Shown here piece after piece: positions 1 through 64,000 of a DNA stretch of 64,000 nt. The notes under the pieces were generated by a model. It was not told the DNA's origin and made no database searches. It was given only the letters and a program-made list of their open reading frames with translations. The translations under genes were made by a program, and so were the position numbers. This DNA comes from Eledone cirrhosa (Eukaryota). How positions within the stretch are numbered: position 1 is the stretch's first letter; every line of letters begins with the position of its first letter. The stretch is taken from NCBI GenBank assembly GCA_964016885.1, contig OZ024746.1:101804001-101868000 (forward strand), written 5' to 3'.

Positions 1-439
1 ATTTTAATATTACACTTTAATAAAACTTTTTCGCACATCTTAATAAATCCTTCAGTATATAAACCCTAAATAAATAGTATACTTAATTTCTATATCTGTA
101 ATCATAAACATCATCAATCATAAACCTCATCAATTTTTAATTTTTTAATTTATTTATAAATTTACAACCGTTTTTTCAGTTATTTTTCAGTGAAGACAGC
201 GTTTTTCAGTTTAAATCTCAGTTTCTCTCTCTCTCCTTTCTCTTTCTCTCTCCTCCCTCCTTCTTATACTCTTCCTCTGTTATCCTTTCCTTCTTTTTTC
301 CTTTCTTCCTCTTCCTTCTTTTTTTCCCCTTCCTTCCCTTTTTTCCAATCTTCTATATCCTTTTAAATTTATTTATCATATGTTGATTAGACACTACCTT
401 GTTCACAAGTGTTTTTTTTAAGCATCATATCATGTCAAC

Positions 440-510
440 TATTTTATCTGATGAGAACGCAAATATCGTCACAGGATGATATTTGTTTTTGAAATGCGCA
501 TAATAAAATA
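440..510 (+). ncRNA. Minimal type I hammerhead ribozyme in a probable Penelope-type 3' end
   Basis: Stem I TATTTTAT/ATAAAATA; core CTGATGA (448-454); stem II GCAAATATCGTC/GATGATATTTGT; GAAA (491-494); palindromic stem III TGCGCA; cleavage TA. A (TA)n tract follows at 631. Confidence 0.8.
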
Positions 511-627
511 CATGGAACTGTTTTAACTTTTAATTTCTTCTTATATATACTCCAGTCCAATAAACTGTTCAGTGCTACTTATCCGACATTTGCATTGTTT
601 TATTGTTCTACAATAAAACTCACCTCC

Positions 628-994
<367 letters not shown>

Positions 995-1109
995 TGTTCT
1001 GGCTTGTTAATTTATTAACACGCCATAGAACCACATTGGCATACGGTTGGATAATACTTGTATCCATATATGTATTTTTTACACGTAGGAACACATACTT
1101 TATTATTAT

Positions 1110-1255
<146 letters not shown>

Positions 1256-1319
1256 TTTATCCCGGGTTCAATCGGAGGTACCCACAGTAAGTAAGGTACT
1301 CAATACATAGCGGAGTATA

Positions 1320-1450
1320 AATATTTAATATAGAAATAGCTTTTACAGGACTAGAACTGTTTAATTCGGGAGAAATCATCAGTAAGGCCTGATGATTTCT
1401 CCCGAATGAAACAGTTCTAGTCCTGTAGAAGCCATTTCTATATTAAATAT
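1320..1450. repeat. Near-perfect hairpin with a hammerhead core at its apex
   Basis: Arms 1320-1382 and 1389-1450. The right arm reads CTGATGA-TTTCTCCCGAAT-GAAAC-AGTTCTA-GTC; the stem I partner is missing. Confidence 0.75.
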
Positions 1451-2876
1451 ATATATATATATATTCCCACAAATGTTAAGAATTGCTTAGATATTGTGAC
1501 AATCCAAGTATTTCTTTGGAAGTGTTGCGAGAACGTCTTTCCTTCCTTTATAGAAGGAATTTATCTGTGATGTGTGCTGCCGGCCAAACGTTGTGTAAAC
1601 CTGGGTGGTATACATATCATGTACTTGTCGCCAGTATTAATGAAACAAAATAAGCTTAAGTTGATGATAAAATAAACAGTTTTTCCCTCCTCGCCCCCAA
1701 CTATGACTGTTCCTAGCTTATCCTCCTGACATAGACACAACTTTCACATTAGCTCAGGGCAAACGGATATACTTTTCATTACTTTTTCCTTTTTGTTTTA
1801 TTTTTCCCTCTTCATTTTCCTTAACTTTATACAGTATTGATAGTTCAAAGCATTGACATTTCAATAGCCTAAAGTCATTAGATTGTATTATAATTCTCTG
1901 TGGTAGATAATTTGTGAGAGTTCTTTTCTGAAAGATGTCAGCTTAACGTTTTCATGTTATGGCGTCGAATTGCTGGATAGTGAGAGTAGGTTCTAGATTT
2001 AGTTTGCAATGGAAAATAATCCTCATTTATTTGCTTAGTATTAAAAGAAGTAGAGAGTTATGGTGTCTTGTTAAGACATCAGCTCAGATTTTTATATTCT
2101 ACAATTTAATGTTGGTGTTTTCAATCCTTTACTATCTCTGACACTGTCTTCTGTACTACTTTCACTGTTTCCCTTTTTATTTCCTTTTCCCAAAGCCTAC
2201 CTGTATTTCTACACAAATAATTTCTGTGAACAATCCTAGATCGTTGCTAAATTATCATTTATGAGTCATTAAAATTGTTTTTAAATGTTGTGTTTAAGTG
2301 TATCCCAAAGAATTGTTGGAATGTATTTAACCACAGAGTCTGTAATATACTTTCTTTGAGCCATTTTACAAAGATTGTTTAAATAATCTTTTAAAATGTT
2401 TATTAGAAAAACAACTTCATTAGATATTTGGGGATCTCAAATATAATGGGAGTTTTGTGTGAATGACTGCAGTTTTAAGGGAACAAATGTCTGGATGTGT
2501 TAATGGATTTCATAAAGGGATTAATTAAAGGGTCTATTAACACGAATGGTATAACTATATAGTATTTAATAACATGGGAACATTTTCCAGGGATGTCTTT
2601 TGTGTGAAGGACGTACATGTACGGCAAAATACTTAATGTAATTAGTCAAAGCAAATGTTTAATCAATTGAAATTACACACACTCGTTATGAAGAGTAAAA
2701 GTCGATAGTGTTGATGACGGAATTGTGAGGCAAGGAAGAAACTCCGAAATTGAAATTGATTAAACATTAGGATGGATATAAGGGGAGGGGGGGGGGCATA
2801 TATGTTAAATATTAAAATGATCTTCTTCTTTTTCTTTTTCTTCTTCTTCTTCTTTAAAACTGATTAATTCCTCATA

Positions 2877-3718
2877 AGGTGGTAGTGGTGATAGGTGGTG
2901 ATGGCGGTGAGAGGTGGTGGTGGTGGTGGTGGTGGTGGTGGTGGTGGTGGTGGTGGTGGTGGTGGTGGTGGTGGTGGTGGTGGTGGTGGCGGCGGTGGTG
3001 GTGATAGGTGGTGATGGTGGTGAGAGGTGATGGTAGTGAGAGGTGGTGGTGGGGAGATGTGGTGGTGGTGGTGGTCATAGGTGGTGATGGTGGTGAGAGG
3101 TGGTGGCGGTGGTTGTGGTGAGAGGTGATGGTGGTGATAGGTGGTGGCGGTGGTGGTGGTGGTGGTGGTGGTGATAGGGGGGGGGGGGGTGAGAGATGGT
3201 GGTGGTGGTGGTGTTGGTGGTGGTGGAATCATCATCATCACCATCACCAACATCACCACCACCATCATCAATATCACCACCATTATCATCATCATTATGA
3301 TCATCATCATGATCACCATCATCACCATCATCATCACCTCATCACCACCACCATCATCATCACCCCATCACCACCACCACCATCATCATCACCCCCATCA
3401 TCATCACCCCACCATCACCATCACCATCATCATTACCACCACCATCATCATCACCATCATCATCACCCCCATCATCATCATCATCATCAGGACCATCACC
3501 CCACCACCACCATCATCATCACCATCATCATTGTCACCACCATCATCATCACCATCATCATCACCATCATCACCATCACCCCCATCATCACCACCACCAC
3601 CACCACCACCACCATCACCATCACCACCATCACCACCACCACCACCGCCACCAACACCACCACCACCACCAACACCACCAACAACACCAACACCAACACC
3701 AACACCACCACCACCACC
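2877..3718. repeat. Trinucleotide low-complexity block: (GGT)n followed by (CAT/CAC)n
   Basis: G-rich 2877-3226 switches to C-rich 3228-3718. Confidence 0.9.
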
Positions 3719-4210
3719 GTCAGTATGTTCCTGTCTGTATTTATCTGTAGAATATATTCTTATCAGTTGAAGAGTTCTAGCAGAAGCAGTGAAAGGTTTC
3801 ATTGAGAGGGGGGGGGGGCAGCATAGTAGGGGGGCAGAGGTTGTAAGAGTATGAAGGGGGAGAAACAGAGTGAGAGACAGAGAGTGAAAGAGTAGGGAGA
3901 GAGAGAGAGTGAAAGAAATGAGACAAAGAATGAGAGAAAGAAAGATCGAAGGAGAGAGACAGGGTGAGGGAGAGAGAGGAAAGGAGAGTGGGCGAGAGAA
4001 ACAGAGAGGAAAGGAGAGTGGGCGAGAGAAAGAGAGAGGGAAAGAGAGTAGCCAAAAGAAAGAGAGGAAGGGGAGGAAAAGAGGGAGGGAGGAAGAATAA
4101 AGAAGGAATTTGAATAAATTTGACAGTTATTACAAAAAGTAACCATGGCGGAGACAGAGTTTTTTGTAATGAGAGAAACAGGAAATCAGTGAAGATGGCA
4201 GACATGACAA

Positions 4211-4491
4211 TTAGATACCAGTGACATCTTAGATACCAGTGATATCTTAGATACCAGTGACATCTTAGATACCAGTGATATCTTAGATACCAGTGACATC
4301 TTAGATACCAGTGATATCTAACTTAGATACCAGTGACATCTTAGATACCAGAGACATCTAACTTAGATACCAGTGACATCTTAGATACCAGTGACGTCTA
4401 ACTTAGATACCAGTGACATCTTAGATACCAGTGACGTCTAACTTAGATACCAGTGATATCATAGATACCACTGACATCTTAGATACCAGTG
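4211..4491. repeat. 18/22-bp minisatellite (CTTAGATACCAGTGACAT)
   Basis: About 14 tandem copies, some with a CTAA insertion. Confidence 0.9.
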
Positions 4492-4655
4492 GAAACATTT
4501 CTAAACTATTCAACCATTTTATACACAAAGAAAATGAGTTTATTTTTACTTTCTTAAGCTATGTATAGAACAAAATTTAAAAAAAACCTGAAAAACCCCA
4601 ATCTGGGAATGAGATCAATGATTGCCTATAGATTAGCTAGATGGGTTCTTTATCG

Positions 4656-5517
4656 ATTAATATCTATTACCCGGCGTTGCCCGGATTACTGCTGTTCTTA
4701 TTCAGATTAGTAAACAATAAATATGAAGATTGTTTTTTTTTTCATAATTATTTCAAAATATCTATATTCTATTTTTAAAAATATCAAAATGTTAATAATA
4801 ATTGAATTTTAATTTCAAAATATGTCAATCTTGAAGAACCTTAGGGTAAACAATATTCATTGTGTAATTCATATATGTGTAGATGTGTGTGTGTATTTAA
4901 TAACGTACCTAATGAACGCTCAAATACACACACACTCACAGACACATACATATTCATATACAAAATGTGACGTCCTATTGTTTTAATCCAATTGAAATAA
5001 AAATTATCACACATACTCACACACACATACACTCACACACACATACACTCTCACATACACTCACACATATACTAAGACAGACACACACAGACATATATTC
5101 ACGCACACCTGTCTGTCATCACATATATATTTGTATGTGTATATGTGTTTGTGTCAACACACATACACTCTAGCATACATATACTAAGACAAACACATAC
5201 ACACACAAAATTTGACGTCTACACTCACACACATTATGTGTATGTATGTGTAGATGTGCATGTGTTTAATTCTGTGAGGTCTAACGTACATGACGAACGC
5301 ACAAACACACAAACCCATATACAACATGACATCTTCGTGGTTTACTATAGTTGACTATAAAAATATTATTTTAGATAAAATTTTATCCAAATGAAAATAA
5401 AAATTATATGTTGACACTCCCGGGGTCTAATATTGTAAAATTTAATTTGATTTGGTCCAGCCGTTAGAGAATGCTTAGGAACAGACAGACAGACAGACAA
5501 ATAGTTTTATATATAGA
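4656..5517 (-). mobile_element. Non-autonomous Helitron-like element, copy 1
   Basis: Subterminal GC hairpin (ACCCGGCGTTGCCCGG on +), internal (CA)n and (ACAG)n tracts, and an opposite end reading TCTATATATAAAA on -. Homologous to 58675-59510. Confidence 0.6.
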
Positions 5518-5744
5518 TAGATATAATTTGCTATGAGTAGGTAAATAGTGCTAGATGGATCGTTAGGATAGAATGTCAAAACATATTTCCCTTTCTTTCA
5601 GTTCTGAATTCGAATACTAACAAATTTAACTTTGTCTTTCATTTTTGCTGTAACGGTAAAATGAATCCAGAAAAAAGTGGCAGGAAAATTTCAATAAATG
5701 AGAAATGAATGTATTTTTTAGTTCATTGTTTTATTTAAGATATT

Positions 5745-5795
5745 AATTGTTTCTACTTTTGGCACAAGGCCAGCAATTACCCAGTGCATTACATG
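5745..5795 (-). mobile_element. 3' fragment of tRNA-derived SINE
   Basis: TTGTTTCTACTTTTGGCACAAGGCCAGCAATTACCCAGTGCATTAC matches the copy at 45722. Confidence 0.7.
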
Positions 5796-6667
5796 TTGAC
5801 TTGATCGGTATTCCGAAGAAGAGCTGGAATAAACAACCAAAAGGATGTCATTGAAGTTCTAACGACTCGTCTTCAAATTCTTGAAAACTCTTCTCCTTAC
5901 TGAGCCAAAATGAATATTACTGCTTGTTTTGGCATAAGAGATTCCTGGGTAATCAAAGACTGCTATTTTAACCTCCGGAGCCTCTTGGTTTCACTCACAC
6001 CAGATCTTGATTGATACACTAATTATATTTTTTTTAATGTGAAAATAAAATAAATTAAATTCTAAATCTTGACACTTGTACTTCGTTTATTCAATAAAGT
6101 ATTGATATTTATTAATTTTGTTTGGTTCATATCGATATATTTGTGGGCTAACAATTATCAATAAACTTTTTAAAATATAAAATAGAAATAGAAGCTTTCG
6201 CCATAAATTTGACTAAAGAAATATTAGCCTGATTGTGGAGTTTAGAACCCTCTAAGAAATGTAAAATGTGTATTGACGTATATTTGTGTATAGATGTGTA
6301 TTGACGTATATTTTTGACTTTATGTTAGAAAGTGTGCCAAAATATTTTTATGTTGTCTAAAATGTGCCATGACTAAAACAAATTTGTGGACTGCCTAACA
6401 AAACCACAACTCCTCCATAACACCAGAATAAATGTGGATCTCTATTGACAAATTTCGGTTATTTCGACTTTCTTTAGCGATACCTTCACTAGAAGGCTGA
6501 AAAGAAATACTCTATCACAACTTTCAGCATTCAATATGTTCCATTTTTTAATTATATATGAACTCACACATGTTATGATAATTAAAACGAAGGACATGCT
6601 TTGGTTTTAATATTTCCTGCACGAACAAAAATACTTATTTTACATTAATCACGAAGGTCATTAATTA

Positions 6668-6830
6668 CAAACCTGCCAACTCTCCCCGTCCGACGGGGAG
6701 ATCTCCCACCCACTTCGGTGTGGCTGAGAGATGTCTTCTCTTGTAAAAATGGGTATAGCTTTCATTATGTAAAATCTCCCCATTTTGCCTCATTTTTCCC
6801 CGTTTTGGTTTTTAGAGGTTAGCAGGTCGG
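6668..6830. mobile_element. Possible MITE
   Basis: Imperfect TIRs CAAACCTGCCAAC / GTTAGCAGGTCGG; no clear TSD. Confidence 0.4.
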
Positions 6831-6859
6831 TAATAATCAAAACCAAGATGGAGATGCAG

Positions 6860-9800
6860 TTCTATATTTTATCATTTATTACGAGCAACCTTCTATATTT
6901 TATTACCACCAACCTTCTATATTTTATTACCACTAACCCTCTATATTTTATTACCACCAACCTTCTATATTGTTTAACACCAACCTTCTATATTTTATTA
7001 CCACCAACCCGCTATATTTTACTACCACCAACCTTCTATATTGTATTACCACTAAGCCTCTATATTTTATTACCACTAACACTCTATAGTTTATTACCAC
7101 CAACCCTCTATATTTTATTACCACCAACCCTCTATATTTTATTACCACCAACCCTCTGTATTTTATTACCACCAACCTTCTACATTTTATTACCACTAAC
7201 ACTCTATATTGTATTACCAACAACACTCTATATATTTATTACCACTAACCCACTATATCTTATTAACACCAACCCTCTATATTTTATTACCACCTACCTT
7301 CTATATTTAATTACCACCAACCTTCCATATTTTATTACCACTAACCCTCTATATTTTATTACCACCCACCTTCTATATTTTATTATCACCAACCTTCCAT
7401 ATTTTATTACCACTAACCATCTATATTTTATTACCACCCTCCTTCTATATTTATTACCACCAACTCTCTCTATTTTATTACCACCAACCCTCAATATTTT
7501 ATTACCACTAACCTTCTATATTTTATTACCACCCTCCTTCTATATTTATTACCACCAACTCTCTCTATTTTACTACCACCAACCTTCTATATTTTACTAC
7601 CACCAACCTTCTATATTTTATTACCACTAACCCTCTATATTTTATTACCACTAACATTCTATATTTTATTACCACCAACCCTCTATATTTTATTACCACC
7701 AACCCTCTATATTTTATTACCACTAAGCCTCTATATTTTATTACCACCAATCCTCTATATTTCATTACCACCAACATCCTATATGTTATTACCACCATAC
7801 TCTATATTTTATTACCACCAATCCTCTATATTTTATTACCACTAACCTTCTATATTTTATTACCACTAACCTTCTATATTTTATTACCACCAACCCTCTA
7901 TATTTTATTACCACTAACCTTCTATATTTTATTACCACTAACCTTCTATATTTGATTACCACCAACCCTCTATATTTTATTACCACCTACATTCTATATT
8001 TTATTACCACCAACCTTCTATATTTTATTACCACCAACCCTGTATATTTATTACCACTAACCCTATATATTTTATTACCACTAACCTTGTATATTATATT
8101 ACCACTAATCCTCTATATTTTATTACCACCAACCTTCTATATTTTATTACCACCAACCCTGTATATTTATTACCACTAACCCTATATATTTTATTACCAC
8201 TAACCTTCTATATTTTATTACCAGCAACCCTCTATATTTTACTACCACCAACCTTCTATATTTTATTACCACCAACCTTCTATATTTTGTTACCACGAAC
8301 CCTCTGCATTTTATTACCATTAACAATCCATATTTTATTACCACTAACCTTCTATATTTTATTACCACCAACCCTCTATATTTTATTACCACCAACACTG
8401 TATACTTATTAACACTAACCCTTTATATTATATTACCACCAACCCTCTATATTTTATTACCACTTACCTTCTATATTTTATTACCCCTAACCCTCTATAT
8501 TTTATTTCCACTAACCTTCTATATTATATTACCACTAACCCTCTGTATTTTATTACCACCAACCCTCTATATTTTATTACCACTAACCCTCTATATTTTA
8601 TTACCACCAACCTTCTATATTTTATTACCCCTAACCCTCTACATTTTATTACCACCAACCTTTTATATTTTATTACTACTAACCTTCTATATTTTATTAC
8701 CACCAACACTATATATTTTATTACCACTAACCCTCTATATTTGAATTACCACTAACCTTCTAGATTTTACCACCACTAACCCTCTATATTTTATTACCAC
8801 CAACCCTCTATATTTTATTACCACCAACCTTCTATATTTTATTATCAACAACCCTCTGCATTTTATTACCACCAACCCTCTATATTTAATTACCACCAAC
8901 CCTCTATATTTTATTACCACCGACCTTCTATATGTTATTACCACCACCCCTCTATATTTTATTACCACTAACACTCTATATTTTATTACCACCAACCCTC
9001 AGTATTTTATTACCACCAACCCTCTATATTTTATTACCACCAACCCTCTATATTTTATACTAATAACCCTATATATTTTATTACCACTAACCTTTTATAT
9101 TTTATTACCACCACCCCTCTATATTTTATTAGCACTAACCTTCTATATTTTATTACCACCAACCCTCAATATTTTATCACCACCAACCCTCTATATTTTA
9201 TTACCACCAACCCTCTATATTTTATTACCACTAACCCTCTATATTTTATTACCACTAACCCTCTATATTTTATTACCACTAACTCTATATTTTATTACCA
9301 CTAATCCTCTATATTTTTTTACCACTAACCTTCTATATTTTATTACCACCAACCCTCTATATTTTATTACCACCAACACTGTATACTTATTAACACTAAG
9401 CCTTTATATTATATTACCACCAACCCTCTATATTTTATTACCACTAACCCTCTATATTTTATTACCACTAACCCTCTATATTTTATTACCACCAACCTTC
9501 TATATTTTATTACCACCAACCTTCTATATAGTATTACCACCAACCCTCTATATTTTATTACCACCAATCCTCTATATTTTATTACTACCAACTCTCTATA
9601 TTTTATTACCCCTAACCTTCTATATTGTATTACCACCAACCCTCTATATTTTATTACCACTGACCTTATATATTTTATTACCACCAACCCTCTATATTTT
9701 ACTACCACCAACCCTCTGTATTTTATTACCACCAACCCACTATATTTTATTACCACTAACCTTCTATATTTTATTACGACCAACCTTCTATATTTTATTA

Positions 9801-12800
9801 CCCCTTTACCCTCTATATTTCATTACCACTAACCTTCTATATTATATTACCACTAACCCTCTATATTTTATTACCACTAACCTACTATATTTTATTACCA
9901 CCGCCCTTCTATATTTTATTACCACTAACCTTCTATATTTTATTACCACCAACCCTCTATATTATATTACCACCAACCGTCTATATTGTATCACCACCAA
10001 CCCTCTATATTTTATTACGACCGACCCTCTATATTTTATTACCACCAACATTCTGTATTTTATTACCACTAATCCTCTATATGTTATTACCACCAACCTT
10101 CTATATTTTATTACGACCGACCCTCTATATTTTATTACCACCAACATTCTGTATTTTATTACCACTAATCCTCTATATGTTATTACCACCAACCATCTAT
10201 ATTTTATTACCACCAACCTTCTATATTTTATTACCACTAACCCTCTATATGTTATTACCACCAACCTTCTATATTTTATTACCTCTAACCCTCTATATTT
10301 TATTACCACCAAGCCTCTTTATTTTATTACCACCAACACTTATACTTATTACCACCGACCTTCTATATTGTATTACCACTAACCCTCTATATTTTATTAC
10401 CACAAACCCTCTATATTTTATTATCACCATTCCTCTATATTGTATTACCACCAACCCTCTATATTAGATTACCACTAACCTTCTATATTTTATTACAACC
10501 AACCCTCTATATTTTACTACCACCAACCTTCTATATTTTATTACCACCAACCTTCTATATTTTATTACCACCAACCCTCTATATTTTATTACCACCAACC
10601 CTCTATATTTTATTGCCACCAACTCTCTATATTTTATTACCACTAACCTTCTATATTTTACTACCACCGACCATCAATATTTTATTACCACCAACCCTTT
10701 ATATTTTATTACCACCATCTTTCTATATTTTATGATCACTAACCCTCTATATTTTATTAGCACTAACCTTCTATATTTTATTACCACCAACCTTCTTTTT
10801 TTATTACCACCAACCCTCTATATTTTATTACAACTAACCCTCTATATTTTATTATCCCTAACCTTCTATATTTTATTACAACCAACCCTCTATATTTTAT
10901 TACCACCAAGCCTCTATATTTTATTACCACCAACCTTCTATATTTTATTACCCCCAACCCTTCTATATTTTATTACCACTAACATTCTATATTTTATTAC
11001 CACTAACCTTCTATATTTTACCACCACTAACCTTCTATATTTTATTACCCCTAACCCTCTATATTGTATTACCACCAACCCTCTATATTTTATTACCACT
11101 AATCCTCTATATTTTATTACCCCTAACCCTCTATATTGTATTACCACCAACCCTCTATATTTTATTACCACTAACCCTCTATATTTTATTACCACCAACC
11201 TTCTATATTTTATTACCACTAACCCTCTATATTTTATTACCACCAACCTTCTATATTTTATTACCACTAACCCTCTATATTTTATTACCACCAACCCTCT
11301 ATATTTTATTACCACTAATCCTCTATATTTTATTACCACTAACCCTCTATATTTTATTACCACCAACCCTCTATATTTTATTACCACTAATCCTCTATAT
11401 TTTATTACCACTAACCTTCTATATTATATTACCACTAATCCTCTATATTTTATTACCACCAACCCTTTATATTTTATTACCACTAACCCCCTATATTTTA
11501 TAGCTACTAACCTTCTATATTTTATTACCACCAACCCTCTATATTTTATTACCACTAACCCTCTATATTTTATTATCCCTAACCTTCTATATTTTATTAC
11601 AACCAACCTTCTATATTTTATTATCACCAACCCTTTGTATTTTATTACCACTAACCCTCTATATGTTATTACCACCAACCTTCTATATTTTATTACAACC
11701 AACCTTCTATATTTTATTACCCCTAACCCTCTATATTTTATTTCCACTAACCTTCTATATTATATTACCACTAATCCCCTATATTTTATTACCACTAACC
11801 TTCTATATTTTATTACCACTAACCTTCTATATTTTATTACCACTAACCTTCTATATTTTACCACCACTTACCTTCTATATTTTATTACCACTAACGCTCT
11901 ATATTGTATACCACTAACCTTCTATATTATATTACCACCAACCCTCTAAATTTTATTACAACCAACCCTCTATATTTTATTACCACTAACCCTCTATATT
12001 TTATTACCACCAACCTTCTATATTTTATTACCCCTAACCATCTATATTTTATTACCACTAACCTTCTATATTATATTACCACTAATCATCTATATTTAAT
12101 TACCACCAACCCTCTATATTTTATTACCACCGACCTTCTATATGTTATTACCACCACCCCTCTATATTTTATTACCACCAACCCTCAGTATTTTATTACC
12201 ACTAACCTCCTATATTTTACTACCACTAACCCTCTATATATTATTAGCACTAACCTTCTATATTTTATTACCACCAACCTTCTATATTTTATTACCACCA
12301 ACCCTCTATATTTTATTGCCACCAACCCTCTATATTTTATTACCACTAACCCTCTATATTTTATTACCACTAACCCCCCTATATTTTATTACCACCAACC
12401 CTCTATATTTTATTACCACCAACCTTCTATATTTTATTACCACTAACCCTCTATATTTTATTACCCCTAACCATCTATATTTTACTACCACCAACCTTCT
12501 ATATTTTATTACCACTAACACTCTATATTTTATTACTACCACCCCTCTATATTTTATTACCACCAACCTTCTATATTTTATTACCACTAACCCTCTATAT
12601 TTTATTACCACTAACCCTCTATATTTTATTACCACTAACTTATATTTTATTACCACCATCCTTCTATATTGTATTACCACTAACCCTCTATATTTTATTA
12701 CCACTAACCTTCTATATTATATTACTACTAACCCTCTATATTTTATTACCACTAACCTTCTATATTTTATTACCACTAACCTTCTATATTTTATTACCAC

Positions 12801-15800
12801 CAACCCTCTGCATTTTATTACCACTAACCTTCTATATTTTATTACGACCAACCTTCTATATTTTATTACCACCAACCTTCTATATTTTATTACCACTAAC
12901 CCTCTATATTTTATTAGCACTAACCTTCTATATTTTATTACCACCAACCTTCTATATTTTATTACCACCACCCCTCTATATTTTATTACCACTAACCTTC
13001 TATATTTTATTACGACCAACCTTCTATATTTTATTACCACTAACCCTCTATATTTTATTACCACTAACCCTCTATATTTTATTACCACTAACCTTCTATA
13101 TTTTATTACCACCAACCCTCTATATTTTATTACCACCAACACTGTATACTTATTAACACTAACCCTTTATATTTTATTATCACCAACCCTCTATATTTTA
13201 TTACCACTAACTCTCTATATTTTATTACCAACATCCTTCTATATTTTATTACCACCAACCTTCTATATTTTATTACCACTAACCCTCTATATTTTATTAG
13301 CACTAACCTTCTATATTTTATTACCACCAACCTTCTATATTTTATTACCACCAACCCTCTATATTTTATTACCGCCAACCCTCTATATTTTATTACCACT
13401 AACCCTCTATATTTTATTAGCACTAACCTTCTATATTTTATTACCACCAACCTTCTATATTTTATTACCACCAACTCTCTATATTTTATTACCACTAACC
13501 TTCTATATTTTATTACCACTAACCTTCTATATTTTACTACCACCGACCTTCAATATTTTATTACCACCAACCCTCTATATTTTATTACCACTAACCCCCT
13601 ATATTTTATTACCACCAAACTTCTATATTTTATTACCACCAACCCTCTATATTTTATTACTACTAACCCCCTATATTTTATTACCACCAAACTTCTATAT
13701 TTTATTACCACCAACCCTCTATATTTTATTACCACTAACCTTCTATATTATATTACCACTAATCCTCTATATTTTATTACCACCAACCCTCTATATTTTA
13801 TTACCACCAACCCTCTATATTTTATTACCACCGACCTTCTATATTTTATTACCACCAACCTTTTATATTTTATTACCACTAACCCTGGATATTTTATTAC
13901 CACTAACCTCCTATATTTTACTACCACTAACCCTCTATATATTATTAGCACTTACCTTCTATATTTTATTACCAGCAACCTTCTATATTTTATTACCACC
14001 AACCCTCTATATTTTATTGCCACCAACCCTCTATATTTTATTACCACTAACCCTCTATATTTTATTACCACCAACCCTCTATATTTTATTACCACCAACC
14101 CTCTATATTTTATTACCACTAACCCTCTATATTTTATTACCCCTAACCTTCTATATTTTACTACCACCAACCTTCTATATTTTATTACCACTAACCCTCT
14201 ATATTTTATTACTACCACCCCTCTATATTTTATTACCACCAACCCTCTATATTTTATTACCACTAACCCTCTATATTTTATTACCACCAACCCTCTATAT
14301 TTTATTAGCACCTACCCTCTATATTATATTACCACCAACCCTCTATATTTTATTACCACTAACCCTCTATATTTTATTACCACTAACTCTATATTTTATT
14401 AACACTAACCCTCTATATTTTATTACCACCAAACTTCTATATTTTATTACCACTAACTCTATATTTTATTACCACCAACCCTCTATATTTTATTACCACT
14501 AACCCTCTATATTTTATTACCACCAACCCTCTATATTTTATTAGCACCTACCCTCTATATTATATTACCACCAACCCTCTATATTTTATTACCACTAACC
14601 CTCTATATTTTATTACCACTAACTCTATATTTTATTAACACTAACCCTCTATATTTTATTACCACCAAACTTCTATATTTTATTACCACCAACCCTCTAT
14701 ATTTTATTACCACCAACCTTCTATATTTTACTACCACCAACCTTGTATATTTTATTACCACCAACCTTCTATATTTTATTACCACCATCCCTCTATATTA
14801 TATTACCACCAACCCTCTATATTTTATTACCACTAACCTTCTATATTTTATTACCACTAACCCTCTATATTTTATTACCACCAACCTTCTATATTTTACT
14901 ACCACCAACCTTGTATATTTTATTACCACCAACCTTCTATATTTTATTACCACCATCCCTCTATATTTTATTACCACCAACTCTCTATATTTTATTACCA
15001 CTAACCTTCTATATTTTATTACCACTAACCTTCTATATTTTATTACCACCAACCCTCTATATTTTATTACCACCAACACTGTATACTTATTAACACTAAC
15101 CCTTTATATTATATTACCACCAACCCTCTATATTTTATTACCACTAACCCTCTATATTTTATTACCACTAACTCTCTATATTTTATTACCACCAACCTTC
15201 TATATTTTACTACCACCAACCTTGTATATTTTATTACCACCAACCCTCTATATTTTATTACCACCAACTCTCTATATTTTATTACCACTAACCTTCTATA
15301 TTTTATTACCACTAACCTTCTATATTTTACTACCACCGACCTTCAATATTTTATTACCACCAACCCTCTATATTTTATTACCACTAACCCCCTATATTTT
15401 ATTACCACCAAACTTCTATATTTTATTACCAACAACCCTCTATATTTTATTACCACTAACCCTCTATATTTTATTACCACTAACTTATATTTTATTACCA
15501 CCATCCTTCTATATTTTATTACCACTAACCCTCTATATTTTATTACCACTAACCTTCTATATTATATTACTACTAACCTTCTATATTTTATTACCACCAC
15601 CCCTCTATATTTTATTACCACTAACCTTCTATATTTTATTACCACCAACCCTCTGCATTTTATTACCACTAACCCTCTATATTGTATCACCACCAACCTT
15701 CTATATTTTATTACCACCAACCTTCTATATTTTATTACCACCAACCTTCTATATTTTATTACCACTAACCGTCTATATTTTATTAGCACTAACCTTCTAT

Positions 15801-18800
15801 ATTTTATTACCACCAACCTTCTATATTTTATTACCACCAACCCTCTATATTTTATTACCACTAATCCTCTATATTTTATTACCACTAACCTTCTATATTT
15901 TATTACCACCAACTCTCTATATTTTATTACCACCAACACTGTATACTTATTAACACTAACCCTTTATATTTTATTATCACCAACCCTCTATATTTTGTTA
16001 CCACTAACCCCCTATATTTTATTACCACTAACTCTCTATATTTTATTACCACCATCCTTCTATATTTTATTACCACCAACCTTCTATATTTTATTACCAC
16101 TAACCCTCTATATTTTATTATCTCTAACCTTCTATATTTTATTACCACCAACCTTCTATATTTTATTATCACCAACCCTTTGTATTTTATTACCACTAAC
16201 CCTCTATATTTTATTACCACTAACCTTCTATATTTTATTACCACCAACCCTCTATATTTTACTACCACCAACCTTCTATATTTTATTACCACCAACCTTC
16301 TATATTTTATTACCACCAACCCTCTATATTTTATTACCACCAACACTGTATACTTATTAACACTAACCCTTTATATTTTATTATCACCAACCCTCTATAT
16401 TTTGTTACCACTAACCCCCCTATATTTTATTACCACTAACTCTCTATATTTTATTACCACCAACCTTCTATATTTTATTACCACCAACCCTCTATATTTT
16501 ATTACCACCAACCCTCTATATTTTATTACCACTAACCTTCTATATTTTACTACCACCGACCTTCAATATTTTATTTCCACCAACCCTTTATATTTTATTA
16601 CCACCATCCTTCTATATTTTATTACCACTAACCCTCTATATTTTATTACCACTAACCTTCTATATTTTATTACCACCAACCTTCTTTTTTTTATTACCAC
16701 CAACCCTCTATATTTTATTACAACTAACCCTCTATATTTTATTATCCCTAACCTCCTATATTTTATTACCACCAACCTTCTATATTTTATTATCACCAAC
16801 CCTTTGTATTTTATTACCACCAACCTTCTATATTTTATTACCCCTAACCCTCTATATTTTATTACCACTAACCTTCTATATTATATTACCACTAACCCCC
16901 TATATTTTATTACCACTAACCTTCTATATTTTATTACCACTAACCTTCTATATTTTATTACCACTAACCTTCTATATTTTACCACCACTAACCTTCTATA
17001 TTTTATTACCCCTAACCCTCTATATTGTATTACCACTAACCTTCTATATTATATTACCACTAACCCTCTGTATTTTATTACCACCAACCTTCTATATTTT
17101 ATTACCACCAACCTTCTATATTTTATTACCACTAACCCTCTATATTTTATTACCACCAACCTTCTATATTTTATTACCCCTAACCCTCTATATTTTATTA
17201 CCACTAACCTTTTATATTTTATTACCACTAACCCTCTATATTATATTACCACTAACCCTCTATATTTTATTACCACCAACCCTCTATATTTTATTACCAC
17301 CAATCTTCTATATTTTATTACCACTAACCCTCTATATTTTATTACCCCTAACCTTCTATATTTTACTACCACCAACCTTCTATATTTTATTACCACTAAC
17401 CCTCTATATTTTATTACTACCACCCCTCTATATTTTATTACCACCAAACTTCTATATTTTATTACCACTAACCCTCTATATTTTATTACCACTAACCCTC
17501 TATATTTTATTACCACCAACCCTCTATATTTTATTAGCACCTACCCTCTATTTTATATTACCACCAACCCTCTATATTTTATTACCACTAACCCTCTATA
17601 TTTTATTACCACTAACTCTATATTTTATTACCACTAATCCTCTATATTTTATTACCACTAACCTTCTATATTTTATTACCACCAACCCTCTATATTTTAT
17701 TACCACCAACACTGTATACTTATTAACACTAACCCTTTATATTGTATTACCACCAACCCTCTATATTTTATTACCACTAACCCTCTATATTTTATTACCA
17801 CTAACCCTCTATATTTTATTACCACCAACCTTCTATATTTTACTACCACCAACCTTCTATATTTTATTACCACCAACCTTCTATATTTTATTACCACCAA
17901 CCTTCTATATTTTACTACCACCAACCTTCTATATTTTATTACCACCAACCTTCTATATTTTATTACCACCAACCTTCTATATTTTACTACCACCAACCTT
18001 ATATATTTTATTACCACCAACCTTCTATATTTTACTACCACCAACCTTCTATATTTTATTACCACCAACCTTCTATATTTTATTACCACCAACCTTCTAT
18101 ATTTTATTACCACCAACCTTCTATATTTTATTACCACCACCCCTCTTTATTTTATTACCACCAACACTGTGTACTTATTACCACCAACCTTCTATATTGT
18201 ATTACCACCAACCCTCTATATTTTATTACCACTAACCCTCTATATTTTATTATCACCAACCCTCTATATTTTATTACCACTAACCCTCTATATTGTATTA
18301 CCACCAACCCTCTATATTTTATTACCACTAACCTTCTATATTTTATTACCACCAAACTTCTATATTGTATTACCACCAACCCTCTATATTTTATTACCAC
18401 TAACCTTCTATATTTTACTACCACCAACCTTCAATATTTTATTACCACAAACCCTCTATATTTTATTACCACTAACCCCCTATATTTTATTACCACAAAC
18501 CCTCTATATTTTATTACCACTAACCCCCTATATTTTATTACCACTAACCCCCTATATTTTATTACCACTAACCTTCTATATTTTATTACCACTAACCTTC
18601 TATATTATATTATTACTAACCCTCTATATTTTATTACCACTAACCTTCTATATTTTATTACCACCACCCCTCTATATTTTATTACCACTAACCTTCTATC
18701 TTTTATTACCACCAACCCTCTGCATTTTATTACCACTAACCCTCTATATTTTATTACCACCAACCTTCTATATTTTATTACCACCAACCTTCTATATTTT

Positions 18801-18980
18801 ATTACCACTAACCTTCTATATTTTATTACCACCAACCTTCTATATTTTATTACCACTAACATTCTATATTTTATTACCACCAACCTTCTATATTATATTA
18901 CCACTAACATTCTATATTTTCTTACCACCAACCCTCTATATTTTATTACCACCAACCTTCTATATTTTATTACCACCAAC
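6860..18980. repeat. 24-bp satellite array (consensus TATTTTATTACCACYAACCYTCTA), about 12 kb
   Basis: Continuous tandem repeat. The ORF translations repeat every 8 aa (YFITTNPL), confirming the 24-bp period. Confidence 0.97.
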
Positions 18981-19642
18981 AAATTTACTTTTCACCCTAG
19001 TAATGTGCCTCTTATACTCACATGATGGTGTTTAGGGGAACATTGCACAGTTAGTAATCTGTTACTATGAAATATAAAAACTTTGCTAATGGAGATGAAT
19101 GGAAGTATCTAGTTCAGATATTGGATGTATAAATTATTATTTGAATATAAATGACAGCATAGTGAAAATTAAAGCATTTTTGTGTTTTAGAAAATGTAAC
19201 TAAATAATATTTCAAACACTTAAAAATATTAAGATAATTTTGATGTCTCTCGGGTCATAAATTCTATTCATTAGACTTTCTAGCTCGCTAGATCGTTAAT
19301 CTCAACATTTGTGGACGAGTCTTCAAGTTGACTATTAACCAAAATAGATTCTTCTTCTGGAAGTAGAAATTTTATCTTATATTGAAAGTGGGTTGTTAGC
19401 GATTGTGCAGTCTTTTACAGTGAGATTAAATATTAACGTTTTACCATAATTGGAGGTGTCGCGAAAAGATTGAATTCCTAAAAATCTTGTTGATTATAAA
19501 ATAACATTTGGGAAATGTACAGGTGTGATTCAAACATTTTAAATTCAGTACTGCAAGCTAGGGAATCATTCCTTGCAGCAGTAAACTCTGCTACCACATG
19601 TAATGTAAGATTAGAATCGCTAGCAACCAGAGGGTCACACTT

Positions 19643-19760
19643 AGTTAACCCTTGTGATGCGATGTGCAGCAATTAACCCTTATGATGGAAAGTGCGGCAA
19701 TTGTTAACCCTTATAATGAGATGTGCGGCAATTGTTAACCCTTATGAGGGGATGTGCGGC
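19643..19760. repeat. About 31-bp tandem repeat, 4 copies
   Basis: GTTAACCCTTATGATGRGATGTGCGGCAATT repeated. Confidence 0.75.
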
Positions 19761-20008
19761 CGATTGTCACACTTATTGGTGAATTGCCCGCCCCCTTTTT
19801 TTCTTCTTTTTTAATTTTTTTATTTCTTTTTTATGGGTTTATATTTCTATATATTATGTTTGTGTTTTCGCTCTGTAAGCATGATATTATTATATTATAT
19901 TATTATATTAGAATGCTATATTACATATATAAACACATAAATAAGGTGTTACATTCTCCAGTTAGGTTTGCAGTTATAAACAAAAACTAACCAAGTATGA
20001 ATTTTCAG

Positions 20009-20045
20009 ATAATTCGGCACAAGAAAGCTGGCGCCAGAAGAAGAT
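20009..20045 (+). other. Candidate 37-bp internal micro-exon
   Basis: Branch-like CTAAC (19986-19990 region), acceptor TTTTCAG, donor GTAAGT. An open frame reads (D)NSAQESWRQKK. Confidence 0.4.
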
Positions 20046-20176
20046 GTAAGTCGTTCGGCTGATAATACGATACCTTATAAACTCAGTGGCCACACCTTAT
20101 GTATTATTTAGAGGATATTTTATCATTTTAATTTATATACAAGTGGACATTCTACTTTTTATAACATTTTCTTATT

Positions 20177-20350
20177 TACCATATTTCCCGGCGCCGAAGA
20201 CGCTTCGTCCTCGAGGACGCACCCTAATTTTGACAACAAAAATTTGAAAAAAAAATAATAAACAACCTTCGACCTCCAGGACGCATGGTAGATTTTTTGA
20301 GACTTATTTTAGGAAAAAAAGTAACATCTTCGACGCCGGGAAATACGGTG
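20177..20350. mobile_element. Tc1/mariner-type MITE
   Basis: About 25-bp TIRs TACCATATTTCCCGGCGCCGAAGA / TCTTCGACGCCGGGAAATACGGTG. Confidence 0.7.
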
Positions 20351-20813
20351 TTTTTTTAAACATCAATTGTTTCAAATGTTAAAAATTTCCATTGTCTTGA
20401 TTTCGTTCTATAGTTAAGCGGAATAGTTGATCGCATTTTGTGATCAGCAAGATTTCAGTTATGGAGTTTTATGTTTGAGTTGCATAATATAAGCTAAAGT
20501 TTATATAGAGTCTAAACAATATATTCTCGTGAAGTCACATCAATAATGCAGTGAAGATGAAAAGAAATACATGTTAAAACAAGTGTCACTACTGTCTCAT
20601 GTCTGATTACCACATAAAAGATATTTAGAATATAGATATAAAATTGTTGAGGAATATAATATTCGTTCATGACAATGGAACTGTATTTTATAACAATTTG
20701 TTTTTCTGGTGTCACGTCAAAGAATATGTGTTTATAAGACATACTTTGGACTGGTTTATGATGCGACTATTACCTATAGCACTTCAGACGGTGGTTTGTG
20801 AAAACCTCTAGAA

Positions 20814-21101
20814 CAGGCATGAGAAACCTTTTTCAAGAATCAGACGCATGAGATATGGCTCATCATCAGGCGGGCCACAAGCGCTAATTTACATTCGTGC
20901 CCACATAAAAAAGGGGCGATAACTCAGGTTGTTTTGATTTGTTTCTTCAGAATTCGTACACGTTGTTTTCCTCGATTGTAAAAATGATAGAAAGATAAAT
21001 TACGACTGAAAAATTGGGGTAAAAAAATCAGAAAGATTTCACTTAGGTGACTTAGGCGAGCCATTCAGAAAGATTCGCGGGCCGCAGGTTGCCCATCACT
21101 G
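20814..21101. mobile_element. hAT-type MITE
   Basis: Ends CAGGCATGAGAAACCT / AGGTTGCCCATCACTG; 8-bp TSD CTCTAGAA / CTCTAGAG; subterminal GCGGGCC motifs. Confidence 0.75.
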
Positions 21102-21833
21102 CTCTAGAGAGACCAACGGGATATCTTTGGGGTATTACCTACAACACTTCAGACGGTGGTTTGTGAAAACCTCTCAAGAGACCAACAGGATATCATTAGG
21201 GTATTCGTTTTTAACGTTCTGAATTCATCTTTCAAAATCTCCCCAGAATCACACTCCACTTTCTTAAACAAGTCACATTAGATCCCGTAGCGCAAAATAC
21301 CCTTAAAAAGACGGGATAGTCACGGTTAAAATGTCGATGATCATAACCTGTGTCTAGTGGTGTTAAAGTATTGAATTTTTCAATACCTGTATTGATACCG
21401 ACTATTTTATTGATATCAGTATATTCTACATATATTGCTAATATAATGTCAAAAAAAAGTTTTATTTAATTAATGCTTAGAAAGTTACAAGCATATACAT
21501 ATAAAATATAGCAATTACCTGGCATACATTGACTAATTACAAAATACGAGTTTTTGTTTTTGACAATTAAACATTTTTAAAATCCACAGACAAATAACCT
21601 TTTAAATAAAAAGAAATGTTTTATTTTTTTTAATTTAACAAAAATATGAACATATTTAATGAAAAATGCATACAATGTTTTTTGAAAAATATATTTAAGA
21701 AAATAGAGGCTATTCAATGAATTTTCTGAATGATTTAATCTATTTTAATTTTGTTAAAGTATAAATCTAGATGTCAAAAGATTTTCTTTTCACTCTACAT
21801 TTTATGTGTAATTGAAAGTAAGATATTGTAGAG

Positions 21834-22032
21834 CAGGCATGTCAAAGATGCGGCCCTTTACAAGCACACCTGCGGCCCTTTACAGGCACACCTGCGGCCC
21901 GCACAAAGATTTTTACAGCGCGAGTGTAATATAGAATAAAAAATATTAGTTGTAATGTGGGCAATTAGTTGTCATGTGTGGCCCTCGGACAACACATATG
22001 TGACCCATGTGGCCCTCAGTTTGACATGCTTG
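21834..22032. mobile_element. hAT-type MITE
   Basis: TIRs CAGGCATGTCAAA / TTTGACATGCTTG; perfect 8-bp TSD TTGTAGAG; GCGGCCC subterminal repeats. Confidence 0.85.
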
Positions 22033-23268
22033 TTGTAGAGTGTATCTAAGTTTTCTAATCTATTTGATTATCCCTCAAATCTCTTGAATTCTTTCTAACC
22101 ATCGAAAGAGGCAGAAGGTTCATTTACAATCTCTCGTGCCTCTGTTTCTTCAAGCAGTAGATCACCACTGGACCTTTATAGCAACCAAGAGCAGATGTTT
22201 CTTCATTAATAGTTTGAATTTCATGCTCAATTAATTCTCCACCGAGGGAAAAACACACAAAAAAGATTTTTTTATGTATTTTTAGAAGGAAAGGAAAACA
22301 ATTCAGCATCGTAGCTTTTGAAAATTCTTGGATCATGAAGATATTTAAATAACCTAAAAACCTCCATTTGTCTACCTGAAGAAGAGTAATTACTCGAACT
22401 TTCTTTTAGCGACATTGCTAAATGAGTATTTTTATCTGAGGGTTTCTTAATGCTAAACTTGAAAGCGATTTCAACGGGCAAAGGAACGATGTTACTATCT
22501 TTCAAAATACCCCATTCTTTTGTACTCTCTCTGTGGGCCGAATTACTTTTAATTCATAATTTGAATTTAAAACAAAATCTTTCTATCATAATTAAGAGAC
22601 TGTTTCATCTTTTTTGCAGTGCAAGATAGGTTTAACTTCGCTACCATAAAATGGTTCTTGAACAAAATCTTGAACTTTCTCATGATTCAAAAGAGAGTTT
22701 CTAACAACAAAGGATTTGTAATGAAGAGGTGATATAATTACATATTCCGAAAGTGACTGTTGCCAGATATTTGCAAAGGAACTTTTATATTATTTATTTG
22801 AGTCGTCACTGTTTTCAGTTTCACTTAAAACTTCATTGGATGAGCGATAACTTTTTCGGCAATTTCCTTTTTTTCATCTATTTATTCTTCAACGATGTTC
22901 TTCTCATGATGTTCACGGAGATCTTTTTGTTGTTGTTTTACAAAACTTAAGAAATATCGAAATAGACTGCACGAGTCAGTTTGGAGCTGCAAAAGCTGCT
23001 TACCCTCGAACACCTACTGACAGTTCCTGGTTGTATTCAACTTACAAGCGACGACTAAGTAAGAGGTGTCTTCAAATACAAGGCTGAATTTATGTACTAA
23101 ATTTCGTAACTCTTGATTAAATATAAATAATTTTATTTCTTATTTAAAACTGACTTGTTTTAAAAGTTTCAAATTTCTACACTTTCGTTATATCACCGTC
23201 TCCACCACCACCACTCCAACTACCAAATATATAGACGTCAGCGTGTTGAAAAAATCCTAATCTCTTCA

Positions 23269-23389
<121 letters not shown>

Positions 23390-23420
23390 CAATAATCAAA
23401 GTTCAGTTTAAATCATTTAT

Positions 23421-23469
23421 TTGCTTACAATTGTTTCCTCCAAACCGAGGTTTGGATTCTTCGGAGCAA
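23421..23469 (-). ncRNA. Type I hammerhead, C4 core variant
   Basis: Minus strand: TTGCT-CCGAAGA-ATCCAAACCTCGGTTTGGAG-GAAA-CAATTG-TA-AGCAA. Confidence 0.65.
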
Positions 23470-23948
23470 CTATTTAGTGATCTATAACATACTTGACCTC
23501 CTTTTCAACACAAGAGACATATAAAAACATATGCACATATTGACCCACAGTGGGATGACATCCATCAAAATGATATAGCATGGCAATTTACATATATAGG
23601 TTAAAGGATAAAAATAAAATTAAAATAAAAATAAAAATTGCTTTATCTTCATAAACTGACAATGCTTCATTTTTATTTTTATTTTTATTTTTATTTTTAT
23701 TTTTAATTTTAATTTTATTTTTATTTTTATTTTTATTTTTATTTTTATTTTTATTTTTATTTTTATTTTTATTTTTATTTTTATTTTTATTTTTATTTTT
23801 ATTTTTATTTTTATTTTTATTTTTATATGTAAATTGCCATGCTATATCATTTTGATGGATGTCATCCCACTGTGGGTCAATATGTGCATATGTTTTTATG
23901 TCTCTTGTGTTGAAAAGGAGGTCAAGTATGTTATAGATCACTAAATAG

Positions 23949-23996
23949 TTGCCCGAAGAATCCAAACCTCGGTTTGGAGGAAACAATTGTAAGCAA
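23949..23996 (+). ncRNA. Type I hammerhead, C4 core variant (mirror copy)
   Basis: TTGC-CCGAAGA-ATCCAAACCTCGGTTTGGAG-GAAA-CAATTG-TA-AGCAA. Confidence 0.6.
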
Positions 23997-24199
23997 ATAA
24001 ATGATTTAAACTGAACTTTGATTATTGTAATCTCTATATAACTGCTCTGTAAAACAACCGATGTTATTACATCGAGCTATTTATCTTACTGGTAATAAGA
24101 TAGTAATTAATGACTATCTTTCACTATTTAGGGTTTGTATAAAAAATATATAACCATAAACGGTTTTATTACATACATAACCATAAATAGTATCCTTAA

Positions 24200-24330
<131 letters not shown>

Positions 24331-24600
24331 TACATAGAGAGAGAGAGAGTGAGAGAAAGATGAAGAGATTAGGATTTTTTCAACACGCTGACGTATGTGT
24401 GTGTGTGTGCGTGTGTGTATATACATATACATACATCTATATGTATGAGTATATAACTATAATCGCGCAAACACAGACAAACTTACAAAAATACATTCAC
24501 ACATATACATTTACACAAACACAGACATACACTCATACAGTCATGATAGCAGCGTTCGAGAGTACAACTTTTTATTTATTTATTAACAACACAGTTTAGC

Positions 24601-25275
24601 TTTTTTTTTTTAAACTCATTTGTATAAAAATTTAATATAACGGTTACAGAACGAAAACACAAACAAATATAATATATACAAAGGAAAGGGAAAGAAAAAA
24701 AGAAAGATAAAAAATACACAAGCACGTAATACCCACATATTAGACCCCATAGAACAAAATGCAGACTAAAGGAGTGGAAAAACGAGCCGCTACCAGAGCA
24801 AAAAATAGCAATATAGTGAGGAGCACTGGGAAACCTCTCTAATTTCAGACAGGCCAACACCTGGGGTGATGGCGAGGCTGAGGTGCTGGAACCACCAAGT
24901 GCCCTCACAAACATTACCAGTTACCTCTGTTTGGCGAGCCGCCAGTGAAGATAAGAACCTCGCTGTCAGTAGCCCGACTCCCCCAAAACGTCTCGAACGC
25001 CACAGGCTGGATAATGTAGTTAGCTGACAGAACACAGTATTTTAGGATTTTGTTCCGTTCAGCTGCGGATGCTGTAGCTCTCGTCCTTACCTCTGCATCC
25101 AGATTGTGGGAAGAAGCAAAAGAGTCACTAACTGTGACGTCCCAGGTAAGGCACCTGCCTCTTAACCAGGAGCACAGAGTAAGACTGTCAAGTCTTTTCC
25201 CATCAATTCTGGACAACCCAGACGGTTCCAAAATTGAGGAGATGTTTGCCCGGGCCAAAGCTCTTGAGTGATAAT
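24601..25275 (-). mobile_element. 5'-truncated CRE-like non-LTR retrotransposon (restriction-like endonuclease region)
   Basis: EPSGLSRIDGKRLDSLTLCSWLRGRCLTWDVTVSD resembles the CRE RLE motif (DGKRPDG..WDxT). A frameshifted continuation reads YIIQPVAFETF. Poly(A) tail appears as T-run 24601-24611. Confidence 0.75.
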
Positions 25276-25469
25276 AGAACAGTGTGTGTATGTGCACGCG
25301 CGTGAGTTTGTCGGCGTTCTTAAATTAGAGACACGTGTGTGTGTGTGTCACTGTTTATAAGTTAGAGACATATATGTGTGTATCCCTTTCCTTCCTTTTA
25401 CACACACATGCATTGACACAAACACACATACACATTGCGTGATGGACGGGTGGACAGGTGGACAGAAGT

Positions 25470-26100
25470 CCCTCAAATTTATATACATGTGAATGGAGTT
25501 CTACTGAAGCAGTTAAAGAGGTTCAAGTATCTCGGGGTCGTGTTCACGAGTGATGGAATGCTGGAGACTGAATTAAGTGCAAGAATTGCAAAAGCTGATG
25601 CAGTAAAGCGCCAGCCTCAGTATTCAGCAATCAGAAGAATGGAGGTAAGTTTAAAGGACAAACTCGCTGTCTTCCTGATATTCCTGTCAATCCTTACTGA
25701 GGATCATGAATCTTGAGTAATGACCAAAAGAATACAATTGCATATAACAGTGGCATAAATGGGATTCCTCGATAAAGTGCATAGCTCAGAAACCAGAGAG
25801 TCACTCCTGGTAGAGCCGCTACTTCTCCGAATTGAGAGATCACAACTCCGATATTAAGATCATGTGGTTAGAATGTCAGTAAAGAATCGCTGGACACATT
25901 TTACTGGCAAAACCAACCGTCAAGAGACCCAGAGGTAGACCCTGAGCAAGATAGTTGGATAACATCCATGAGCTTAGTTGGTCACGCTTTGGGATCCAGC
26001 TGGATCAGTTAGAGATGTTTGCTACTGACAGACTCGCTGGAAGGAGTGTTTGAGAAGGACTCCCACTACCCTTTCAGAAATAAGTGGGCGAAGAAGAAGA
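25470..26100 (+). mobile_element. Decayed RTE-clade LINE 3' fragment
   Basis: VNGVLLKQLKRFKYLGVVFTSDG..ELSARIAKA; downstream RPRGRP-like codons; (GAA)n tail at about 26090-26100. Confidence 0.75.
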
Positions 26101-26439
26101 TATTGTCAATTTACTTTTCAATTTACATATATCTATATGCATATATATTTGCTTATAATACCAATATGCGCACTACATATACTAGCAGAAAACCGCTCGA
26201 AGGGCGGTTTTTCTGAGAGTGGTTGTAAACACCAAACAGAGAGATATTATGTCAACTCTATGGTTGTAAACACCAAACAGAGAGATATTAAAGCAAATAC
26301 ATTCGATAGGTTCGGGTAACACAAGCGGGATGTGGCAACAAACCCACAATTAGATCTTTGACGGACCGGGCGTTGCGCACAAGCGGATGGGCGGATTTTC
26401 AGCAATGCTTTATTCAACAGTTCCAGATGAGTGGACTTT

Positions 26440-26800
26440 AGTTCCTACCTCAGCATTTAGCCGCAGTTAGAGCAGCTGAAATAGAGATAGCGGTAAATAG
26501 TTATACTAGGGACAAATCACCTCAATTCTACAGTTTGATCTATGAGTTTTACGTACCTATGCCAGACTTGTTAAATAGCCCGATTAAGTTTCTTAGGGTC
26601 TGATTGGGTCCAGAACTTAAGTGAATAAGAACTAGAACGAGATTACGCGCTGGCTAGCCAATCTCACCAAGTAATGTGCTGAGAGATACTTATATCTCTG
26701 AAAGGTCCGGCAGAAGTCAGCGAAGATCGAGCTAAGACCTATGGATAATTTCCAGAAATCTCTACTGGGGGACATTGTTACTTCGGGCCTGGTTTGTGTA
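26440..26800 (+). mobile_element. Highly decayed L1/Tx1-like RT remnant
   Basis: The frame at about 26507 reads RDKSPQFYSLIYEFYVPMPDL, resembling KSPGxDGLPxEFY. Confidence 0.35.
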
Positions 26801-27186
26801 GGTCCATGAAACCGTTCTGAACATCTTTGTTCAGTGTCCGATCAGTGGAGTTTAGTCTTGTAACATGTAGGACTTGTCAACATGTAGGACGTGTAACATG
26901 TAGGATTTGTAACATGTGGAACTGATCCGACGACGAAATCCATCGTGAAGATTACATAACAGTACAAGTTTTATCGTTAACGTCAGCTTAACTCTGGTCA
27001 AATAGAGAAATTATGAAAGACGTAACAACAGGGCTGAACCTATCTTGTCTTGTATTTAGCACTATTTCATTCAATATTCCCTTCCTTTTTTATGGTACAT
27101 AAGGTGTCATCTAGCTGCTATTTCTAACAGATCGTGCAACACTTTCTTGTTTCGTATAGGCACTTCTAGAGACCTCACAAATGAGT

Positions 27187-27769
27187 GTGAGATGGTAGTA
27201 TGAACCCTGCTATCGTTGAGGGTTTTAGGTGACCTTGTCGTGAGGTAATAGTATGTACCATGCTATCGCTGAGGGCTTTAGGTGACCATGTCGTGAGGTA
27301 GTAGTATGTACCCTGCTATCACTGAAGGTTTTAGGTGACCTTGTCGTGAGGTAGTAGTATGTACCCTGCTATCGCTGAGGGCTTTAGGCGACCATGTCGT
27401 GAGGTAGTAGTATGTACCCTGCTATCTGAGGGCTTTATGTGACCATGTCGTGAGGTAGTAGTATGTACCCTGCTATCGCTGAAGGCTTTAGGTGACCATG
27501 TAGTGAGGTAGTAGTATGTACCCTGCTATCGTTGAGGGTTTTAGGTGACCTTGTCGTGAGGTAGTAGTATGTACCCTGCTATCGCTGAGGGCTTTAGGTG
27601 ACCATGTCGTGAGGTGGTAGAATGTACCCTGCTATCGCTGAGGGCTTTAGGCGACCATGTCGTGAGGTGGTAGTATGTACCCTGCTATCGTTGAGGGCTT
27701 TAGGTGACCATGTCGTGAGGTAGTAGTATGTACCCTGCTATCGCTGAGGGCTTTAGGTGACCATGTCGT
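27187..27769. repeat. 53-bp minisatellite, about 11 copies
   Basis: GTGAGGTAGTAGTATGTACCCTGCTATCGCTGAGGGCTTTAGGTGACCATGTC repeated with period 53. Confidence 0.92.
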
Positions 27770-27864
27770 CACAAACAGACACAGACACCCTCTCAACCCA
27801 CCCTTGATTCTGAGGAATATCCAGGACGTGACAGTTGGAAAGAAATGGGACTGCACCAGCACTT

Positions 27865-27985
27865 CACTGCTACTTTATCTTTCGACCCTGAAACAATTAA
27901 ACGTAAAGTGAACTTCGGCAAAATTAGAACTCGGAATGCAGAGATCCGAAACAAATATCGAATGCTCTAAAGATTCGGCCACATC
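27865..27985 (-). mobile_element. Old diverged tRNA-derived SINE
   Basis: TTCGACCCTGAAAC..AAAGTGAACTTCGGC..AGAACTCGGAA aligns by eye with the SINE at 45722. Confidence 0.5.
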
Positions 27986-29259
27986 TCCCTGTCTTGGAGG
28001 TTAATTAAATCATCCCAAACCTACCCTAAAATATATCTCCTCGTGTATAATCATCATCATCGACTATATCTCTGTAGATATTCACACAAATTTTCAAGAT
28101 GATCAAATACTCAGATGGGAATGCTGGTAACTTGCTAGTCTTTTTCAGCTATCAAGTGTTGAACACGCTTTTATGATTCTATAGGAGGATTGACGTCATA
28201 TTTTCCGCATTTATCTCACTTCTACAATAAGTTGTTAGGTATTGCAACATTTCTCACAAGAAATAATATCACATTTGTTATGTCTACATTATTAACTTAC
28301 CACAAATATAGAAAACCTCCTTTTTTTAAATAGATATTTGAAACCTATTGTTTGGGATTGTTAAGTGTATTTAACTTAATCTATAGGTTTATTCTGTAGT
28401 ATATAATAACGGTCATGGGGCCATGTCTTACAAATGTTCAATGTGAACATATTCCGTATGAGTCTCACCAAACTGGAAAGGACTGGGTTTCCTTCATCAC
28501 TAAACAATCAAAAATAAAATTTGACTACGATACGAGACAATAAGAGTTCCATGCTGTTGCTTGTATATCTGTCTTTAAAATGTCTTTGTAATCGATAGAT
28601 TGTATAACTATCATAGAGAATATATTTCAATTCCCACGTTCTGAAATAAAAACCATTTCAAGGTTTATATATTTTTGATAATTCCTCCATTTATTAATCT
28701 AATTATCTATGCTCTTATTTATTAATTTAATTATCTTCTTATTTATCTAATTACAGTAACTTTTGCTTCTGAGATTGAAATTCCAGAGAAGAAACCTTAA
28801 TTTTGTTTTTTTTTAAGAATTAGGAATGCCAGCGGTTGAATCTGTTTCTGGGAGAAGAGGACGTTGGTAGAGAAGAGGGAGAATAAGATTCCAACATTTT
28901 ATTCTAGACAACAAAGAACATATGGCCACTCTAAAGCAGTCTCTTTTCAACAAGACAAGCTCTCTGTTTTTATATCGTATCTCACTAATCCCTAATGTAC
29001 ACCTAACTATACATAAACATGTGTCTATACCAGATAGCTTTCTCATATTCCTTTTGTATATACATATGTGTATGTATATCAAATATGTCACTTTCTGTCT
29101 GTCAGCCTGTCTGTATCCATGTATGCCTGTCTACCTATCTGTCTGTCTGTCAACCAGTCTGTCTGTCAGTCTGTATGTATGTATGTCAGCCTGACTGTAC
29201 CGATTGTGTTGTTATTTCTGTTTACCTTTTACACACACACACACACATATATATATATA

Positions 29260-29359
<100 letters not shown>

Positions 29360-29402
29360 TTATAACATGTGGAGAAGGAACACACGAGATGAAATATATA
29401 TA

Positions 29403-29565
29403 TATGTAAATAGGGAGAAAAAAACAATTGTTAGGAAGAAAAATTTTTTTTTTTCCTTTATTTTTTTCTCTTTTTTCTGGGTTAGAAAATGTTTAAAACA
29501 AAATATTTAACTTTGTGTGAAGTGTTAAGGTTTTTGTTAATTTATTTATTAATTAACAATAGCAT

Positions 29566-29601
<36 letters not shown>

Positions 29602-32239
29602 TAATTATCAATTACCGGTTTCAGCATTTTATGCATTATCGAATTATGTAAGTGGGAGAGAAAAAAAAGGGGGAATTTGTATTGGTATAAAATGTAGGAA
29701 AGAAGATAAGGTGATGTTGAACACGTTATTGTAATGAGAAAGAAAGAATAATATTATTTACAAACAAGGTTTTTGAAGTGAAAAAAAGGGGTGATGTGGA
29801 ACATAAGGTAATAGGAAAGAAAGAATAATATTATTTACAGGCATAGTTCTTGAGGATAAGCAGTTCAAAAAGTGTTATTATGGCAGGAGCGCTTGGAGGA
29901 GTTGATCCATGATGGTGGCAAAAATCTGCCTGGGAATGGATGTGTTTTCCCTTTTTAGAGAATTAATATGCAGGGAGAGGTAATTCTGGGTGCTCGGGTA
30001 TGAGAAAGGGAAGGGGTAATTCATTTATATAAGAAAAAGGATTAGGTAGGGTGTACAGGAGGTAACTCTTTAGAGAAAGGGATTTTGGACTTGGTTCATT
30101 GTTCGCTCCAGTTTTAGTTTAGTCCGAAGTTTAGTCCATTAAGTAGAGGTTGGAATTTGTTAATGAAGTACGTTTCCTTATTGGTACGATGGATGAAAGA
30201 AGCGGTGTCTATGAATTTGTAAATGGGGAAAATTCTAAAGTTTGGTTGTTGGTTAGGTGCACAATTGGCGATATGTTCACTAAAAGCAATCTTTCTGTAT
30301 TCCTGTATTTTGATTTGTGATCTATGGACGGTCATACATTGTCGGGGGCTGTTTTTTGTCTGTCTTATGTAGTGCTCTCGACAACCTGAGCAGGTCAAAA
30401 CATAGATTAGGTTTCCAGATGCACATCTAAAGTTGTATTTAACTGTGGAATGTTGTCCTTGTTTAAAGTGGAATGTTGAAACTTCTATTAGATTTATGCA
30501 TCTACCACAGTTGGGCCTTCAGCATTTTTTAACTGTAGGGTTCATTGTGAGGGTTAGTTGGATTTTGGCTTGTGTGGGGATATTTTTTGTGGATTTAGGT
30601 TGTCTTTTGCTCTTTATGATGTTGTGTGTTTGGAGGATTCTATTCATTCATGGGTTTCTCTTTAGTAAAGGAATGTTCTGGAGGATGGTGTCGAATGCCT
30701 CGTTGTTGAGGGGGGTTGTGTGTGGAGATGTATGGTAGAATTTTCTGTTTCGGTTCATTCCTAGGTTTGGGGTGTCTGAGATCCTGGATGTTGAGTTTTA
30801 GAGCACGTTGGAATCCATTGTTGATTAGGGATGGTGGGTAGTTTCTGCTAAGTGTGTTCTTTAATTCTTCTAGTCGTGTGTAGCATGTGTATTTATCTGA
30901 AACTATTGTGCAGATCCTTTTGGCTAGGTTATAAGGAATTGCCATTTTGGTATGGCAAGGGTGGCACGAGTTAAATGCAAGATATTGTTTGGAGTCTGTG
31001 GGTTTGTAGTATATGTCTGTTTCTATTTTGTTGTTTGTTTTCTTGATGAGGATGTCAAGGAAAGGGGGTTGTTCATGGCTGTATTCCATTGTAAATTGAA
31101 TGTTTTTGTGTTGAGTCCATTTAGAAGGGTTTTAAACTCAATCAGTATTTCTATACTTTCATGCCAGAGAATGAAGCAGTCGTCCAGATATCTCTTCCAG
31201 TTCTTTTCTGTGTAGGTAGCAGTGGTTACCGTATTTGTCTAGAACTTTGCGGTAGAGAGTAGTTTCCAAATATCCCATGACAAGGTTGGCGTATGAGGGG
31301 GCTACTTTCGTGCCCATGGCAGTCCCGGATTTCTGTCTGTAGTATTTGGCATCGAATTCGAAGAAGTTGTTTTCCAAGATGAATTTGAGGCCCTCCATCA
31401 CAAAGTCTTTAGGGATGCGTTGTGGAAGTTCACTAGGGAAATTTTCAAGCCAGAATTGTATTGCCTCTATACCTAGGTTGTGTGGGATATTGGAATATAG
31501 ATTGATGACATCAAAGGTTACTAGTAGGGTTTGTTCATTATTGAGCTTATGTATTTTAGGAAAAGTTTAAGCAGAATATCTAGGAAGTTGCTTAGGCGGT
31601 GGGTTTCACATGTGGTACCTGCTATTATGGGTCTTAATTTGAGGTCATCAGGAGGGAGGATATTAAATTGGTGATGTAGTTGTATTCCTTGTCGGTAAGG
31701 CCTTCTTTGTAAAGGGTTGTTAGGGATTTTAGGTTTCTCATGATTTTCTGTTGTGTGTAGTGTTGGGCCTTTTTGTAATATGTTTGGTTTTCTAGAGTTG
31801 ATAGTACTAGGGTCGTGTAGTAATCTGTCCTCATAAGGACTACTGCACTCCATTTATCCGCCTCTTTGATTGTTGGGCTCTCAATTTAAGGAGTTCAATT
31901 TCGGTTTTCATGTTATCAAGTGCCATTCTTTCCCTGAGGCGTCTTTGTGTCTCGGGTTCGTTTGGGATGGATTTAATTTGTAGTTTGCGGGGAAGGATTA
32001 ATGGGGATAAGTTAATCCATTTAATGGGTTAATCCATGATAATTCTTAAATAAATTAATTAATTAATAAATAAATCAATGCTATTGTTAATTAATAAATA
32101 AATTAACAAATACCTTAACACTTCACACAAAGTTAAATATTTTGTTTTAAACATTTTCTAACACAGAAAAAGAGAAAAAATAAAGGAAAAAAATATTTTT
32201 TCTTCCTAACAATCGTTTTTTTCTCTCCCTATTTACATA
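29403..32239 (-). mobile_element. Penelope-like element (frameshifted RT + GIY-YIG) with an inverted terminal copy
   Basis: RT motifs KLRPIIAG, YYRQKSGTAMGTKVAPSYANL, RYLDD and PFLD..YYKPTD. Cys-rich linker and GIY-YIG-like NLIYVLTCSGCREHYIRQT. 29403-29580 is inverted at 32065-32239, and both ends abut TA runs. Confidence 0.9.
29608..29647 (-). ncRNA. Variant minimal hammerhead in the PLE 3' UTR
   Basis: Minus strand: AAT-TCGATAA-TGCATAAAATGCT-GAAA-CCGG-TA-ATT. The core has U3/C4/A8 and stem III is palindromic. Confidence 0.45.
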
Positions 32240-32251
32240 TATATATATATA

Positions 32252-32449
32252 TAGGAACGAGTAGGACCCCGACGGCTGAGCTCAAGCCGTTTCAATGGAT
32301 AATTCTGGATTGAGTCCAGAATTAGCCGTCGAAACGGCTTGAGCTCAGCCGTCGAGGTCCTACTCGTTCCTATTACCCATTCTACTACCCTAAGTATTGA
32401 GTACTTTGGTGCGTTATGGTCCATCTGGTTCCTTACCACATTTCCTTCG

Positions 32450-32451
<2 letters not shown>
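32252..32451 (+). mobile_element. Short fold-back copy of hammerhead family A terminus between two (TA)n tracts
   Basis: The hairpin at about 32252-32372 turns inside hammerhead stem II. The 3' end ..GGTTCCTTACCACATTTCCTTCGT(TA)n is shared with 42813 and 51611. Confidence 0.75.
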
Positions 32452-32505
<54 letters not shown>

Positions 32506-32780
32506 ATACTTGGGGAGGGTCATGTTGTTGTAATAGTATTGCCAGAAATAATAACAGAACACACTCACTGTTTGGTTGGTTTTCGCTTTTGTATCTTTTA
32601 TATCTCCACAGTTAATTCATTTGGTCCTCAATGTTTATCATTGACTGACCAACGGTCAAAAATACACATATATATACATATCAAAGGTATATATTGAGTT
32701 AGAAGCTCAAAATAGTTTCTTACCATGTGCGTTATTCAGTTTTTTAATATACTTAGAAGTAACCAGGATACTAATTCTTC

Positions 32781-32848
32781 ACCCACTGATGAGCAAGAAT
32801 CGGTATTCCTCTTCACAATTAATTTTGCGAAACAGCATAGTCTGGTTT
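32781..32848 (+). ncRNA. Type I hammerhead in a nested insert
   Basis: CCA-CTGATGA-GCAAGAAT...ATTTTGC-GAAAC-AGCATA-GTC-TGG. Confidence 0.7.
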
Positions 32849-33027
32849 GTATTTATTTTCTTGATTTATTCTTAAATTGAGTCTGGCAAACCCTATTGTC
32901 TATAGTTAGTATTCTTTTCACCTTAGCGAATCTGGTCCCTTACGATTTGAACTCATATATGTATATATCTGTGTTTATCTTTCTTTTATATTCAATTATA
33001 ATGATATAAATATATATATATAGTCTA

Positions 33028-33067
33028 ACAAAGTTCTTTCGTTGCACATCTGGAACATCATCAGTGG
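33028..33067 (-). ncRNA. Minimal hammerhead, PLE family B
   Basis: Minus strand: CCA-CTGATGA-TGTTCCAGATGTGCAAC-GAAA-GAAC-TT-TG. Confidence 0.6.
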
Positions 33068-34129
33068 TACTATTATCACGTTTCCACTGCTGTATTGTAG
33101 TGTCTACGCCATTTTTATTTTATCTATTTATTTATTTTTGTCCTCGTCTCTGCGCATGCGTTTGCGTGTGTGTATAGTGTTTGGTGTGTGTGTTCGCGTT
33201 TGGGTGACTGTGCTTTGGTTATTGTATTCTATCTTAGTTTATTAGTGTGTATTTATATGTGTTTGTTGTTATTGTACTTGTGTATATATTTATTTATTTA
33301 TTTATTTATATTTCTCTTAGGTCAGTGTTGTTTGTTTGGGTGTTGTTGTTATTCCATTCATATTTTTCTGTTTAGCTTTGGCTTTCTAAGCTCTATTTCG
33401 CTTGCTTCTCTGATTTGCCTATCTGCTGGGTCATTTCTATGTTTAGATATTATTTTAATTTCCATGTTGTCTATGTTACCGTCATGATGTTGTCTGGCGA
33501 GTTCGTATAGTACTGAACCGGTTTTTTTTTTTTGTCCTTTTAATTCCCCCCAATGTTGGTCTATTCTTTCTCCTATTCTTCGGGCTGTCTCGCCTATGTA
33601 TGTTGTTGTCATGTTTCTGCAAGTACCCTCTGTACATCTTATGCTATAGATTACATTTCTAGTTTTACAGTTTATCTGGGGATTTACTTTACATATAACA
33701 CATTTCCTATTAGTACAGTGGGTTTTCTTAAAAGAGTATGTTTTGCTGATCAGGGATTTTATGGTAGTTCCTGTCTTTTCTACCACTTTAATCTCTAAGT
33801 GGGTCTTTCTTAGGGCCTTTCTACATTGGTTAGCTAATTTCCCTCCATAATGGGCAAATTCCTTTCATGTCCAGTTCTATGAGGGTCTTATACTTCTCCG
33901 TGGCTCCTTTGTATACTCTGATTCTGTCTCTTTGGTTGTAACCGGAGAACTGCATGCGGTTGACTGTACCACAGAATATGAACCTGAAGATTGCGAAAGC
34001 ATGAAAGTACTTGTTCAATTAACACTTAACATTTAATATTCTACCATACTATTTCATTCTAATACCATTATACATTTTAAAGGATTGTAAATAAAACGAG
34101 TAAATCAGACAAAGTTGGAATTCCTTTTA

Positions 34130-34178
<49 letters not shown>

Positions 34179-34569
34179 GTTTGAATTTACCAAACAATAT
34201 TCACATTAAGTAGAATATGCTCTCGTTTTTGTGTTTCACACCGAAGAACGGAAATGGCGACTCAGATGTCTATGTGTGTGTGGTCATCGCTCGTCTAGCT
34301 GACCTGAATATGTTGAGTACTTTTAAAACTCGTGTATATTTCCGTCTAATTTAAATTAAATCAAATTAAATTACCGAGGCTTTACCCGATGAGGCCTACA
34401 TTGAATAGTTTTAAAGTTAGTGGTGATATCACATGTTTCTAGAAATATGGCTTCATATATATTTTTGATAATTGCTATTTTTAGTCTAATGTTGTATATA
34501 TTATATCATATTATGAATATTGCGGCATCTTTATTGTATTTTCAAACGTCTTTCAATAAATTCATGTAA

Positions 34570-37500
34570 ATTAGTATAGTGTTAACCTAATTGGTATAGA
34601 ATAGGTTAGTGTTAACCTAATTGGTATAGAATAGGTTAGTGTTAACCTAATTAGTATAGAATAGGTTAGTGTTAACCTAATTGGTATAGAATAGGTTAGT
34701 GTTAACCTAATTAGTATAGAATAGGTTAGTGTTAACCTAATTAGTATAGAATAGGTTAGTGTTAACCTAATTGGTATAGAATAGGTTAGTGTTAACCTAA
34801 TTAGTATAGAATAGGTTAGTGTTAACCTAATTGGTATAGAATAGGTTAGTGTTAACCTAATTGGTATAGAATAGGTTAGTGTTAACCTAATTGGTATAGA
34901 ATAGGTTAGTGTTAACCTAATTGGTATAGAATAGGTTAGTGTTAACCTAATTAGTATAGAATCAGTTGGTGTTAACCTAATTATTATATAATTAGTTGGT
35001 GTTAACCTAATTAGTATAGAATAGCTTAGTGTTAGCCTAATTGGTATAGAATAGGTTAGTGTTAACCTAATTAGTATAGAATAGGTTAGTGTTAACCTAA
35101 TTAGTATAGAATAGGTAGTGTTAACCTAATTAGTATAGAATAGGTTAGTGTTAACCTAATTAGTATAGAATAGGTTAGTGTTAACCTAATTAGTATAGAA
35201 TAGGTTAGTGTTAACCTAATTGGCATAGAATAGGTAGTGTTAACCTAATTAGTATAGAATAGGTTAGTGTTAACCTAATTGGTATAGAATAGGTAATGTT
35301 AACCTAATTAGTATAGAATAGGTAGTGTTAACCTAATTAGTATAGAATAGGTTAGTGTTAACCTAATTAGTATAGAATAGGTTAGTGTTAACCTAATTGG
35401 TATAGAATAGGTAGTGTTAACCTAATTAGTATAGAATAGGTTAGTGTTAACCTAATTAGTATAGAATAGGTTAGTGTTAACCTAATTGGTATAGAATAAG
35501 TTAGTGTTAAACTAATTAGTATAGAATAGGTTAGTGTTAACCTAATTAGTATAGAATAGGTTAGTGTTAACCTAATTAGTATAGAATTAGTTGGTGTTAA
35601 CCTAATTAGTATAGAATAGGTTAGTGTTAACCTAATTAGTATAGAATAGGTTAGTGTTAACCTAATTAGTAAAGAATAGGTTAGTGTTAACCTAATTAGT
35701 ATAGAATTAGTTGCTGTTAACCTAATTAGTATAGAATAGGTTAGTGTTAACCTAATTAGTATATAATTAGTTGCTATTAACCTAATTAGTATAGAATTAG
35801 TTGGTGTTAACCTAATTAGTATAGAATAGGTTAGAGTTAACCTAATTAGTATAAAATAGGTTAGTGTTAACCTAATTAGTATAGAATTAGTTGATGTTAA
35901 CCTAATTAGTATAGAATTAGTTGTTGTTAACCTAATTAGTATAGAATAGATTAGTGTTAACCTAATTAGTATAGAATAGGTTAGTGTTAATTAGTATAGA
36001 ATTAGTTGCTGTTAACCTATTTAGTATAGAATAGATTCGTGTTAACCTAATTAGTATAGAATAGGTTAGTGTTAACCTAATTGGTATAGAATAGGTTAGT
36101 GTTAACCTAATTAGTATAGAATAGGTAGTGTTAACCTATTTAGTATAGAATAGGTTAGTGTTAACCTAATTGGTATAGAATAGGTTAGTGTTAACCTATT
36201 TAGTATAGAATAGATTAGTGTTAACCTAATTGGTATAGAATAGGTTAGTGTTAACCTAATTAGTATAGAATAGGTTAGTGTTAACCTAATTGGTATAGAA
36301 TAGGTTAGTGTTAACCTAATTGGTATAGAATAGGTTAGTGTTAACCTAATTAGTATAGAATCAGTTGGTGTTAACCTAATTAGTATATAATTAGTTGGTG
36401 TTAACCTAATTAGTATAGAATAGCTTAGTGTTAGCCTAATTGGTATAGAATAGGTTAGTGTTAACCTAATTAGTATAGAATAGGTTAGTGTTAACCTAAT
36501 TAGTATAGAATAGGTAGTGTTAACCTAATTAGTATAGAATAGGTTAGTGTTAACCTAATTAGTATAGAATAGGTTAGTGTTAACCTAATTAGTGTAGAAT
36601 AGGTTAGTGTTAACCTAATTGGTATAGAATAGGTAGTGTTAACCTAATTAGTATAGAATAGGTTAGTGTTAACCTAATTGGTATAGAATAGGTAGTGTTA
36701 ACCTAATTAGTATAGAATAGGTAGTGTTAACCTAATTAGTATAGAATAGGTTAGTGTTAACCTAATTAGTATAGAATAGGTTAGTGTTAACCTAATTGGT
36801 ATAGAATAGGTAGTGTTAACCTAATTAGTATAGAATTAGTTGCTGTTAACCTAATTAGTATAGAATAGGTTAGTGTTAACCTACAAAGTGTTAGAATCAG
36901 TTGCTGTTAACCTAATTAGTATAGAATTAGTTGGTGTTAACCTAATTAGTATAGAATAGGTTAGTGTTAACCTAATTAGTATAGAATAGGTTAGTGTTAA
37001 CCTAATTAGTAAAGAATAGGTTAGTGTTAACCTAATTAGTATAGAATTAGTTGCTGTTAACCTAATTAGTATAGAATAGGTTAGTGTTAACCTAATTAGT
37101 ATATAATTAGTTGCTATTAACCTAATTAGTATAGAATTAGTTGGTGTTAACCTAATTAGTATAGAATAGGTTAGAGTTAACCTAATTAGTATAAAATAGG
37201 TTAGTGTTAACCTAATTAGTATAGAATTAGTTGATGTTAACCTAATTAGTATAGAATTAGTTGTTGTTAACCTAATTAGTATAGAATAGATTAGTGTTAA
37301 CCTAATTAGTATAGAATAGGTTAGTGTTAACCTAATTGGTATAGAATAGGTTAGTGTTAACCTAATTGGTATAGAATAGGTTAGTGTTAACCTATTTAGT
37401 ATAGAATAGGTTAGTGTTAACCTAATTGGTATAGAATAGGTTAGTGTTAACCTATTTAGTATAGAATAGATTAGTGTTAACCTAATTAGTATAGAATTAG

Positions 37501-38017
37501 TTGATGTTAACCTAATTAGTATAGAATAGGTTAGAGTTAACCTAATTAGTATAGAATAGGTTAGTGTTAATTAGTATAGAATTAGTTGCTGTTAACCTAT
37601 TTAGTATAGAATAGATTAGTGTTAACCTAATTAGTATAGAATTAGTTGGTGTTAACCTAATTAGTATAGAATAGGTTAGTGTTAACCTAATTAGTATAGA
37701 ATAGGTTAGTGTTAACCTAATTAGTATAGAATAGGTTAGTGTTAACCTACAAAGTGTTAGAATCAGTTGCTGTTAACCTAATTAGTAGAGAATTAGTTGG
37801 TGTTAACCTAATTAGTATATAATAGGTAAGAGTTAACCTAATTAGTATAGAATAGGTAGTGTTAACCTAATTAGTATAGAATTAGTTGCTGTTAACCTAA
37901 TTAGTATAGAATCAGTTGGTGTTAACCTAATTAGTATAGAAACAGTTGCTGTTAACCTAATTAGTATAGAATTAGTTGGTGTTAACCTAATTAGTATAGA
38001 ATAGGTTAGTGTTAACA
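34570..38017. repeat. 30-bp satellite array (GTTAACCTAATTAGTATAGAATAGGTTAGT)
   Basis: About 115 tandem copies; two units per 60-base line. Confidence 0.97.
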
Positions 38018-38140
38018 CACACAGACACCTAGGGATTATTAAAAACCAAAATATATGATAGTGCTAATAGTTAGAATCACTGGCTTACTGTATGCATGCA
38101 TACATACATGGACACACACACAAATATATATATATATATA

Positions 38141-38259
<119 letters not shown>

Positions 38260-38536
38260 TTACATATATATATATACTTACATATATATATATACATATA
38301 TATGTACGTATGGATTTACCGAACATTTATTATAATGCTCGATTTGTTTGTATGTATGTATGTACAAACAAACCGAGCATTATAATAAATGTTCGGTAAA
38401 TCCATACGTACATATATATATGTGTGCATGTATGTATATATATACATACTGCTGTACGTCTGTATACATATAAGTATGTACGTATACATACTTATATTTA
38501 AGTAACAACCGTACTAAGTGTGAGAAATTAAATTTC

Positions 38537-40879
38537 TTTAGCAGCATAGTGTATAAATATTATTGAGACACAAGTAACATAATAATGATGTCAACAGCAG
38601 AAATTAGAGATGAAATGTATGTTTATTTTTGTTGTAGCACAAATAATTGTTTCTACTTTTTGGTACAAGGCCAGCAATTACCCAGTACATTACTGATACT
38701 TTATTTTATCGACCCCGTAAGGATAAAAGGCAAAGTTAACCTCGGCACAAACCTGTTGCACAAATAATGTTTGTTAACTTGTATGGTTGAAGTTACACAT
38801 AAAATGAGGTTACAAAAGGGAATGTGCCATTGTGCCGGAAAGCCGGCAGGCCAAAGTGCAAAATCTCACCGTCACATGTACGTGTTGCTGGTTCGAAGTT
38901 CCGGGTGCGAGAGAGAGATTCTTCAAATCTTCGCGGGGAATCTCTCCCTCAGGGCGCGTAGGGGATATATCCTCTTCTACTGGCGTTGATTGGCTGAGCT
39001 GAGCCAAATCACGCCAGAGAGTGTATGTGAGCCCGCGGAATGTAGGTCACTACAATACTCCCCCTCTAGACGGAAGACGTCACAGATTATTGAATCAGCA
39101 AGAAAAATGCTGAAAGAGCACATTAGTGAAAAAATAATTGAGCAGAAGGATGCATGCAAGAAAAAAATGAGGCGCTAAGGGCCGTGTTGAGCCGCTGTGT
39201 CAAATGACTAGCTGTTTTGTAGTTTATACGTGACCACCAAAGGTCTAACAGAAAACGGATAAAGTCTGACATGGGCGAAGTTGCTGTTCTTGCATTAAAT
39301 GTTAATGGTAAGTGTTGTACCAGTAGCTGTGGATGAAGCTATTATGGTAGTTTACCAGTGTTGGCAAGAAGATGATGGGTAGGCGAGAAAATGTCGGCCT
39401 CCCAGATGTATTGCCGAAAGTGCTAGGGAGCCAGGAAAAAAAGGCTGGTTTCTTTGAAAAGAAAAAAGCAAGTTGAATCTGTAGGTGGATAGTAGTTGCA
39501 GTGTAAATTCCATAATTCCGGCGAATCCACAGAAGTGGTGGAAATGCTGACAAGTCCAGTTCTATTTGTTGTTTTCCCAGTGAGTCGGGTAAGGTAACAA
39601 GATGGAGGTTGTTATGGACGATCAGTGTGCAATGAGATGCGAAACTGTTTGAGTTCAGCTACAATTAGCATTCTCGTGTTGCGGTGCCTGTTTGAATCCA
39701 GGTGAATTAAGCTCTATGAGTCGCTAGCATGTGACGGCACCTCAACCAGGTGAAAAGGGATCTCGCAGAATATTACGTTTGAAGAACATATACTAAGAAC
39801 AACATGTTGGTGGGTGACAAAGAAATGTGTGCATATGCAGGCATGTAATACAGCAAATAAATGTGTGGGTGCAGTCATATATACAATGATAAAGAAAATG
39901 ATGCAATCATATATACAATGATAGAAAAAAATGAATTTCCATATAATACAGTTTTTAAAAAATAAATGTCCAAAATAAATGCCTGAAAAAAAAAGGAAGA
40001 AAGAAAGAATTGTTTCTTTTCTTTTCACAAAAAGTTCGCTTTTCTTTTCTTTTAAATTTCTTTGGGATCGCTCTTACTAGGGAGCTAGTAGAGTTGTTGT
40101 TGTTGTTAAAGCAAAGTCACAATGAATCTTCTGTAGAGTCGAAGTCGAGCGTTGAAGAACCTAGAGTCACCAATATGGCAGCCACGTCTGACGCCATAGT
40201 GGTGAGAAGACTGATGTCTTAATTTCTCGAATCCTTGTGGCAACGAGACAGAAGGTATGGTGGTTGCGTCGGTAAAGTTACAAGCTGCCACATCGCCATT
40301 CCTTGGTGTTGGTTAGTAGTTAGCCATGTGTTGCTGTTGATGGCTGTAACTTGGTGGTAGCCGTTTTGAAATTTCCTCGTGGCGTAAATTTTTTTTTTTT
40401 ATATACATACACTGCCAATTTTAATTTTATTTTAAAAGGAATATTTTGAACTGAAAATATTCATCACGTCGGGGTCACCACTTTTAGCAGCATAGTATAT
40501 AAATGTTATTGAGACACGAGTAACATAATAATGATGTCAACAGCAGAAATTAGAGATGAAATGTATATTTATTTTTGTTGTAGCACAAATAATGTTTGTT
40601 AACTTGTATGGTTGAAGTTACACATAAAATGAGGTTACAAAAGGGAATGTGCCATTGTGCCGGAAAGCCGGCAGGCCAAAGTGCAAAATCTCACCGTCAC
40701 ATGTACGTGTTGCTGGTTCGAAATTCCGGGTGCGAGAGAGAGATTCTTCAAATCTTCGCGGTGAATCTCTCCCTCAGGGCGCGTAGGGATACATCCTCTT
40801 CTACTGGCGTTGATTGGCTGAGCTGAGCCAAATCACGCACAGAGAATGTATGTGAGCCCGCGGAATGTAGGTCACTACA
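38537..40879 (-). mobile_element. Non-autonomous LTR retrotransposon (probably Gypsy-derived)
   Basis: LTRs of about 397 bp at 40483-40879 and 38537-39054, starting TGTAG on -. PBS TGGTGACCCCGACGTGAT (40463-40480) is complementary to the tRNA-Trp 3' end. PPT AGAGGGGGAG at about 39058-39067. 4-bp TSD TTTC. No gag/pol motifs recognised. Confidence 0.88.
38648..38757 (-). mobile_element. 5'-truncated SINE inserted in the 3' LTR
   Basis: 11-bp TSD GCACAAATAAT (38637-38647, 38758-38768); absent from the other LTR. Confidence 0.9.
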
Positions 40880-41023
40880 TTTCGTTTCATATTTTCCATT
40901 TATCATTTTCGGTGCACCCGGCCGATTAACTCACTCGATATGCAAATTAGGCTGCTCAGCCGTTAATATGCATAAGGAAAGTATATACTTTCAGACGTTC
41001 AATCATCTGACAGGAAGGTATAC

Positions 41024-41062
41024 GGTGCTGACGATAGCTAATAAGCTTGAAACTACTACATC
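41024..41062 (+). ncRNA. Minimal type I hammerhead
   Basis: GGTG-CTGACGA-TAGCTAATAAGCTT-GAAA-CTAC-TA-CATC. Confidence 0.6.
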
Positions 41063-41277
41063 GTTCCTTTGTCAGTGTTGAACAAAAGGGCAACGATGGT
41101 TGCTAAACACTGTACGGCTTAATTCGGGATGTTTGTTTGTTTACAAACAAACCGAGCATTATAATAAATGTTCGGTAAATCCATACGTACATATATATAT
41201 ATATATATATGTGCATGTATGTATATATATACATACTACTGTACATCTGTATACATATATGTATGTACGTATACATA

Positions 41278-41354
<77 letters not shown>

Positions 41355-41938
41355 TTACATATATATATATATATTTACATATATATATATACTTACATAT
41401 ATATATATATATTTACATATATATATATATATATACTTACATATATATACACAGGAGCTACTGGCCAAATAATTTTTATATCAATGGGTTAAAGACATGT
41501 AAAATCAATTAGTGGCAGTTCTTCAGTCTAAAGTCCCTAGAGAGAATGAGTCACCAAGTAATGTTTGTACAAGTTGAAAACAAGTATGTATACATATATA
41601 TAAATCTATATATACACATGTACATATACACACATACACCCACCCCAGCCCGATTTATATTGAGTGAGTGTGAAAGACCAAAGATCATTATTGAAAGTCT
41701 CTGGATGTGTATATTTTTTATTGGAGAAGGTAAGATTGGTCACTTGCATACTCTACTCTAAATAACAGTATGCTATACATTCACAGTTATTTAAAAATTC
41801 AATCATAACATTGTATTAACATTTAGTATTACTGTATACTGCCAGTAATATGTACAGTATATATTACACTATAGTTAGTAAAAAAAAATACGCATTTTTT
41901 CTGCAAATATATATATATATAAATATATAAAAGGTTTA

Positions 41939-42035
41939 ACCCTGACGGCAGAGCTCAAGCCGTTTCGACGGCTATTTCTGGACTAAATTATAATTTTTAG
42001 CCTGGTAAATAAATAGCCGAACTTTTCAAGGGGTA
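41939..42035 (-). ncRNA. Hammerhead, U3-A8 variant (family A)
   Basis: Minus strand: ACCCC-TTGAAAA-GTTCGGCTATTT...AAATAGCCGTC-GAAA-CGGC..GCCG-TC-AGGGT. Confidence 0.6.
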
Positions 42036-42625
42036 ATTCCTTATATGGGAAGATTGTAGTTGTCAAAAGGATTGGTCAAAATTTCTTGTAAACACAATTA
42101 AGTCCTTCTTCGGGGGGGGGGGGCTGAACTTGCCTGTAGAACAATGAGAGACTGGGTGGAGCCGGTCAAGCTTTGTAAGTTAATTCTATACAGCAAATTC
42201 TAAGGAGTGTGTATGGAATTAGGCTAGCTAGAAAGCAGGCGAAAAAGAATTCTGGGGGAATTTGAGAGTGGGACATTATAAAGTTAAAAGGTTAAAAAAT
42301 TGATATTAAAAGATAATAAATACAAAATAATTAAAAAATTAAATAGTAACAAATAATAAAAAATAAAAAATCTCTATAGCAGCTCTATATTTAGCTGGTA
42401 TTGCGTTTTCGGCCAGAGCTATATAGAATTTACTTGGGTGGGAGTACTGAAGCTACAAAAGCCCGATGGGCTGCCTCAGGGTAGGCGAAAGAGGAAAAGA
42501 AAGGGGAGAGGGAGTGGAAGGAAGTACATCTACCTATGTTAGTTGGGGTTTCTCCTATCTTTTTCGGCAAGTGAGGAAAAGAAGGATGTTGCAGCCATTT
42601 TCTACCCACCCGGGTCATGAGGAAT

Positions 42626-42723
42626 TACCCCTTGAAAAGTTCAGCTATTTATTTACCAGGCTAAAAATTATAATTTAGTCCAGATATAGCCTTCGAAACG
42701 GCTTGAGCTCTGCCGTCGGGGTA
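42626..42723 (+). ncRNA. Hammerhead, U3-A8 variant (family A)
   Basis: TACCCC-TTGAAAA-...-GAAA-CGGC-TTGAGCTCT-GCCG-TC-GGGGTA. Confidence 0.6.
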
Positions 42724-42813
42724 AAACTTTTTCCTATTACCCACTCTACTACCCTAAGTATTGAGTACTCTGGTGCGTTATGGTCCATCTGGTTCCTTAC
42801 CACACCTCCTTCG

Positions 42814-42874
<61 letters not shown>

Positions 42875-42878
<4 letters not shown>

Positions 42879-43064
42879 AAGTAAAAGCGAAGTAGTTTCA
42901 GATGTTCAAGTCCTTTAATATTCACAGCATTATTATTACGGGGTCGATAAAATAAAGATAAAGTACCAGTAATGCACTGGGTGATTGCTGGCCTTGTGCC
43001 TAAAGTAGAAACAATTATTATTAAAGGACTTGAACATCTGAAACTACTTCGCTTTTCCTTATTC
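42875..43064. repeat. Short fold-back with a SINE 3' fragment (42936-43020, + strand) at the apex
   Basis: Arms 42875-42920 and 43019-43064. The spacer matches the SINE 3' end GGGGTCGATAAAATAAAG..AGTAGAAACAATTATT. Confidence 0.75.
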
Positions 43065-43180
43065 GATATTTACTCCGTCACTCCTATGTGGAAAAAGTAC
43101 GTTGAGTGCTTGACTTGAATTGCATCAATATTTACCCTAATATATATATATATAATGTATGTATATATATATATACATAC

Positions 43181-43246
<66 letters not shown>

Positions 43247-43298
43247 GTATATATATATATTTATAATGTATGTATATATAATGTATGTATATATAATG

Positions 43299-43387
<89 letters not shown>

Positions 43388-43549
43388 TATGTGTGCGCAT
43401 GTGTATGCTTGTTTGAAAATATTTCAAGGAAGAATGAAACATAGCCTTTTGTACTGGTTATTATAATAAATTACCGTATTTTGAGCTGTTTAAACTTTAT
43501 ATGCGTTACGTTTCGCTTTTTCTACCCGCCGAAATGCGATTCTCGCTGA

Positions 43550-43606
<57 letters not shown>

Positions 43607-43734
43607 AAGTTATATTTAAAATTGTTGGGTTACAACTAGTAAATATTTATAACTGATATAAAAGCACTCGACAAATATTTGGAGTATATTTACAATATTA
43701 AATAAATGGAAAACTATATTTATAAAACCATATT

Positions 43735-43800
43735 TATTTCATTATATATATTTCGGGGATATCATATTAACAATATGCTATGCCTTCATCAGACAAAATA
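43735..43800 (-). ncRNA. Minimal type I hammerhead (mirror copy)
   Basis: Reverse complement of 43950-44015. Confidence 0.65.
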
Positions 43801-43949
43801 CAATATAAACAGTTTTATAGATAAATATATTCGACATACCGTAATAAACATCAACTTCATTTGAGTAAACCTAGAGTAAACCTCTTCAAATGAAGTTGAT
43901 GTTTATTACGGTATGTCGAATATATTTATCTATAAAACTGTTTATATTG

Positions 43950-44015
43950 TATTTTGTCTGATGAAGGCATAGCATATTGTTAATATGATATCCCCGAAAT
44001 ATATATAATGAAATA
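43950..44015 (+). ncRNA. Minimal type I hammerhead
   Basis: TATTTTGT-CTGATGA-AGGCATAGCATATTGTTAATATGATATCCCC-GAAA-TATATA-TA-ATGAAATA; palindromic stem III. Confidence 0.65.
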
Positions 44016-44053
44016 AATATGGTTTTATAAATATAGTTTTCCATTTATTTAAT

Positions 44054-44124
<71 letters not shown>

Positions 44125-44341
44125 CGTTTCTGATTTGATTTGTTTAGCAAGATTCTTTATCTGAAATCGTGTGTTGAAACCGATATTGTTATACTTTGGG
44201 AGGGTCATGTTTCCAATAAGAAACACACGCACCAGTTGCTTTCACTTCAATTTAATTTAATATATATTTATAAATTTACAAATTTATAAATTTCTGGTTG
44301 GTTGGTTGGTTCCACAACCAGATAGTTGTTTATATATATAT

Positions 44342-44386
44342 AGTCATAGTTCTTTCGTCACACACTCTGTGACCTCTTCAGTGACT
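44342..44386 (-). ncRNA. Minimal hammerhead, PLE family C
   Basis: Minus strand: AGTCA-CTGAAGA-GGTCACAGAGTGTGTGAC-GAAA-GAAC-TA-TGACT. Confidence 0.78.
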
Positions 44387-45076
44387 GGGGATTTCTTTCT
44401 TCGTTTCTGTGCCTTTCCTTTCTTCTATCCTACGCCATTTTGTTTGTGTGTGGGTTGCGTGCTCAGTTTGCGCATGCGCCACATCCGGGTGTCTGTGTGT
44501 GTTTGTGTTCATTTTTCTATTTTTCTATTTATATTTGTTTGTTTATTTATTTATTTATTGTTGTTTGTTTGTTCTATGTGTGTGTGTGTTTTCATTTTGT
44601 CTTGTGTGTGTTTTCATTTTGTGTGTGTTTTCAATTGTAAGTTGTTTGTTCTATGTGTGTGTGTGTTTTCATTTTGTCCTTAATTGTAAGTTGTGATGTT
44701 GCTGTTCCACTCATATTTTCTATTTAATTTTGGTTTTAATTCTTTTATGCTTACTGCCTCTGTAATTTGCCTAAACATTGCGTCTTTCTTGTGTGTGGAT
44801 TCTATTTTTTTTTTTTTTTTTTTTTTTTATTTCTATGCTCTCTAATTTACCCCTGTGTTCTATCTGAAAACACACACACACATAGAACAAACAACCAACC
44901 AACAATAAATAAATAAATAAACAAACAAATATAAATAGAAAAATAGAAAAATGAACACAAACACACACAGACACCCGGATGTGGCGCATGCGCAAACTGA
45001 GCACGCAACCCACACACAAACAAAATGGCGTAGGATAGAAGAAAGGAAAGGCACAGAAACGAAGAAAGAAATCCCC

Positions 45077-45121
45077 AGTCACTGAAGAGGTCACAGAGTG
45101 TGTGACGAAAGAACTATGACT
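45077..45121 (+). ncRNA. Minimal hammerhead, PLE family C
   Basis: AGTCA-CTGAAGA-GGTCACAGAGTGTGTGAC-GAAA-GAAC-TA-TGACT. Confidence 0.78.
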
Positions 45122-45274
45122 ATATATATATAAACAACTATCTGGTTGTGGAACCAACCAACCAACCAGAAATTTATAAATTTGTAAATTTATAAATATA
45201 TATTAAATTAAATTGAAGTGAAAGCAACTGGTGCGTGTGTTTCTTATTGGCAACATGACCCTCCCAAAGTATAA

Positions 45275-45337
<63 letters not shown>

Positions 45338-45721
45338 CATATATATATACCTGAAACAACGAAGCTGTCTCGTCCAGGGGCGGTGGAAGCATTTCTGAAT
45401 GAACGGGGCGGCAAATTTGGTGAATTTAGTTGTAGTGATTAGTTTAGCTGTTATCAAATATCCAACAAGATATAAACACATCTTCGATATGCGATAAACA
45501 TAACATGTAGATATATTGTAGCGTATGTAGAAATAGATGTGTTTTGGTAGTTTGGGGGTAAATTGGGGATTATTGGGGTGGGGTTAACCCCCTGCTCAGT
45601 TCCACCCGTATGGTCTTAATAGTTTAATGTATCACTAATTAAAATAACTGTGAACAACCACAACAACACAGAAACAATAACAATAAATAACTAAATAAAT
45701 AATAAACAAATCGATAACAAC

Positions 45722-45903
45722 AATAATTGTTTCTACTTTTGGCACAAGGCCAGCAATTACTCAGAGCATTACTGGTACTTTATTTTATCGACCCCGTAAG
45801 GATGAAAGGCAAAGTTAACCTCGGTGGGATTTGAACTCAGAATGGCAAGGGCCGTAACTCTATACGTCAAAGCATGGCGTCCGACCCTCTACCTATACTG
45901 CCA
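45722..45903 (-). mobile_element. Near full-length tRNA-derived SINE (octopod-like)
   Basis: The minus strand carries B-box GAGTTCAAATCC and 3' end GCCTTGTGCCAAAAGTAGAAACAATTATT; flanked by CAATAAT repeats; other copies occur in this window. Confidence 0.85.
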
Positions 45904-46190
45904 ATAATAACAACACCAATAGCAACAACAATAACAAACAACAATAACAAACTACAACAACAACAACAATAACAAACTACAACAATAACAACAATAATAA
46001 CAACACCAATAACAACAACAACAGCAACAACAATAATAACAAACTACAACACCAATAATAACAACCAATAACAATAACAACAACACCAATAACAACAACA
46101 ACACCAATAATAACAACAACACCAATAACAACACCAATAACAACAACACCAATAACAACAATATATACAACACCAATAACAACAATAACT
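45903..46190. repeat. (CAA/TAA)n low-complexity tract
   Basis: Degenerate trinucleotide run. Confidence 0.85.
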
Positions 46191-46398
46191 GATCTTTTTC
46201 TGGGGGTTAAAATTTCTTGTTAGAGAGATGTTCCAGTAACCACGTATATAACTGGTATTTAATGGCTCTGGAAGAGATTATGAACTGGAGAGACAGCATA
46301 ACGAGAAATATTTGATTTAGTTAATGAATTGTTTAGTTAATGAAGTAGTGACGTAGTTATGTTGTGTATGAGGAGGGGAACAGGTTAATTACACTTAC

Positions 46399-46447
46399 CT
46401 CGTCTTCAGGTCTTCTCAGCTGTTCCATTCCGTTGTAGAGAATTACA
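46399..46447 (-). other. Candidate 49-bp exon
   Basis: Minus strand: TTATTCCAG|TGTAATT...GAAGACGAG|GTAAGT; open frame VILYNGMEQLRRPEDE. Confidence 0.45.
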
Positions 46448-47149
46448 CTGGAATAACAGAACTCTCTCTATCACTCTCTCTATCACACACACTCTCACCC
46501 TCTCTATCATACACACACTCTCTATCACACACTCTCACCCTCTCTATCACACACACACTCTCTATCACACACACTCTCATCCTCTCTATCACACACACAC
46601 ACACACTCACTTTCTCACTCTCTATCTATCACTCTCTCTATCTAACACTCTCCCCCTCTCTATCTATCGCACTCTCCCCTCTCTATCTCACTCTCTCCCC
46701 CTCTCTATCTCACTCTTTCCCCCTCTCTATCTCTCTCACTCACCGAGCACTTTTTCTGTTTTTGTGTTGTTATCTATGCAGCTCTTGTTTAGGTTTTGTA
46801 TGAGGGAGGGGGGTAGATGGTGGAGTGAGGGAGGGGGGAAGTGGGGTGAGGGAGGAGAGGAGTTATGGTGGAATGAGGGAAAAGAGGGAGGAGAGGAGTT
46901 ATGGTGGAATGAGGGAAAAGAGGGAGAGATGGTAAGAGAGAGGAGGGGGAGAGATGGTGGAGTGAGGGAGGAGGGGAGAGATGGTAAGAGAGAGGAGACA
47001 GACAAGACAGAGGGTAAAAAAAAGAGAGAGAGAACGAGTGTAAGAGAGCGAGAGAGAAAGAAGTAAACAAGCGAGAGGAAGTTTTTTCATTAGATAGAGA
47101 GAAAGAAGTAAATATTAGTTGCGGTGGGAGGTAGCGTTGAAAAGAGGGT

Positions 47150-47522
47150 GAGTAGTAGTAGTAATAGTAGTGGTGGTAGTGGTGGTAGTAGTAGTAGTAT
47201 TAGTAGTAGTAGTATTAGCAGTGGTGGTAGTAGTGGTGGAGTGGTAGTGGTGGTAGTAGTGGTGGGGTGGTAGTAGTGGTGGGCTGGTTGTGGTGGTAGT
47301 AGTGGTGGGGTGGTAGTAGTGGTAGTAGTAGTAGTAGTAATAGTAGTAGTAGTATTAGCAGTGGTGGTAGTAGTGGTGGGGTGGTAGTGGTAGTAGTGGT
47401 GGGGTGGTAGTCGTAGTAGTGGTGGGTAGTAGTAGTGGTAGTAGTAGAGATGGTAGTGGTATTAGTGGTAGTGATAGTAGTAGTAGTGGTGGTAGTAGTA
47501 GAGGTGGTAGTGGTGGTAGCGA

Positions 47523-47571
<49 letters not shown>

Positions 47572-47597
47572 GGTAGTAGTGGTGGTGGTGGTGGTTG
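47150..47597. repeat. (TAG/TGG)n low-complexity tract
   Basis: Degenerate trinucleotide run. Confidence 0.88.
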
Positions 47598-47763
47598 TAT
47601 TGGTGACTATTGGAGTTACTGTAGAGCTAGAACCAGATATAAATGTGGAACGAGACAAATGTTTTCCCTCCAGCAAAGAATATGATAGATGCACACACAC
47701 ATATATTTATATACATATATATATATATATATATAAATGAATATATATATATATTATATATAT

Positions 47764-47866
<103 letters not shown>

Positions 47867-48012
47867 GAAGAGAGAAGAAACATTTAGATATAATTAGTAA
47901 TAAGATGTATCATACCTAAACTGCTTCTAGATTCCTCGACTACGTAGTTTCGTGGCATAAACAAAAACAATACATCATATAGATATAGAGCCTTTGCGAG
48001 GGTTTCTCAATA

Positions 48013-48058
<46 letters not shown>

Positions 48059-48105
48059 GACGTAAATAAGAAAGTTATGAAAATTGACTTGCTTACTAAA
48101 ATTTC

Positions 48106-48184
48106 ACTCCAACTAATTAGTTTCTGTAAGGGGATAAATATAGTTACGTAATAACTATAGAGAAGCCTTACGTCATCAGGAAGT
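48106..48184 (-). ncRNA. Minimal type I hammerhead
   Basis: Reverse-complement copy of 49208-49286. Confidence 0.7.
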
Positions 48185-48628
48185 CTATTCTCAGCAAAGC
48201 TTCCAGGCAATGCGGGGACACTGGGAACTTATATAAAAATAATTCAGTGGATGGAAAAAAGCGAGCGGGGCTAGATTCCAGGTCACTGAAAAATTCACTG
48301 CCTTCTTGGTCAAGTGGCAAATTCAAAAGAATCAATCACGTGACACTGAGGTTAACCAGCTTGGAGTGGGGGTGCAATTAAGACAGAGCCTAGCCACTAC
48401 TATCAGTCACAGTAGTAATTTCGGCAAATTTTGCTCAACAAATAATTTGGAGATAATTATAAAGAATTAATATATCTACCGACATATGTATACAGATGCA
48501 TACCTATGCTAGCAAATATATATGTTTTGTCTTAGTAACTTTGTGATTCTATGCAGGGGGATGCAGAACAATTATATGAAAGACGTAAATAAGAAAGTTA
48601 TGAAAATTGACTTACTTACTAAAATTTC

Positions 48629-48707
48629 ACTCCAACTAATTAGTTTCTCTAAGGGGATAAATATAGTTACGTAATAACTATAGAGAAGCCTTACGTCATC
48701 AGGGAGT
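48629..48707 (-). ncRNA. Minimal type I hammerhead
   Basis: Reverse-complement copy of 49731-49809. Confidence 0.7.
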
Positions 48708-49207
48708 CTATTTTCAGCAAAACTTCCAGGCAATGCGGGGACACTGGGAACTTATATAAAAATAATTCAGTGGATGGAAAAAAGCGAGCGGGGCTAGATT
48801 CCAGGACACTGAAAAATTCACTGCCTTCTTGGTCAAGTGGCAAATTCAAAAGAATCAATCACGTGACACTGAGGTTAACCAGCTTGGAGTGGGGGTGCTA
48901 TTAAGACAGAGCCTAGCCACTACTATCAGTCACAGTAGTAATTTCGGCAAATTTTGCTCAACAAATAATTTGGAGATATTATAAAGAATTAATATATCTA
49001 CCGACATATGTATACAGATGCATACCTATGCTAGCAAATATATATGTGTCACGTGATTGATTCTTTTGAATTTGCCACTTGACCAAGAAGGCAGTGAATT
49101 TTTCAGTGTCCTGGAATCTAGCCCCGCTCGCTTTTTTCCATCCACTGAATTATTTTTATATAAGTTCCCAGTGTCCCCGCATTGCCTGGAAGCTTAGCTG
49201 AGTATAG

Positions 49208-49286
49208 ACTCCCTGATGACGTAAGGCTTCTCTATAGTCATTACGTAACTATATTTATCCCCTTACAGAAACTAATTAGTTGGAGT
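49208..49286 (+). ncRNA. Minimal type I hammerhead
   Basis: ACTCC-CTGATGA-CGTAAGG...CCTTACA-GAAA-CTAATTAG-TT-GGAGT; palindromic stem III. Confidence 0.75.
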
Positions 49287-49730
49287 GAAATTTTAGTAAG
49301 TAAGTCAATTTTCATAACTTTCTTATTTACGTCTTTCATATAATTGTTCTGCATCCCCCTGCATAGAACCACAAAGTTACTAAGACAAAACATATATATT
49401 TGCTAGCATAGGTATGCATCTGTATACATATGTCGGTAGATATATTAATTCTTTATAATTATCTCCAAATTATTTGTTGAGCAAAATTTGCCGAAATTAC
49501 TACTGTGACTGATAGTAGTGGCTAGGCTCTGTCTTAATAGCACCCCCACTCCAAGCTGGTTAACCTCAGTGTCACGTGATTGATTCTTTTGAATTTGCCA
49601 CTTGACCAAGAAGGCAGTGAATTTTTCAGTGTCCTGGAATCTAGCCACGCTCGCTTTTTTCCATCCACTGAATTATTTTTATATAAGTTCCCAGTGTCCC
49701 CGCATTGCCTGGAAGCTTTGCTGAGAATAG

Positions 49731-49809
49731 ACTCCCTGATGACGTAAGGCTTCTCTATAGTTATTACGTAACTATATTTATCCCCTTAGAGAAACTAATT
49801 AGTTGGAGT
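49731..49809 (+). ncRNA. Minimal type I hammerhead
   Basis: ACTCC-CTGATGA-CGTAAGG...CCTTAGA-GAAA-CTAATTAG-TT-GGAGT. Confidence 0.7.
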
Positions 49810-49973
49810 GAAATTTTAGTAAGTAAGTCAATTTTCATAACTTTCTTATTTACGTCTTTTATATAATTGTTCTGCATCCCCCTGCATAGAACCACAAAGT
49901 TACTAAGACAAAACATATATATTTGCTAGCATAGGTATGCATCTGTATACATATGTCGGTAGATATATTAATT

Positions 49974-50036
<63 letters not shown>

Positions 50037-50046
50037 AACCAGTAAG

Positions 50047-50140
50047 ACCCCGACAGCTGAGCTCAAGCCGTTTCGACGGCTAATTCTGGACTAAATGAAA
50101 ATTTATCCTGGTATTTAAATAGCCGATCTTCTCAAGGGGT
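50047..50140 (-). ncRNA. Hammerhead, U3-A8 variant (mirror copy)
   Basis: Reverse complement of 51426-51519. Confidence 0.65.
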
Positions 50141-51425
50141 AATTCCATATATGGTCAAAGTGATTGTCAAAAATCAGTAGTAATTCTGTGGTTGCAAATT
50201 AGTAGGGGAGATGGTGGCTAAACCTGCCAGTAGGAGAAAGAGGGGAGGGGGTGGAGTAGACCCAATCAAGCGTTGGTAGTGCCAGCTACAGCTGGGCATG
50301 AGGTCAAAGAAGATACAGGGGAGGGGGAGGGGGAGGAAGTCGGAACGGTAGGTAGAACAATGGGGGGTAGAAATATATAGGAAAGAAAAAATACTGAGAG
50401 TGAAGAAAAGCAAATAAGTGTAAAGAAAAAAGTAAAGTAAATTAAATTCTACGACCTAGGTCTCAGGCTATTGTTAGGCTAGAATAAAATAAAGAAAGAA
50501 AGAAAGAAGTAAAGAAATAAATAAATAAAGAAATAACGAAATAAGTAAAAGAACTAGGTGGGACGGAATAGGCAAAACCCTTTTAAGAGGTATAAGTACG
50601 TAAATGATACGGTGACGGGTCAACAAAAGGGGCCAAAATACTAAAGAGACTACCACGAAATAAACAATAAAGGTTTCCATCCCGGGCCAGCAACGACCCA
50701 GTGCAGCGAAGTGAACTTGTACGAGATAATAATTCTGAGTCCCGAGAAAAATATATACTAATGCTAACTCTAAAAGAAGTTAGAGTTAGCATTTAGAGTT
50801 AGCATTAGTATATATTTTTCTCGGGACTCAGAATTATTGTCTCGTACAAGTTCACTTCGCTGCACTGGGTCGTTGCTGGCCCGGGATGGAAACCTTTATT
50901 GTTTATTTCGTGGTAGTCTCTTTAGTATTTTGGCCCCTTTTGTTGACCCGTCACCGTATCATTTACGTACTTATACCTCTTAAAAGGGTTTTGCCTATTC
51001 CGTCCCACCTAGTTCTTTTACTTATTTCGTTATTTCTTTATTTATTTATTTATTTACTTCTTTCTTTCTTTATTTATTTTATTCTAGCCTAACAATAGCC
51101 TGAGACCTAGGTCGTAGAATTTAATTTACTTTACCTTTTTCTTTACACTTATTTGCTTTTCTTCACTCTCAGTATTTTTTCTTTCCTATATATTTCTACC
51201 CCCCATTGTTCTACCTACCGTTCCGACTTCCTCCCCCTCCCCCTCCCCTGTATCTTCTTTGACCTCATGCCCAGCTGTAGCTGGCACTACCAACGCTTGA
51301 TTGGGTCTACTCCACCCCCTCCCCTCTTTCTCCTACTGGCAGGTTTAGCCACCATCTCCCCTACTAATTTGCAACCACAGAATTACTACTGATTTTTGAC
51401 AATCACTTTGACCATATATGGAATT

Positions 51426-51519
51426 ACCCCTTGAGAAGATCGGCTATTTAAATACCAGGATAAATTTTCATTTAGTCCAGAATTAGCCGTCGAAACGGCT
51501 TGAGCTCAGCTGTCGGGGT
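51426..51519 (+). ncRNA. Hammerhead, U3-A8 variant (family A)
   Basis: ACCCC-TTGAGAA-GATCGGCTA...TAGCCGTC-GAAA-CGGC-TTGAGCTCA-GCTG-TC-GGGGT. Confidence 0.65.
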
Positions 51520-51610
51520 CTTACTGGTTCCTATTACCCACTCTACTACCTCAAGTATTGAGTACTTTGGTGCGTTATGGTCCACCTGGTTCCTTACCAC
51601 ATTTCCTTCG

Positions 51611-51644
<34 letters not shown>

Positions 51645-51709
51645 CACAGAAACAAGATGGCGTAGGACAGAACAAAAGAGAGGCTCAAAAACAAAGAAAA
51701 GAATCCCCA

Positions 51710-51752
51710 GTCACTGAAGAGGTCACAGAATGTGTGACGAAAGAACTTTGAC
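51710..51752 (+). ncRNA. Minimal hammerhead, PLE family C
   Basis: GTCA-CTGAAGA-GGTCACAGAATGTGTGAC-GAAA-GAAC-TT-TGAC. Confidence 0.72.
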
Positions 51753-51854
51753 AATATATAAACAACCGGAAATTTATAAATTCCTAAATTTATAAATTTA
51801 TTATAATAAATTGAAGTGAAAGCAACTGGTGCGTGTGTTTCTTATTGGCAACAT

Positions 51855-52674
51855 CTAAGGCAGGTAACATTCCCGAGATCCATGGACGAGTTCTCTCCAG
51901 CGGTCTCTGTCCCTCATTATCGCTGCCATGTCCTGCGTCTCCAACAGACCAGTGTCTGTCCTTAGGGCATCAACATACGTTAACCTTGGTCTTCCTCTTC
52001 TAGTGTGTCCATGTAGGGGCTCCCAAAGGAGCACTGAGTGCAATGTCAACTCTGGATGTCGGTGAGCATGTCCAGCTAACCTCAGTCTCCTCTGTGTCAC
52101 TTATGAGCTGAGTTTTGGGATGCTCCCATACAGCTCTGAGATTTTCATCCTCAGTGTATACTGTAGCACCGGCTCAGAGCAGGAGAGTTAGGGCGAAAAA
52201 GGTATCGGATGCTAAATTTGCCGACGACATAGTTTTGGTGACAAATACAGTGAAGGAGGCAGAGGATTTGATGCGGGAGGTTGAGACTGTGTCGATGAGT
52301 GTGGGGCTGAGAATGAATGAGACTAAAACAAAATATCTGGTAGAGAATGTTGAGAAGCCAGAGGGGATCACAAATGTAGGCGGGAAGCCGCTAGAATTGG
52401 TTGAGGGCTTCCTTTATTTGGGCGCAAAGATTGGGAATACGGAAGATGTTGTGGTTCAGAGGAAGGGCAAGGCCTGGGTGGCATGCCACAGCTTGAGATC
52501 GGTGTGGAAGTCGGACCTTCGTAGAGACCTAAAAATCCGCATCTTCATTGCTGTAGTGGAGTCTGTACTGCTGTATGGGTCTGAGACTTGGACACTGACC
52601 AAGAAACTCACTCAGATGGTGGATGGGTGCTACACGAGAATGCTGAGGATGGCTCTGAACATTAATCAGTATAC
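51855..52674 (-). mobile_element. RTE-like LINE insertion with 5' inversion
   Basis: The + segment encodes FADDIVL..FLYLGA..LLYGSETWTLT..RMLRMALN; the - segment encodes RRLRLAGH..RRGRPRLTYVD..RDRW. 11-bp TSD ATTGGCAACAT (51844-51854, 52675-52685). Confidence 0.9.
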
Positions 52675-52766
52675 ATTGGCAACATGACCCTCCCAAAGTA
52701 TAACAATATCGGTTTCAACACACGTTTTCAGATAAAGAATCTTGCTAAACAAATTCAGAAACGAAA

Positions 52767-52823
<57 letters not shown>

Positions 52824-52837
<14 letters not shown>

Positions 52838-54307
52838 ATACTTTGGGAGTGTCATATTGCCAATAAGAAACACACGCACCAGTTGTTTCATTTCAATTTA
52901 TTATAATAAATTTATAAATTTAGGAATTTATAAATTTCCGGTTGGTTGGTTGGTTGGTTCCACAACCAGATGATTGTTCATATATTGTCAAAGTTCTTTC
53001 GTCACACATTCTGTGACCTCTTCAGTGACTGGGGATTCTTTTCTTTGTTTTTTGTGCCTCTCCTTTGTTCTGTCCTACGCCATCTTGTTTTTGTGTGTGT
53101 TGTGTGCTTAGTTTGCGCATGTGTTACATCCGGGTGCCTGTGTGTGTTTATATTTGTTTATTTATTTGTTTATTTACATGTTACTGGTTGGTTGTTTGTT
53201 CTATGTGTGTGTGTGTTTTCATTTTGTCCTTAATTGTAAGTTGTGATGTTGCTGTTCCATTCATGTTTTCTATTTAATTTTGGTTGGAGTTCATTTATGT
53301 TTATTGCCTCTGTGATTTGTCTAAACATTGCGTCTTTTCTGTGTGTAGATTCTATTTTTATTTCTATGTTCTCTAATTTACCCTTATGTTATATTTTAGC
53401 ATGTTGGTAGAGTACAGATGATTCTTTACTATCTTGAAGCTCTTGCCAGTGTTCATTTATCCGTTCCCCTATACTACGAGCTGTCTCACCTATGTACACT
53501 ATATTCTTATCTCTACATTGTCCTTCAGTACATCTTATGCTATATACTACATTTCTAGTTTTACAGTTAATATTGAGGCTTAATTTACAGATTATACATT
53601 TCTTATCTATACAGGGAAGTCTTTGAAAAGGGTATGTATTGCTTATAAGTGTTTTTATGGAGGTACCTGGTCTTTCTACTATCTTAATATTGAGTTTATG
53701 TTTATCTAGGGCCCTTCTAAATTTGTAAGCTAATTCACCTCTAGGGGTTGTATCGATGAACATTACACTCTGGTATTTATTGCTATCATACCATGAGTTT
53801 ATTCTATTAACCTTATTCCTAGTTCTTTCTATTCTATTCCAAAATTTGCTCCTATACAAGGAGCAGGTCCCATTTGTGTCATTATTTACCATTTTTTTCC
53901 ATTTGGTTCTGGCTCCTCTATATACTCTGATTTTATCTCTCTGATTGTAACCAGAGAACTGCATACGGTGGATGAAGTATTGTATGTGTCTCTCTAGTTC
54001 TTTGGGGTTGCACATGCGGGACACGTTTCTCATCACCCGTACCAAATCCGCAATCACTGTGTTGATTTTGGTATGGTCCGAAACAGCTGAGTTTCGGTGG
54101 ATCAGATATTTGGAAGTCATGGGTTTGGCATAATGGGAATGGAGGATTTGTTTTTTGTTATTAATGGTATCTAACCAGAGCTCTGTGTATAGTACAGGTA
54201 ATCGATGGTTGGGGTGTCTGCTTGGGTAGTCTATAGTAACTCTAATACTCTGGTGGATGGAGTTAGCTATTTGCTGGATGCTTTCCATGGTGTTTTTCTC
54301 TAATCCT
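52824..54307 (-). mobile_element. Penelope-like element family C: RT thumb + Cys linker + GIY-YIG, 5'-truncated
   Basis: ORF 53389-54339 contains LPVLYTELW..HYAKPM..CIDKKCIIC..NVVYSIRC..YIGETARSIGERINEH. The 3' UTR carries a hammerhead and ends at (TA)n. Confidence 0.92.
52987..53029 (-). ncRNA. Minimal hammerhead, PLE family C
   Basis: Reverse complement of 51710-51752. Confidence 0.72.
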
Positions 54308-56006
54308 GGATGTGTCTTTCCATTTCTGTTGGGTCGCACATGCGGGACACGTTCTTCATCACTCGTACCAAGTCTGCGATCAGAATATTAAACTTAGCAC
54401 TACTGGACATTGCTGAGTTTTTGAGTATCAGGTATTTGGAGGCCATGGGTTTATCATAGTGTGAGTGGAAAATTTGGGCTCTCTCGTCTATAGTGTTAAT
54501 CCAGAGTTCCGTGTCTATAGACGAGAGAGCCCAAATTCTCCACTCACACTATGCTAAACCTATGGCCTCCAAATACCTGATACTCAAAAACTCAGCAATG
54601 TCCAGTAGTGCTAAGTTTAATATTCTGATCGCAGACTTGGTACGAGTGATGAAGAACGTGTCCCGCATGTGCGACCCAACAGAAATGGAAAGACACATCC
54701 AACACTTCATCAACCGCATGCAGTTCTCTGGCTACAACCAAAGAGACAGAATCAGAGTATACGAAGGAGCCACGGAGAAAAGACCCTCATAGAACTGGAC
54801 ATGAAAGGAATTTGCCCATTATACAGGAGCAAATCATGGAATAGCTTAGATAGGGCTAGACATAAACCCTCATGGTACGACAACCAGAGATACCAGAGTG
54901 TCATGTTTGTGGACGCTACCCCTGGAGGGAAATTAGCTAACCAGTGTAGAAAGGCCCTGAGAAAGACCCACTTAAAGATTAAGGTGGTAGAAAAGCCAGG
55001 AACCACCATAAAATCCCTGATCAGCAAAACCTACCCTTTTAAGAAAACCCACTGTACTAATAGGAAATGTATCATATGTAAAGTAAACCCCCGGATAAAC
55101 TGTAAAACTAGAAACGTAGTCTATAGCATAAGATGTACAGAGGGTACTTGCAGAAACATGACAACAACATACATAGGCGAGACAGCTCGTAGCATAGGTG
55201 AAAGGATAGACCAACACTGGGGGGAACTAAAAGGACGAAAAAACGGTTCAGTACTATACGAACATGCCAGACAACAACCCGACGGTAACATAGATAACAT
55301 AGAAATTAGAATAATATGTAAACATAGAAATGACCCAGCAGATAGGCAAATCAGAGAGGCCAGCGAAATAGAACTTAGAAGGCCAAGGCTAAACAGAAAA
55401 AATGAATGGAATAACAACAACACCCAAACAAACAACACTGACCTAAGAGAAGTATAAATAAATAAATAAATAAATAAATAGATAAATAAATAAATACATA
55501 TACAAGCACAATAACAACAAACACATATAAACACAGACTAGTAAAGATAGAATACATTAACCAATACACAGTCACTCAAACACGAACACACATCAAACAA
55601 AACACTATACACACACGCAAACGCATGCGCAAAGAAGACAAAAAAATAAACAAATAAATAAATATATAAACAGACGAAATAAAGATGGCGTAGACATACC
55701 ATGCAACGGGAGGAAACAATAGCACCACTGACGATGTTGCAGATGTGCAACGAAAGAACTTTGATAGACTATATATATGTGTTTGTGTCTATATTGTATC
55801 TGTATTTTTGACCGTTGGTCAGTCAATGGCAACATTGAGGACCGAATAAATTAAATTAACCTATATAAAAGACACAGAAGCGAAAACCAACCAAACAGTG
55901 AGTGTGTTCTGTTATTAATTCAGGCAATATTACACAAATATAACCCTCCTCAAGTATAACAATATTTGTTTCAACACACGATTTCATATAAAAAACCTCG
56001 CAAAAC
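54308..56006 (+). mobile_element. Penelope-like element family B with 5' inversion
   Basis: ORFs 54493-54792 and 54669-55457 (frameshifted) contain HYAKPMASKYLI..CTNRKCIIC..NVVYSIRC..YIGETAR. 54308-54493 is an inverted copy of 54515-54700. Ends at (TA)n. Confidence 0.92.
55725..55764 (+). ncRNA. Minimal hammerhead, PLE family B
   Basis: CCA-CTGACGA-TGTTGCAGATGTGCAAC-GAAA-GAAC-TT-TG; weak stem I. Confidence 0.6.
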
Positions 56007-56045
<39 letters not shown>

Positions 56046-56138
56046 ATATATATATAATTGGTGTTGGATGCTTCAAGCCTCCGTATGCGGCAGGCCGTAT
56101 GAGCACTGAATGCCCTCGTAGAGCAGAGTATGATATCA

Positions 56139-56413
56139 CAGAAAAAAGAGAATCAGTGTTATGACGAAAGGAATTTATTGGACATATTACAAATGTTTCT
56201 CGGGCGACCAGTTCGAGGCACGATCGATATGGTGATCACACCTGACTCTGAAATCAACACGGTCGTCGGATACGTCTCGATTCTATGACCACCGTGTTGA
56301 TTTCCGAGTCAGGTGTGAACACCATATCGATCGTGAGTCGAGCTGGTCGCCCGAGAAACATTTGTAATATGTCCAATAAATTCCTTTCGTCGCAACACTG
56401 ATTCTCTTTTTTC

Positions 56414-56414
<1 letters not shown>
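56139..56414. repeat. Fold-back inverted repeat between (TA)n tracts
   Basis: Arms of about 125 bp (56139-56262 and 56292-56414) with several mismatches. Confidence 0.8.
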
Positions 56415-56477
<63 letters not shown>

Positions 56478-56624
56478 AGGAGTTGACGGACCCAGCATAT
56501 TTATCAATGCCAGGACCGGTTGTATCTCAGCGTACTCAATAGGCAATGTAAGATACATTCCCAGAGTATACACATAGTTATTTGCTTCAACACAACACAC
56601 GTAAAACAGGTGCCTACAACGGGA

Positions 56625-56728
56625 GGACTCGAGTTTCTGCCGCACTAATGCAGCAGTAAGGTGCACTGCACCATCCGTCTGCATATATTATGCAACAATG
56701 CACAATCGGCTTATGCGGCTTCATCAGC
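56625..56728 (-). ncRNA. Hammerhead core with extended stem II
   Basis: Minus strand: CTGATGA-AGCCGCA...TGCGGCA-GAAA-CTCGAG-TC; palindromic stem III; stem I pairing not evident. Confidence 0.5.
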
Positions 56729-57181
56729 GGGTAACGCCTAATCAATAACCAATCGATCGACAGATTCCAAACACCAGCCCTTGCCGGTCATAACTGTTTG
56801 TGACGACTGACACAGTAAAGCGATTAGCATCTGGCACCCGATAAAATACTATCTCTCAACTAGCCACCGATTTACAAATTTTACGTGACGGTGGGAGACT
56901 AAAAGAATCAATCTTTTCGTTCCCGTCAAAAGCGTTCAGCCAACGTGTCTCACACACAAATTATTAAGAGGTGAAAAGATGGTTATTAGAAATAGCAGTT
57001 CATATTGATGTATAATAGAATGGTAGCATTCGGCTCATTTCTCCAAGTCCCATGGCTAGAGGAAAGCGATGGTAACAATGGTAGTGCCAAGAACCTTTAA
57101 CGGACTTTAAATGCGATATTCTATTATATAGCAATATAGTAGCGAGCTGAAATGTGCTTAGAGAACCAGTCTATTTCACAA

Positions 57182-57236
<55 letters not shown>

Positions 57237-57323
57237 GCATAGAATTACGTAAAACTAGTTAGACCATTACTCAACAGAGTACTCAATCCTTTGGATAGTA
57301 GAGTATGGTTATATTATAAAGAA

Positions 57324-57410
57324 TAACGGCTGATCTCTTGCCGTTTCAACAACTAGTTTCCGGATGATTGTGAAAAGGGCTCACGGTTAACTAGCAATAT
57401 TATCAGGGGC
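57324..57410 (-). ncRNA. Degenerate hammerhead related to family A
   Basis: Minus strand: CCC-CTGATAA-..CTAGTT..AACTAG..-GAAA-CGGC-AAGAGATCA-GCCG-TT. The downstream ATTGAGTACT motif is shared with family A. Confidence 0.4.
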
Positions 57411-57454
57411 CTGTCCTGTCCATATAAGGGTAGAATGCCAACGCCATTTTTATT

Positions 57455-58587
<1,133 letters not shown>

Positions 58588-58610
58588 ATATATATATATA
58601 TATATGTAGC

Positions 58611-58641
<31 letters not shown>

Positions 58642-58674
58642 GTGTATATGTATATATATATGTGTGTGTATGTA

Positions 58675-59510
58675 TATATATAAAATTATTTGACTCTCTG
58701 CCTGTCTGTCTGTTCCTAATCATTCTCTAACGGCTGGACCAAATCAAATAAAATTTTACAAAGTAATAGTATTAGACCCCGGGAGTGTGAACATGTAATT
58801 TTTATTTTCATTTGATGTAAAACAATATATTCTATCTAAAATTACATTTCTATAGTGAACTATAGTAAACCACCACCACCACCACCAGTCACATTTTGTA
58901 TATGAGTGTGTGTGTGTTTGCGAGTTCGTTACTACGTAAGTTGCATACACATTATCTTCACATGTATGTCTGTGTCCGTCTGTCTTAGTAAATGTATGTG
59001 AGTGTGTGTGTGACTGTGTGTGTGTAAGTGTATGTGAGTGTATGTGTGTGTGAGTGTATGTGTGATAATTTTTATTTTCATTTGTATTAAAACAATAGAA
59101 AACAACACACCGACGTCACATTTTGTATATGAATATTATGTGTCTGTGAGTGTGTGTGCACATTCATTAGGTACATGATTAAATACACACACACATCTAC
59201 ACATTCAGATATACATATATAGCAACTGACGAAAAATGAGGTGAAAAGCTATGCGTGGATGTATGTATGTGTGTATCTGTCTTAGTATATGTATATGAGA
59301 GTGTATGTGTGTGAGTGTGTAGCAACAATTTATTTATTTAGACACCAAAAAAATATTACACAATGAATATTGTTTACCCTAAGGTGCTTCAAGATTGACA
59401 GATTTTCATTTCTAAATTTTGTTATCATTACAATTTTGATATCTTTTTAATTGTTTACTAATATGTATAAGAACAGCAGTAACCCAGGCAACGCCGGGTC
59501 ATTCAGCTAG
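58675..59510 (+). mobile_element. Non-autonomous Helitron-like element, copy 2
   Basis: 3' hairpin CCCAGGCAACGCCGGG followed by CTAG|T (59507-59510); reverse-complement homology to 4656-5517. Confidence 0.7.
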
Positions 59511-60019
59511 TATATTTATACATTTTTTCTATGTATGAACTTACGTGTATGTGTATATATATATTTGTCTTTACATGTAAGTGATTATTTATATATATTT
59601 TTGTGCGTACGGTCTTTTTATGTTTATACATATATGTTTTTATATACTTATATATTTATTACATGTGTGTGTATATATATATATGTGTGTGTATGTGTAT
59701 CTGTATATATATTTTTGTGAATGTATGTGACCATATAATATGGGCGTACGCATATATGTATGTGCATATAATTCATAATTACGAAGTTTTGCGGGATCAT
59801 TGTGTGTGTATATATATATTTTATGTAAGTGTATGTAAATGTATAAGTGTAATTCCGTATTTGTATGTGTATTTATATATATGTATATATACATGTATGT
59901 ATATGTATGTATATGTATGTATATATATATATATGTCGCGTCACTCTTGAGTGCTACTGGTAACATGTAACCTAGTACAACATGTCGCATGGTCGGATGT
60001 ATTTTATCATTAAACCATA

Positions 60020-62927
60020 ATTACCACTTTACAGAGTGTACTGGGTGGATGTTATCATGACACCAACACTAACACTTTACAGAATGTACTGGATGTATTT
60101 TATCATGGTCCCAGCACTACCACTTTACAGAGTGTACTGGGTGGATTCTATCATGGCACCAACACTTTACAGAGTGTACTGGATGTATTTTATCATGACA
60201 CCAGCACTACCACTTTACAGAGTGTACTGGGTGGATTCTATCATGGCACCAACACTTTACAGAGTGTACTGGGTGGATTCTATCATGGCACCAACACTTT
60301 ACAGAGTGTACTGGGTGGATTCTATCATGGCACCAACACTTTACAGAGTGTACTGGGTGTATTTAATCATGGCACCAACACTACCACTTTACAGAGTGTA
60401 GTGGGTGTGTTTTATCATGACACCAACACTACCCCTTTACAGAGTGTACTGAATGCATTCTAACATGGCACCATCACTACCAATTTACAGAGTGTACTGG
60501 GTGTATTTTATCATGGAACCAGCACTAACACCTTACAGAGTGTACTGGGTGTATTTTATCATAACACCAGCACTACCACTTTACAGATTGTACTTGGTGT
60601 ATTTTATCATGACAGCAGCACTACCACTTTACAGAGTGTACTGGGTGTATCTTATCATGACACCAGCACTACCACTTTACAGAGTGTACAGAGTACATTC
60701 TATCATGGCACCAACACTTTACAGAGTGGACTGGGTGTATTTTATCATGGTACCAGCACTATCACTTTACAGAGTGTACTTGGTGTATTTTATGATGACA
60801 CCAACACTACCAATTTACAGAGTGTACTTGGTGTATTTTATCATGACACCAGCACTGCCACTTTACAGAGTATACTGGGTGTAATTTATCATGACATCAA
60901 CACAACCACATTACAGAGTGTACTTTGTGTATTTTATCATGACACCAACACTACCACTTTACAGAGTGTACTTGGTGTATTTTGTCATGACACCAAAACT
61001 ACAGCTTTACAGAGTGTACTGGGTGCATTTTACCATGACACCAACACTACCACATTACAGAGTTGATTTGGTGTATTTTATCATGACACCAACACTACCA
61101 CTTTACAGAGTGTACTGGGTGCATTCTATCAAGGCCCTCAGCACTACCACTTTACAGAGTGGACTGGGTGTATTTTATCATGGCACCAACACTACCACTT
61201 TACAGAGTGTACTGGGTGTATATTATCATGACACCAACACTACCACTTTACAGAGTCTACTGGGTGTATTATATCATGACACCAGCACTACCACTTTACA
61301 GAGTGTACTGGATGTATTTTATCATGGCACCAAAACTACCACCTGAACAGAGTGTACAGGGTGTATTTTATCATGGCACCAGCACTACCACTATACAGTG
61401 TGTACTGGGTGTATTTTATCATGACACCAACACCACCACTTTAAAGAGTGTACTGGGTGTATTTTATCATGGCACCAACACTACCACTTTACAGAGTGTA
61501 CTGGGTGTATTTTATCATGACACCAGCACTACCACTTTACAGAGTGGACTGGGTGTATTTTATCATGACACCAGCACTACCACTTTACAGAATGAACTGG
61601 GTGTATTATATCATGACACCAGCACTACCACTTTACAGAGTGTACTGGGTGTATTTTAACATGGCACCAGCACTACCAATTTATAGGGTGTACTGGGTGT
61701 ATTCTATCATGACACCAGCACTACCACTTTACAGAGTGTACTGGATGTATTTTATCATGGCACCAGCACTACCATTTTACAGAGTGTACTGGGTGTATTT
61801 TATCATGGCACCAACACTACCACTTTACAGTGTGTACTGGGTGTATTTTATCATGGCACCAACACTACCATTTTACAGAGTGGACTGGGTGTATTTTATC
61901 ATGGCACCAACACTACCACTTTACAGAGTGTACTGGGTGTATTTTATCATGGCACCAACACTACCACTTTACAGAGTGTACTGGGTGTATTTTATCATGG
62001 CACCAACACTACCACTTTACAGAGTGTACTGGGTGTATTTTATCATGGCACCAACACTACCACTTTACAGAGTGTACTGGGTGTATTTTATCATGGCACC
62101 AACACTACCACTTTACAGAGTGTATTGGGTGTATTTTATCATGGCACCAACACTACCACTTTACAGAGTGTATTGGGTGTATTTTATCATGGCACCAACA
62201 CTACCCCTTTACAGAGTGTATTGGGTGTATTTTATCATGGCACCAACACTACCCCTTTACAGAGTGTATTGGGTGTATTTTATCATGGCACCAACACTAC
62301 CCCTTTACAGAGTGTATTGGGTGTATTTTATCATGGCACCAACATTACCACTTTACAGAGTGTACTGGGTGTATTTTATCATGGCACCAACACTACCACT
62401 TTACAGAGTGTATTGGGTGTATTTTATCATGGCACCAACACTACCACTTTACAGAGTGTATTGGGTGTATTTTATCATGGCACCAACACTACCCCTTTAC
62501 AGAGTGTATTGGGTGTATTTTATCATGGCACCAACACTACCCCTTTACAGAGTGTATTGGGTGTATTTTATCATGGCACCAACACTACCCCTTTACAGAG
62601 TGTATTGGGTGTATTTTATCATGGCACCAACATTACCACTTTACAGAGTGTACTGGGTGTATTTTATCATGGCACCAACACTACCACTTTACAGAGTGTA
62701 TTGGGTGTATTTTATCATGGCACCAACACTACCACTTTACAGAGTGTATTGGGTGTATTTTATCATGGCAGCAACACTACCCCTTTACAGAGTGTATTGG
62801 GTGTATTTTATCATGGCACCAACACTACCACTTTACAGAGTGTACTGAGTGTATTTTATCATGGCACCAACACTACCCCTTTACAGAGTGTACTGGGTGT
62901 ATTTTATCATGGCACCAACATTACCAC
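60020..62927. repeat. 48-bp minisatellite array (ACAGAGTGTACTGGGTGTATTTTATCATGGCACCAACACTACCACTTT)
   Basis: About 60 copies; 16-aa periodicity in the ORF track; some 42-bp variants at the 5' side. Confidence 0.96.
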
Positions 62928-64000
62928 TCATTGTATCCTCATCTAGACTGGGAAATGACATGAGTGCAGGAGATAGCGATATACATGTTGCTTGCTGAGA
63001 AGTGGTCTTAAAGAGAGTGACATCTTATAGTACTGGTATGGCTGGACCAGGGACCGAGAATGTGGGAGGGAGAGTACGTGTTGTGATCTTCAAGAAAGGG
63101 AGTGAATGATCAACATTTGGCAATACATTGCAAAGTTGCATCTGTGCTTCCATAGTTACATGAGTTGGCTGGGGGAAATAGGGGGTTCGGTAGGTGGAGG
63201 TTAGCTAGTGAGTGAGGTACCTTTCTGCTTCTACCATGCTTCCAATGTGTGTTTCATCCTGATCATGTTGGAACATAAATCACCAGTCATCTTCATAAGG
63301 TTAACCTTTACCATATCATTCCAATTCTACCTCTTCCACATCATCCATCATATGTATCACATATCCATAGCAACAGTTTTTCTATATTCGGTGCATCTAG
63401 TCCTCTCTTATACTCAGTTTTTCTATTTGATAGTTCATCTTTTACGTACACTGCTATTGCACATCCATGGAAACATGTCTCATTTCTTTCCAAACTTCAC
63501 TGATCTTCTGCATTCAAGGCCCCTCACTTTCATACAACATCACAATTTTTACTCAGGTATCATACAATCTGCTTATCTTCATGAGAGAGGAGCTTTTTCC
63601 ACCTGATTCTCCCTCTATGACATTCATCAATTTGAGGTGACAATAGAAAGCATTTGCCATAAAGGACCAAACCTGAAACCATGATTATAAAAGAAATTAT
63701 TGAAAACTGAAAATTTCTTTCATAAAAACTTATGTGTATTTTATTGATTTTACTTTTTAAAAACAAAACAAAAAGATCATCTTTTATTTGGAATGTTTTA
63801 TTAAATACAAATCATAGAAATAAAAAGAAAAAAAGTTTTTGTATCTTACACATCCAAACTCATTCATTTTCTGTGTTTTTATTGAGTCCACGAATTGATA
63901 AATCATAAACTATTTCTTCAATCTTTTTCAAGTCATATTTCAAAACATCATATCGTTTGCGTAAAGAATCATTTTTCAAATTTAACAACCTAAATCCAGC

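What the first reader, a model, noticed from the sequence alone, without database searches (positions are those of the whole stretch)
48055..49980. Retrozyme-like 523-bp unit: four hammerheads in two inverted near-dimers
Seen: a non-coding 523-bp unit repeated about 1.9 times on - and about 1.8 times on +, joined at about 49047 and flanked by (TA)n. Each unit has one hammerhead with the palindromic stem III CTAATTAG. The two arms begin at different phases of the unit. Known: metazoan retrozymes are tandem non-coding units whose minimal hammerheads cleave as dimers and yield circular RNAs. Inference: the circularly permuted arms fit reverse transcription of a roughly 523-nt circular RNA by a PLE RT in trans.
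Basis: partly seen in the sequence, partly recalled or inferred. Interest (0 to 1): 0.75.

Follow-up and report, generated by a model that had tools for sequence, protein, structure and literature searches.

The report
Hammerhead retrozyme with Hydra-Penelope start signals
This is one insertion of an abundant non-coding repeat with a self-cutting-RNA motif, whose mirror-image arms end at two fixed sites, each marked by a small RNA hairpin also found in this genome's Hydra-type Penelope jumping genes, which likely supply the enzyme that copies it, possibly round an RNA circle.

Summary
In detail: a 523-bp unit in two head-to-head arms (1.91 and 1.79 units), four type I hammerhead motifs, (TA)n flanks. 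It belongs to a dispersed family (9,628 exact hammerhead 18-mers genome-wide), with no ORF attached in any locus examined. The arms are not randomly permuted. In 65 insertions, 102 of 116 arms end at one of two sites 115 nt apart. All 36 two-armed insertions with both ends classifiable have one of each; inner ends are random. This is the Penelope-like (PLE) inverted-copy-plus-tail footprint. Each site lies 6-7 nt 5' of a bulged hairpin, and Hydra-clade coding PLEs here carry a like hairpin after both of their own ends; a Neptune-type family does not (0 of 16). The hammerhead is oversized, covaries, and is predicted active only as a dimer. Best reading: a non-autonomous retrozyme copied in trans from both sides of a (TA)n break, probably by a Hydra enzyme. 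A circular template is inferred (about 55%); no RNA data exist. The scan reported two-armed retrozymes on other DNA of this genome, and note e1-8805697 supplied the Hydra lead.

The parts
48016..48054 (.). (TA)n target, left flank
48050..49047 (-). Arm 1, 1.91 units; RNA-sense 3' end at site A (unit phase 296, phase 1 = 49047 on +), 5' end at phase 344
49046..49980 (+). Arm 2, 1.79 units; 5' end at phase 523/1, 3' end at site B (phase 411)
49046..49047 (.). Head-to-head junction with 2-nt microhomology
   Evidence: 28 of 46 junctions overlap by 1-13 nt
49197..49297 (+). Type I hammerhead, core intact, predicted cleavage after 49281
49720..49820 (+). Type I hammerhead, stem II closing pair broken (C>G), predicted cleavage after 49804
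48618..48718 (-). Type I hammerhead, stem II closing pair broken (C>G), predicted cleavage after 48634
48095..48195 (-). Type I hammerhead, core intact, predicted cleavage after 48111
49866..49980 (+). 115-nt 'tail' (phases 297-411) present at the B end only
49346..49369 (+). Bulged hairpin 3' of start site A (other copies 49869-49892 on +, 48546-48569 on -)
   Evidence: present in 49 of 58 monomers
49462..49482 (+). Bulged hairpin 3' of start site B, CTCCA...TGTTGAG type shared with Hydra PLEs (other copies 48433-48453 and 48956-48976 on -)
   Evidence: present in 51 of 58 monomers
49048..49186 (+). Promoter-like stretch: GTCACGTGA at phase 2, TATATAAG at phase 111, GCATTGCC at phase 133 (function inferred; motif labels E-box, TATA, Inr are recalled)
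   Evidence: positions; conservation across subfamilies
49977..50034 (.). (TA)n target, right flank

Best explanation
This is one insertion of a non-coding, hammerhead-bearing repeat family whose two head-to-head arms end at two fixed sites in (TA)n, likely made by a Hydra-clade Penelope-like enzyme priming reverse transcription from both sides of one DNA break, probably on a circularised monomer RNA. Steps: (1) inferred: tandem copies are transcribed, likely from the internal promoter-like stretch. (2) Predicted: two hammerheads pair through the 12-nt palindrome and cut, releasing a ~523-nt monomer; a lone hammerhead folds into an inactive form, which would protect a circle. (3) Inferred: the monomer is ligated into a circle. 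(4) Inferred from the shared signal: an RT-endonuclease dimer binds the two bulged hairpins and cuts both strands of a (TA)n tract; each 3' end anneals to a short UAUA and primes 6-7 nt upstream of one hairpin. (5) Shown at DNA level: one arm starts at site A and the other at site B, both run through the cleavage site, many for more than one unit, stop at random phases and join mostly by 1-5 nt of microhomology.
For: Family of thousands of dispersed copies: 9,628 exact hammerhead 18-mers, control 0; 2,312 exact A-(TA)n and 1,177 exact B-(TA)n junctions. In 65 insertions, 102 of 116 arms end at A or B, 97 of these within 60 nt of (TA)n; 46 insertions are head-to-head, of which 36 are A+B, 0 A+A, 0 B+B and 10 have an unclassified end. 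The 92 inner ends are uniform (KS p=0.20), with no pile-up at the cleavage site (5 seen, 3.7 expected). Coding PLEs of the same genome show the same two-end rule. The hairpin descriptor hits the unit circle strictly at two places, 6-7 nt after A and after B; 49 and 51 of 58 monomers have them, with 1 hit elsewhere. Coding PLEs with Hydra motifs (RWR, DKT, CNCRNKSNC linker, no CCHH) carry a CTCC...TGYYGAG hairpin after each of their two ends in 5 copies read through the 5' region (two of the ten hairpins seen by eye, not by the regex). A Neptune-type family has it in 0 of 16 long ends. Hammerhead stem II covaries (40 cells changed on both sides against 10 shuffled, 0 of 500). A two-hammerhead cofold (-53.0 kcal/mol against -44.7 for two monomers) frees the core, while the monomer pairs the core with stem III. 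Differences between tandem units are not shared between insertions (982 of 1,074 arm pairs share none; reversed control 991). 23 sites repeat a rare allele through all turns of an insertion or of one arm. Sites A and B lie only 61 and 176 nt from the 5' end of a cut monomer, so a linear monomer cannot template these arms.
Against: No RNA, cleavage or circle has been observed. In the one PLE reconstituted in vitro, hammerhead cleavage was not needed and uncut RNA was the main template (PMC11167929). Five sites in 4 insertions show a rare allele in the same turn of both arms, against 1 in opposite turns, as expected from a linear dimer template or from conversion. The unit shares no extended homology with Hydra or other coding PLEs. 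The hairpin descriptor was written after seeing these hairpins, so the shuffle rate of 0.002 per 8-nt window is not an independent test. Hairpin A resembles the Hydra hairpins in shape only; the second Hydra hairpin has a weak upper stem; the tail is 115 nt against about 90 nt in Hydra. Only one other PLE family was used as a negative control. Two of the four hammerheads at this locus have a broken stem II closing pair, so this copy may be a poor source.
Confidence: 0.6

Rival explanations
1. Same non-autonomous, PLE-mobilised element, but the template is an uncut linear multimer from young or homogenised source arrays, with template switching to regenerate length; no circle is needed.
For: In vitro PLE used unprocessed RNA. 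5 same-turn shared alleles in 4 insertions. The monomer fold is predicted inactive. Long arrays are known for other retrozymes (up to 62-mers, PMC7229834).
Against: Longest arm seen is 3.7 units, while single insertions total up to 5.35 units. Unit differences are not inherited between insertions. 23 sites repeat a rare allele through all turns. The hammerhead is conserved with covariation across subfamilies 72-98% alike. Long arrays were not surveyed genome-wide.
Confidence: 0.27
2. The family is mobilised by a PLE clade other than Hydra (for example the abundant Neptune-type family in the window), and the hairpin likeness is convergent or vestigial.
For: Neptune-type coding PLEs here also target (TA)n and have two fixed ends, about 60 nt apart. 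There is no long homology to Hydra elements. Many PLE families in this genome were not examined.
Against: That family lacks the hairpin (0 of 16). Hairpin B matches the Hydra hairpins in sequence and in spacing from the end, and it is kept in 51 of 58 monomers.
Confidence: 0.08
3. It is the ordinary pLTR of a coding PLE, amplified locally as DNA (a satellite-like remnant).
For: PLE ORF fragments lie near some copies. A 2026 preprint proposes local tandem amplification of pLTRs.
Against: Those ORFs are separated from the unit by (TA)n or other DNA. Same-strand hammerhead spacings among the first 100 hits are 522-571 nt where they form tandem units, and 58 cleavage-to-cleavage monomers are non-coding. 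Copies are dispersed insertions with RT-type ends.
Confidence: 0.04
4. The inverted arrangement is an assembly artefact.
For: Repeat-rich region; no contig of the two runs laid spans the locus.
Against: The arms differ at 1.5% of sites, have different fixed ends, and the A+B rule recurs in 36 insertions with different junctions.
Confidence: 0.01

Closest known systems
Metazoan non-LTR retrozymes (Cervera and de la Pena 2020, PMC7229834: parts 2-3 of 6, passages and Discussion read; Li, Clavereau, Pollet 2026 preprint 10.64898/2026.07.22.740005: parts 1-3 of 5 read, supplements not seen)
   Same: Non-coding tandem units with one type I hammerhead each, low GC, thousands of copies, dimer-type cleavage, PLE proposed as mobiliser.
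   Different: Unit of 506-571 nt (their tested RNAs are about 170-400 nt; the preprint's consensus range is 51-972). Oversized hammerhead. Head-to-head two-armed insertions with two fixed ends: 'inverted' does not occur in PMC7229834. Those papers link retrozymes to PLEs by co-occurrence and pLTR homology; here the link is the integration footprint and a shared hairpin. Circles were shown there and are not shown here.
EN+ Penelope-like elements, Hydra clade (Craig et al. 2021, PMC8557442: passages and section 11 read)
   Same: Partial tandems, inverted 5'-truncated copy, tail at one end only, (TA)n target, hammerhead in the repeat.
   Different: No ORF; tail 115 nt against the 30-40 bp stated there (about 90 nt in this genome's Hydra elements). 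The passages read do not describe hairpins at the ends.
PAc Poseidon in vitro system (Frangieh et al. 2024, PMC11167929: parts 1-2 of 4 read)
   Same: Two internal RT start sites define the tail; both DNA strands are cut and extended; protein predicted to be a dimer; AT-rich target.
   Different: Autonomous. Its two sites are adjacent in one AC-rich stem loop and not homologous to the target; here they are 115 nt apart, each has its own hairpin, and each ends in TATA matching the target. Cleavage was dispensable there.
Non-autonomous Chlamys elements such as MRC1 (passage in PMC8557442)
   Same: Non-coding PLE derivatives with pLTRs and multicopy head-to-tail insertions.
   Different: They share 3' sequence with autonomous families and mostly lack hammerheads; this unit has a hammerhead and shares only a small hairpin.

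Membership tests
Non-LTR retrozyme | Tandem non-coding units, one type I hammerhead per unit | tested here: met
   (58 monomers, 506-571 nt)
Non-LTR retrozyme | No LTR, no ORF, GC below 50%, many dispersed copies | tested here: met
   PBS and PPT were not scanned for
Non-LTR retrozyme | Conserved hammerhead core and covarying stems | tested here: met
   2 of 36 aligned rows were truncated copies; an extra C and A flank stem II
Non-LTR retrozyme | Self-cleavage of the RNA | not testable with these tools
   folding prediction only
Non-LTR retrozyme | Expression as linear and circular monomers | not testable with these tools
   no RNA run was available to lay
Penelope-like element (autonomous) | ORF with RT and GIY-YIG endonuclease | tested here: not met
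   longest frame 75 aa; no contiguous PLE ORF
PLE-mobilised element | Inverted 5'-truncated copy and tail at one end only | tested here: met
   36 of 36 classifiable two-armed insertions are A+B
PLE-mobilised element | Microsatellite target | tested here: met
   97 of 102 A/B ends followed by (TA)n within 60 nt
Hydra-dependent element | Shared cis signal at the RT start sites | tested here: met
   descriptor post hoc, one negative-control family
Hydra-dependent element | Extended pLTR homology with a coding Hydra element | tested here: not met
   only 20-58 nt AT-rich matches in 35 loci
Minimal PLE hammerhead (Cervera 2014, PMC4209133: part 1 of 4 and passages read) | Helix III absent or minimal, short helix I | tested here: not met
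   3-bp helix III with AAUU loop, extended helix I, 46-nt helix II region; the extra nucleotide 5' of stem II is shared with them

The most novel reading that the evidence does not exclude
Hydra PLEs and their retrozyme parasites use a two-hairpin RNA code: each subunit of an RT-endonuclease dimer docks on one bulged hairpin and primes a few bases upstream, so the enigmatic PLE 'tail' is the spacing between two hairpins. Because both sites sit just downstream of the hammerhead cut, the template is a ribozyme-made circle read round by two RTs, with the hammerhead switched off in the monomer. A 523-nt non-coding circle carrying these two hairpins is enough to be mobilised.
Probability: 0.4. Interest if true: 0.78.

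Novelty: new variant of a known kind. Interest (0 to 1): 0.58.

Why it matters
How animal retrozymes move, and why PLE insertions have inverted copies and a one-sided tail, are stated as open in the papers read. This family ties a retrozyme to PLE machinery by its insertion footprint, names a candidate clade and gives two short RNA signals with exact start sites. That makes the circle-versus-multimer question and the origin of the tail testable with one small RNA and one protein. If right, it also defines a minimal cis element for RNA-templated insertion at (TA)n.

Tried and rejected
Rfam gave no hammerhead match. No RNA holder was listed; laying contigs of two runs of one sample showed the family but no spanning piece. 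An attached ORF was sought by tblastn of six window PLE fragments against 80 loci and by blastn of the unit against 30 Neptune-type, 30 GIY-YIG and 35 Hydra loci: none contiguous. Random circular permutation of end points was rejected. Stops at the cleavage site, as expected for template jumps between linear monomers, were not seen (5 of 92, p=0.31). RNA-editing scars, suggested for another family by note e1-8803865, were not supported here: insertion-fixed A>G 21 of 147 A sites against T>C 20 of 187 T sites; unit-private changes are strand-symmetric. Pfam did not recognise the five Hydra ORF pieces, so the clade call rests on motifs and no tree was built. A genome-wide count of tandem pairs was not obtained, so long source arrays remain unsurveyed. 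Paper searches returned nothing describing two-armed retrozyme insertions or end hairpins; most subscription papers and the preprint's supplements were not visible.

Full report
Observation. The stretch 48050-49980 is a 523-bp unit in two opposed arms: 1.91 units on the minus strand and 1.79 on the plus strand, joined with a 2-nt overlap at 49046-49047 and flanked by (TA)n. I number the unit from 49047 on the plus strand, which is the hammerhead-sense strand. Four type I hammerhead cores are present. Rfam does not call them. The unit has no frame over 75 aa.

Family. The window lies in a 3.0-Gb animal genome. A DNA search gave 3,406 candidates, of which 40 were scored. An exact 18-mer from the hammerhead occurs 9,628 times against 0 for the control. 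Cleavage-to-cleavage monomers from my loci are 506-571 nt (58 monomers, three of them from overlapping loci), in subfamilies 72-98% alike. Earlier AI notes call the host a cephalopod; I did not test that.

Anatomy of insertions. I mapped 65 insertions: 38 ranked by similarity and 27 taken in genome order; overlapping duplicate loci and one divergent neighbouring arm in L031 were left out, and two of the 27 look like one duplicated segment. Of 116 arms, 48 end at site A (phase 296), 54 at site B (phase 411) and 14 elsewhere, using windows of +-6 and -12/+4 nt and a motif rescue for divergent subfamilies. 46 insertions are head-to-head: 36 are A+B, none A+A or B+B, and 10 have an unclassified end. 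The 92 inner ends are uniform over the unit, and 28 of 46 junctions overlap by 1-13 nt. Exact A-(TA)n and B-(TA)n junctions occur 2,312 and 1,177 times. So both outer ends are RNA 3' ends, as expected if both strands of a (TA)n break prime cDNA. This is the PLE pattern of an inverted truncated copy and a tail at one end (PMC8557442), and the tail corresponds to two RT start sites in vitro (PMC11167929). A Neptune-type coding family from the window shows the same rule with ends about 190 and 250 nt after its hammerhead.

Ribozyme. The core is nearly invariant across about 140-150 unit copies. On 36 aligned hammerheads, 92% of cells pair and 40 cells change on both sides against 10 in shuffles, all in the two stem II helices; relatedness inflates this control, and two of the five measures did not exceed the shuffles. 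The motif is oversized, with an extra C and A flanking stem II. In the monomer the predicted fold pairs the core with stem III; two copies cofold through the 12-nt palindrome at -53.0 against -44.7 kcal/mol and free the core. Dimer dependence as a way to protect monomer circles is an established idea (PMC4209133). At this locus two of four copies have a broken stem II closing pair.

Partner. No coding PLE is joined to the unit. Following a lead from note e1-8805697, I surveyed other hammerhead families in my loci and found one with 46,428 pattern matches and ends about 48 and 140 nt after its cut site. Its long copies encode a C-terminal-EN PLE with RWR, DKT, a CNCRNKSNC linker and no CCHH, the Hydra features of Craig et al.. 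In five copies read through the 5' region, a CTCC...TGYYGAG hairpin follows each of the two ends by a few bases. The 523-bp unit has CTCCAAAT...TTGTTGAG 7 nt after site B and a hairpin of the same build (UC, 4 bp, loop, 2-nt bulge, GA) 6 nt after site A. These are the only two strict hits in the unit; they occur in 51 and 49 of 58 monomers, with one hit elsewhere; the Neptune-type family has none in 16 ends. The descriptor is post hoc, and hairpin A matches in shape only. I put the Hydra partner at about 0.7.

Template. Both start sites and both hairpins lie 61-200 nt downstream of the cut site, so a cut linear monomer cannot template arms of up to 2.9 units (3.7 in a divergent subfamily). Tandem units differ by about 1-7% within arms and about as much between arms. 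These differences are not shared between insertions (982 of 1,074 pairs share none; control 991). Over 8,863 sites with three or more copies there are 412 singletons, 125 subfamily alleles in all copies, 11 private alleles in all copies of both arms, 12 alleles fixed in one arm, 12 in subsets across arms and 4 in subsets within an arm. Of the cross-arm subsets, 5 four-copy sites in 4 insertions are same-turn and 1 is opposite-turn. Most of this fits reiteration of one monomer, sometimes a different molecule for each arm. The same-turn sites, possible gene conversion and the in vitro finding that uncut RNA works keep a linear multimer alive. I put the circle at about 0.55 and the non-autonomous PLE-mobilised identity at about 0.9.

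Comparison and novelty. It works like a PLE and meets the DNA-level tests for a non-LTR retrozyme; cleavage and circles are untested. The papers read propose PLE mobilisation from co-occurrence and pLTR homology. My five searches found no description of two-armed retrozyme insertions or of end hairpins, within the limits of the library. The scan has noted two-armed retrozymes in this genome before; a sequence look-up found no note on this unit, although e1-8805697 may concern the same or a sister family. Verdict: real, a new variant of a known kind, interest 0.58.

Noticed in passing
window 50032-51612: A second PLE-type inverted insertion directly beside the finding: 1.5-kb palindrome (98.7%) with an ~78-nt tail on the right arm only, between (TA)n runs; no canonical hammerhead found by my scan; related ends at 32297, 41907 and 42621.
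   Followed up: partly
window 53243-55457, 33008-33864, 30114-31853: Broken coding PLE copies (RT, Zn-finger linker, GIY-YIG); one family has 37,194 first-look candidates genome-wide and two fixed ends 60 nt apart.
   Followed up: partly
window 57824-58527: Tandem of period 468 with another long-stem-II hammerhead (core at -58086), probably the family of note e1-8803865.
   Followed up: no
window 47864-48015: Short repeated fragment between (TA)n runs with a GAAAC-TACGTA-GTC palindromic stem III-like motif on the minus strand but no CTGANGA upstream.
   Followed up: no
L204:357-4033; L202; L206: Near full-length Hydra-clade PLE copies with 5' and 3' hammerheads; at least 46,428 matching hammerheads and 42,444 first-look RT candidates, a very large expansion of this clade.
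   Followed up: partly
window 6875-18980, 34577-38016, 59998-62928: Large minisatellite arrays with periods 24, 30 and 48.
   Followed up: no
family-wide: Variants fixed in a single insertion lean to A>G and T>C (18 against 8 for G>A and C>T), whereas unit-private mutations lean the other way (102 against 139); small numbers, unexplained.
   Followed up: partly
window 52112-52687: Fragment of a non-LTR (RTE-like, label recalled) reverse transcriptase (RVT_1 and DUF6451 below cut-off) nested between PLE ends.
   Followed up: no
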